Origin: Selaginella moellendorffii
Lineage: Eukaryota > Plantae > Lycopodiophyta
Assembly (NCBI RefSeq): GCF_000143415.4
Contig: NW_003314320.1
Coordinates: forward strand, 370,586 to 434,585
DNA: 64,000 nucleotides
Reading direction: 5' to 3'
Positions 1 through 64,000 of the stretch are shown here, one piece after another. Both the position numbers and the translations under genes were made by a program. Numbering within the stretch: position 1 is the stretch's first letter; each line of letters opens with the position of its first letter. The notes under the pieces are model-generated. The model was not told the origin of the DNA. It ran no database searches and worked only from the letters and a program-made list of their open reading frames with translations.

Positions 1-2330
1 ATCTCAGGATATGTATATTGTCTAGCATTTGGGTCATTTATATTTAATTCAAACTATTTTGTCAACATCATAGCTCTTTGAAGTGTCATTTGTTCAGAAC
101 CTTCTATAAAATAAACATTTTGAAATTTTGGAAAATGGATACGGATTATAGGGATCGAACGACTATGCATTTTAAATTTAAAAAGTCTCTATATTGCCTT
201 TAGAGCAGATTCATAACGTGCTTTATAAAATATTGAAATAAATATTTAATACTTTTTATAGTAGCACAAATTTCAATATTAATATGAGCATTATATTTTT
301 TACAAAGGTATTTATTATAAGGCACTACCCAACGATTATCAATATAACACCCACTTTTTATATATATACAGCTATTATCAGGTCTATAATAATTTGGATA
401 TCCATCAACACTAAAAGTAATTTTGTAATTAAATTTTTTCTGATAACCTTTTGAGCAAGTGCCATTTTTCATGCAAAGACTATTAGAATAAAGAGGCTCA
501 CATGGATCATGTATCATATGAGATGTAATTATTTTAGAAATTTCAAGTTCATTTTGAGGATCAAGCAATTGTGCCGTTATATATTGGTCAATAACATCAT
601 GGTCTTTAATCTTGTTTTCATAAGATAAAATCCCTAGAAAGTGACAATGTGGAAGGCCTCTTTTTTGAAATTCAATTACATATATAAAAGCAATACAATT
701 TCCAAAAATATATTTTTTAGTAATATCATTCAAAAATTCTTTAAGCTTGATATGAAATGCTCTAGAAACCAAGTTTGGACGATCCTCAGTGCCTTCATTT
801 GGATGTAAGTTTTAGCCATTTAGCATTGCATGTAAAAGTAATGAAAAGATTTGGCTTTGAAAAATGAGTAACTATAGCTATTGCATCTTGATAATTTTGT
901 TGTATTGCTCTAGGGCCACCCCCAAAACTTGAAGGTAAAATAACAATCTTGCCTGGATTTATATTTTCATTAATAGCACAGTTTGCACCATAATCCATAA
1001 GATCAGTATACATTTCAACTTGCAATTGTTTCTAATGAGTGCGATAGTAATTCAAATTATTGCTTTCAACTTTTACATAAGCATCAACTATATATTGTTG
1101 TGTGAGTCTTTCTGCATGTAAAATTAAATTAAAACCAAAGTGTATTGTGTCTCTTATAGATAAATGGTATGCATAATATTGGAGTAATGTAATTCAACAT
1201 CTGGAATTAAAAATATTTTTATGCCAACCTTTGTCACCAAAAGGAAATATTAATGGGTAAACCATTGGATCACAATTATAATCAAGTGTTGAGATACATT
1301 TAGAATTGCTTACAGTTGGATATATACAAATTTCACGACTATGTGGCGGTTCTCCATCATCACTAACAAACACAACAGCATCATTTGTCCGTGGAGCATT
1401 ATAGCGTTGTGGATTAGTTCCTTCAGTTTTTAATAACATGTAAACACCACATATAAGATAACCTAAAAGTGTAGCAAAAAAAATTTCTTCTTGTTCCATT
1501 TCATACATCATTTTGAAAGCTTGAGCATATGGGTTAACATGACAAAGGAGAGCATCAAGATGTTTAAGTAAGTTTGTCTCACGGCTTGAATTAAAAGGGT
1601 TTTGCTTTCTTATATCTATAGCTTCTAGAGTATCAAGCATATAAAGTTGTCCATAGGTTCAATATTGACCTTCAGAAGGATGTGCTGAAACAATATTATG
1701 ATATATTTGACCATGGATTTTAAAGCAATAAAGACCATGACCTTTTACAATATTAATATTAGAAGACATAGATGCAAAAGCAAGAGCACTATTGTAGTGT
1801 CTAATATTTGTTTTAAAATTAGAGTTCTTATTTTGCTTGTAAAGTGAAAGTAAATCAAATGGTAAAGGTGAAATTGGAGGTAATATAACTTGGTTATTCT
1901 AGCAACACATTGAAGAGTTTTCATCTTTAAAATGCAATGCATTACAAAAAGTACAAACAAATGATAAACTACCAATATTAAAATTTATTATGTTAAAGTC
2001 ATTATAAATGCTATGGCTTGCTAGTGTGGTATTCATGGGTGGGAGTGGTAGATTTAATATTGCTTGATATATATAATCATCATAATAACGTGCATGTAAG
2101 GTTCCAGATGCTTCTAACTGTCCAATTGATTGCTGTATATAATCATTATCATGATTAATATTTTGGTATATAGAATCATTATCATGATTATTTTGAACAG
2201 CTATAGTATGTGTATCATGGTCAATCATAGTTTCAGAGGCATCTAAATCTCCATTAGATTGTTTACTATGTCGTATGGTTCTCAAACGATGGCAGAGGCA
2301 AGGCATTTTCAGTCACTTCGATTATAGGTT
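1..2330 (-). mobile_element. Decayed Helitron Rep/helicase (rolling-circle transposon), N-terminal/Rep part; continues beyond the left edge
   Basis: Broken ORFs 200-772, 795-1025, 1194-1640 and 1899-2306 carry Helitron Rep motifs VIEFQKRGLPHCH (HUH), ILPSSFGGGPR..QNYQDAIA...FITFTCN, DPMVYPLIFPFG..GWH and DNRWVVPYN...AHINIEIC. Multiple stops and frameshifts; AT-rich. Confidence 0.92.
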
Positions 2331-3548
2331 TGATTATATATATATATTTTTAATTGAGTTTGTATAGAAGTTTATGCAGAATAGAAATGCAGACTACAGT
2401 TGGATATATATAAATTTCACAACTATGTAATGATCTGAAAGGAAAATATTAGACTTTTGCGAAGCACACTCAAGAACAACAAAATAACTCCACTGTTGTG
2501 TTTACCAATCTCTGCCTCATAATCCACAGCTTTGCAATTTTGAGCTGCAGCCCCAAGTGCTGCTCCTACGCCAGCATCAGGTTACCTGGCACAGCATCCT
2601 AGCACAGCATCGTTGAAACCAGCCCTCAAACTCTCGGAAACTGGAACTAAATTTTAGATTCGACAGAAGTAGTATCAGACAGAAAAAAAATCTCATCATA
2701 GAATACAAAGATATTCAAACTTACGACTTACCTCGATCTAAAAACGAAGCTAAACCACGCGATGCTTGCGGTGGCGCCTTCTGCTTCTCCTTCTCTTTCA
2801 AGAGAACCCAGACATCAGTGCTGTGTCGGATTTCCAAAACTTCAGGAGCAGTGTTGGCTGGCACAGCCACTCGACAGCCCTACGTCAACTCGAAACACCT
2901 GGTTCCTACAAACGGAGTTGATCCCGAGCATGTGCTGAAACAAAAATCCCTCACCAGGCCCAGCAGCAAGGGATTCCTCGAGAGAATCCGGGGATGAAGA
3001 GGGAGTGTCCTTGATAATTGCTTTCTTGTAGGCCAAAGAGCTCGTGAGGCGGTGGCGAACAGGGATCAAAGCTTTGCTGAGTTGGAGATGAGCCAATTTG
3101 CCTCTCACAATCCTGAGTTGATCCCGAGAGGAGCCTCGATTGTGTGCCCGACTACCATTCTACTCGCCCCTGTTACTTACCACGGCTCTCACGGGAATGC
3201 CCACACAACCGTGTCCGAGTAGAGCAGCCATGGAGCCCTAAGAGTGCATGGCATACACACCCTCTTCCCTTCCCGGCCACGCATGCATCCCGCCCATTGG
3301 CCGCCACAACATTGAGCCGATATTCCCGCTAACCATGGCCACCGGCCCTGGTCCGAGCCTGGGCTGGTCTCCCCTTCCCAAGAACCATGGCTTCCGAGGC
3401 TGCCCCGGGCCCGGGATCGGACGGCTGCGGGGGTCTGGGCTCTTCGTTCTTATTATTATAGATTAAAGGCAAACACCAAATATGGTTCTTGTACCTCTTT
3501 GTATTGTATACATAATCAACTCTTGTAGTCACTCTCATTAGTGGAACG

Positions 3549-4628
3549 ATGCCACCACACACGGGATTACCAGACGTTCTTTGGTTTTATATCTTGTCCA
3601 AGCTGCTGGATGTTGAATCACTGGTTCGAGCATCCCTTGTTTGCAGGGAATGGAACGGGTTTGTTCGTAGCGAGGGCAACGATATCAAGCAAAGGTGTAA
3701 ATCTCCACTCTTGTTTCTTAAAGTGGAACTTCGAAGGCTGGCATGCTTCAATCCTCAAAGTGGCCAGCTCTACGATCCCAACACCTTTTTTCTGCCACCT
3801 GAGGTATCAGTTTCATTATCCAGCATTCCAGTCGCTAGCTCCAATGGTTGGGTGTTGTGGAGGTACTACACAGAGGAAGATATGGTCTCTCTGGTGATAA
3901 ACAATCCCTTGGTACGATCCAGCTCAGTGGCGCTGCCACACTGCCATGACGTTCAGTTGGAGGATTGGATTCAACCTGAGAACTTCGCCATGCTTGCGGC
4001 CAAAGACGGCAGCAGCTTTTGCATATCTTTTGTCCTCTTTGGTACCATTAATGCGTATGCTTATACTGCGGGTGGTCATGATCATGATCAGAACGAGTGG
4101 AGAACGGTCGGGAATGGAAGATATAAGGGACATAGGGTTGCATGGACTAATTTTGAGCACTGCCACATCTTAGGGGAAAGCGGTCACTGGGTTTACAAGC
4201 CCCAAAATGATGAATGTGTGCTTGTGGGGAAATTGGAAAGCTTGGAGGATTACGAGTATGGTGCTTTTGGATTAGTCTCGTTGAGAGGAGAGCTCGTCAC
4301 CGTGAGATTCATGAACGGGCCCATGCGTTTATCACTGGTAAAAAGTGTTGACGGGTTTGTAAAAGAGGAGGAAAAATGGGTTTGTGCTGAAACTATCCCA
4401 TATAGGAGAAAGAAAGTGTTTATTTGCTTGGATAATGAGTTCCACCACGTTCCATGGAAACTAACGGTGCTTGATTTGAAGACTGGAGTGTGGAAGGTTG
4501 AAAAGCTTGTGACACCAATCAAGTTTAAATGGTGCCCTCTAATGAAAGAAACCGATGAAGCTCAGCCATGGCCGAAAGATTGGCCCATGTCACACACATT
4601 AGCATTTGTTCCAAATCCAAAAATCTAA
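3549..4628 (+). CDS. F-box protein with probable beta-propeller substrate domain (paralog 1 of 3), intronless
   Basis: N-terminal F-box LPDVLWFYILSKLLDVESLVRASLVCREWN; PVASSNGWV motif; C-terminal HTLAFVPNPK shared with ORFs at 8848 and 10666. Confidence 0.88.
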   Translation: MPPHTGLPDVLWFYILSKLLDVESLVRASLVCREWNGFVRSEGNDIKQRCKSPLLFLKVELRRLACFNPQSGQLYDPNTFFLPPEVSVSLSSIPVASSNGWVLWRYYTEEDMVSLVINNPLVRSSSVALPHCHDVQLEDWIQPENFAMLAAKDGSSFCISFVLFGTINAYAYTAGGHDHDQNEWRTVGNGRYKGHRVAWTNFEHCHILGESGHWVYKPQNDECVLVGKLESLEDYEYGAFGLVSLRGELVTVRFMNGPMRLSLVKSVDGFVKEEEKWVCAETIPYRRKKVFICLDNEFHHVPWKLTVLDLKTGVWKVEKLVTPIKFKWCPLMKETDEAQPWPKDWPMSHTLAFVPNPKI

Positions 4629-4941
4629 AGAAGCTATAGTTTGTCTTCAGAGAAAGAGTTTAGGGTTGTGTTTTGTGAGAGAGCGTGGGTGCAGGAGAAT
4701 TCGTGCTCGATAAAATGGAGCTCGACGGGTCACGGCATAGCTCCCGGGCCTCCATAGTAGGCGAAGTTGCCACCTCGGGCTCCTTGATCTACGCGGGCAT
4801 TTTATTCTAGAGCCGGCCCCATATCTTAAGCTATGAAACTCGTAGCTGGAAAATTTGGGAAAGAAACCCCCGTGCAAATCGATCGAGGGAGAAGAAAGAA
4901 GCACGAATGGAAGATTGGGGATCCACAATCCCTAGTGGATT

Positions 4942-5230
4942 CTAGTCCAGCTTCAGAGCATCGAGAGCCATCTCAGTCTTGTACATGGCGTGCTTGAAAC
5001 CCTGGCCGATCTGTAGGACCCGAGTGGCAAAGCGCTTGGCATTGGCAGCGTTGGTGTGTAGGAGAGCGTTGGCCTGGAGTTGCTCATCGTTGTCGATAGA
5101 ACTGTGGACTGCGGCGAGATCGAGCTGGCGGAGGGTGGGGATGAATGAAAGCCGCCTCGGTGCCGTGGAGAAGTTCCTCCAAGTCTCGCTTGAGCTAGAT
5201 CGCTCTGCCCATTGGAATGTTGTGTGCCAT
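4942..5230 (-). pseudogene. Small helical protein family, copy 1 (in-frame TAG at codon 12 plus one frameshift)
   Basis: Manual translation MAHNIPMGRAI*LKRDLEELLHGTEAAF../TLRQLDLAAV...NAKRFATRVLQIGQGFKHAMYKTEMALDALKLD* aligns by eye with the 98-aa ORF at 11866-12162. Preceded by a 5'UTR intron (gtgag...ctgcag) and TATAAAAT. Confidence 0.7.
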
Positions 5231-5378
5231 CCTCACTGCAGAGAAGAGAAACGAAACAGAGAGAGAGAGAGAGACGAGAAGGAGAATCTAGAAAAGAAAA
5301 ACACACTCACCTTGTGGAGAGAAGAGAGAACAGCCGAGAAGACAGCGCTTAAAGAGAAGAATAGCGAGCTGTAGCGGA

Positions 5379-5524
5379 TTTTATAAAGCAGGAGAGATTG
5401 ACCATTGACCTTTGAATATCTTTGACTTGGATCTCTGAATATCTTTGACTTTAGATTTTCGACAGCTAAAGCATCATAAAAATCTTGGATTTTGAATTCC
5501 GTTAGAGATGTTTGAAAGTTGACC
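5379..5524 (-). promoter_or_regulatory. TATA box plus cluster of five W-boxes (TTGACY, WRKY sites)
   Basis: TATAAAAT on minus at ~5379-5386; TTGACC/T at 5398, 5405, 5422, 5445 and 5519. Confidence 0.6.
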
Positions 5525-5944
5525 CATAAAATCTTCTTAATGAATAGATTTTTAACTTAAGGCACTCTTCATGACGTTCACTAATCATGTGTTTAACAGA
5601 GCAAGAGTACCGAGATTAGCTACTCCTTGCCATGGTTGCTTTTGAGCCTTTTGAGGATTTCATACAATTACTTGGGAACTGCGGTTCTAGGATCTCTTCA
5701 CCATCTAGTGCTTCTTGAAACGTCTTGCTCACAAGAGCGTTGCTCGTCGCATGGATCAAATATATATATAGTTTACTTACTTCAAGCTTACTTGAGGAAT
5801 GTCTTAGCTTAATCTTTCTTAATCATCAATTATGTACATTTTAAATACTTTTCCTGATAGTTTGTATTTGGATTTCCTGATTTCATTCGTCTGTCAGTAA
5901 CAAAAAAAAATGCCCTGTATTAAGTTCTTCTTTGCCCGTATCAA

Positions 5945-6028
5945 AGTCAAAGTCACTGAAATCTTTACGGGATCACGTCAAAGTCCAAGCAGTCCTCAGT
6001 CAAAAGTCAATATCCTGCTCTATAAAAT
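5945..6028 (+). promoter_or_regulatory. W-box cluster plus TATA box of small-protein copy 2
   Basis: AGTCAA at 5945, 5998 and 6005; CGTCAA at 5976; CCTGCTCTATAAAAT at 6014-6028, matching CCTGCTTTATAAAAT of copy 1. Confidence 0.6.
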
Positions 6029-6095
6029 GGCCAGCTGGGGCGTCTCGGCTCTTCAGCGGCTCGCTAACGTCTCGGCTCTTGTCTGCGCGGCTCTC

Positions 6096-6428
6096 TAACG
6101 TAATTCGTCTAGGCGGAAGCCAGTGAGCGTGTCCCCGATGGCGTCTTCAGTCACACGGGCGATTCGCTGGAGCTCTCCTTTGATCGCCAGAACATTGCGC
6201 ATCGCCTCTGCCGCCATCCTGGAAAAGAAAGAGAAACGAGAGGGAGAGAGACGGAAGAGATGAGAGATGAGGGAGTAGAAGAAGAGCACTCACACGCAAC
6301 CGGGGCTTCGTGCTATGGGGGAAATCGGGAAGCGCAAAGCAACAAAACTGGAGAAGATCGGAGAAAAGTTCGAGCGTGCTGTTCTGGATGCCGAAAAGGC
6401 TCTGCGTGAGCTTGTTGTAGATTTCTAG
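6096..6428 (+). pseudogene. Small helical protein family, copy 2, disrupted by a ~200-bp internal inversion
   Basis: 5'UTR intron and N-half (MAAEAMRNVLAIKGELQRIARVTEDAIGDTLTGFRLDELR) read on minus 6293->6096. C-half (TQPGLRAMGEIGKRKATKLEKIGEKFERAVLDAEKALRELVVDF*) reads on plus 6294-6428. The promoter is on plus. Confidence 0.75.
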
Positions 6429-6699
6429 TTGAATCTTGTGTGCCGTCGGTGCCGCATTGTCAAAGTTCTATTCTACGCAATTTGTTCTCGGCCATGGGCG
6501 TCCTCTTGTCTCCAATACATTCATCTTCACGGCTCGCATCCAATCCTTGAACAGCCATGCCTTTCTCCAGTGCATTCATCTTCACGGCCTCTCCTTGCCG
6601 CCAAGCTCGTGCAAACTTCAAGTGACACAAAGGAAAAAATCGAACCGAGGAAACACCAAACTACCAAACTCTTACCTATGCCGCTCACTCTCCTCTTCC

Positions 6700-7850
6700 G
6701 ATTGTCACGTACTTGGGCTTAAAAACTATAGCGATCATACCACCTGGAATTTTGTGATGGTAGAAATTTGTCTCGCAACTTTAAAAAAAAGAGCTTACCT
6801 TCAAAAGAATGATGCAATCTAGATCTCGGCCAAGCACCACATTATAGTCCTGCCAAACACCGGAAACGCAAATTGTACGTAGAGATCAAACAATCGTAAA
6901 CCATTCCGGAACGTCTGACAGAGCCGAATATCCTGCAAAACAAAAGCAGCTATGTAATTGCCTTGACACTGTCGAACTTGACTTGCTTGCTAAGGGTGCC
7001 CTCTGTCTTCAAAGTTTCCTGGCAGAAAGAATTACGTGGTTAGACGCACTAGGACCAGCTCTAGAGACTGCTTACTTTCTGGGGCTCGTCTCGTTAATTC
7101 CTCGCCACCTCACCAGATCGATTGCCTCCTCCGGTTCTTCGATCTAAAGCGGGAGTAAACGAAGTAAGAAAGAAAAAAAAGTGTTGTTTACCTGTGCAGA
7201 AGTCACGTTGAAACGTCCATCTGAAGCCATTGGTCTTGTTCTCTTGCGCTTCCAAACTCCGTAGCTAGACCCGCCTGTGTATGGTCGATAAGTAGCAGAA
7301 GAAGAAGACATAACCTGCCGGTTGCTCAGAAGCGCAAGAAAGCGTTCAAACTCGTTTTCTTGATGAATTGAAGCTCCTACCCTGTGCCTGCCAATGGAGC
7401 TTGTCAAGTTAGACGACAATCACCACAATGGAGTAAACGGCGCTTACAAGAACACCTCGCTACTAGTTAAACTCGGCTAAACATTACTTGATTCGAACTG
7501 GTAGCCTCATTTTACTGTTTTTCAGCACATTCCTGGGCTTGAATCTGTGTTCCAAAGGATAAGTTTTTACTTATTTATTTCAAGGAGCTCTTACCTCTTC
7601 CAGACCTCGTCAAGCCTCTCTTCAATATACTGCACAACGTCGGTGATCTGTTTCTGCCAATTCTTCGCACGACACATCAAAGAAGACAGAAATTTCCGAC
7701 GTCGACTTAGAGCTCACCTGTGTCCCGCATAATCCCGAGACTCTTCGTACACCACCGATGTCCAGATGCTGTTCAGAAATGCCACGAAAAGATGAATAAA
7801 CTATAGAAAAAGAGACAGACATTCAACATCACCTGGAACTGGAACTGACT
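6700..7850 (-). pseudogene. Unidentified multi-exon gene fragments
   Basis: Exon-like blocks bounded by GT-AG signals on minus (e.g. IWTSVVYEESRDYAGHR|gtgag, KQITDVVQYIEERLDEVWKR|gtaag, DYNVVLGRDLDCIILLK|gtaag). No family recognised. Confidence 0.3.
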
Positions 7851-7899
7851 TTAGCCGCCGCCACACCAGCTTATACTTTTGCCACAGCAGTAATCGGCA

Positions 7900-8845
7900 C
7901 CTTTGGAGAACACAGCTCGAATACGATCAAGTGAAAGCTCTCCAGTCCCCGATTTCCCACTCCCAAAACTCGTTCTTTCTGCTAGAGCTCCGCCCGAAGC
8001 CCATACAGCTGCTTTCCAAACTTAGTGTGGATAAGTATGCCGAGATGCCATGCCTCGTCTCCCTGATTCTGAAGAGGCCGTGAGAGACATTGGAAAGTGT
8101 CGAAACGCTACCTTGGCGGAAGAACTGCGTGACTGCTTCATTTCAAAGCCTTCGAGCAGGGACTCCATTTTCAGGGAGTCTGTCGCCAAACAGATTTGTT
8201 GGCCACGCGAAGCCCGATGGCCATGGTATCATCAAAACCAAGAAACAAGTACTTCCAGCCACCAAGAACCTATCAGAGAAGAAATAGTTTTCCACTGTAA
8301 GTTTCACAAGCAATGATCCAAGTTAATGCACCGTGACAGTTCCCGCTTGAACAGGATCGACCGACACGATTCATATCTGCGCTGATGCTGTACCGAGAAA
8401 AGAAGTCCAGTTCGCGATTGGGAACACCAAACCTGTCATGGTTGCCACGAAGATCGAAGAACACACTTTGTGGCAATCGGCTTTCTTTTGAGACGTGCTT
8501 CATAGTTTTGTTCGTCTTGCCTTGTCACAGAGAGGTCTCTGTTCTTGGCAGCTAGAACGAAATGCAAGGGATTTTTTAGAAAAAGTTCGTGGGAGAGACC
8601 AAAATTACCAGTGAGATCGCCGGTGACGAGCACCAGAGCAGGCCGGACGAGCGCCAAAAGCCGCGAGGCCACACTTCCGCTCGATTTGGATGAAAAACAC
8701 TCACATCGAGATCGGAGATCTGAAAGGCCCAGTCGCGCTCGCGCTCTTCGCCAGGATCAGGTGCGAGGAGACAAAGATCGATTTCTTAAGCGCCAGATAA
8801 CCTGAAAAATATTTTAGGGTTCTTGAGAAAATTATTGCCACTTCA
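7900..8845 (-). pseudogene. Degraded inverted partial duplicate of the metallophosphoesterase gene (5' ~1 kb, introns retained)
   Basis: Reverse complement matches ~13345-14420 (MKHVSKESRLPQSVFFDLRGNHDRFGVPNRELDFFSRYSISADMNRV; LLALVRPALVLVTGDLTG), including upstream sequence and introns. Many deletions. Confidence 0.9.
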
Positions 8846-8847
8846 TT

Positions 8848-9921
8848 TCAATTAAGTTTTGGATTAGGAACAAATGCTAATGTGTGTGACGTATGCCAAT
8901 ATTCCGGCCATGGCCGAGCTTCATCCGTTTCCATCATTAGCGGGCACCATTTATATTTAATTGGCGTCACAAGCTCTTCAACCCTCCAGACTTGAGTCTT
9001 CATATCAAGAACTAAATCTTTTGTCCATGGAATAAAGTGGAACTCATCATCCAAGCACACAAACACTTTCTTTGTCCTGTCCTGGATGACTACCGTCCCA
9101 GAATCCCATTTTACCTCCTCTTTTACAAAACCGTCAACACTTTTTACCAGTGATAAACGCATAGAATTCTTGACAGGTCTCGCAGTCATGAGCTCTCCTC
9201 TCAGCAATACTAAACCAAACATACCATACTTGTAATTGTCCAAACTTTCCAAAGTCCCCACAAGCTCACATTCACGAGCTTGAGGCTTGTAAACCCAGTG
9301 ACCGCTTTCCCCTAAGATGTGGCAGTGCTCAAAATCAGTCCATGCAATCCTATTTCTCCTCCAGTTTGGACCATTAACTTCTATCCACTCGTTCTCACCA
9401 CCAGCAGCATAAGAATACGCATAAAAGATGTCAAAGTCGACAAACGATATGCAAAAGCTGCTGCCGTCTTTCGCGGCAAGCATGGCGAAGTTCTCAGGTT
9501 CAATCCAATCATGCTTTACTTCTGGGCAGTGTGGTAGCGTCACTGAGCTGGATGGTACCAAGGGATTGTTTAGCACCAAAGAGACCGTCTTTCCTTCTGT
9601 GTAGTACCTCCACAACACCCAACCATTTGAGCTCGCCACTGGAATGCTTGATGGCGAAACTGACACTTCCGGTGGTAAAAAGAAAGTGTTGGGATTGTAG
9701 AGCTTGCCACTTTTAGGGTTGAAGCACGCCAGCCTTCTTAGCTCCACTTTAAGGAACAAGAGCGGGGAATTACACCTCTGCTTGATGTGGCTGCCATCTC
9801 CACGAATAAATGTATTCCATTCCTTGCAGACAAGGCTCGCTCGAACTAGCGTTTCAACATCCAGTAGCTTGGACAAGATATAGGACCAAAGAGCGTCTGG
9901 TAATCCGCCGTCTGCTGACAT
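8848..9921 (-). CDS. F-box protein (paralog 2); start at MSADGG (9921) or 9948
   Basis: LPDALWSYILSKLLDVETLVRASLVCKEWN; colinear with paralogs 1 and 3. Confidence 0.86.
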   Translation of the reverse strand: MSADGGLPDALWSYILSKLLDVETLVRASLVCKEWNTFIRGDGSHIKQRCNSPLLFLKVELRRLACFNPKSGKLYNPNTFFLPPEVSVSPSSIPVASSNGWVLWRYYTEGKTVSLVLNNPLVPSSSVTLPHCPEVKHDWIEPENFAMLAAKDGSSFCISFVDFDIFYAYSYAAGGENEWIEVNGPNWRRNRIAWTDFEHCHILGESGHWVYKPQARECELVGTLESLDNYKYGMFGLVLLRGELMTARPVKNSMRLSLVKSVDGFVKEEVKWDSGTVVIQDRTKKVFVCLDDEFHFIPWTKDLVLDMKTQVWRVEELVTPIKYKWCPLMMETDEARPWPEYWHTSHTLAFVPNPKLN

Positions 9922-10259
9922 CAGAGTACAGAAAAGGATTTCTAACATGTTTATAACCTTTTAATTGTAGAGAATATTCTCAAACGATATAAGGATTCGC
10001 GCCTAACGAATCCCCTCTCTACAAGTGAAGATAAACATAAATAAATTAAAACTTATCTTTTGGAACACAGCCCAGCTATGAAGGCTTGGATGTTTGAATC
10101 AAGCAATGTTAAGTCGAGTTTTCCGCAGGGAGAAGTGACAACGAGTGCCAAGCTTGTCCAAGCTCTTGTAAGCGCCGGTTACTCCACTGTGGTGATTGTC
10201 GTTTAACTTAAGATCCATTGGCAGGTACAGGTTAGGAGCTCCAATCTCTTGAGAAAGGA

Positions 10260-10665
10260 AGATCGAAGAACACACTTTGTGGCAATCGGCTCTCTTTCGG
10301 TAAGTTCTTCCATGGTTTTCCACTAACACAGCAGCTTTGCTGGTCACCCCGCAAGTGTGGAAGTTCCCAGCTCAGATGAAAATAGCTATATCACTCTGGC
10401 TAGTAGCCATGTAGATCCGTTTTGCCAGGTTTGGTTTCTTTTTTTTTTCACTTCTCATGTCTTTTTATGATCTATAGATTTCTTGAGCCAGCTCTCGTCC
10501 TGCCCAGCTACTCGAAATGTACAAAGGCAACTCCATCGTGAGGAGGTCCAAGAGAGTAGCTCATGAGCAAAATCACCACAGTGACGATTGAACGGCCCAT
10601 GCGACAAATCGATCTTCGTCTCTTCGCTGGCAAAAACCTAGACGAAAATGAGAACTTTATCAAAT
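10260..10665 (-). pseudogene. Second, more eroded remnant of the metallophosphoesterase 5' end
   Basis: 10260-10320 matches the reverse complement of ~13755-13815. 10570-10655 matches patches of 13380-13650 (ttcgtctaggtt, gtcgcatgggccgttca). Confidence 0.65.
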
Positions 10666-11733
10666 TTAAGTAAGTTTTGGATTAGGAACAAATGCTAATG
10701 TGTGTGACGTAGGCCAATTTTCTGGCCATGGCCGAGCTTCATCGGTTTCGGTCATTAGTGGGCACCATTTAAGTTTAATTGGCATCACAAGCTTTTCCAC
10801 CCTCCACACTTGAGTCTTCAAATCAAGCACCATTTGTGCTTTTGTCCATGGAAGAAAGTAGAATTCATCATCCAAGCACACAAACACTTTCTTTCCGTCA
10901 TGGATAACTACGGCCCCAGAATTCCATTTTACCTCCTCTTTTACAAAACCGTCAACACTTTTTACCAGTGATAAACGCATGGACTTCCTGACAGATCTCG
11001 TAGTGATGAGCTCTCCTCTCAATGAGACTAATCCAAAACCATTCGCATAGACCTCCAAACTTTCAACTTTCCCCACAAGCACACATTCACCAGTTTGTGG
11101 CTTGTAAACCCAATGACCGTTTTGCCCTAAGATGTGGCAGTGCTCAAAATCAGTCCATGCAATCCTATGTCTCCTCCATCTTAGATTCTTATTAACCTTC
11201 TTCCACTGGTTCTGGCCAACCACAGAAGCATACGCATAAATCTTATCAACGTTGACAAAAGATAAGCAAAAGCTGCTGCCGTCTTTTGCCGCGAGCATGG
11301 CGAAGTTCTCAGGTTCAATCCAAAATCTGTCTATTCCTCGGCAGTGTGGTAGCTTCACTGAGCTGGATGGTACCAAGGGATTGTTTATCACCAAAGAGAC
11401 CATATCTTCTTCTATGTAGCTCCACAGCACCCAACCATTTGAGCTCGCCACTGGAATGCTTGATGGCGAAAATGACAGTTCAGGTGGTAAAAAAAAAGTG
11501 TTAGGATTGTAAATCTTGCCACTTTTAGGGTTGAAACACGCTAGCCTTCTCCATTCCACATGAAGGAACAAGAGTGGAGAATTACACCTCTGCTTGATCT
11601 GGCTGCCATCTCCACGAATAAACGTATTCCATTCCTTGCAAACAAGGCACGCTCGAACTAGCGATTCAACGTCCAGTAGCTTGGACAAGATATAGAACCA
11701 AAGAGCGTCTGGTAATCCCGCGTGTGCTGGCAT
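10666..11733 (-). CDS. F-box protein (paralog 3)
   Basis: MPAHAGLPDALWFYILSKLLDVESLVRACLVCKEWN...HTLAFVPNPKLT. Confidence 0.88.
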   Translation of the reverse strand: MPAHAGLPDALWFYILSKLLDVESLVRACLVCKEWNTFIRGDGSQIKQRCNSPLLFLHVEWRRLACFNPKSGKIYNPNTFFLPPELSFSPSSIPVASSNGWVLWSYIEEDMVSLVINNPLVPSSSVKLPHCRGIDRFWIEPENFAMLAAKDGSSFCLSFVNVDKIYAYASVVGQNQWKKVNKNLRWRRHRIAWTDFEHCHILGQNGHWVYKPQTGECVLVGKVESLEVYANGFGLVSLRGELITTRSVRKSMRLSLVKSVDGFVKEEVKWNSGAVVIHDGKKVFVCLDDEFYFLPWTKAQMVLDLKTQVWRVEKLVMPIKLKWCPLMTETDEARPWPENWPTSHTLAFVPNPKLT

Positions 11734-11865
11734 CGTTCCTAGCTAACGAGAGAAAACAAAAGAGCCATATTCGGTCTGCTTTTTTATTGTAGCGAATATT
11801 CTTAAAATTATCTGCTTTGTTCTTTCCAGGAATTCGATCGAGATCTGCGATTCACAACAACCAAC

Positions 11866-12162
11866 CTAAACATCTAGTTCATTCACAGCCGCCCCTGCAG
11901 TCATCACGGCCCGTTCAAAGGCCTCCCCGAGCTTCTCGAGCTTCTTTGCCTTGGCCTTGGCATCTCTCCCCTTCCGGGCAATCGATCGCGAGTAGGGGTT
12001 TTCCTGTAGGATGCGATTTATCTCCTTCTTGAATTCCTTGCGGTCGAAGGAATTCATGGTGTCCCCGATGGCAATTTCCGTGGCAAGCAGGAGGTCATGG
12101 AGCTTCTCCTTGAGCTCGATAACGTCACGCACCGCAGCATTCAGCTCTTCTTTTCCCGTCAT
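11866..12162 (-). CDS. Uncharacterised 98-aa alpha-helical/coiled-coil protein (intact copy 3)
   Basis: ttccag|G-ATG start as in copy 2; MTGKEELNAAVRDVIELKEKLHDLLLATEIAIGDTMNSFDRKEF...KAKKLEKLGEAFERAVMTAGAAVNELDV*. Two paralogs lie in the window. Confidence 0.75.
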   Translation of the reverse strand: MTGKEELNAAVRDVIELKEKLHDLLLATEIAIGDTMNSFDRKEFKKEINRILQENPYSRSIARKGRDAKAKAKKLEKLGEAFERAVMTAGAAVNELDV

Positions 12163-12204
12163 CCTGGAAACAAAACAGACCAAGAGAAATGTGAAATGTG
12201 TGTG

Positions 12205-12550
12205 AGAGAGAGGGGCGGGGCGGGAGAGCACGAGCGCGAGAATGAGAAGGAGAGTGCACGAGCGCGAGGGACAGGGAGAGAGCAAGCGTGAGAGGAGAGG
12301 GAGCCCAGAGGGAGAGGGAACACGAGCGCGAGAGAGGGAGAGGGAGAGAGCAAGAGCGAGAGGGAGAGGGAACACGAGCGCGAGAGAGGGAGAGGGAGAG
12401 AGCAAGAGCGAGAGGGAGAGGGATAGCGCGAGCGCGAGAGGGAGAGGGAGAGGGAGAGGGAGAGAGCAAGCGCGAGAGGGAGAACGATAGCGCCAGCGCG
12501 AGAGGGAGAGAGCAAGCGCGAGAGGAGAGGAAGAGCCCGAGCGCGAGAAT
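12205..12550. repeat. GA/CT-rich tandem repeat (~42-bp unit) in the leader/intron of copy 3
   Basis: Repeated gagcgcgagagagggagagggagagagcaagagcgagagggagagggaacac units. Confidence 0.85.
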
Positions 12551-12637
12551 CAGCAGTTGAGTCGGGGTGGCCGCTTGCCGAGACGTGCTGAGACGAAACC
12601 ACGAAGCAACCCAATCGACCAGAAGAGCCGAGAAACA

Positions 12638-12678
12638 TTTTATAGGCACCCAGGTTGAATAACTTTTTGACTTTGACA
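12638..12678 (-). promoter_or_regulatory. TATA box and W-box of copy 3
   Basis: CCTATAAAAT on minus at ~12638-12646; TTGACT at 12667 and TTGACA at 12673. Confidence 0.55.
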
Positions 12679-13073
12679 ACAAAGAAAATCTTAGACTTGG
12701 ACTATTCTGTTAAGATCACTGCTCCACGTGTTTCTTTGCCTTGAGAGTAGACTTCTTGTTACGATCTGGCGTGGAGTATATTTACAAAAACGCTAAAACA
12801 ATGCAACGATGTTTTCTTGGCTTAAAAATTTTCAAGGACTGAGTTTAAGCATTATGGAGCTTGTGAGGGATTATATAGTTTACATATCCACGTGTATTTA
12901 ATCCCCGCCTTCACCGTTCAGGATGATATCCTTAGACAATGTGTCAACTTTGGTCATTTGCTTCGAGCAATGGCAAGTGCACTTCTGGAAACTTATGGAA
13001 TTTAAACTAGTCAATAATTAATAACAACTCTTAATGAATGTTTAAAATTCATAAACACTACAATATACTGTTT

Positions 13074-13160
13074 ATAAATTATAAATACAAGATTAATCTA
13101 AATTAATAAAACAATTAGATGGTAAAATATCCCAGAATATCAAAGCATATTCTAGGTATA
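13074..13160. repeat. AT-rich dispersed repeat, second copy at ~59537-59615
   Basis: ataaattataaatacaagattaat...gaatatc..gcata occurs at both sites. Confidence 0.55.
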
Positions 13161-13394
13161 TCTTTACAAGCTTTCTTAAGCAAACCAAAAATGTGAAAAT
13201 ACTATTTATTAACGACAGTTAGTAATAATTATCATTTCTATATTATTTATTAATTATTATGAAAAATAGAAAGTCAATTTATTTAATGGTTTAAGAATAT
13301 TTCCCGGCTGACTGAAGAATTCTATTATCCTGGTAGGAAACGGATGAAGTAATTCCCTCAAGAACCCTAAAATATTTTTCATTTCGTCTAGGTT

Positions 13395-15777
13395 ATGGCG
13401 CCTATCTGGCGCTTACCAGTAGCTTTGATCGCGCTCGCGCTCTTCGCCAGGATCAGGTGCGAGGAGACAAAGATAGATTTCTCAGATGCGCCAGACGCTG
13501 TCGCATGGGCCGTTCAGATCTCCGATCTCCATGTGAGTGTTTTTCATCCAAATCGAGCGGAAGATCTCGAGATTCTGGCCTCGCGGCTTCTGGCGCTCGT
13601 CCGGCCTGCTCTGGTGCTCGTCACCGGCGATCTCACTGGTAATTTTGCGCTCTCCCACGATTTTTTTCTTAACATTCCCTTGCATTTTCGTTATAGATGC
13701 CAAGAACAGAGACCTCTCTGTGACAAGGCAAGATGAAGCCGAGTGGATGCAGTACCAGAAAACCATGAAGCACGTATCGAAAGAGAGCCGATTGCCACAA
13801 AGTGTGTTCTTCGATCTTCGTGGCAACCATGACAGGTTTGGTGTTCCCAATCGCGAACTGGACTTCTTTTCTCGGTACAGTATCAGTGCAGATATGAATC
13901 GTGTAGATCCTGTTCAAGCGGCAACTGTCACGGTGCGTTAACTTGGATCATTCCTCGAGCTTGTGTAACTTACAGCTGAAAACAATTTTTTCTCTGACAG
14001 GTTCCTGGTGGCTGGAAGTACTTGTTTCTTGGCTTTGATGATACCATGGCCATCGGGCTTCGCGGGCCAACAAATCTGTTTGGCCATCCGACAGACTCCA
14101 TGCTTGGGAAAATGGTGTCCCTGCTCGAAGGCTTTGAAAAGAAGCATGCACCCAGTTCTTCCGCCAAGGTAGCGTTTGGACACTTTCCAATGTCTTTCAC
14201 GGCCTCTTCAGAATCAGGGAGACGACCCGAAGAGATTCTCGCGAGGCATGGCATCTCGGCATACTTGTGTGGCCACCTCCACACCAAGTTCGGAAAGCAG
14301 CTATATCGGCTTCACTCGTACCCGGGCAGTGGCACCTTTAGCAGAAAGAACGAGTTTTGGGAGTGGGAAATCGGGGACTGGAGAGGCAGCAGGACCGTGC
14401 GAGTGCTTTCACTTGATCACGGCCACACTTCGTTCGTGGATATCAGGTTGGACGGGACGATGAACTTCACGACGATAGTCTTACCGACATATCCTTTGGA
14501 TTCGCGGTTTATGAAGAGGCATCCAGCTTACACTGGAGATGATGAAGACCACGGTGATCGCATTCGAGCACTTGTGTTCTCCGAGGTGCCGATAACATCT
14601 GCGGTGGCAAAAGTATACGACAGCAAGTCGGGCTCTCTCCGTCTGGTCGACGAACTTGATATGCAACTCACTTGGGGTCCTAACAACAAAGCAGTTTTCT
14701 ATGAGACAAGATGGAGGAGAAACAGGTACTCGGATCCGTCGGCCCTGCGGTACTGGCTAGAAGTTTTGGTGACTGATTCTTCAGGCAGGAAGACTGCGAG
14801 CGAGCTTAGGCCGTTTTCGGTAGACGGCAAAGTCGCAGAACTTAAGTGGGGATTCTCGGAGTTTCTCGTGATGGGAGTACAGTGGGCCGATGCTTATCTG
14901 CTTCTTTTTTGGCTTAGCATTGGACTGCTGGCCGCAGTACTTTTACTGCCAAGGCTTGCGTACGTTCGTCTCAAGCAGAAGAAGGCGTATAAGAGCTTCG
15001 TTTCTTCGGTGCTGGCCTGGAACACGAAGAGCGGAGGTTCGTATTTGGAGTATGCGCTGAAGAGTGTTGGATGGATTTTCATGGAAGGGTCTCGGAATGA
15101 CGGACTATGGTGGGGACAACTCGCGTTAGTTACTTGGCTAGTTTTTCTTCCATGGTTTTGGGGGTATCCATTTGGAGATGGCCATGCAGCAGGATATCTA
15201 AGCCGCACAGGTTGGCACATTCAGGAACTTGGAAAGTCTGGCTTAGCTTCCCCGGACGTCTTGGTCATCGTTTTGCCGTTTCTTTACATGGTCGTCTTGC
15301 CACTAAGCGTGGTGATCGCCGGTTTGTCAGCCGAGAGAGCAGCCTGCGAAGCCCATCAAGCAAAGCATTGTGGAAAAACGAGCAAGAGCGAAGGAAGTAA
15401 GATGTCACGGAAGAAGCTGAACGAAAAGTCCGACTCTGGCCTGCTTCAGCTTCTGGAAAACGAGGCCAAAGTCGAGAAGAAGCGCTGCGTGGTGTGCTCG
15501 AGATGGAGGAGGAAAGCGCTTCTTGCAGTCTGTTTACTCATCGGCTGGCTTCATTGGCGGGTAAGCCTTTGTTCTTGTTCTTGCGAAGCTAGCTTTTCCG
15601 AAAAATTTTCTTCTTTTGTTCTTGCAGCAATGCTACTGGGTCGCGGTTGCTTTCGACTGGAAATGGGGATGGGCTTCTCCCGGCTTCGTGTGGTCCGTTC
15701 CCGTGCTCATGATCTCCACGATCTTCACAACCTGCGGGATTCGCAAAAACTCAAGGCAAGTATACGAACATATTTGA
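13395..15777 (+). CDS. Membrane-anchored calcineurin-like metallophosphoesterase (TMEM62-like); 4 exons (introns ~13639-13697, 13933-14001, 15560-15627)
   Basis: Signal peptide; motifs SDLH, TGDLTD, RGNHD, FGHFP, CGHLH; C-terminal transmembrane segments; spliced frame ends TGA 15775-15777. Confidence 0.9.
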
Positions 15778-17400
15778 GAGTAGTGTGTAGGGAGCACTGT
15801 CGTTTCCTTCCAGCGAAACAACTCTTTCAGCAGCCTCCAGAGCCCGTGTAAACTCTCCGTGAATGGCACACGCACAGAGAAGGCTCATCCAAGCCACAGC
15901 GTCCTCGTGAAACGGCATAGCTTCTATCAAGTCTTGAGCTCGATCGAGCTCTCCAGCTCGTCCAAGGCTGTCTACAATGCAACCATAGTGCTCGGCGCTT
16001 GGAGAAATCCCATACTCTCTTCTCATCTCCAGGAAGTAGAAAAAGCTCGCGTCTAAGCTCTGGTTTGAGCTCTGGAGAAGGCTCACGAAAGTCACTGCAT
16101 TGGCTTGTATGCCTTCCAAGCTCATCTCTCTAAAGAGAGTGGCTACCACGGTTACGTGACCACGGTTGGAATATGCCGCCAGCAGCGTGTTCCAAGTGAC
16201 CGTAGTTTTTGTGCGGATGTCGCGGAATGCCGCGGCGGCCCGCGGTAGCTCGCCCACCCTGCCGTACGCTTGGACCAGTGCCGTACCGGTGAGAGGCTCG
16301 CGTTGGCGCTGGCTATGGAGAATATGCCCGTGGATGTCTTGGGCGTCGGCTAGCGAGCAGCAAGCGCCAAGCACAGTGGCGAATGTTACGTCGTTCTTGG
16401 CGAGATCCATGGCGCGGTAGAGCTCCAGGGCTTGATCGAAGCGTCCGGCGAGCGCGTAGGCCTGGATTATGCTGTTCCAGGAGACGACAGTTCTAATCGC
16501 GCGGGGGATTCGATCGAAGACGGCCTTGGCGTCGGCGAGGCTTCCGCACTTGGCATACATGCTGATGAGCGCGTTGCTCGTCACAGCGTCGCCGATTTGG
16601 TCGTAGGCGCGGGAAGAGATCAGGGCGTGCGCTTGCTTGCCCTGGGAGAGCCCTGGGGTTCCAAGATTGGAGCAGGCGCCAAGAACGCTGATCAATGCGG
16701 TCTTGTCGATCAGCCTGGGATCCATCCGTCGGTAGAGGTCCAGCGCGTCGGATGGATGCCCGTGCTGGGCATACGCAGTGATCATCGCAGTCCAGGAGAT
16801 TTGGTCTCGGTTCTTGCCCAGGAGCCGAAATATCGCCATGGCATCCGATAATCTTCCCCAGCGGCCATAGATCGTGAGCAGGGAATTCACCACAGCGACA
16901 TCACTGCCACATCTGGAGTGGACGGCTTCTAGAATCCGCCGGATTCTAGCGGACTGGGGCAGGATCGAGCAAGCGCGGACGACGCAGAGGAGCGTGATCC
17001 GGTTTGGCCTCACGGATCCATCGCAATCCATTCTCCAGAAGAGCTCCAGCGCCGCCAATCCATCGCCGCTGCGCAGGCACGCCCCAAGGACGATATTCCA
17101 GGAGAAGAGATTCTTGTCGCGAATATCTTCGAAGGCCGCGATCGCGTCGCGCGTGCTGCCGCATCGGCCATACATTTGCACGACGAGATTGTGGAGGTAG
17201 GGTTCTTGGGAGCGATCGTGGAGCGCGACCAGCGAATGCAGGCGCTTGGCATCGGCTAGCACACGGCATTTCCTCAGCGAGAAGAAGGAGCGATCCTTGT
17301 CCTCCTCGAGCTCCTCCTCCTGTTCTTCGATCCGGCGCTTCTCCTTGGCGAAGGATCGCAGCTTCTGGATACCAATCGAGCTGGAAGGTATGGCGTTCAT
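15751..17400 (-). CDS. PLS-class PPR protein with E domain, intronless
   Basis: PPR repeats (NALISMYAKCGSLADAKAVFD, VVSWNSIIQAYA); E domain EHYGCIVDSLGRAG...AWMSLLCAC...APYTLLSN; no DYW. Start taken at MNAIPS. Confidence 0.9.
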   Translation of the reverse strand: MNAIPSSSIGIQKLRSFAKEKRRIEEQEEELEEDKDRSFFSLRKCRVLADAKRLHSLVALHDRSQEPYLHNLVVQMYGRCGSTRDAIAAFEDIRDKNLFSWNIVLGACLRSGDGLAALELFWRMDCDGSVRPNRITLLCVVRACSILPQSARIRRILEAVHSRCGSDVAVVNSLLTIYGRWGRLSDAMAIFRLLGKNRDQISWTAMITAYAQHGHPSDALDLYRRMDPRLIDKTALISVLGACSNLGTPGLSQGKQAHALISSRAYDQIGDAVTSNALISMYAKCGSLADAKAVFDRIPRAIRTVVSWNSIIQAYALAGRFDQALELYRAMDLAKNDVTFATVLGACCSLADAQDIHGHILHSQRQREPLTGTALVQAYGRVGELPRAAAAFRDIRTKTTVTWNTLLAAYSNRGHVTVVATLFREMSLEGIQANAVTFVSLLQSSNQSLDASFFYFLEMRREYGISPSAEHYGCIVDSLGRAGELDRAQDLIEAMPFHEDAVAWMSLLCACAIHGEFTRALEAAERVVSLEGNDSAPYTLLSNMFVYLP

Positions 17401-17451
17401 ATTTCTTCCATTGTTTTTTAGTTCTAGGTTTTCGTCCAGGGAGTGATAGCA

Positions 17452-22935
<5,484 letters not shown>

Positions 22936-22941
<6 letters not shown>

Positions 22942-23125
22942 AATCAAGGTTCTTCACTCTCTTGCTCGTCGCTATTCTTTTTTCGAGTCTCTCAAGTCCC
23001 TGTTTGTTCCAGGTTCTCGAGGCTGGAACCACGACTAGAATCAAGGTTCTTCACTCTCTTGCTCTTCGCTATTCTCTTTCGAGGCTTAAAGTTCCTGTTT
23101 GTTCCAGGTGCTCGAGGCTGGAACC
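22936..23125. repeat. Tandem duplication of ~97 bp beginning at the PKL stop codon
   Basis: gactagaatcaaggttcttcactctcttgctc...tcgaggctggaacc occurs twice (22936 and 23033). Confidence 0.85.
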
Positions 23126-23266
23126 AAGAGAAAAAATAGAAATTTTCGTCCACGGTTCGCTTCCTTGTTCTCCAGTCTTGCGTTTTTAATGCATTGAGAG
23201 GGATTTCTATTTTGCAGCGCTATAAACCCTGTAGTCTCTCTTTTACACTTGTATTTTAGGGTAAAG

Positions 23267-25226
23267 ATGAAGTGGGCGCCTCGTCGATCCAGCGATCAGC
23301 TCCAGCAGCAGCCGCCGGGGTGCAAATGGGGCCACACCTGCAATGCGGTCAGGAATCTCATCTACATTTTCGGTGGCTACGGCCGGGACGAGTGCCAGAC
23401 CAACGATGTTCACGTCTTCGACATTGGTATAAGTTTCCTCTTCTGGGTTTTCCAGAAAATATGGTTTTGATCATGTTTTCGGTGGGATCGCGCAGGGACG
23501 TACACCTGGAGCAAGCCTGTGATGAAAGGAACGCACCCTTCTCCTCGGGACAGCCACAGCTCCACGGCCGTCGGGTCTAAGCTCTATGTGTTTGGCGGTA
23601 CTGATGGAACCAGCCCGCTCGACGATCTCTTTGTTTTGGATACTGGTAAGCTCCGAGTTCTATCGAGTTTTTTTTTCTTGTTCTGATCATCCAATGCAGC
23701 TACCAACACCTGGGGGAAACCCGACGTTTTTGGTGATGTTCCTGCTCCGAGAGAAGGACATAGCGCGTCTCTCATCGGTGACAACCTGTTCGTGTTTGGG
23801 GGATGTGGGAAATCCAGCGATCCCTCAGAGGAGGAGTACTACAACGACCTTCATGTTTTGAACACAAGTAGTATCCTGTTATCTTTCTTTGTTTTCTTCT
23901 AAACAATTTTTTTTTTCCTGTAGGTACTTTTGTCTGGAAGAAGATTTCTACCACTGGAGTCTCGCCTATTCCTCGGGATAGCCATACCTGCTCTTCCTAT
24001 AAGAACTGTTTCGTTGTCATGGGTGGCGAGGACGGTGGTAATGCCTATCTAAACGACGTTCATATTCTGGACACAGGTACATACATTGTGCTGGTTTTAA
24101 ACTTGTGAATTCATTTGCGTTTCCAGAAACAATGGCATGGCGGGAGGTAAAGACGACTGGTGCTGAGCTGATGCCAAGAGCCGGGCACACAACAATCAGC
24201 CATGGAAAGTATCTCGTCGTGTTTGGAGGATTCTCCGACGATCGCAAGCTATTCAATGACGTCCACACTCTCGACTTAAGTACGTGCGCTTGTAGGTAGA
24301 TTTGTTTCCTGTTGGTCTCATGGGGCTTTTACGTATTTTGTAGCGACTGGTGTTTGGGCGACTTCGAATCCCTCTGGCCCCGGGCCTTCTCCACGTTTCT
24401 CCCTTGCAGGAGATTCCGTGGACGCAGAGCGAGGCATATTATTCTTCTATGGGGGATGTAACGAAGAGCTTGAAGCTCTGGATGACATGTATTTCCTCGA
24501 CACAGGTTGGCTTCTTCTTTTATTGACATTGCTGTTCTTCACAATATGGTTGCCGTTTTTCTGTGAAGAGATGCTGAGGGAGAAAGATCCATCAGAGCCA
24601 AAGCTATCCATGCGTAAGGAACTTAAGAGAAGGCGGCAAGAGTATCGTGCCACGCCATTCGTGCTAGACAAGCAACGGGATGCGGACAAGAGCTTGGTTT
24701 CATCTCACGGAGGTATCTGCGGAAAACCTTGGACCTCTCCAATTTTTCCCTGTCAAACTCATGCTACAGAGTTTCAAGCTCACGTCCAGCCGCTAGGCGA
24801 GAAGATGTTCGAGGCTAGAGTAAGCGACGTATTCAACTACGGATACACGCTAGAAGCCTCCATCGATGGGAAGCTCTTCCGTGGGCTGCTCTTCTCGTAC
24901 AAGCCTGGCTTTGCTCAGGCAGTGCAATCTTACATGGCGAGGTTTGTTTCGTTTGAACCTCAATTACTCTCTAACGCGAGGAAGGAAAACATCACAGGAG
25001 GAAACCACAGGACGTCCAAAAGGCCGTAGTAAAGGCCAAACCGAGCAAAGAGGAGTCCGAAGAAACCATGGATTGTGCGCAACTTGCTAGTCAGGTATGG
25101 TTTTTCGTGATGGTTTTATGTTTCTTCCTCGTTTATTTTCTTTCTTCTTTCTAGCAGGTAGCAGAAGAGAAGAAGGCTCACGTAGCAAATCACTGTGCAG
25201 CTAAACAAGCCTCTCAAGGCGTGTAA
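23267..25226 (+). CDS. Galactose oxidase/kelch-repeat protein (multi-exon)
   Basis: Kelch repeats (WGHTCN..IYIFGG, PRDSHS, PREGHSA, PRAGHT..VFGG); C-terminal GYTLEASIDGKLFRGLLF motif. Confidence 0.88.
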
Positions 25227-25345
25227 AACTCATTTCTTGCTAACTTGTAAGTTACTTTTGAACTGAAGTGGCTTCTTTCCATGTCTTTGTAATGGTTTTA
25301 TCCTTGTCTTGGCGAAAGAGTTAACTGCCATGGTTCTTTCAAGGC

Positions 25346-27505
25346 ATGCCACTGCTCCACCGTCAAGAACGCTTCGTTGGCCTCATCAGGTGCTGCGTCG
25401 ATGCCAGGAATCTTGCCTTGCTCCACTCCCAGATTCGCGAGAGCGGCCTTGGCACGGACAGATACCTCGGCAATCTTCTCATCCACAAGTATGGCAAGCT
25501 CAGAAACTCGGATCATGCCTTTCAAGTTTTCCAAGAGATCAAGCACAAGAACATCTTTTCGTGGAGTTCCATGCTTGGCGCATTCGTAAACAGCAGGGAT
25601 GCCGACGGCGCAAAGGTGGCATTCGATCGAATGCCAGAGAGAAATAGTGTGTGTTGGACGTCGGTGATTCTTCTAAATGCGAAGGTTGGGCATTTGGAGC
25701 TTGCGTTAAACATGTTTCAAAGAATGCCAGAGAGAGATATCATCTCTTGGACCGTCTTACTGCAAGCCACTGCCGAGAGTGGATTTTCTGGTTATGCTCG
25801 AGCATTGTTTGAAAGAATGCCAGAGCAAGATCCAGTTTGCATGAACACAATGATAAATGCATATGCCCATTGTGGGTATCTGGACCAGGCAGAAGTTTTG
25901 TTTTATCATCTGCCGGAGCGAACGGTCGTATCCTGTTCGCTGATGATCAGCATTTTTGCAAGACTAGGCCGTGTCACGGAAGCAAAATGTGTTTTTGACT
26001 CTATGCCGCTAAGAAACGTGGTGGCGTGGAACGCGTTAGCAGCCGGATATGCCCATTGCGGGCATACACTCCAGTCGCAAAGAATTTTTGAGCTCATGCC
26101 ACTAACGAGCGCTGCGTCTTGGAACACTCTCGTCGTCGCGTTTGCAAACAATGGCGGCATTCAGGAAGCACTCGAGACCTTCCATTCGATGCCCGAAAGG
26201 AATGAAATCTCCTGGAATGCATTGATCCAGGCGCAAAGCTCACCTGCCTGCCGCGAAAGAGTCTTCCAGACGATGCCCTCTTGGGACATTGTTTCGTGGA
26301 CGCTTTTGATATCGATGTGTTCCAATGCCACAGAACTGAAGCCCCTCTTTGACAAAATGCCCGCCAAGAACGTCGTCTCATGGACCGTACTCGTTTCTGC
26401 AAATGCCCAGGGCGGGCACGTACGGCAGGCCGAGGTGGCTTTCGTACGGATGCCGCAGCACGGCCGCGTCGCCGCGACCAGCATGGTTGCGGCGTACGGC
26501 CATTCCGGCCGCATTGCCGCCGTGGCTGATACCTTCGATTCCATGCTGGAGAGAGACGTGGTGGCGTGGAGCGCCGCCGTGGCTGCAAATGCCCAGAACG
26601 GGCATGACGTGGAGGCCATCCGGACGTTCCACCTAGCGCTACTCGACGGCGTGGCTCCTGACCGCGTTTGCTTTGCCAGCGTCCTACTGGCATGCGCCCA
26701 CTTGGGGACGGTCAACGCCGGTCGTGACTACCTCGTGAGCATGAGCTCTGACCACCGTGTTGACCCCACCTGCGACCACTTTCTGACCATGGTTGACTTA
26801 CTCGGCCGCACGGGTCGGGTGAAAGATTGCGAGGATTTGGTCAACGCAATGCCGTACGTGCCCGGCGACGTGGCGTGGATGAGCCTGTTGGGCGCGGCCC
26901 GGTCGTACGGCCACATGGGAGCCGGCGTACGGGCGGCTGAGAAGTTGATGGAGCTCGAGGCGTGCGGAGAGTACGGCGGCGGCGGCTGCCCGTACGTCTT
27001 GCTCGCGAATCTCTTTGCCGGGGCCGGGTGGCACGCCGAGGCCGCGAGGGCGAATCGTGTGATGAAAGAAAGAGGGGTGAGAATCCATCGCTGCGTGAGC
27101 AGCATTGAAGTTGGCGGTGTGGATCACAGGTTTTGCGTCGGCGAGGATCTTGCCGCGCATCCACAGGGCGAGGAGATCGCGATGGAGCTCCGGAGATTGG
27201 AGAGGATGATGGTGGAGCAAAGGCTGTTTGCTCCAGAGGTCCGGGAGGTTCTTCACGACATTGGAGAGAGCGAGAAGGAGCGGCTCCTCTGGCAGCACAG
27301 TGAGAGGCTGGCGATCGGTTTTGGCCTGGTTGCCACTCCGCCTGGAACCCAACTGTGGATCATCAAGAACCTCCGGGTGTGTCTCGACTGCCACACCGTC
27401 ACCAAGTTTATCTCGCTCGTCACCAAGCGCAGGATTGTTGTGAGAGACTCGAATAGATTCCATCATTTTGACGATGGAAGGTGCTCCTGCCAAGATTATT
27501 GGTAA
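25346..27505 (+). CDS. PLS-E-DYW PPR protein (organellar C-to-U editing factor type), intronless
   Basis: PPR array, E/E+ domains, HSERLA, KNLRVCLDCH, terminal CSCQDYW. Confidence 0.96.
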   Translation: MPLLHRQERFVGLIRCCVDARNLALLHSQIRESGLGTDRYLGNLLIHKYGKLRNSDHAFQVFQEIKHKNIFSWSSMLGAFVNSRDADGAKVAFDRMPERNSVCWTSVILLNAKVGHLELALNMFQRMPERDIISWTVLLQATAESGFSGYARALFERMPEQDPVCMNTMINAYAHCGYLDQAEVLFYHLPERTVVSCSLMISIFARLGRVTEAKCVFDSMPLRNVVAWNALAAGYAHCGHTLQSQRIFELMPLTSAASWNTLVVAFANNGGIQEALETFHSMPERNEISWNALIQAQSSPACRERVFQTMPSWDIVSWTLLISMCSNATELKPLFDKMPAKNVVSWTVLVSANAQGGHVRQAEVAFVRMPQHGRVAATSMVAAYGHSGRIAAVADTFDSMLERDVVAWSAAVAANAQNGHDVEAIRTFHLALLDGVAPDRVCFASVLLACAHLGTVNAGRDYLVSMSSDHRVDPTCDHFLTMVDLLGRTGRVKDCEDLVNAMPYVPGDVAWMSLLGAARSYGHMGAGVRAAEKLMELEACGEYGGGGCPYVLLANLFAGAGWHAEAARANRVMKERGVRIHRCVSSIEVGGVDHRFCVGEDLAAHPQGEEIAMELRRLERMMVEQRLFAPEVREVLHDIGESEKERLLWQHSERLAIGFGLVATPPGTQLWIIKNLRVCLDCHTVTKFISLVTKRRIVVRDSNRFHHFDDGRCSCQDYW

Positions 27506-27561
27506 TGGTAAACGAAAGAAACAATACCTTCTATTCTTCTTTCCGTGTGACAGAAGAACAA

Positions 27562-29156
27562 CTATCTTAGTTTGCTGGAAACCGTCTTCTTTACCACTCG
27601 TAGCGACACCAGGAACTCGTCCAGCGACGACAGCGTTTTCATGTCTTCGCTGGAGAAAATGCTGCCCGCGTTCTTCCACAATCTCGAGAAGCCAAGTCGC
27701 AGCGACGAAAGGACGTCGTCATCCTCCTCTTCCAAAAGCTCGTCGATGAATGAAAAGGCCGCTCTCAGCTCCCGGGGTCCAGCTCTTATGGGTGCCGCGA
27801 AGTGTGCTGGTATGATCTGCCGGAATTTCCAGGAGCCAGTGATGAAATCTATCCAGTCTCTCACCTAAACATTGTCTATACCAAGTCAAGTTCACGTACA
27901 AAACATAGAAGTAAAAAGAAATACCTTCTCAGGAACTTTGCTAAAGACAAGAGTCTTCACAATTGGAGAGACAATGAGCCGCTTGGAGACTTGAGAGAAT
28001 GAGTATTCTGGTTCCAGCAAGTTCGAGGGCCCTAGGAAAAGTATTTGCAGCACCATTCTTTCCCATCCTGCGGCAAACCACAACCTTCACAACCCAGTTC
28101 ATTCAAGGAATCACGAATGCTCACCTTTCTGGCGATTTCGATCGTTGTCAACAACAGGTTCATCCAAAACCTCTTTGCCTTTGCTCAACAGCTTGACGGC
28201 CAAGCCGTTTCTAGCGGATGCCAGCAGCGCTTCCCTGCTCACAACCTCGGGAGGTCTCTCGGGCACGTAAATCACCGCGTCTGTCATGAGCAGCGTCCTC
28301 GACTTCTTGTGGAAGAATGCAACCTCGACGTAAGGTCCAATTCCTGCAAAACCATTTCCAGTTAAATGCGAAGATGAGTGAGCAGGAATAGCGCAAACCA
28401 ACTTCAGGTGAGCTCAGAATCTTGTAATCAATCTCACTCCCCCATGGAACCGAGCCATCGTCACGTAGCGTCCGAGACGAGAAAATTCCAAAAAATTCCA
28501 GCGGCAGGTTTAGAGGCCAGCTCCATTGACCAGGTGTTACCCACACCTGAGCCCGCGGGAAGTTCCTGGAGAAGGGCCCAACATAGACCTTGTGTTCGTA
28601 AGCAAAAGTTGGCAGCACGATGTACTCGATGGGTTTCTGCAGCTCCTTGAGCAGCTGGAAAGTTTCAACAGTGTGAGTGAGCATGGACAAACTTTCTAGA
28701 ATAAACCGTGAGTACCTGGAGACACTCGCTGGTGGGAGCAATGGGAGCATGCACCCACAAGCCCCCAGACTTGAGCTTGATCACAGTCATTCGCACGTTG
28801 GTGCTGATACTGCTGAACCCAAGCCCTTGCTCTTGCTCAAAAGTCCAGATGCTGTCCTTGATCACCTAGAAAGAAGCCGATGATCAAATCCAGGAGGAGG
28901 AGAAAGGAAAGAGAGATGACTTTCTTACCTCTTTTCGAACTGTCTTTCGTTGAAGAAATGGTCCCAGTGGAAAGGGGAATCCCGTAACATTCCAGTAGAA
29001 GCGCTTTGGCTTGCCAATAGCAGCAGCGTCTTTAGCAACGCTTGCCGTGACGACGGTCCTACGTGCTAATAACGAGAGTCTACAACTCAGGGGCTCTAGA
29101 CTCGTCCCAGCAGATGGGAAGAAGCTACTCTTCCAGCAAAGCCCATAAGTTGCCAT
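27562..29156 (-). CDS. DUF4336 family protein, likely plastid-targeted (multi-exon)
   Basis: RFYWNVTGFPFPLGP, RMTVIKLKSGGLWVHAPIAPT, PTFAYEHK, EVAFFHK, IIPAHF; transit-peptide-like N-terminus. Confidence 0.82.
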
Positions 29157-29513
29157 ATCCAAACCTCTGGATTCAATCAATTCCAACCAGGAAAAAGGAA
29201 TCACGAAAAGCAATGCCCAAATGAGCCATGTCACACAACAAAAATGCAACCATGTCATAACCAGGAAGGAAAAAAGGGAAAAGGATAGAAATTACAGCAT
29301 TGGGTAGGAAAGAATGCCAAAAACGATCAATCACACACACACACACAAAGATCGCGAATGTATGTATGGAAATCAAGCTTAGTGGAGTAAATGCCCAAGA
29401 AAGAAGGAAGAAGAAGGTAGAAAGAGGAGGAAAGAGAGGATGAACACAAGAGATGCCGATCTGGGATAGGGGCGAGCAGCGTATGCTTTCCTGGGATCGA
29501 TATTTCGGCCAAG

Positions 29514-29951
29514 TCAGTCGTATTTCTCCCTCCAATTCCAAATCAAGAAGAAGATCCATGACGATCCCAACAAGCAATCACCAATCATCTGCCTGATCGA
29601 GTCCCCAGCCAGCTCCTCCACCCTGATCTCAAACGCAAGCCTCCACACCACCATGAGGCCGTGAATGACGATACAGCCCTTGGCGAAGAAAGTTTGGAAA
29701 TCCCGATCTTTTACAAAAGATACCATGAAGAGGAGCAGGCCAATGACGAGCAACAGCATCCCGACTAGGGATTCCGAGGTCGCGATGAGGAGCTGATCAT
29801 AGGGCGTGGATCCAAGGATCTTGCTGGATGTCGTCTTGCCATGCCCGAATTCGGCCAGCTCCCACAGGAAGAAGATCATCAGGCAGCCGGAGACGCAGTC
29901 GATCGCTGCGTGGAGGAGGCACACCGCGCGAAAGCATCCCAATGCCGCCAT
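29514..29951 (-). CDS. Small multi-pass membrane protein, uncharacterised
   Basis: 145-aa intronless ORF with ~4 hydrophobic segments, ending WREKYD. Confidence 0.78.
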   Translation of the reverse strand: MAALGCFRAVCLLHAAIDCVSGCLMIFFLWELAEFGHGKTTSSKILGSTPYDQLLIATSESLVGMLLLVIGLLLFMVSFVKDRDFQTFFAKGCIVIHGLMVVWRLAFEIRVEELAGDSIRQMIGDCLLGSSWIFFLIWNWREKYD

Positions 29952-30137
29952 CGCAATCCTTGCCTCCCAAGAACCCTAAATAAACAGGGGCTTTCCTCCG
30001 AGAAGAACTCCCTCGCCCATATCCACCAAAGTGCCGTACCGCATTCTTGGGCCCGCCGTACTCTGTATATTCCATCCTCGGAATCTATGCGAATCTTTTC
30101 GATTTTTTCCCTTGTGGTCCCGTGCACCTATTTCTCA

Positions 30138-33100
30138 TCAGACTGTGGCAGCAGTTTTCCCGTTTTTCGTGCTCTTCGATCGATCCAGTGTTTCTTTGTA
30201 GATCATCACTGGCTTGAACTGATGCAAAAAAAGAGAAAAAGAATTGGTCAGCTCGCCTGATCGATCAATCAATCAATCACCCAGACTTCTCCAAAGAAAC
30301 GAAAAATGCAATGAAACAATCAAAGCTGGGAGAGCGAATGTGTAATGTAGACCAGAACATACAACACAAGAGAATGTGAGGAACACGGATCAAGCAATCA
30401 CTATCGCGTGGATGCTCTTCATACATACAGACGAAATGGAAGTCCAAAACGAAGGAGCATGAAAAGGATAGACGAGCTTACTTGATAGACGCAGTAAATG
30501 GTGTTGCGACGGATACGAGCCATCATGTCCAGGAAAAGATTGTAGCCTTCTAGCTTGTACTCGATGAGCGGGTCCCTTTGGGCATAGCCTCGGAGTCCAA
30601 CTGCTTGTTGGATAAACTTCAAAGCTTGGAGGTGTTCCTTCCACAGCTTGTCCACTTGAGTAAGAACGTAGTATCGCTCAGCTTCGTGCATTAGACCTGG
30701 AGCTTGTTTCTCAACATCAGCCTGCAAACAGCAAGAGGGTGTGAGAAATCTCAGTGACTCCCAGTTTTGGATACGTACTCTCTTTTCAAGGTATGCCTCA
30801 CGGCCGCGCTTGTGTAAATACTCCCGCAAACTCTCAAATGTATCAGCATTTTTTAGTAGCACTTCAACAGATAAGTCATCCAGGAGAAAGCAGTACCTGC
30901 AGTGCAGATGTGTTGAGCGTTACGGATAGATAAAAGGAAAGTTCTCGAAAAGAAAGCAAAAACTCACTGCTTGACTTTTGATGCTAGACCTTCTAAATCC
31001 CATTCTTCCTTTGGAAGCTCGTTGCTGATGTTGGCCTGCACGGAGACAGTAAAAAACGTAAGTAAAGGATTAACTCTAGGCGAACGTACATTGAGAATGT
31101 CATCCATTGTCAATTGAGAGTACTCCATCATAAGCGGTTGCAAATCCTTTGATAACAAAGCACGCTTACGTTCCGTGTAGACACGATCACGTTGACTATT
31201 CAGCACCTCATCGTATTCGAACAGCTGTTTACGGGCTTCAAAATAATAGTTTTCGACTTTTCTTTGAGCCTCGTCCAGCGATTTCGTGAGCATTTTTGAC
31301 TCGATCGGTAAATCCTCGATTCGGAAAGCTGTCATCAAAGCCTGATAACACCAAATAAGAATTTGTCAAGATCTACAAAATGACAACTACCTCACCTTTA
31401 TCCTTTCACCGCCAAATATCCGAAATATGGTATCTTCTAAACTCAAGAAAAATCTTGATGTTCCGGGATCACCTTGCCTACCACTGCGGCCACGCAACTG
31501 TAACAAAGGATGGGGCGTTATACAGAGAACATCCAAGGTTACTATACCTGATTATCAATTCTTCGTGATTCATGGCGCTCTGTGCCTATCACGTGAAGGC
31601 CACCTGCAGCAACAACCTGCAAGAAAACTATGAGGACAAATCATGAAAACTTTCGTTTCTAACCTTCTTCCTTTCGTCCTCGGTGTATGCTTTGTACTCG
31701 GCTGATATGGCTTGAAATGCGCTTCGCAACTTTGCAACAACAGCGTCCTCGGTCGGACCCTACATGACGCTGATTAGCACCTTCAACACATAACGTATCC
31801 ACAATTTACCTTTTCGCAAGCGTAAGAAAGCCTATTCTCTGCCTCAAGCTCCGATAAACTTTTCTTGCCCCAAGACTCGACAGCAGCTTGCACTGCTGCT
31901 TCAGCTAGAGATGATGAATTCTCAGAAAGTTTGCAAGGAAATAGATTTTCGTTTACCTGCAGTAAACACAACACTTTTTTCAGCACGAGGAAAAACTAAG
32001 ACATACCATCCATGATTTTCTTGTGGGAATCTTCTTTTTCTTTTGAAAAGCAATCTCATCGTCACTTAGTATAACAACCCTGCAGTCAAGAATAAGAAAT
32101 CCAAACGGACACAGATTCTGGAGTACATACTTTGGCATGAGCATCTCCCGCAGTTTGATTTTGGACATAAAGTCGGCATTCCCGCCAAGAATAATATCTG
32201 TCCCACGACCGGCCATATTCGTTGCTAAGGTGACAGCTCCTACTCGACCACTCTGTGCAATGATCTCAGATTCCCTCTCTACATTCTCTGGCTTTGCATT
32301 CAATATCTGTATAGAAAAGAGCTTATTAAAAGTTCACAAAGATTGGAAGCTGGAACTTACTTGGTGAGGAATATTAGCTTCGGATAGTTGTTTCGACAAA
32401 GATTCACTTTGTTCAACACTTGTGGTACCAACCAATACGGGACGGCCTGCTTTATGCATGCGTGCGATTTCAACGACAACAGCTGTCCATTTTCCTGTAA
32501 CCGCTCGAAAAACCACATCAGATTCATCCTGCAAAACAAAGAATTTTGTGCTTGTGAAAACATATGGAAGTTGTAGTCAAACCTTTCTTATCATAGCCCT
32601 GTTTGTTGGAACCACAGCAACGGAAAGCTTGTAAATCTTTTCAAACTCAGACCGTTCCGTTGCTGCCGTTCCAGTCATTCCACATAGCCTGGGATACTGC
32701 AAAAAAGTCGGGTCTTGCAGCAAATTCGGTGCAAGTCGAAACAAACCTGCAAGAAGAAGTTCTGGTAGCTTATGGAAGCTAATGCAACCGTCTCATTTTG
32801 CACAGGTAACGATTCTTTAGCTTCTACAGCTTGATGCAGACCATCGTTCCACCTTCTACCCTGACAAATCGTTACGAGTTTAGCATGACAGGTATGCGTA
32901 AACAATCTACATACCGGAAGTGCACGCCCCGTAAATTCGTCAACGATGAGGACGTCTTCACCACGGACTATGTAGTTGACGTCCTTCAGAAACAGCTCTT
33001 TTGCTTTGATGGCGTTGATGACATAAGATGCCCATTGTTCCCGAGGGTCATATAAGTCTTTAACATCTAGGATTTCTTCAGCTGCTTCATATCCTTCTTC

Positions 33101-34448
33101 CGTGATTAGAACTGACTTTTGCTTTTCGTCAACCTGTAAAGCAGCAGCTTTGATAACAAATTGAAAACACGCACAGCAAATACCGTGTAGTGAACATCTC
33201 GCGCAAATGCCGCAGCTATTTTGGCAGCTTTGTAGTATCTATCGGTGGGCTTCTCTGCAGGACCAGAAATTATAAGCGGTGTTCGAGCTTCATCTATCAA
33301 TATAGAGTCCACTTCGTCAATGACGCAAAAATTGAAACTCGGTAACACAAGATCATCTGGGCTCTGAAAATGCAAATTGTTAGTAACAATTTATAAGGCT
33401 GTAGGGAATTATACCAGCGCCAAATTGTCCCTCAAGTAATCAAAGCCGAGCTCACTGTTCGTAACATAAGTTATATCAGAGCCGTAGTTTGTTCTTCGCT
33501 CCGCACTATCCATTCCCTCTGAAAAATGCTGCAAACATTAGCAACGCAATGTAGTTTGTATACACCATTACCTACGTTGAATGAGACCAACTTTTAAACC
33601 CAGGAATCGAGGAATTTGGCCGACCCATTCAGCATCTCGACGGGCCAAGTAGTCGTTTACCGTCACAACATGAACACCTTGGCCGCTTAAAGCATTCAAA
33701 TATGCTGGAAGAACAGCAACAAGAGTTTTTCCTTCTCCAGTTTTCATCTCAGCAATCTGACCCTTGTGAAGAACCATGCCACCTGAAAGAAGAACACGAA
33801 ACTGTGAAGGAGACCACACTTGATTTTATCCATTGCTTACCAATAAGTTGGACATCAAAAGGTCGCAATCCTAGCACTCGCTTAGACGCTTCCCGGACAA
33901 CTGCGAAGGCATCCTGCAAATCACGCTCAGAAACACTAGCATTCAAACAAAAATGTTTTGCTCATCCTTACCGGGAGGATACTATCAAGCGATTCTCCAG
34001 CCGCCACTCGCGCTTTCAATTCCCCAGTTTTGTTTCGAAGCGCTTCATCGGACAATCCCTCCATTTGTGGCTCCTTTGCATTGATAGCATCCACTGTGGA
34101 AGAAAACTTTTGGCGAGTGCTTTCCCCGACGTCTTCGCTTTTAAACAGCCCTCCAAGGAGGCCCCCGAGTGACGCTGCTGCTGCTACGTGATGAGCGCAT
34201 CGCCTGCGGGCCGCAGCTTGAAGCAGGGAATCCGAGCCACGCCTCAATCTTCCAAATGGCAAGAATGCCGAAGAAGAATCCAGCTGAAATCCACTGCTTC
34301 CCGTGGCGCATTGAGGGAAATTCGATGAGCAGTGATGGGAAGTCACGGCGACCGTCGTCGAGACGCATCCCAGGCAGCAGGATGATGACGGCGCGCTCAC
34401 CTGATTACCGCCCGAGAATCCCAGCTTCATCTTCGCCGCTGCCGCCAT
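30138..34448 (-). CDS. SECA1: Chloroplast protein translocase subunit SecA1 (multi-exon)
   Basis: [77 protein letters not shown]. Long transit peptide; last exon FKPV...ATV* ends at 30138. Confidence 0.96.
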
Positions 34449-34538
34449 CCCGGGAGGATCGATTCAATCGTGCTCTGTAACCTACATCCTCATCCCTAGA
34501 AATATCCACGCCCAAAATCTTTGATGTTCTTCGCTTGC

Positions 34539-36440
34539 TCAAGCAAACGCAGCATCCAATACGATTTGTCCAGGTGGCAGGATTAGGTTCCATTTGCCCG
34601 TCCGCCACGTGTGCGACGAATAGTGGTGGATCGTTAAGCTCGTCCATTCCACGTCGGGGACGAATGGCATGTGTTCTAGGAGATCGCGCGCAGGCCCTAA
34701 TTGTCCAGCGCGGCCGAGGAGATCGACAATGCAGCTATAGTGTTCTTTCGAAAGATCCAATGCGTGATCCACGACCATCGATCGAAAGCAATGGATCCCA
34801 GCGTCGAGATCCCCTGCGTGACTACAGCACGAGAGAATGCATTGAAGAACCACTTCATTGGGCGCGATTCCCTGGAGCGCCATCGCCCAGAAGAGCCTAG
34901 AGGAATCCCAAAGCCGCCCACAGCAGGAATTCGCGGCGATGCAAGCCGACCACGCGATTAAGTCGCGCATTGGCATCAAATCGAAGACGCGAGGCACAAG
35001 ATCGACCTCCCCGCCATGCCCGTACGCAGCGATTAGTGTGTTCCAGCAGACAAGATCCCTGTACGGCATCTTTTTAAACAAAACCTTCGCACGATCTGGA
35101 TGCCCCAACTGGGCATATACCGCAAGCATAGCTGTCCACGTCACTAGGCTGTGCGCTGGCATGCTCTGGAGCATCCACGTGGCGGAATCCACGCACGCAC
35201 AGCACGCTAGCATCATGACCGTCCACGATACAACGGATCTCTCCGGCATTAAATCCAGGACGTTCGCTGCCTGGGACATTTGCCCTCTTTGGGCATATGC
35301 TGCAAGAAGAGCGTTCCAAGAGACGCTATTCCTCTTGGGCATGGAGTGGAATATTCTTTCCAATAGGGAACTTTCTTCCTCGATGGATGCTGTAAGGAGC
35401 GTGTTCCAAGAGATTAGATTTCGCAGAGGCATCCGATCAAAGAGCCTGTAGGCGCTCAATCGATCTCCATCGCGCAAGTAAGAACCCAAGATCGCATTCC
35501 AAGGAGCGGCATCGTGGATCGGCATGGATTCGAGAATTCGCAGTGCTTCATCCGTCGGGAGGCGAGAGATCGCTACGGTGGATGAAACTAGATCGTGAAG
35601 TGGCATCCTGGCGAAGATCTTGAGGAGATCACTGGCGCTTTCTTCCGCGAGAGCCGCGAGAAGGGTCGTCCAGGAAACGAGATCCCTCTCCGGCATTCGA
35701 TCAAAGAGCCCACACACGAGATTGGAATCCCCCAATCTTGCAAATTCCGTGAGCGCTGCGTTCCATGACACAAGGTTTCTCGCTGGAATTCGATCAAACA
35801 GAGCGCGGCGATCTGTGCTGCAGCGAATCATCGTCGTCCAGGAGATGATGTTCCTAGAGGGCATCACCGCGAAGAAATCACGAGCACCAAGCTCAGATTT
35901 CCTCTCCACAAATGCCGCCAAGAGCGAATTCATGGACACCAAGTTCCATTGCGGCATCCTATGGAAAACAAGCCCAGCGTGATCGAGCTCGAGGACCCCC
36001 AGCACGCAATTCCAGGACACGAGATCGCGCAGTGGAAGATCATCGAAGAAAGCGAGAGTTTGCTCGATCGTGACGCCGCGGCCCCGCGCGAGCCTCCCAA
36101 GCAATGCCGTGCCGGAGATGGCATCCGCGAGGGGCATCCGGCGGAAGGTGTCCATGGCCGCGCCCAGGCAAGCTTCATCGCCCTGGCCGAGACACGCGCC
36201 AAGGAGGAGCCTCCACGAGAAATCGTTTCGAGCGCTCATGGCGTGGAACTCCCGGAAGGCCTCTTGGATGTCGCAGCATCTGCCGTGCCTCTGGATGGCA
36301 AGGTTGGAGAGATAGATCCCGCGCTCGCTGCGCATATGAAATCGGCGCCAGTGGTCACGACTCCTGGTCGTATGGGATTCTCGTTCCAGAGAGAGTGTCC
36401 GAGGACTCAATGGCTCTGTTTTAAGAACAGCACCAAGCAT
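34539..36440 (-). CDS. PLS/S-rich PPR protein with truncated E domain, intronless
   Basis: Many short repeats (FDRMPERDLVSWT); EHYSCIVDLLGRAG...MPFVPDVEWTSL followed by non-canonical sequence. Confidence 0.88.
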   Translation of the reverse strand: MLGAVLKTEPLSPRTLSLERESHTTRSRDHWRRFHMRSERGIYLSNLAIQRHGRCCDIQEAFREFHAMSARNDFSWRLLLGACLGQGDEACLGAAMDTFRRMPLADAISGTALLGRLARGRGVTIEQTLAFFDDLPLRDLVSWNCVLGVLELDHAGLVFHRMPQWNLVSMNSLLAAFVERKSELGARDFFAVMPSRNIISWTTMIRCSTDRRALFDRIPARNLVSWNAALTEFARLGDSNLVCGLFDRMPERDLVSWTTLLAALAEESASDLLKIFARMPLHDLVSSTVAISRLPTDEALRILESMPIHDAAPWNAILGSYLRDGDRLSAYRLFDRMPLRNLISWNTLLTASIEEESSLLERIFHSMPKRNSVSWNALLAAYAQRGQMSQAANVLDLMPERSVVSWTVMMLACCACVDSATWMLQSMPAHSLVTWTAMLAVYAQLGHPDRAKVLFKKMPYRDLVCWNTLIAAYGHGGEVDLVPRVFDLMPMRDLIAWSACIAANSCCGRLWDSSRLFWAMALQGIAPNEVVLQCILSCCSHAGDLDAGIHCFRSMVVDHALDLSKEHYSCIVDLLGRAGQLGPARDLLEHMPFVPDVEWTSLTIHHYSSHTWRTGKWNLILPPGQIVLDAAFA

Positions 36441-36546
36441 TCACACGGATCTCTTCTCGGAACGGAGATAATCCCATAGATATAACAGATAATTACAAAT
36501 TTGTGCGGGAATTAGGGTTCCTGGGTATAGGGCTTTGACAGAGGGC

Positions 36547-37853
36547 ATGGCGCTGGCTCAAATGCATGTGCCGCTCATGCGTCTCGGCGGTTCCAAGCCC
36601 GCCGGACGCAACAGCAGGAGCAGCAAAATCTCTAATCCGAAGAAGGCTGCCAAGGAGGAGCTCGTCACTGTGCTCCATTTTCCCAGGAAACCAATGGAGG
36701 AGGAAATCGAGAAGGAATCCAGCACTGCGAGTAGCGATAGGTATTCATATCTCAGCGATGGTAAGCTCGACAAATTCCACAGGCTTCGCTCTCCCAGAGC
36801 TGCTCGAGAGCTCTCCTTGTAAGCCAAGTTTGTTATCGTTTTTCTTGCTTATCTTGTCCATTTCTCGTTCGTAGGTGTGTGTTATATGCGGGATTGGTGT
36901 CTGGCAGTGATCCATTGGAAGTTTTAGAAGATCGAATGCAAGCTAGAAGAGGTAATAAAAATCTTTCCGGCCACATGTTTGGTCTTTATATATATATTTT
37001 TTGTTCTTCTCTAGAGCGTGTTGATGAGAAGGTACTGCACCAATACGATCATGACGCCAAGAGCGGCGAGCCTCTCTATGTGAGCAGTGAAAGCGAAGCC
37101 AAAGAACTGGAATTCCAGCAAGAACAACAGTCAGAAATTGGTAAAAGCTCTATCTTATTCTCAAAGTTTTGTCCTGAGCACCACTTTTCTTGTTGCAGAT
37201 GCGGCGCTACTAACTGCTCATCCTTATGTAGTTTACAATAAGTTTGTTCTAAGGTATGGGAAGGAGGTGACTTTGTGTTCTCGTTTTTTTATCTGGATCT
37301 CGTTGAGATGCTGCAGTCTTGCGGAGAAGATCATAAAAGCGACCTCAGAGGGACGGGAAAAACAAGAAGCAGTTGTCAAAGAGCTTCTTCCCTCGACATG
37401 GAAGGTAGAGTAGCTAAGTTCCTCTTTTCTTCTTTGTTTTTGCGAGCAGTGACGTGAGTTCTCACAAAGACATTTTTCGTGTCAGGACGAGGGCAATGGA
37501 AAACTCCTTGAAACAACAATTATGCACATGGCTATTGCAGAGATAGAGGTGCTGGGGACATCTCCAAACATTGTCATTAACGAGGTTTGTGTGCATTGTT
37601 TTCGCTTTATAAACTCATGCCGCTCACTCACTCTGATTTTTATAAACTTTCCTTGATGTTTATCCAGGCCGTGGAGCTTGCCAAGAGATTTTGCGATGGC
37701 TTTGCCCCACGAGTGGTGAACGGCTGCCTCGGGAATTACTTCCGCAGCCGACAACCGCGCCGTAACATGTCTCCTGTTGCCAAGGGCCTGCAAGCATCCT
37801 CGAGCGCCTCGCTTTACGAGAGTATTGGCTGGAAGGATGAATACGAGGACTGA
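36547..37853 (+). CDS. NusB-domain protein, plastid-type (multi-exon)
   Basis: LRSPRAARELSL, ILETTIMHMAIAEI, IVINEAVELAKRFCDGFAPRVVNGCL. Confidence 0.88.
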
Positions 37854-38354
37854 TTGACAGTTGTTTCTCTGGGAAAAGAGGAGGAAGGGGAAGAAGGAAT
37901 CGCTTCGCAGCACGCACTCCGGTGGGTTTGTTGTTATACTTTTTTGAAGTCTACAGAGCTCAAAAAATTTCCAGACGGCCCATCCGCCAGCCAGCCAGTA
38001 CAAGGGAGGCAGCAGGGGGCCATGCTTTGCTACTAGCTACAAGCAGACACAAGGACGGTTGTTTTCTAGCTAGCTACTTGGATCTCCAGTTGGTGCTCGC
38101 TCCAACAAAACTTATAGCAGACACCACGGGGGGTGAATATGAGTCGGACACCAGCAGCTCCTTCAACTCTTGGGCTGAAAACAAGTTGAATCGAGCTGGA
38201 GCCAGCCAAAGCGGCCAACCAGCCAGCCAGCTCCATCGATCGTCCGTAAGTTATAGTCGGCAGACACTTACAACAGCAGCAGCGGCAGTAAAGCAGCGAT
38301 CGGTTGAGAAGTTGAGAGAAATGTTTGGAGGTGATGAATTCACGCCACTCTCCC

Positions 38355-40838
38355 TCACAGGCCCAGGAGCACGTAGTAGAGCATTGTGATGGGAAAGGCC
38401 ACCAGCATGCCGAATATCACCCTGGCAGAGAGGTACACACGGATGCAACAGGCGGGCAGTGTGAGTTGAGAGAGAATTGAATGCACACACAGTGTGTGTG
38501 GTGCGGGGGGGCACAGAGAAGGGAGGGAGGAGGAAAAGAGAAAGTACGTACGCTGTGCTGAGGACGTCTGGATGCACGTTGTACTCCTTCGCGAAGACGA
38601 ATGGGACAATGCCTTGGGGAAGCGAGGCCTGAAAGCGTTGTTTTTCCGAAAATCCAAGTCAAGAGTTAGCGGGCTAGACGAGAAGACAGACATGGAGGCA
38701 GCGAGAAGCGGGCCAGCTAGAGAAGAACACGACTTGGAAGAGCGAAGAACGAGGAAAGACAACGGAACTTGGAAGAGAGATGGAGAGCTACTTTTCGAAG
38801 AAGGAAGGAGAAGTGGAAGCTGTGCTGGAAGGATGGAAACGGGGGTATACCTGTACTATAGAGACGTGGAGATTGACACCTTTGAGGCCGACAGCTATGG
38901 AAGTTGCTGCCATTACCGCAGGGCCTGTTACAAAGCGTACCACCATCCCGAACAACGCCATTGATGTGCCACACACCAGAATGCGCTTCTGCAATGCCAT
39001 GAACAGGCCTGCAACAAAACCAAGAGAAGATACTCCCTCGATCAAACAAGCTCGCAGGATGGAAAACCACAGCAGGGTGAAAGAGAAGAGAGCCAGTACC
39101 TAAGCTGAACATGGCCATTCCGAGTCCGGCCTTGGATAAGATTTGGATGGAGTTGTCGATGATAGCCGGCATCCTGACGTGCCACCTTCCAGAAACAGCG
39201 ACAAGAGACGGAAGGATGAGCAACGAAGTGGAAGAAACTTTGCACTTACTTGTAGGCGACGAGAGCCCAGCCGAGGCCGAGCAAGCTGGAGTACGTGTTG
39301 GGATTGCGGATCAGCTTTCTCCACACCATGTCCACGATGAGCCGGGTCATGACACCAACAGAGGGCATCTCGGTCGGCTGATCGTCCGCGAGGTTGCTGC
39401 TGTTCTTCGGAGGCATTTCCAAGCCGGAGCTGGAATTTCGAGCAGGAATGTTGGTGCTGCTGTTGCCCTCGTCCACTCCTCCAGCGTGACCGAAGCTAAA
39501 GTCATGAGGAGCTCCGGACGCTGCTGTTGCTGTTGCTGGAGATGGACATAAACACCGGACAGGAGAGAAAAACAGAGCACAGGCCATCAGTCGGCTATGG
39601 TGGTGCGCGAAAAACGAAAACTTTGGAAACTTACAATCGTCATCGTCACCTACGAGAAGCCGGACGTCCTTGTTATTGTTGGAGCGGAAGTCATCGTTGA
39701 GCATTCGGACATTGCCTTCGGAAATTGGAGAGCCGCTGGAACTCCACACGAACATATGGACGAGGTCGTTCTTGCTGGCAGCAGCATTGAGAACTGGAGC
39801 TGGAGCTAGAGGAGCAGGGGCAGGGGGTGGAGCAGGAACAGGAGGAGGAATCATCCGAGACGGTGGAGGAGCAGACTTTGTCGACGGTCGGTGCTGCTCT
39901 TCGATGTTAAAGTTGGAAGTTCTCGGCGTCGGCCCCCTGGAAGAATGGAGCGAGTAGATATCCGAGGCAGTGAAGCTCGAGTGGCGAGGTGGCGGCGGCG
40001 GTGGCGGTGGTGGTGGATTGTTGAAAGCCGGCATCATCATCATCATGGAGTAGTACTCGGCGTGGTTGAAGCTGGACTCCCGCGGGGTCATGTTCCTCGA
40101 GGAGTGGATAGAGTAGATGTCAGCTCCGGTGAGATTGGAAGGCCGCGGCGTGAGAGCTTTCGAGGACGCGATGGGAGAAGGAGGATAGAGGTCGTGCCTG
40201 GAAGCAGTGGAGCGCCGCACAGTGACGTGAATCTTACCGTCGTCACCAATCTCCGCGTCGGCCTGGATGGGCTCTCGGTTTCCATCCAGAGAGACTACGT
40301 CCGAGTCGACTTTGAAGGAAACGATGGACGCAGCGGTCTTGGGGAACTGGTCCCGGATGAGGTTCCTGGCACTGCGGTACTCGTAGAAGACGAGCAGCAG
40401 CGTGTACCAGATGATGCATTGGAGGACCACTGCCTGGACGACGAGACTTCCAGACTCGGTCCCATACATCGCTGCGAGCAAAGGGATCCCCATGACCAGA
40501 GTGTTGGGAAGCGTGGCCAGCATGAAGAGAGTGATAGTCCACTCCATGCTTCCATTGCTGGAGTAGCGGCACCAGACGAGAAGAACCGCGAGAATGGCCA
40601 GCTTCTGGAGGACGTCGGCGGCGATGAACTGCGCGTTCATCTTGTAAGGATTGTTGGTGGCGAGAATCTGGAAGGAGAGGAGTGGGACCGCGAAGATCGC
40701 CACGAAGCGATTGATGCCGCCGCATTGATCCGGAGTGAGGATCTTCCACCACCGGACTGAGCCGTAGGCCAGGATCATTGCGACGTAGAGCGGCACCACG
40801 GCGCTCATCACCACATAGAAGTCGTGCGCGCTGATCAT
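38355..40838 (-). CDS. PIN: Canonical long PIN auxin efflux carrier
   Basis: [32 protein letters not shown], three TPRxS phosphosites, [39 protein letters not shown]. Confidence 0.96.
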
Positions 40839-41339
40839 CGTGAAAGGTTCTTCTCTTTTCTTCCTTCGGATCTTCTTCTTCTTTGCGCTTACTTACCAGT
40901 GCTCTTTGAGCAGGAAATTTCTTGACACTCGCTCGCTCTACGACTCGGTCGCTCGATCTTCTACAGAAGCTGAGAAGAGGAAAGAAAAGGAACTCTCGTC
41001 CAATCCGGCGACTTCTCTCCACTCCAAGTAAGCTTTCGAATCATTCCTTAGATTTCTCGGGAAGAAGGAACTCGAGAAGAGCAAAACGACTGACTACCAC
41101 TCCTGACTGCCTCGCTCTCGTGCTTGCGCTTGCTTGCTCCCTCCCAGGAGCTCGCGTCGCTTCCTCCAACGAGCAGCTCGTTAGCAGCGCAATTGGATTC
41201 CATCCAAGTAGAAAAAGAAGAACAAGGACGTGAAAAAAAAAGTGGGAGAAAACGCTGCTAAAAACTAGCGAGACGATGCGAGGAGCGAATCAAATGGAAG
41301 AAGACGGTTGCGGCGAAGAAGCTCAACGCCCCAAAAGCT

Positions 41340-41945
41340 ACCACACGCTGTCCCCCAATCCATCATCAAGCACACTACAGCGCTCACACTAAATTTATAT
41401 ATAGTTGCAATTTTCTACGACCAAAACCATATAAAACTCTATACGCAATAAACTAGAGTCGCTCCTTTACTTCCACGGCTTTAGAAAAAAGAAAATATCA
41501 AAGCCCACTCCACCAAGAACGCTTAGATGTATTTGCACAGTAGAGATACCCACCTACACTACACACTAAAGTTCCAGAGAACAGTCAGGCGTGCTCCACA
41601 GCCCATAATTACGTGTAATCAACCCGCAAGAGAAAATTATTCCCCGTGTGCGTGTGGGTATATTCCCAGCCCATACCACTCGATTGCATTGTGCTCGATG
41701 TTTTATACCTTTTCCCTCCGCCATTGTATTTTAAGCGCAAAAGAACCCATCAACTTCGGAAGGCGGAGCTCTAATCTAGCCCTAAATGGAAAAAGGTGGC
41801 GGTCCGGGGGAATCTTGTTGCCCCCTGCACGTGAGAATGTCAGTGATGTAATGTCGGGTGGCGGCACCATGCCTGACACGTGGCAGGGGGCGTGCCGCAT
41901 ATCATGCGAACATGCCATGGTGAAGAGGACAGGGGGACATGGATG
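41340..41945. promoter_or_regulatory. PIN upstream region with AuxRE-like and G-box motifs
   Basis: TGTCGG at 41852; TGTCCC at 41349 and (minus) 41934; CACGTG at 41828 and 41877. Confidence 0.35.
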
Positions 41946-42429
41946 GGTCTGGCTGGCCTACACTGGCCCATGCCGCATTTGTGTACGGAATGATGGAGGT
42001 TGCAGCAGCCAGCAAGCAAACTTTCTGGTTTGCTTTTACTTGAAATTACAAGTCCACATTTCAATATGTTTTCTTATTTAGAGTTCAATTGAATTTTTGG
42101 GTTTTAGACATTGGCAAAATAGTTATAAATTGGCAAAACATTCTAGAATATATATATATATAAAAATATATATATAAATGAATATATATAAAAAATTATG
42201 ATTCTAGATAATAGTATAAACTACTAGTTTTAAAGAGTTATAGTTTTAGTACTAAAACTATATATAATCATTTACTACATGTTTAATTACTCATCTTTCC
42301 TAAATATTAAAAAAGCTAGGTATAATTTTTTTTTACAAGATTGTTTTAGCTTATATAATATAAACTTAGTATAAGATAATGAGGAGAATATTCAAATTCA
42401 TACTTAGCATGGTTGTGCTACAACTAATT

Positions 42430-43045
42430 TATATCAAAGGCTTTTTTCTTTCCTAATGAATAAATCACTAGAGAAATTATTTTAATAAGGAAATAACTAG
42501 AGTTGGCTTAAGGGGAGAGAGATAAGGTGTGCTACAGTTGGTATCAGAGCAAATGGGTTCGATTCCCATTGATTAGTGGCTACTTAAAAATATAATATAT
42601 CCTTAAGCAAGATATATTCCTACTCCTAAATTTAAAATTGTATGTATTGGGCATCTATGTATATGTTCTTCCTCTTCTGTGAAGTATCCACGGATAAAGG
42701 TATCCACCGTGGGATTGCGGTATGGGTGGATGATTAATTGTTTCATATGGAATAATTGGTCTACACAATAGAAGGATTGGTAGATTAAGTGTAGAAATGG
42801 AGGTGTTGTGTAGAAATGGAGGTGTTAGTTCCCTTTGGCTCAATATAGGTTGTTAGTCAATAGTCAATGAAGACACTAACATCGGTGAGTGTAGTGTATG
42901 TGATCATAAGATGAGATTTGGATATACTGTTACCGTGGATTCTTATGAGAGATAAATAAGGATAAAATAACCACTAAAAGCTCTTTTATCAAGCAATTGC
43001 CCCTTTTCTAGTTAGCTTAAAGGGAGAGAGATAAAGTGCGTTGCA
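42430..43045 (+). mobile_element. TRIM-like mini LTR retrotransposon (old)
   Basis: LTR end ...gcttaaggggagagagataaggtgtgctaCA (42536) followed by tRNA-iMet PBS TGGTATCAGAGC (42539). Similar LTR end at 43008-43045; non-coding interior. Left boundary uncertain. Confidence 0.65.
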
Positions 43046-43788
43046 ATAATGATAAAAGTTATAGTACTGTTGTTGTCCCACTTGTATGTGGCTTAAGTGT
43101 TTGGTAGACTCTACTCAAACAAGTGGAAGAATGCTCATCAAATACTAATTTCATAACCTAACATTAGCAACTTGTGGCAATTGCAAAGGTAAACCCAACT
43201 CTGTTAGAAGTATTAAATCATGACCATATATGAGTTTATATAGTGAAGCATTAATAGAACTCTGCACCTTTCTGATATATGCATACCGAAGAGATAATAA
43301 ATAACTATCTCAATTCGAATGTTGAAAGTTCATATACTTTACGATCATCCCTTTGAAAGTTTAAACAAGCTATTCCACCAAACCATTTGACTGTGAATGA
43401 TAAGCACTCGTAAAAGTGTGTCGTATCTCCAACTAAGACATAAAAATATGAAATGCCTCACTTATAAATGCAAGATCATTATCCAAAAAAATCCACTCCA
43501 GATAGAAATATTAAAACACCACTCAATTGAGGAGGAAATATTCAATAGTAGTTGCAAATGTGCTAGCAAATGCACTGACTTCCACCTAGTAAGTCAAATA
43601 GTTAAAAGTAATAATGACATATTCATTGCTAGTAGTTAATCATGAAAAAGGCCCCATAATATAAAATGTCACCAACTCAAATAGACAGGAATTACAATTG
43701 ACTCCAACTGTCCTTTTGCAACAAGAGGGGGAATATTATAAACTTGGCACCAAATGCAATTATGCATATACTAAATAACATTATATTG

Positions 43789-44122
43789 CCAATGTTAAGA
43801 TCCTATTCCTTACACCCTAAGCCAACTAGCTAAAGGATGTAAGGGATAGGATTCTAACATTGGTATCGGAGCCTATTTTGATTCTCAACAAGTGGGGCAA
43901 GAATATTCTAAAGGAATATTCAATATGGTGGATTTAGAGGGAGAACCAAGGTTTGGTAGACCCTAAGAGAAGGACAATCATTGCCTAACGAGGGGAGGAT
44001 TGTTAGGCACTAGGTCAAGATAATAGGATAAAGAAAAAGCCTTGCAATCAAGTAATCACCCCTTTAGTTAGTTAGCTTGGTTTAGGATGTAAGGGATAAG
44101 ATCTTAACATTGGTATTGGAGC
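43789..44122 (+). mobile_element. TRIM-like tandem array with an inverted LTR end
   Basis: LTR end plus PBS TGGTATCGGAGC (43861), PPT gaggggagga (43990), LTR TG..CA 44001-44109, second PBS at 44111. 43789-43863 is an inverted repeat. Confidence 0.7.
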
Positions 44123-44565
44123 AATTTCCAACTAATAGAAAGATCTATACAACTTCTTAATCATACAACAATGTTCTATATGCCTGCTTAGAATAGGAGA
44201 ATCATGTAAGTATAAAGAAAGTGTGGAATAAAAATCAAAGGCACCACTAGCCGTAAATGATCATCGGGATCCGTCCCCACAAAATAAAGAAGATTGTTCT
44301 CAAAGTGATATTAAGAAAGTAAATATTGAAATGGCAAGTCATTAATAAATAATGCAATATTCTCAAATCTATCATGAAGCTTTCAAATCCATGGCTTAAT
44401 CTTTTAAGCTTCATGAACCTCGTCAAGGGAAGGTAAATCTTGCTCTACATCTTGTGGACACTAAACATCAAGTATAACAATTATTGATGGCATGGAATCT
44501 TCTTCTACAGATGTTAGAACAATAGGCTCATGAGAAGAGAGTGAAGAAGAGCAGCTTGAGAGAAG

Positions 44566-47500
44566 TGTAAGGAACCGACTCCCCGAGATGTCATAGGCTA
44601 AAGGATCCCCAAAAGCTTGACCGAAATGACAAAGAGTTCATTGGATGGGACCAAGTCGAGGATCGAGTCCAAGACCGACTCTAGGACCGAGTTCGAGATA
44701 GAGTCCGAAATCGAGTCCGAGACCGACTCGGGGACCGAGTTCGAGTCCGAGTTCGAGACCGAGTTCGAGACAGAGTCCGAGATCCGAAATCGGGTCCGAG
44801 ACGAGTCCGAGGTCGAGTCCGAGGTCGAGTCCGAGGTCGGGTCCAAGATCGGGTCCAAGATCGAGTCCAAAATCGAGTCCGAGACCGAATCCGAAGTCGG
44901 ATCAGAAATCGGGTCCGAGATCGAGCCAGAGACTAAGTCCAAATACTAATACGGGTCAAGGGGTGAAAGCCCAAAGCGTGCGTCTCCCAGGGGGGGGGGG
45001 GGGGGGGGGCTGCAGGGGGTTCCAAAAGTATAGTAGGGATAGTGAGGTCCAGGAACCAGTTTTGAAGGGACTCTCCAGTTGGGCTTCTAAACCGACTTGA
45101 GGTTGAGACTGGGACCGAGGGGCCTTGGGTGGGAGTGAGCATGGACTTGGCTGGTGCCGGAGGGGCCATCCAAGGAAGTGCTCAAGAGCAACTCCCACTC
45201 CCGAAAGGGAAACCGACTGCGGTGCTCCCAGCTCAGGTGGAGTGGTGCCCCACTTGAGTACCTTGTGGCTCATTGGTCCTCGCCCTTCCGGGGGCTTGGG
45301 CCTTCCCTTCGGGATGGAAGAGGGGGGGTAGAGGTACCCATACCGGGCCGTTAGGCCACGGTGTTTCGCCCCGACGTCCCGAAGCAAGTGCTGCACCCAA
45401 GGCTTGGGATTTAGAGGGTCCCATGATCAAGTCTTGTGGTACCTGTAAGCGACTAAATTTTCCATTCTACTTTAGTCACTTAACCACACCTCTGACCACT
45501 TGGAGGAGTCTCATTCACAACCTCCATAAGTCCAATCCAGGACTTGGGACTTGCTAGCCCTGAGAATGGCATCCTTGCCACTCAACATTTGCACTTGGTC
45601 CAAGTGCTCCACGTGTCTGATCCCACGACCGACACTCAAAGGTACCACCGACATAGCAGCCCGTTACGCTAAGGCCATGCCCAATCACCTTTGCCACACT
45701 GGTAGTCCAATACCACTTGCATCACCGCCTTGGCTCTCCAAGACTAGGCAAACCATCCGTGAGTGGTCATCTCAGATCCACTCTTTAGCATCCTTAGGAT
45801 GCCCACCGACAAGGGGAATAGCCTTCCCCAATATCCCTCTGTCAGTCCCCACTAAGTCCCTTTCTGCCCCTGGCCGTGTTTGCCAACACTGCCACTGGAT
45901 CGAGACCCACAGGCCCGACCACTAAGTCCCACGGTCCTCTGGGACTTCCTCACCACACGACTGTGTCCTTGGTCACTACCCCAGAGGACTGCTCCTCTTC
46001 CTTTCCACAGTCTGGGCCTTTGGGACAACATTTTGGAACACCGTGGCCTTACGCGAGCCACCTGGGTACTCTCCTCGCCTTCTGCCCTTGGGTGCTCTAG
46101 CCATGGGCTTAGAGCGGGTTCCGTTGAGCCACACCAGGTATCCAAGTAGGTAGTGCCACCCACACTTGGACTGGGAGCATCGGCCAGTCGATCTCCCGGG
46201 GGAACTAGAGCCGGCTCTTGAACACTTCACCAAGCTACCCCGCTTGTCGGTCCGTGTTCACTCTAGTCTTGGACTTCCCAGTGGGCAGCTCATCACCCAA
46301 CACTGGGTCCAGCCTTCCTGGGCCAAACTGGCCTTTCCTGGCCAAACTGGCTCCACTGCAGTCCTCCCCCTACTATACTTTTGGAGCTCACCAAACCCCC
46401 CAGGGTCTGGGAGACGAACGCTTTGGGCTTTCACCCTCTCAGGCTCCGGACTCGGACTCAGACTCGGACTCGGACTCGGACTCGGACTCGGATTCGGACT
46501 CGGACTCGGGCTCGGGCTCGGTCTCGGCCTCGGTCTCGGTCTCGGTCTCGGTCCCAGTCTCGGTCCCGGTCTCGGTCTCGACTTCAGACTCCATCTCGGA
46601 CTCCATCTCGGACTCCACCTCGGGTCCATCTCGGGTCTATCTCGGACTCCATCTCGGACTCCATCTCGGGTCCATCTCGGACTCCATCTCGGACTCCATT
46701 TCGGGTCCATCTCGGGTCCACCTCGGACTCCATCTCGGACTCCATCTCGTTGGGAGTTCCACTCCCGCTCTTGACTTTTCAAGTCGGAACTTTTGGTCCA
46801 AACGTGTTACGCTCGTTTGGCTCTCGCTTCGGCCACTACCATGTGGCGCCCTTTCGGCTCCACTTTGGGGCCTAGGGATTTTGTGTCTCACAACTCCACC
46901 ACCCATAGACGAAGTTCGATGTCCTCATCGAACGGTAAACCCTTTCATAAAGTAACACCCGCACGTGTTACCATTTCCATCCTTGGCACCTAGCCAATAG
47001 TTGTCTATGGTTTGACACCAAAGGCTCACCATGCCTTGTCTATCGTCTAAGGAGCATAGCCCCTCCAACTTAGAGGCTCATTCGACCACTTGTGGTGGTT
47101 CTCTCCTTTTATTGGTTTAGTTCTCACTAAACCTGTTAGAGACACCTTCTCTAACTCAATCTCACTACTCATTCTCGAGTAGTCTCAATTTCCATCGATA
47201 TAACCTTTGCACTTTGGGAACTTTGAATTTTGACTTCTTGGAGTCAATTTCTTAGGTGTCTCCGACACCTTGCCTTGCACCTTTTGTGCAACTCCACTTC
47301 CCATCCTAGGAAGTTCTCTACTCGAGGGCACCATCATCCTCTCTTCTATTTCGTGCCAAAGTTCCAGTTATCATACTTTGTGCTAGGGCTGTTCATGGCC
47401 CTATCATTTGGCTACCTTACCGCTCCCTCCCTTGGAGCTTCCACTTTCGCCAAATCGGAGCATTTCGGATTCCCTCCTTGGAAACACACTTCCTTTCCCG

Positions 47501-50500
47501 CAACTTGTTAGCGTCCAACACATTAGTGTTCCCCGCCTAACTTTGTCACTTGGATTCCTTCCAAGGGATTCCACGGCCCTATCTTGGCCACTCATCTTTT
47601 GCTCCTATCCGTTGATTGTTGCACCAAGCAACATCGAATCTCTACCTCCCTCCTTGAGGTGTTGTTTTGGTTCCATAGCAAAGACTCTTCTTTGCCAAGT
47701 CCGGAGGATGTTCACCCCTAGTACGTCTCTTTAGCATCTTCTGCTATGGGCTCTATCCACGGCCCAACTTCGTGACCCTCCTATGGGTCTTTTATAGAGA
47801 CTACTTTCCTCGGACTCACTATGCCATCGCACGGACATAGTTTATTTCCCTTAGGTGCTCTTCCCTTTTGGTCATCACGACCAAGCCACACCACCTTAAA
47901 CAGTTCAATTTCAACATTTTGAACCAAGAACTTCATTCCTTAGCCAACCAAGGACCTTGTCCTTATCTGGCCATAAGATCACCTAGTGATCTCACCTTGG
48001 CACCTTAATAGAGTTGCCAAGAGGTACTTGGTCTTCTAGACCTCCAAGTTGTTGACTATAACCCCGGGGGCATCCCCCACACTTGGCGGTGCACCCAAGC
48101 CAGCCCTTACGACCAAGGGTTCATAGCAACTGAGATTAGGTGTCCCCATCTCACTCACCACGCCCTTGGTGCCACTTGCACCAAAGCGTTCAAGTTAGAT
48201 ATGCTGAGCTTTCACACTAAGCAATCTAACCGTGCATCACGACTCCGAGGCATCCCTCGCTTGGAGGTGTGCCCAAACCAGTCTCCCCACTGAGAGTCCA
48301 TGACCACCGAAATATGAGTGTCCTCATATTCCAAACCATCACCACGCCCTAGTGATTTGGGACTCGAACCCAAGCACTAGAGGGTCGGGACTCGAACCCA
48401 ACCTCCGTATATGCATCTACGGACGGCATCACACAAGATGCCTGGCGTGACTCCCCACGCCGGTGCACCAACTTATTTTTAAAGCGCGCTACAGATCACA
48501 GCTTAGGAATCTAGTTCCTCCACACTGCCAAGTCCTCTCACTTGACATGTCTGTGATCATGCATGGACTCCTCCATGCTCGGCCCCATGGCCCACCCTTT
48601 TTGAAGTTATCACCTTCAACTAGGGTATTTGTTCCCCCGACGTGCCAATCTCGCTTGGCAAGTCCTCCGACCACTGTAACATGGTTCCTGCATAAGCGTG
48701 AAAGTCCTTGACTATCGACTTTCGTTCAAAGCCCTCTCTTTGAACACTCGGGAACTACTTCCCTAACCTTGATAGCCTTGCCTCATGGCAAGCTTCAAGA
48801 CCACGCTTCTGCTGCGCCAATCTGATTTCGCGCGTTCCATGAACCATTTACACTTGGCCTTTCTAGGTACTAAGCTACCTAGAATCATCTTTGGGAACCT
48901 TGAAGGAACTCTGTCCCTCAGCTTGCTAAGGCCTCCCTTTTTGCAAGCCTTCCAAATGCCACATAGTCTAACATGGACAATTCCATATTTTAGACTCTCC
49001 ATGGCATCACGGTTGCTAGCGGCAACACCCTCGAGCCCCCACTTGATTCTCCACTCCCAGCTGGCATAACCAACCTTGGTTATGCCCTTTGATTCTTACG
49101 GTTCGGTTCAATCCCCTTACTTCTTGCTTTTTGGCTTCACACCTTTCCTTTGGTCATTCTCCTCCTGACCAGGAGGATAGCTTTGCACTTTCTATCATGC
49201 TTTAGCAAGTATTCTTAGGGATGAACCTACCCAATAGCCTAGGGAGTGGTTCCTCAATCCGGGTATGCTCACCTTATAATCCCACACACTGGGATTACAT
49301 TGTTGCTTATGGGCCTTTACATGCCCATCACTAGCCTTGCCAAAATTCCATTTTTGGCTTTGTCCAACTCGGGTAGACAGTCCTCTCCTGTCTCCACAAC
49401 CTTGGACATTTGGATAGCACCTTCTATCCATCATTCGCTAGGGACTTAGTCCCTTGGGCTTTATCCATTGCCCCCGCGACATCAAACACCACCTTTTGGT
49501 GTTCTAGAGTGTTCGGGTGTCCCAATGATGGCTTTCTTGATAATGAGTATTTCCTTTTATGACATTGACTTACTACATCGCAACACAAGCAACTTATCCC
49601 CCGTAAGGGTATATCCAACTTCCCTATGCTATTAAGAAGTCTTGGGTAGCTACCTTCTACCCGTTTAACTAGTTATTTTGCACCTCTTGCTTAGTTGCCT
49701 CATAGTTGTCAAGTCCTACAACTCATTGCTTGGTGCTTTCACACCTCCATCATTATCTGGGTCACCACACTCCAACTGCATGCTCTGCAGCATAGGCTAT
49801 GCTATTCCCATTTCCATTGGGATTCCTTTGGCAAGGGGTTCTCATGAACCCACCAACATAGCCTCAAGGTATCACACCTTGGCACATTTGGTGTCTCCAC
49901 ACCATCGGCTCCACGAGCCTACCTCTATGACATTTCCCCTTCGTGTCTAAGTCTTTGCCAAGACCAACACCGCTCTTTCTCATGCCAACCATCTGTTAGC
50001 ACTGCACCATAGAGGTCACACACAACTTTATGTCAAAGTTGTTTTCTTCTGGGAACACCTTTCCCATAACTTTAGCATGGCACATTTTGCCATCGATGAG
50101 ATACCCTCTGTTCTCATCCTTGGATCCTATGATCCCCCCCATCCTTTGTGGGGTACAACACACCTCAGTCCAAATGCTTCCATCAGTCCTTTTAGGACCA
50201 TCCGTTGACTCTACTTGAGTCATCCAGCAGTTTTGGACTTGGTTAATCCACAGACCCGTAAGGTCTTACTTGTGAGGCACTAGCTCACTGGAATACACTT
50301 CTTGCATTCCTGTCCTACTCAAAAGGACTATTTTCACAAGTGTTACTCTAACACTTGATTTTGTTCTCTGGGGGCAACCTTTGCCCCTTAGGACTACTTG
50401 TCCATGTGATGAGAACACCAACTCATCCACTTAATACACCCCCAACTCCTTGGGTTGTTCCAGCATTTATTAGAGGTAGCCCCGGCTACCTTTTCAAGGA

Positions 50501-53040
50501 CTTGAGTCCTCTTCCGTATTTGACCTCCCACGGTCATTACTTCTGGTCTCACATTCATGAGCACCAACCTCAACTATATGAGGAAAATCTTGTGACTCCT
50601 TTATTGCTTTGGAGTCTTTATCTTTCCCGTGATCCCAACTGTAGTTGTTTACCACAACTACATTAGCCCACTTGCTGAGTCAAACACTCATTTGGATCAC
50701 ATCCTCAACTCTTCTTGAGGAAACCTTTATACTGTTCCCAAGACCCCAAAGTCGTTCCATTATTGGCCCGTTTCTATCCACCATCTCACCTACAAGTTCA
50801 CACCTGAACTGTAGTGGAGAGCCATGTCTTCCCGACTTGCTACTCCTTAAGGATAGGCCCACTCCTAGGACCTTCCGATGCTAACCCTCGTGGTGATATA
50901 CTTGAGCACCAATAGAAGTCGGACTAAGGAACAGCTCCGATACCAAGTTGTAAGCGACTAAATTTTCCATTCTACTTTAGTCACTTAACCACACCTCTGA
51001 CCACTTGGAGGAGTCTCATTCACAACCTCCATAAGTCCAATCCAGGACTTGGGACTTGCTAGCCCTGAGAATGGCATCCTTGCCACTCAACATTTGCACT
51101 TGGTCCAAGTGCTCCACGTGTCCGATCCCACGACCGACACTCAAAGGTACCACCGACATAGCAGCCCGTTACGCTAAGGCCATGCCCAATCACCTTTGCC
51201 ACACTGGTAGTCCAATACCACTTGCATCACCGTCTTGGCTCTCCAAGACTAGGCAAACCATCCGTGAGTGGTCATCTCAGATCCACTCCTTAGCATCCTT
51301 AGGATGCCCACTGACAAGGGGAATAGCCTTCCCCAATATCCCTCTGTCAGTCCCCACTAAGTCCCTTTCTGCCCCTGGCCGTGTTTGCCAACACTGCCAC
51401 TAGATTGAGACCCACAGGCCCAACCACTAAGTCCCACGGTCCTCTGGGACTTCCTCACCACACGACTGTGTCCTTGGTCACTACCCCAGAGGACTGCTCC
51501 TCTTCCTTTCCACAGTCTGGGCCTTTGGGACAACATTTCGGAACACCGTGGCCTTACGCGAGCCACCTAGGTACTCTCCTCGCCTTCTGCCCTTGGGTGC
51601 TCTAGCCATGGGCTTAGAGCGGGTTCCGTTGAGCCACACCAGGTATCCAAGTAGGTAGTACCACCCACACTTGGACTGGGAGCATCGGCCAGTCAATCTC
51701 CCGGGGGAACTAGAGCCGGCTCTTGAACACTTCACCAAGCTACCCCGCTTGTCGGTCCGTGTTCACTCTAGTCTTGGACTTCCCAGTGGGCAGCTCATCA
51801 CCCAACACTGGGTCCGGCCTTCCTGGGCCAAACTGGCCTTTCCTGGCCAAACTGGCTCCACTGCAATCCTCCCCCTACTATACTTTTGGAGCTCACCAAA
51901 CCCCCCAGGGTCTGGGAGACGAACGCTTTGGGCTTTCACCCTCTCAGGCTCCGGACTCGGACTCAGACTCGGACTCGGACTCGGACTCGGACTCGGATTC
52001 GGACTCGGACTCGGGCTCGGCCTCGGTCTCGGCCTCGGTCTCGGTCTCGGTCCCGATCTCGGTCTCGGTCTCGGTCTCGGTCCCGGTCTCGGTCCCGGTC
52101 TCGGTCTCGACTTCAGACTCCATCTCGGACTCCATCTCGGACTCCATCTCGGACTCCATCTCGGACTCCACCTCGGGTCCATCTCGGGTCCATCTCGGAC
52201 TCCATCTCGGACTCCATCTCGGGTCCATCTCAGACTCCATCTCGGACTCCATTTCGGGTCCATCTCGGGTCCACCTCGGACTCCATCTCGGACTCCATCT
52301 CGGACTCCATCTCGGGTCCATCTCGGGTCCACCTCAGACTCCACTTCGGACTCCATCTCGGACTCCATCTCGGGTCCATCTCGGACTCCACTTCGGACTC
52401 CAACTCGGGTCCATCTCGGGTCCACCTCGGACTCCACTTCGGACTCCATCTCGGACTCCATCTCGGGTCCATCTCGGACTCCACTTCGGACTCCAACTCG
52501 GGTCCATCTCGGACACTCCCACGTGTCATATGTTGGTCCTTTTGGGTCCCTTTTTGGAGCCTTGCCTTTTGCTCGCTTCGTGCTCGTTCCTCGAGCACTT
52601 CGTTGGGAGTTCCACTCCCGCTCTTGACTTTTCAAGTCGGAGCTTTTGGTCCAAACGTGTTACGCTCGTTTGGCTCTCGCTTCGGCCACTACCATGTGGC
52701 GCCCTTCCGGCTCCACTTTGGGGCCTAGGGATTTTGTGTCTCACAGTACCAAGGGGTGTTAGGAATCTGGAGGCTTGGTGTGCTTGGCTGCTTGTGCCTG
52801 CGGGGAATGTAGCCGAACCTTAAGTCCAGTCTTACCCGGGGAGGGGGATTGGGAGAGATTTGGGAATCCGTAGATGGATGGCTAACACTCCGTTGCTCGT
52901 GCAGTAAGTAGCTGAAACCAAGTAGGAGCTGGTACCATAGGCGAGAACCTTGGCGAGGGAACTTAGCACAAGCCAAGGCAGAGTTGGTCGGATAGGTGAG
53001 GTAAGCTGGTAAATTGGAAAGGAAAAATTTGTGGCTTACA
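44566..53040 (+). mobile_element. Solo LTR A1 (44566-45443 plus 52751-53040), split by element B
   Basis: TG...CA ends; 5-bp TSD AGAAG (44561-44565 / 53041-53045); colinear with the uninterrupted copy at 53918-55073. Confidence 0.9.
45444..52745 (-). mobile_element. Complete non-autonomous LTR retrotransposon B (5'LTR 50949-52745, 3'LTR 45444-46892)
   Basis: TSD GTACC (45439-45443 / 52746-52750); PBS TGGTATCGGAGC on minus at 50934-50945; purine tract at ~46893-46906; near-identical LTRs; 4-kb interior with no long ORF. Confidence 0.93.
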
Positions 53041-53045
53041 AGAAG

Positions 53046-56000
53046 CTCTTTGAGATCCATAAATGCCTACTCATAGTCTACAAACCAGATGAAAAATGAT
53101 GTTAATCACTTCAGCAATGCTTGCAACCGTGTAGTGTGATTAGAAAGATGATCAACAAAACAATTGAGATATTGCACTTTGCCTAAGAAGTGTTATGCAT
53201 CATTCACACATTTCACAATAGGGAACTTTAGGATAGCCATAAGTTTGTCATGATCAACTTGCAAACCCTCATGAGAAATACAATACCTAAGATTAGTTGT
53301 GTTTTTGAACCCAAATACACATTTCAATTGCTTTATCTTTAAACTAACTTCCTATAGCCGATCTAACACTTTATGAACATTATAGACGTGTTCTTCCCAC
53401 ATCCCCTCCAAATGGATCAAGATATCATCAATAAAGTTAGTAGTTACCTCTATTATGTTACAAAAAACCTCGTCCATCATCTACTAGAAAGTTGCTAGAG
53501 AATTGTTTAAACTAAATGGCATCACTAAGAACTCGTATAAACCAAACGGTATAAAAAAAGCAATCTTAGTAATATATTCTTCAGCCATCAATACTTGCCA
53601 GTAACTAAAAGAAAGATCTAACTTAGTGAATAAATAACTTCTTTTTAGATGATCTAAGAAATCAGTAGTGTGAGGAAAAGGGTACACATTTGCAATCATC
53701 ATTTCATTTAACAAAAAATAGTCAATACAAAAATGAATATTCTCATTAGACTTCATCATAAAATAAGGTTCACATGCCCAAAGACTCCACAACTTTCGAA
53801 TAACACCTTTTTTTAGGATTTCTTTGACATTTGCACGTAAAATCTTGAGCTCTTTGGGTGACCAATGATGAACAACAACCTTGATTGGACAAGCATCCTT
53901 AGTTGGAATAGGATAATTGTAAGGAACCGACTCCCCGAGATGCCGTAGGCTAAAGGATCCCCAAAAGCATGACCAAAATGACAAAGAGTTCATCGGATGG
54001 GACCGAGTCGAAGATCGAGTCCAAGACCGACTCTGAGACCGAGTTCGAGATCGAGTCCGGGATCGAGTCTGAGGCTGAATCGGAGACCGAGTTCAAGACC
54101 GAGCTCAAGACAGAGTCCGAGATCCAAATCAGGTCCGAGACCGAGTCCGAGGTCGAGTCCGAAGTTGAGCCCGAGATCGGGTCCGAGATCGAGCCCGAGA
54201 TCGAGTCCAAGACCGAGTCCAAAGTCGGGTCCGAAATCGAGTTCGAGATCGAATCTGAGACTAAGTCCAAATACTAATACGGGTCAAGGGGTGAAAGCCC
54301 AAAGCGTGCGTCTCCCAGGGGGGGGGGCTGCAGGGGATTCCAAAAGTATAGTAGGGATAGTGAGGTCCAAGAACTAGTCTTGGAGGAACTCTCCAATGGT
54401 GCTTCCAAACTGACTTGAGGTTGAGATTGAGGCCGAGGGGCCTTGGGTGGGAGTGAGCATGGGCTTGGGTGGTGCTAGAGGGGCCACCCAGGGAAGTGCT
54501 CAAGAGCAACTCCCACTCCCGAAAGGGAAACCAACTACGGTGCTCCCAGCTCATGTGGAGTGGTGCCCCACTTGAGTACCTTGTGGCTCATTGGTCCTCG
54601 CCCTTCCTAGGGGCTTGGGCCTTCCCTTCGGGATGGAAGTGGGGGGTTAGAGGGGGGGTAGAGGTATCCATACTAGGCCGTTAGGCCACGGTGTTTCGCC
54701 CCGATGTCCCGAAACAAGTGTTGCATCCAAGGCTTGGGATTTAGAGGGTCCCATGATCAAGTCTTGTTGTACCAAGGGGTGTTAGGAACCTGGAGGCTTG
54801 GTGTGCTTGGCTGCTTGTGCCTGCGGGGAGTGTAGCCGAACCTTAAGTCCAGTCTAACCCGGGGAGGGGGATTGGGAGGGATTTGGGAATCCGTGGATGG
54901 AAGGCTAACTCTCCGTTGCTCATGCAGTGAGTAGCTGAAACCAAGTAGGACCAAGTAGGAGCTGGTATAATAGGCGAGAACCTTGGCGAGGGAACTTAGC
55001 ACAAGCCAAGGTAGTGTTGGTCGGATAGACGAGGTAAGCTTGCAAATTGGAAAGGAAAAATTTGTGGCTTACAATAATGTGTTGCAATTTTAGCCCCAAA
55101 CAATAAATTAAATTTAAAGGCATTAGCATACTCCTTCATGAGGCAGTCAACCGCTACAACATAAAGACTGTCGGAGGGATTGGATAAGGAAAGAGATGAA
55201 CAAAATGGAAACATAAAAGGAAGTAATAAGGAAACAAAAGTGATGGAAGCAAAGGTAGAAGCAGAGGGATGAAAAATAATAGAAGTGAGAAAAAAAAAAA
55301 AAAAAAAGATAATATGAGACAAAGAAGAGAAGCGTCAAAGTCACATTTAACATAATTATGCCGCAATGAATATATACCAAGGATAAGGTCAAAAGTTTAA
55401 TTTAGCACCACCTGCAATAACTACAACTCAAGCTTGAGATTACCCATACACACAACTAAGTCCACCTCATCCCCTACAAATGCATATGTATGGTTGTTGT
55501 TATGAAGAATGAAAACTGGCCTTGCCATACGATGCAAATATAAATAGCAATGTATGGCAACAGGCCGAACAATAGAAAATAAACTCAAGCTTGTATCAAC
55601 CAATATGGAAAGAATAATATGAGACCTTTTATTATAAAAATGAACTTGAAAAGTAAATACTAGATGAATTTGTGCCAAGTGAACCCCTTGATAATACTCC
55701 CCAAAAAAAAATGGAGGGGTCATTGACTTACTTATGCAAGGTCCCTCCACTATTCGTGTGACTCTTCATTTTTGGGAAACATCTCAATGTCTAGACTTCC
55801 CACTGCAGCAACACTAACAAAACATTATTAACTCTAAGGTCTCCACCCACGAAATGGGGGTGCCAATCCAGAAAATATTAACAACATCGATAAGTATGAT
55901 CAACTTTATCACATGCCCAATAGTAGATATCACGGTTACAACTATGTCTTTGCCTTTATCCTTGAACTTAGGTAGCAACACTATCAACCTCCATTAGAAC

Positions 56001-56420
56001 AAGACCATCTCGCACAAGAAGTGGAGCTAAAGTAAGTGGAATGAAAACTGGAAGAAGTGACATTTTATAATGTTATGCCAAGCGAAGAACATCATCAAGG
56101 GTGGCTGGAGCAATTGCATACACAAGTTTTACAAGATCTTGATGAAATTCTAGCGACAACATTCCCAACTTGATTTGCTCCAACATATTTGGCTCCACAA
56201 AAAATAAGAGGCTGAAAGGCATCATCACAATTATCAGTATATTCAAATGTGCTTTTGAGGATGTCTGAGAAAATGCTCCAATCCTCATTAGTAGCTACAC
56301 TCAAACCATTGTACCATTGTAGTGCCGTTCCTTAGGGACACGTGGGAAACTCATATAAACACTAAGCATCATCCCAAGAATGATATGTGGCAATCACTAT
56401 AAAGTGATTAAACGAATGGT
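53046..56420 (-). mobile_element. Old degenerate Ty3/gypsy gag-pol, interrupted by solo LTR A2
   Basis: RT motifs FCIDY, FTKLDLSFSYWQV, GLYEFLVMPF and FIDDILI (~53415-53870); protease-like ILVDT (~55600); gag-like ALQWYNGL...WSIFSDILKSTF (~56240-56330). Many stops. Confidence 0.85.
53918..55073 (+). mobile_element. Solo LTR A2
   Basis: TG...CA ends; TSD ATAAT (53913-53917 / 55074-55078); same family as A1. Confidence 0.92.
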
Positions 56421-57064
56421 ACACATCATTTTATATTATATATAATTAATATTACACAATTATTTAACCTTTCTATTTTTAATATTTTATAATTAAATAA
56501 AATTACTTAAATATAATTATGAGATCCAAGTGTACTACTACGATGCTATATACTAATATTAGCATAGTGGGATTTTGGTAGCTATCGAATGAGTTTCAAT
56601 TTGGACCACTTGCTCCTGTATATAAACTAGGGTTTTTGGGCTAATTGATATACATATTTTTGTATTCTCTTTCCATATTCAATACACTCTCATTGGTGGA
56701 GATGAGGGGCAGCTTTAATTGTCCCTGAGGAGTGCTAGGATTTGGGATTTTAATTTAAATCTAATATTTCTCATAATAAATTATTATCTCTAAACATGTT
56801 TGAAGCATTATATACTTCATTTAATGCCTACTATTTTCTTATAACTTCTCTTAACGTCTTCTCTTTTGCTCTTTCTTTTTCGTTCATCTTCATGGTAAAG
56901 TAATAGCCTCTTCCTCCTTTGATTCTAGAGCAGCAATTGATGCAATTATTCCATGCTATGTAATTGTAGTTAAACAATCAAACTCATTTGATAGCAACAT
57001 TTATGGCACATGGTATAGCTCCTCTTACTCTTGTTGCCAATCCTTGCATCTAATAGGAGTTATT

Positions 57065-57138
57065 CCATAGTAAGGTTTATAAATACATATACATACATAT
57101 ATATATATACATATACATACATATATATACATATACAT

Positions 57139-57233
<95 letters not shown>

Positions 57234-59415
57234 CCTAGATAATTATAGCTAATTATAACCCTATAACATGTGGACCGTCTATTTGAAATTGAATCTAGGA
57301 TCTAAAACCCAATTAATCTACTTATTGCTATATCCTGAGCACTCATATTGATGGAAGTGAGGGGCACTCTTATTTATCTTTGAAGGGTAAAATTTTTTGG
57401 CAATGCTTTACTCTAGTATTTGGGATGATGCTTTTTGTTCTTATTTCTTCATTCTTTTTTTAATCTAGATCTGTATTATCATTTTGCAAAATAAAATTTT
57501 TTAATTATTGAGGTTTACTCTTTCTTTTAATCTTTATTGCATTCTCTTTTTCTACTATACCACACTGTTATTGATCAAGGAGTATGGCATTTGAGGTTAT
57601 TGATGCTACTCCAATAGATTAAACTTTTGGTCCTATAGGTTGTGATCATATTAATGCTGTAGCCATTTTTAATGTGGTTTTGTCTCCAACATCCATAAGA
57701 CATGATTACATGGCTTGTTTTATTCTCAATGTTTTGTTATCTCCTATTAATGTGGAGTGTGATTGTGACATCTATTAACAAGTTGTGGATAATGCAATCT
57801 GATTCTTGAAGAATGTTTAAGGATTGAGTTTATGGGAAGACAATGTGTACAAGATCAAATGATTATGATGAGGAACTTGATTATTATAAAGATAACTTTG
57901 GAGACAAAGAGATTTCATGGGATAGGTGTCAATCTTTCAATTTACCATTTAATTCTTTTTTTTACCTTTTTCTTTTTCCCAACTTATTTCTTGGCCTAAG
58001 TTACCTTCTTGTGTTTTTAGTGTTTTCTTTTTTTGTTACATTAATCATTTGTGACTCTTATGATTCTCATTTTTTGGTCTAGTGTTAGGTTGAGTGTTTT
58101 ATATCCTCATCATACTAATCTAAATATTAAGTATATGCATGAAGTTAAAAATCTTGCTTTTATTTGTTGGCAAAGTTTTTGAACAATTCTAGTGTTAAGT
58201 ATTCCTTTGTTCCAAAAGTTAAGTCACTTTGGCCAAAGTTTCAAATTGAATACGTATCCCCGCTTATAAGTATTGTTTAAAGATTTTACTTTACTATTGC
58301 TATTAAAGAGTTTATATGTTTTCTTGAGAGTGTAGTCATTTTTATTGATTTTCCCATCTCAAATATTGAGTTATAGTAGTGATTTTTTTACTAATATTGT
58401 GATGGCTGAAATATTTTATAGAAAATCCTCAATTTCCAAACTTTGGGCATATGTTTTTCTTTTAATTTCCCCATTTTAGCATTATTAACTACTTTCTTTT
58501 CTTTACCTTGATGCTTCAAACTTTTTTTCCTTTGGAGAAGGGGGTAGAGAGGATGAATAAAAGTTCAGTTGTAATGATGAAGTGAGGATAAATGAATACA
58601 ATAGTGGAATAAAGACACATGATATAGATTATAGAGTGAAGTCAGACATAACAAGTTCAAACAAAACATTTGGCTCTAATGTAGTAAAGCTAAATAAATG
58701 TGATTGTGGAGTAAGCCCAAACATAAATGGCAAAGTGAGGATGAGTATAACAAATTTGAATAAAGCTAGTATTTCAAAACTTTTTTTTTTTTTTTTGAGG
58801 AAGGAAGAAGAAATATGTAAAGGATGAATAGAGTGAGTCCAACCTTCCATATGCAGTGCCAGACAAAGACAATGGTTATGAGTCTAAATTAACATAAGTC
58901 CTAGATATTAATAGAAAAGGAAGATATAAAAGTAGGTTTTGCTTATAATCGTGAGTCCGAGTTAATAGTGGTTTTGGAGGATTGTCAACAAGTAGATTAA
59001 AAAATGGAATATATTATTTGTTGTAATGGTGTGTTATAAATTATAGTGGCTCTTAAAGTCCTTTATTTTTGTTCAAAGTTATAGCTTTGTGGTTGGTTTA
59101 AACATTTGGCAGTTGGATATGGAGTTACAATTGATTCATTAAAATTCCGTAGTTGATTGATATTTGTGCCATGGCTTTAAATTTTGTTTTAGTCATGGTT
59201 ATTAATAAGTTTGTTGATGGTTTTGTGCTTCATATTCTTGTAGTAGTGCAGATATTCCACCTAACTTATTATCATCAACTTCTTATCTTCTGAAGGGGAG
59301 TATGGTGTAATATTTGTAAAAATATACATGTATATACATATATTACCATAGCTAAGTAATACATTAATTATAATACTATAGCATATAGACCGTCCATTTG
59401 GGATTGAATTTGTAT
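57065..59415 (+). mobile_element. Possible eroded LTR element
   Basis: Repeat 57243-57295 resembles 59348-59410; PBS-like sequence at 57348 (related TGGTGGAGATG at 56694); purine tract 59292-59300 before TGTAAT. Confidence 0.4.
57083..57230. repeat. (TA)n/(TACA)n microsatellite
   Basis: Direct inspection. Confidence 0.95.
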
Positions 59416-60008
59416 ATATTAAATTGTATTTCAAACTCTTATAAAGTTAACTGTCCAATATTAAAAATATTTTAGACTATAGTAACAGCTGGTTTAATTT
59501 TTATTTGAAACTAACTTTTAAATTATAAACATGTATATAAATTATAAATACAAGATTAATATAATGAATAATAACTGTGAGATCGTAGAATATTCTAGAA
59601 TATCCAGCATATATCTTTATTTTGCCATATAACGGGAAAAATATTTAAAAAATTGTGCCTTGTCAGTATTTCACTTTATCAATCGAACATTCCCCTCTAT
59701 TTCGTTCAATTGGCTCCAGTCTACATGCCAAAACGTACACCAAGCTTTTTCCTAGGTGGTCCTCGACAGCCTTAACTCCTTACAATGACTGCAAAAAGGT
59801 AGCTGACGCTTGGAGCCAAATCTTCACGAGAATACTGATATCTCAAATAATTTCAGTTCATGACATAGATATGGCAATGGATGGACAAGCTCGTTACAAA
59901 GAAAACAGAAAGTTCCTGTTCTCCACCTCCAAGTTTTATCTCTTCTACTCCAATGTGAATCAAAAGCGGAATAACATACATATATATTACACTCCTCAAT
60001 GGAAGAAC

Positions 60009-60659
60009 TCACTTCTTTGGAACAAATGGAGCCTTGAGCTTGTCCACGACATTGGTACCCACAAACAGAGTCTTGGAGAGCACGCCGTCTGGGATGCCAC
60101 TGCCCAGCAGCGCGTTCGCAACGAGCTGGAATCCGGGCGACTGGCTGCTCAAGCTCGCAAACGCCAAAGCCGTGGAATTCCCGGCATTCACCTGGAAGTG
60201 GATGAGCCCCTTCGGAAACGCCATCACCTCGCCCTTGTTGACCGTAGCGGCATACAACTTGTTGTCCGTGGTGATGAACCCGGCGTAGATGGTTCCCTCG
60301 AGGACGTGGAAGAGCTCGGACGCGCGCGGGTGCGTGTGTGGCGGGACGAGGCCTCCCTTGGCGAAATCCAGGCGCGCGATGGACAGGCCGAGGGTGTTGA
60401 GAGCCGGGAAGGCCTGGACGACCCCAAACACGGCCCCCAGGCCATTGGCGTTGTTGGTGCTGGCCGGGGTGGCGAGGCCCTTGAAGACGAAGTCGGCCGC
60501 GCTGGGAGGGGATGTCTTGCAAGGGTATCCATTGACGGAGAGCTTGGATTTGAGGTCGGCGACGCAGGTGTCCTGCAGGGGATCACTATCGTAGGCATTT
60601 GTGGTGCTGGGCGAGAATGCAAGTGCTACGAGGAGGAGCATCACTGCTGCTGCTGCCAT
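60009..60659 (-). CDS. Germin-like protein (cupin), secreted, intronless
   Basis: Signal peptide; DSDPLQDTCVAD, NGYPCK; germin boxes GGLVPPHTHPRASE and FPKGLIHFQ. Confidence 0.95.
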   Translation of the reverse strand: MAAAAVMLLLVALAFSPSTTNAYDSDPLQDTCVADLKSKLSVNGYPCKTSPPSAADFVFKGLATPASTNNANGLGAVFGVVQAFPALNTLGLSIARLDFAKGGLVPPHTHPRASELFHVLEGTIYAGFITTDNKLYAATVNKGEVMAFPKGLIHFQVNAGNSTALAFASLSSQSPGFQLVANALLGSGIPDGVLSKTLFVGTNVVDKLKAPFVPKK

Positions 60660-61194
60660 TGCGACTGGAGTTGGAGCGGAGGAGGATATTTGGAGAGGAG
60701 AGATGGCGCGTGAATTTCTTTCGGAGTTGGGGACTGGGGATTGGGAGGAGAGTAGCCTCCAAAGGTCTTGGTTGTGGTGGTATATAACTTGGACGCGGGG
60801 ATACGAAGGATATGCGACGCGCGGGAGCTTTCGTAGCCAGCTTGTAAACGGGACCCACAGGATAAAGTAGACCTCTAGGTGTTCACACTGCAAAATTTTA
60901 AAAGGCTAAAACTTCTTAGGTTTACCATTTTTGTTAATTTAGGTTAGCATGAATGACATAGAAGTACAATATTTCAAAAATATATTATAAAAGATTTCTT
61001 TAATCGAACGGTTGTGATCTTCTACTTTTAAACTTCACTAATTATATTAAAACGACAATTTAACATTAAAACCTAGAAAGAAATCGTGCAAGCCATTTGC
61101 TTTCTACTTTTCTAGAGTAAAATGGTGGGGTGATTATACAAATTTTTGGAGGGCCTTATTTCGCCTCGAGCTCTCTCTCATCCATTCTCGATCT

Positions 61195-64000
61195 CTACAC
61201 AGCGGCCGCAACCTTGTCCTGCTGCTGCCGATCGTGTTTCTTCATTCGCCTGCGGTAAGAATCCTAGAGACACGCGAGAAAAGAGATCATAACAATCGTG
61301 AGCTAGGAAATATTTAGCGATCTTACAAGAGGCTCGTCATCATCCGTGTCTCCCAACGCATCCCTTTGTGAACTCTCGGCTTCCGCAGTCCCATTTACTG
61401 CTGCTGCGTTGCTCCCATTCACTACACAGTCCAGCCCGGTGTTAAAAACAAAGGGCGAGTAGAAAAATCCCACCTTTTGGTCTTTTCTCGTTCTCAGATT
61501 GGTGGTGTTCGTCGTCACTATCACGCGTCCGTTTCTTGCCCTTCGGTTTCCTGCGAAATGCCAGACGATGAGAAACTCTTAACGATCAACACGCGGCTTT
61601 ACTTCTGGGAGCTCCCTTCGCTCGTCCTCTTCTTCGCCTTCGCTTGCCTGTAGTTAAAAGCACACGGTTAGCTTTTCACAGCGCATGGAAACGTCTACAT
61701 ACTCCCTAGGTGGCGGCGATGGAGAGGTGTCCTACAAGAGAAAAAACAAAAGCAATTAAGAAAAAAAATCGTTAGTCATTCCCGAACGGAACCAAAATCA
61801 TGCGTACCTCCTTCTCCTTCCCATCTACGTAATGCCAACGCTCTTTACTCATATCCAGCGTCTCTCTATCACCATCGTCATAGGACACCTACATACGAAC
61901 GAGAGAAAAGTTAGCCATGGTGAATCTCCTTTAATCACTTACGTGGTGTCTCTTTCTTTTCGCATCATACGACTTCACAACTCCACGGTAATACCTGAAT
62001 ACGATCCATAAGCATTACAGGACATCAACTTCGCCTAACTTACTTCTTATCGTCTGGCCACCACACCTTGACCCTTCGGCCTAGATGGGGTTCGGGTTCT
62101 TTTTCCTCGCTTTCACTTTTGCCGGGCTATTGATAAGTTACATGTCAAGTCAAGCTATCCCTTGTAAAAGGAAAGTACCTTATGAGAAGCTTGCTTTTTC
62201 CGTTTCGTAGTGCTAGCACCATCGTCCTGAGTTTTTAAGTTCATAAAACCCACAGATAGAACAACGACTTCACTATTTACCTTCTGTTTCTCCTTCTCTT
62301 TTTCCTTCTTGGCAATAGACTTCGGAGTCTGGCCTTTGGCATCCGCAGATGTAGCAGGAGAGTCTACCTCCACCTTCTGCTTTTTGGCTGGCCTCCCTCT
62401 CTTCTTCTGTCCAGGAGTGTCTTCCTGTTGCTTTTCTTTACTTGGCCTTCCCCGTTTTCTCTTGGGAGCATCATCACCGTCGTCTTCTGACATGCTTTCC
62501 GCTTCCTTCTCCTTACCTTTGCGGGCCGGAGTCTTTCCTTTACCCTTCTTAGTTTCAGCAGGACCGCTTTTCCGTGGTAAGGGATCCTCATCCTCGTCGT
62601 CATCTGATCCTTCTGCTCTTTTCTGTCCCCGCTGGTTTTCCAAACATGAAAAAGAGCCATGAGATGCTGTAAAGAACAATCGAAGTTTTAACCTGAGCTC
62701 CTTTGGGCATTGAAGATCGAAAACGATTCAGTACAGTCGATGTCAAGGCCGACGGCATATTGCTGCCATCCTCCTGTTAGAAGTATAGAGCAATTGATAA
62801 GTAATCACAAAAACCGCTTGTACCAACCTTTAAGCTGTCTTCATCAACGGGTTTATACAGGTTTGAAGGCAGACGTACATCTCCCTTGTAAGGCTCCGGT
62901 GAACGTTTCGACAGGTCCTTCGCTATGTGGAGACCGATGTCGCAAAGAGCGTACAGGTTCTACATAACATTTGCAAGTAATCTCTATCAGTGAATATGCA
63001 ATGACGCGAATACCTGAGTCGCCGCTGGAACATTTGCATCCTCCGTGTTTTTTATACGACGAAATATTTCCAGAACCGCAGCCAAATTATTTTCTTCTCT
63101 TTTCACATCCGTCTCTTGCCCAAGCAATGCATGAATGTACGAGTAAATCTGCCTGCAGCTTGGTGTGAGAAGTCAACACACTGATTATCAAACCATACTT
63201 GTAGAAAGGTTCATATGGAGCGGTCTCAGACGAGGACAGATCCGGAAATTGTGGATGATGAGCGAGAACGTGAATCAAGGACGTCAAGTGGTATTCTGGA
63301 TGGACGTTTAAACCTTCACTGCTCTTGAGACGAGCGACATTGCGACGAGTATTGTCGATAAAGTCAGTCATGTAACGTTGAGCCTACAAACAAGAATTCA
63401 AAAGCCTATAAAATATTTATGTTACACATTACCTCCTGTACGATATCTTTTCTTGAATCCACCGAGTACAAAGGATACACGATGGCGTATTTGTGAGGCA
63501 AACGTTGAAGTTTCAAGTACTGATGGGTTTTCAGCAAAAACTTCTGGCGTACATCAAAAACTGGATCCTGTGGCAATGACAGTGAGTAAGGTGATAGCCA
63601 ATCAGAAATTTACCTGCGCTGTCATCATTATAAACCGAGAAGTGGCAGCAGGGATTTCTTTGTCCCAGATTCGAGAAAGACGCAAAAAAGCCTTAGCAGC
63701 TGCAAGCCGCATGTGTGCCTTATCAATGTCACTGAAAAAAATAATAGAATTAGCAGCCAAAGAAAAGCGCTTCGTGCAGTAAACCTCGACTTCGACTCCT
63801 CGTTGATTGATCCGAATCTAAGAAGATTCAACAAAACCGGTTGGATAGTTTTTAACGAGCTTTGACGCAAATTTGCATCTTTATTTGGGAGGTAGCTTTT
63901 AATCAAAACCTTGAGACCATATATCTGCGAATTAAGATAAAACACTTAGGAAACGACAATCTACGTAAAAATATAATACGCACCTTCAGCATGCATTCCT
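61195..64000 (-). CDS. PDS5: PDS5 cohesin-associated protein, 3' part (multi-exon; 5' end outside the window)
   Basis: HMRLAAAKAFLRL, HPEYHLTSLIHVLAHHP, AT-hook-like KRGRP motifs, C-terminal Tudor-like IGRRVKVWWPDDK..YDDGD. Confidence 0.9.

Follow-up and report, generated by a model that had tools for sequence, protein, structure and literature searches.

The stretch of Selaginella moellendorffii DNA that we analysed (64 kb, hereafter the window) carries two gene families side by side. The three intronless F-box paralogs claimed by a sequence-only reading of this DNA are all present and intact, and are 71–78% identical to each other. F-box gene 1 (3549..4628, plus strand) encodes 359 aa and F-box gene 3 (10666..11733, minus strand) 355 aa, while the ORF of F-box gene 2 (8848..9948, minus strand) reaches 9948, with a conserved position at 9921 as the likely start, giving a protein of 357 aa. 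Alongside them we found the three small genes of the same reading, which encode all-helical proteins of 92–98 aa. The convergent pair, for which a spacing of ~310 bp had been claimed, consists of F-box gene 1 and small copy 1, which lie ~316 bp apart, and the tandem pair consists of small copy 3 and F-box gene 3, separated by 132 bp. The pair arrangement thus varies from convergent to tandem to absent, as F-box gene 2 has no adjoining small gene.

Several other features lie at the locus. The 5′ part of the neighbouring TMEM62-like metallophosphoesterase gene has a partial, inverted duplicate at 7938..8834 on the minus strand; this is a pseudogene fragment, 84–95% identical to 13350–14385, and marks local rearrangement. 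The 132-bp spacer of the tandem pair (11734..11865, minus strand) contains the 3′UTR of small gene 3 with an AATAAA and an overlapping ~25-nt motif that is shared with the region upstream of F-box gene 2; this motif is probably the F-box core promoter. Because only 132 bp separate the end of small gene 3 from the start of F-box gene 3, and the 3′UTR of the former overlaps the likely promoter of the latter, some regulatory coupling between the two is possible. We also considered small gene 3 as an upstream ORF of F-box gene 3 and rejected this idea: such an ORF is missing from F-box genes 1 and 2, F-box gene 2 has the short motif in front of it but no small gene, and the RNA data showed no read-through. 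An Rfam search returned no RNA families in the whole window.

Membership of the F-box superfamily is judged by an N-terminal F-box of ~40–50 aa (PF00646 or PF12937) above the gathering score. The three proteins each match the Pfam F-box-like profile with an E value of ~3e-8, and all six F-box proteins from the window and from L001, one of two other public haplotypes to which the window was compared (L001 and L002), score 33–34 bits with PF12937 (cut-off 24.3) and 23–25 bits with PF00646 (cut-off 20.5). In the protein encoded by F-box gene 1 the N-terminal F-box is followed by a beta-rich C-terminal domain. Database matches to the F-box proteins are limited to two entries. F-box gene 3 is 98% identical to SELMODRAFT_428972, a public model that is cut to 276 aa, and F-box gene 2 is absent from the annotation of the public v1 assembly. 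Transport of the F-box ORFs by a transposon is unsupported, the known copies being those of this locus only. Across the window, L001 and L002 haplotypes, all seven complete F-box ORFs are intact, with F-box gene 1 intact in each of the three (allelic dN/dS 0.35). Overall, dN/dS is 0.27–0.54, and by alignment columns it is ~0.16 at 61–120 and 0.6–1.3 at 121–300. The F-box genes appear to be kept intact by moderate purifying selection, and the recognition domain evolves fastest in its middle part, which fits adaptors whose targets are changing.

The nearest protein-language-model neighbours of the C-terminal domain are all plant F-box-associated propellers, including KIB1-4/DUF295 (0.93, 186/256 features). 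The likeness to F-box/DUF295 proteins such as Arabidopsis KIB1 extends to the arrangement of an F-box followed by a ~300-aa beta-rich domain, but the window proteins, unlike that family, have no match to its Pfam profile: PF03478 (Beta-prop_KIB1-4) gave no hit at E values up to 10 in any of the six window and L001 proteins, and the KIB1-4 embedding likeness is only a lead. An AlphaFold2 model of the F-box gene 3 product, built from a six-sequence alignment, consists mostly of short strands but failed by its confidence (pLDDT 33). The origin of DUF295 has been placed in angiosperms, and none is reported in Selaginella (PMC6501883; PMC3030570). Selaginella has ~544 F-box genes with lineage-specific birth and death (PMC3030570), and as intronless local duplicates found in a single species the window genes resemble lineage-specific FBX genes in ‘genomic drift’ (Hua et al. 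2011, PMC3030570), with which they also share a conserved F-box and a quickly diverging recognition domain that contains no recognised Pfam module. Unlike drifting FBX genes, the window copies are intact across haplotypes and have dN/dS values of 0.3–0.5, which places them outside the neutral or pseudogene class.

The small genes have had a different history, which was followed through the three haplotypes. Small copy 1 (4945..5524, minus strand) is a pseudogene, with a CDS remnant at 5230–4945 in which codon 12 is a TAG stop and the frame shifts by +1 around codon 28. In L002 the stop is replaced by CAG (Q), the same frameshift is present and the C-terminal part is deleted, while in L001 this copy lies partly within an assembly gap. 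Small copy 2 (5945..6428, plus strand) is broken by a 192-bp inversion (6102–6293) that places the intron and codons 1–40, including the ATG at 6217, on the minus strand. The promoter and exon 1 of this copy (5945–6099) and its C-terminal half (6294–6428) remain on the plus strand, and ~25 nt were lost at the inversion junction. The inversion is common to L001 and the window. In L002 the copy is collinear and contains an intact 92-aa ORF (L002 2950–3228). A public gene model of 398 aa runs across small copy 2 and the region downstream. Small copy 3 (11866..12162, minus strand) has an intact 98-aa ORF, predicted to form three helices and to have no signal peptide or membrane segment; in L001 it contains a 1-nt deletion after codon 68 that causes a frameshift. 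The intact small gene is thus copy 3 in the window and copy 2 in L002, and no intact small gene was seen in L001, whose copies 2 and 3 are disrupted and whose copy 1 falls partly in the gap. The earlier statement that two of three small genes are dead in the window while all F-box genes stay intact holds, and the pattern extends to L001 and L002.

Copies 2 and 3 are 43% identical over 90 codons and differ by in-frame indels only. Their dN is 0.475 and their dS 1.39 (dN/dS ~0.34), and identity at the three codon positions is 0.64, 0.66 and 0.44, the third positions being the most diverged. This pattern indicates that the small ORFs belong to a genuine family of protein-coding genes. The small gene is in no annotation or protein database that we searched, and a protein word-index search gave no match with copy 3 alone or with a three-sequence profile. 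The sole match of an exhaustive HMMER search of 1.84 billion representatives, a 545-aa repetitive protein of Ig-like repeats that aligned in five stretches, was judged spurious, and the best ESM Atlas match (score 0.75) was meaningless. Pfam searches with copies 2 and 3 found no family at E values up to 10, a PDB profile search with the family returned chance matches only (E 0.26 or worse), and no similarity to toxin families was found. The suggested comparison with RPW8, the MLKL 4HB domain and CC (Rx_N) domains gave no profile match in the Pfam and PDB searches. A single-sequence structure prediction gave three helices but is too weak (pLDDT 68, pTM 0.33) to decide on a four-helix-bundle fold; with this model Foldseek found no match in the PDB, and a VIA search returned generic coiled coils (Z ≤5.7) with no MLKL, RPW8 or CC domain among the best 50. 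By these sequence and model searches, the small protein matched no known family or fold.

The promoters of the small genes share several elements. As claimed, W-boxes and TATAAAAT are present upstream of all three genes, which also have CT-rich leaders. TATAAAAT is located at 5378–5385 (minus strand) for copy 1, 6021–6028 (plus strand) for copy 2 and 12637–12644 (minus strand) for copy 3, and occurs at 11 sites in the window compared with 2.1 expected. Within 200 bp upstream there are five, four and two TTGAC cores for copies 1, 2 and 3, respectively, against 0.37 expected. These include five TTGACY in copy 1 (5398–5524), W-boxes at 5945–6010 in copy 2, and TTGACT and TTGACA at 12667–12677 in copy 3. 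The copy 1 promoter is the densest 150-bp W-box window of the 64 kb and that of copy 2 is joint second. W-boxes are clustered above chance, copy 3 being weak with its single strict TTGACY, and none of the three F-box genes has W-boxes before it. The splice acceptor described before the ATG belongs to a 75-nt GTGAGT...CAG intron in the 5′UTR, seen in copy 1 of the window (5310–5236) and copy 2 of L002; the 3′ end of this intron lies 5 nt upstream of the ATG in copy 1 and 1 nt upstream of it in copy 2. The leader and promoter of copy 3 (12163..12677, minus strand) contain an acceptor-like CAG at 12164–12166, but the leader is swollen by a CT-rich microsatellite (12187–12525) and shows no consensus splice donor. 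This promoter and intron layout is conserved across old paralogs that are otherwise unalignable as DNA.

Seed plants have small defence or stress genes that are driven by WRKY factors through W-boxes. The small genes resemble these in the clustering of TTGAC(C/T) no more than 150 bp from a strong TATA box, as well as in low basal expression, but copy 3, with one strict W-box only, falls short of them, and the product differs in being an orphan helical protein that is neither secreted nor cysteine-rich.

The expectation that the small gene is transcribed was borne out for copy 3, which is weakly transcribed according to contigs from two studies and raw reads. The contig X3 on small gene 3 extends to 11787 and the contig X1 covers 12549–12592 and continues into the CT repeats, both being only presumed RNA. 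In the raw data (two RNA-seq runs, the RNA samples being few), a run had either some reads on small gene 3 or no reads, and F-box genes 2 and 3 had none. The level is very low, with about two reads in 9 million on copy 3, and could mean that the small genes are functionless and decay neutrally, their motifs and weak transcripts being leftovers and the F-box genes unrelated bystanders. The frameshifted L001 allele of copy 3, which is still transcribed, the two dead copies in the window and the failure to find relatives anywhere we searched all fit such decay, as do the alleles of copies 2 and 3, whose few differences are mostly non-synonymous. It is nonetheless an unlikely account, since copies 2 and 3 bear clear signs of coding constraint in the past, promoter and intron architecture was preserved across very old paralogs, and one copy has stayed intact in both haplotypes for which this could be judged.

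The sequence-only reading had joined the two families into one module, in which the small protein would be a costly effector induced by stress (either immune executor or toxin) and the F-box proteins dedicated SCF adaptors that, as regulator or antidote, send it to the proteasome, so that the harmful partner is lost and the adaptor kept. The families adjoin, both appear to be confined to this locus, and two private families side by side give a mild hint of a link. The 132-bp spacing of small gene 3 and F-box gene 3 in tandem and the fit of W-box promoters to a defence gene favour the module as well, as do four independent small-gene lesions across haplotypes against seven of seven complete F-box ORFs intact under purifying selection. 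Small-gene loss does not single out a costly partner, because relaxed constraint predicts it equally. The ages of the families do not agree either. Synonymous divergence between the small paralogs (dS ~1.4) is 3–6 times that between the F-box paralogs (0.23–0.42), and the small-gene paralogs appear to be much older, with the proviso that the F-box ORFs could seem younger than their true age if gene conversion has occurred among them. Similarity between the F-box paralogs covers the ORF and ~90 nt upstream, with the small genes outside it, which means that duplication did not copy the two families together; neither unit duplication nor a constant arrangement, as a linked module should show, was found. 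Also against the module, W-boxes stand before the small genes alone, the data with reads on small gene 3 contained none on an F-box gene, similarity to RPW8, MLKL, CC and toxin families is absent, and the F-box genes are still constrained in L001, the haplotype with no intact small gene seen.

Known loci at which an F-box gene is paired with a partner or target gene include the S-locus (SLF/S-RNase) and the rice Sa locus (SaF/SaM). Like these, the locus combines clustered F-box paralogs with an unrelated small partner gene whose state varies by haplotype. It differs in its small protein, which is neither an RNase nor SUMO-ligase-like and belongs to no known family, and in that co-duplication and co-expression were not seen. 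Adjacency is what the claimed F-box/effector module currently rests on. The pairing stands unsupported, though not refuted, and as an explanation of the locus we consider the module improbable.

We somewhat favour the reading that these are two separate families restricted to the S. moellendorffii lineage, which became neighbours by chance in a rearranging locus with gene birth and death, although their independence is inferred. The F-box genes would be recent duplicates that encode SCF substrate adaptors, each with a canonical N-terminal F-box and a beta-rich recognition domain probably of the plant F-box-associated propeller type. The small family would be an older orphan encoding soluble all-helical, coiled-coil-like proteins of 92–98 aa, each copy driven by a TATA box and clustered W-boxes and carrying a short 5′UTR intron. 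Its genes are most likely WRKY-dependent, with low basal expression and induction by stress or defence, and the product most likely acts through helix–helix binding to other proteins. On this reading the family is losing its copies one by one, and the copy that is still intact differs by haplotype.

With these genes the Selaginella gene set gains a real, transcribed and previously unannotated orphan family, and three public gene models are corrected, as F-box gene 2 was missing, F-box gene 3 was truncated and the 398-aa model was placed over small copy 2. The locus also provides a clean case of haplotype-specific gene death, by a 192-bp inversion, a frameshift and a stop in different copies or alleles, which is useful for the study of the birth and loss of orphan stress genes. 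If W-box control holds, lineage-specific genes of a lycophyte are governed by promoter logic of the WRKY type. There is a slim chance that the two families form a true pair, with a WRKY-induced harmful or immune-executing coiled-coil protein whose level is set by dedicated SCF adaptors next door and whose live copy varies by haplotype. An F-box/effector module, if true, would be far more important, as it would represent an effector–adaptor or toxin–antidote-like locus of a lycophyte built from two families without known relatives.

The window carries three intronless F-box ORFs of 355–366 aa, F-box1 (3549–4628, + strand), F-box2 (8848–9948, − strand) and F-box3 (10666–11733, − strand), each with an N-terminal Pfam F-box-like domain and with pairwise identities of 71–78%. 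The sequence-only reading had described three intronless F-box paralogs that remain intact, in agreement with these data; all seven complete F-box ORFs across the window and two other public haplotype versions of the locus, L001 and L002, are intact. Pairwise dN/dS values are 0.40–0.54 between paralogs and 0.27–0.35 between alleles. Alignment columns 61–120, just after the F-box, are tightly conserved (dN/dS ~0.16) and columns 121–300 show values of 0.6–1.3, as is usual for adaptors whose recognition surface changes. Beyond the F-box domain no Pfam match was found even at an E of 10, and an AlphaFold2 model, built from only six close sequences, gave no usable fold (pLDDT 33). The language-model neighbours of the C-terminal 300 residues are plant F-box-associated propellers, with KIB1-4/DUF295 at the top (0.93). 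Because published surveys trace DUF295 to angiosperms and found no F-box protein with this domain in Selaginella (PMC3030570; PMC6501883), we did not assign the three proteins to that family. S. moellendorffii has ~544 F-box genes, which evolve by lineage-specific birth and death (PMC3030570), and the three genes fit this frame.

Three copies of a small helical-protein gene are interleaved with the F-box genes, and all features given in the sequence-only description were found. Copy 3 (12162–11866, − strand; 98 aa) is the sole intact copy in the window. Copy 1 (5230–4945, − strand) is interrupted by a TAG at codon 12 and by a +1 frameshift. Copy 2, more unusual than a simply dead gene, has promoter, exon 1 and the C-terminal half on the + strand and is broken by the inversion of a 192-bp segment (6102–6293) that carries the intron and codons 1–40; ~25 nt are missing at the inversion junction. 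The proposal that two of three small genes are dead holds for the window. In L002, copy 2 reads through as a 92-aa ORF, with promoter and intron intact. The inversion is common to the window and L001. Copy 3 of L001 lacks 1 nt after codon 68 and so encodes 86 aa that end in a wrong tail, and in L002 copy 1 has CAG in place of the stop, shares the frameshift with the window and has lost its C-terminal part. These haplotype differences are new.

In the public v1 assembly the locus is present twice, as scaffold GL377674.1 (L001) and as the 6.7-kb contig GL378016.1 (L002), with 94–99% and 85–95% identity to the window, respectively; with the window, this makes three haplotype versions for comparison. 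SELMODRAFT_428972 is 98% identical to F-box3, and SELMODRAFT_428974 is the counterpart of F-box1. The window and L001 differ in a mosaic manner, with 93.7% identity around F-box1 (3452–4897; allelic dS 0.082), 99.4% around small gene copy 2 (5901–7763) and 96.9% from 7764 onward, a pattern suggestive of recombination or gene conversion inside the locus, or of old haplotypes. The public v1 annotation of the locus is faulty (L001 12557–14972 and 17304–18219; window 8848–9948): a 398-aa model without a Pfam domain begins over broken small gene copy 2 and continues ~2 kb beyond, the F-box3 model is truncated (276 aa) and its C-terminus is false, and F-box2 and every small gene are missing.

The small ORFs are genes, and they form a genuine, unannotated orphan family; that the family is now functionless we regard as unlikely. 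Over 90 codons, copy 3 and the intact copy 2 of L002 can be aligned with 43% identity and only in-frame indels (dN 0.475, dS ~1.39; identity per codon position 0.64/0.66/0.44), and the remaining DNA of copies 2 and 3 is unalignable, but the arrangement of promoter and intron is kept. Transcript support for copy 3 is modest, consisting of an exact 248-nt contig (11787–12034) from run X3, a 225-nt contig (11847–12057) from run X1 and about two raw reads on the coding region from RNA-seq run X7, with X1 and X3 only guessed to be RNA and the conditions of the few RNA samples unstated. Contigs of X1 and X3 fall on the small gene plus its leader and on no F-box or intergenic stretch, a pattern that fits RNA. 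The X1 contig carries the L001 copy 3 deletion, a neighbouring substitution and an L001-specific 3'UTR insertion; thus, the lesion is real and, with X1 as guessed RNA, the allele is transcribed.

All three small genes have TATAAAAT upstream, as the earlier reading stated; other matches to this motif lie mostly within ~30% GC blocks of the window. Copies 1, 2 and 3 have 5, 4 and 2 TTGAC cores within 200 bp upstream, compared to 0.37 expected, and in W-box density the copy 1 promoter is first, and that of copy 2 joint second, in the whole window. The claimed W-boxes are therefore strong at copies 1 and 2 but weak at copy 3, and the promoter sequences suggest that the family is probably WRKY-controlled. 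The splice acceptor noted just ahead of the ATG is part of a genuine 75-nt 5'UTR intron (GTGAGT...CAG) in window copy 1 and in intact L002 copy 2, but no donor could be placed in the copy 3 leader, which is expanded by a CT-rich compound microsatellite (12187–12525) with units such as CTCTCCCTCTCGCGCT. On both strands this repeat opens several long ORFs that are spurious (e.g. 12125–12682), and RNA read mapping omitted 12307–12548 owing to it.

The copy 3 protein has three predicted helices and neither a signal peptide nor a membrane segment; its single-sequence model likewise contains three helices (pLDDT 68). Conserved in the family are T-E-x-A-I-G-D-T where helix 1 ends and, in helix 3, a basic K-R/A-K-A-x-K-L-x-K-[IL]-G-E-x-F-E-R-A-V. 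Word-index searches with single-sequence or profile queries, the ESM Atlas, and Pfam and PDB sequence searches returned no relative, and an exhaustive search of 1.84 billion representatives gave no credible one, the sole match being a repetitive Ig-like protein judged a chance hit. A likeness to MLKL, RPW8 or CC domains had been raised; Foldseek against the PDB gave no match to the model, and a wide structure search returned only generic coiled coils (Z ≤ 5.7), with no RPW8, MLKL or NLR coiled-coil entry among its top 50. We infer a soluble protein that may act by helix-helix binding.

Elsewhere in the window, an intact TMEM62-like metallophosphoesterase gene (13395–15851, + strand; Pfam Ig_TMM62 and TMEM62_C, with Metallophos in the public model) is accompanied by an inverted partial copy of its 5' part, exons and introns alike, before F-box2 (7938–8834, − strand; 84–95% identical) and by a 63-nt exon scrap between F-box2 and F-box3 (10258–10320). 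RNA reads from the true gene spill over these fragments. Three intronless PPR genes (15751–17709, −; 25346–27505, +; 34539–36440, −), one with E and DYW deaminase domains, are of a kind typical for Selaginella, whose RNA-editing PPR family is large. A long ORF at 39246–40838 (− strand) matches Pfam Mem_trans (PIN/auxin-efflux-carrier-like membrane transporter), and a Helitron helicase-like N-terminal fragment (200–772, − strand) lies at the window start. AT-rich blocks occupy 1–2000, 42000–44000 and 56000–60000; several are at ~30% GC and are probably transposon remnants.

The sequence-only reading had joined the two families into a module of effector and SCF adaptor, either immune or toxin-antidote. 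Of the findings, only their adjacency favours a true pair, and the distances were correctly described: F-box1 and copy 1 are convergent, about 316 bp apart, and copy 3 and F-box3 are tandem, 132 bp apart. Against it, the families differ in age: synonymous divergence is ~1.4 between copies 2 and 3, with copy 1 more distant still, compared to 0.23–0.42 among the F-box paralogs, although gene conversion could make the F-box ORFs look younger than they are. The F-box DNA similarity runs from ~90 nt before the ATG to the stop codon and so excludes the small genes, F-box2 has no adjacent small gene, and orientation and arrangement differ between the pairs. No TTGACY was found upstream of the three F-box genes; F-box2 and F-box3 instead have a common short AT-rich motif ~60–80 nt before the ATG, which at F-box3 overlaps the 3'UTR of copy 3. 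Neither F-box2 nor F-box3 has reads among about 9 million from each of two RNA-seq runs. Finally, the F-boxes stay constrained in L001 despite broken copies 2 and 3. An effector/adaptor or toxin/antidote coupling is unsupported by these sequence, haplotype and RNA comparisons, and a true pair is very improbable; somewhat favoured is that the small family and the F-box trio would be independent neighbours. Both families seem, from the sequences compared, private to the locus. The three F-box genes encode predicted SCF adaptors, under constraint and private to the species, and the small genes are a family undergoing haplotype-specific loss.
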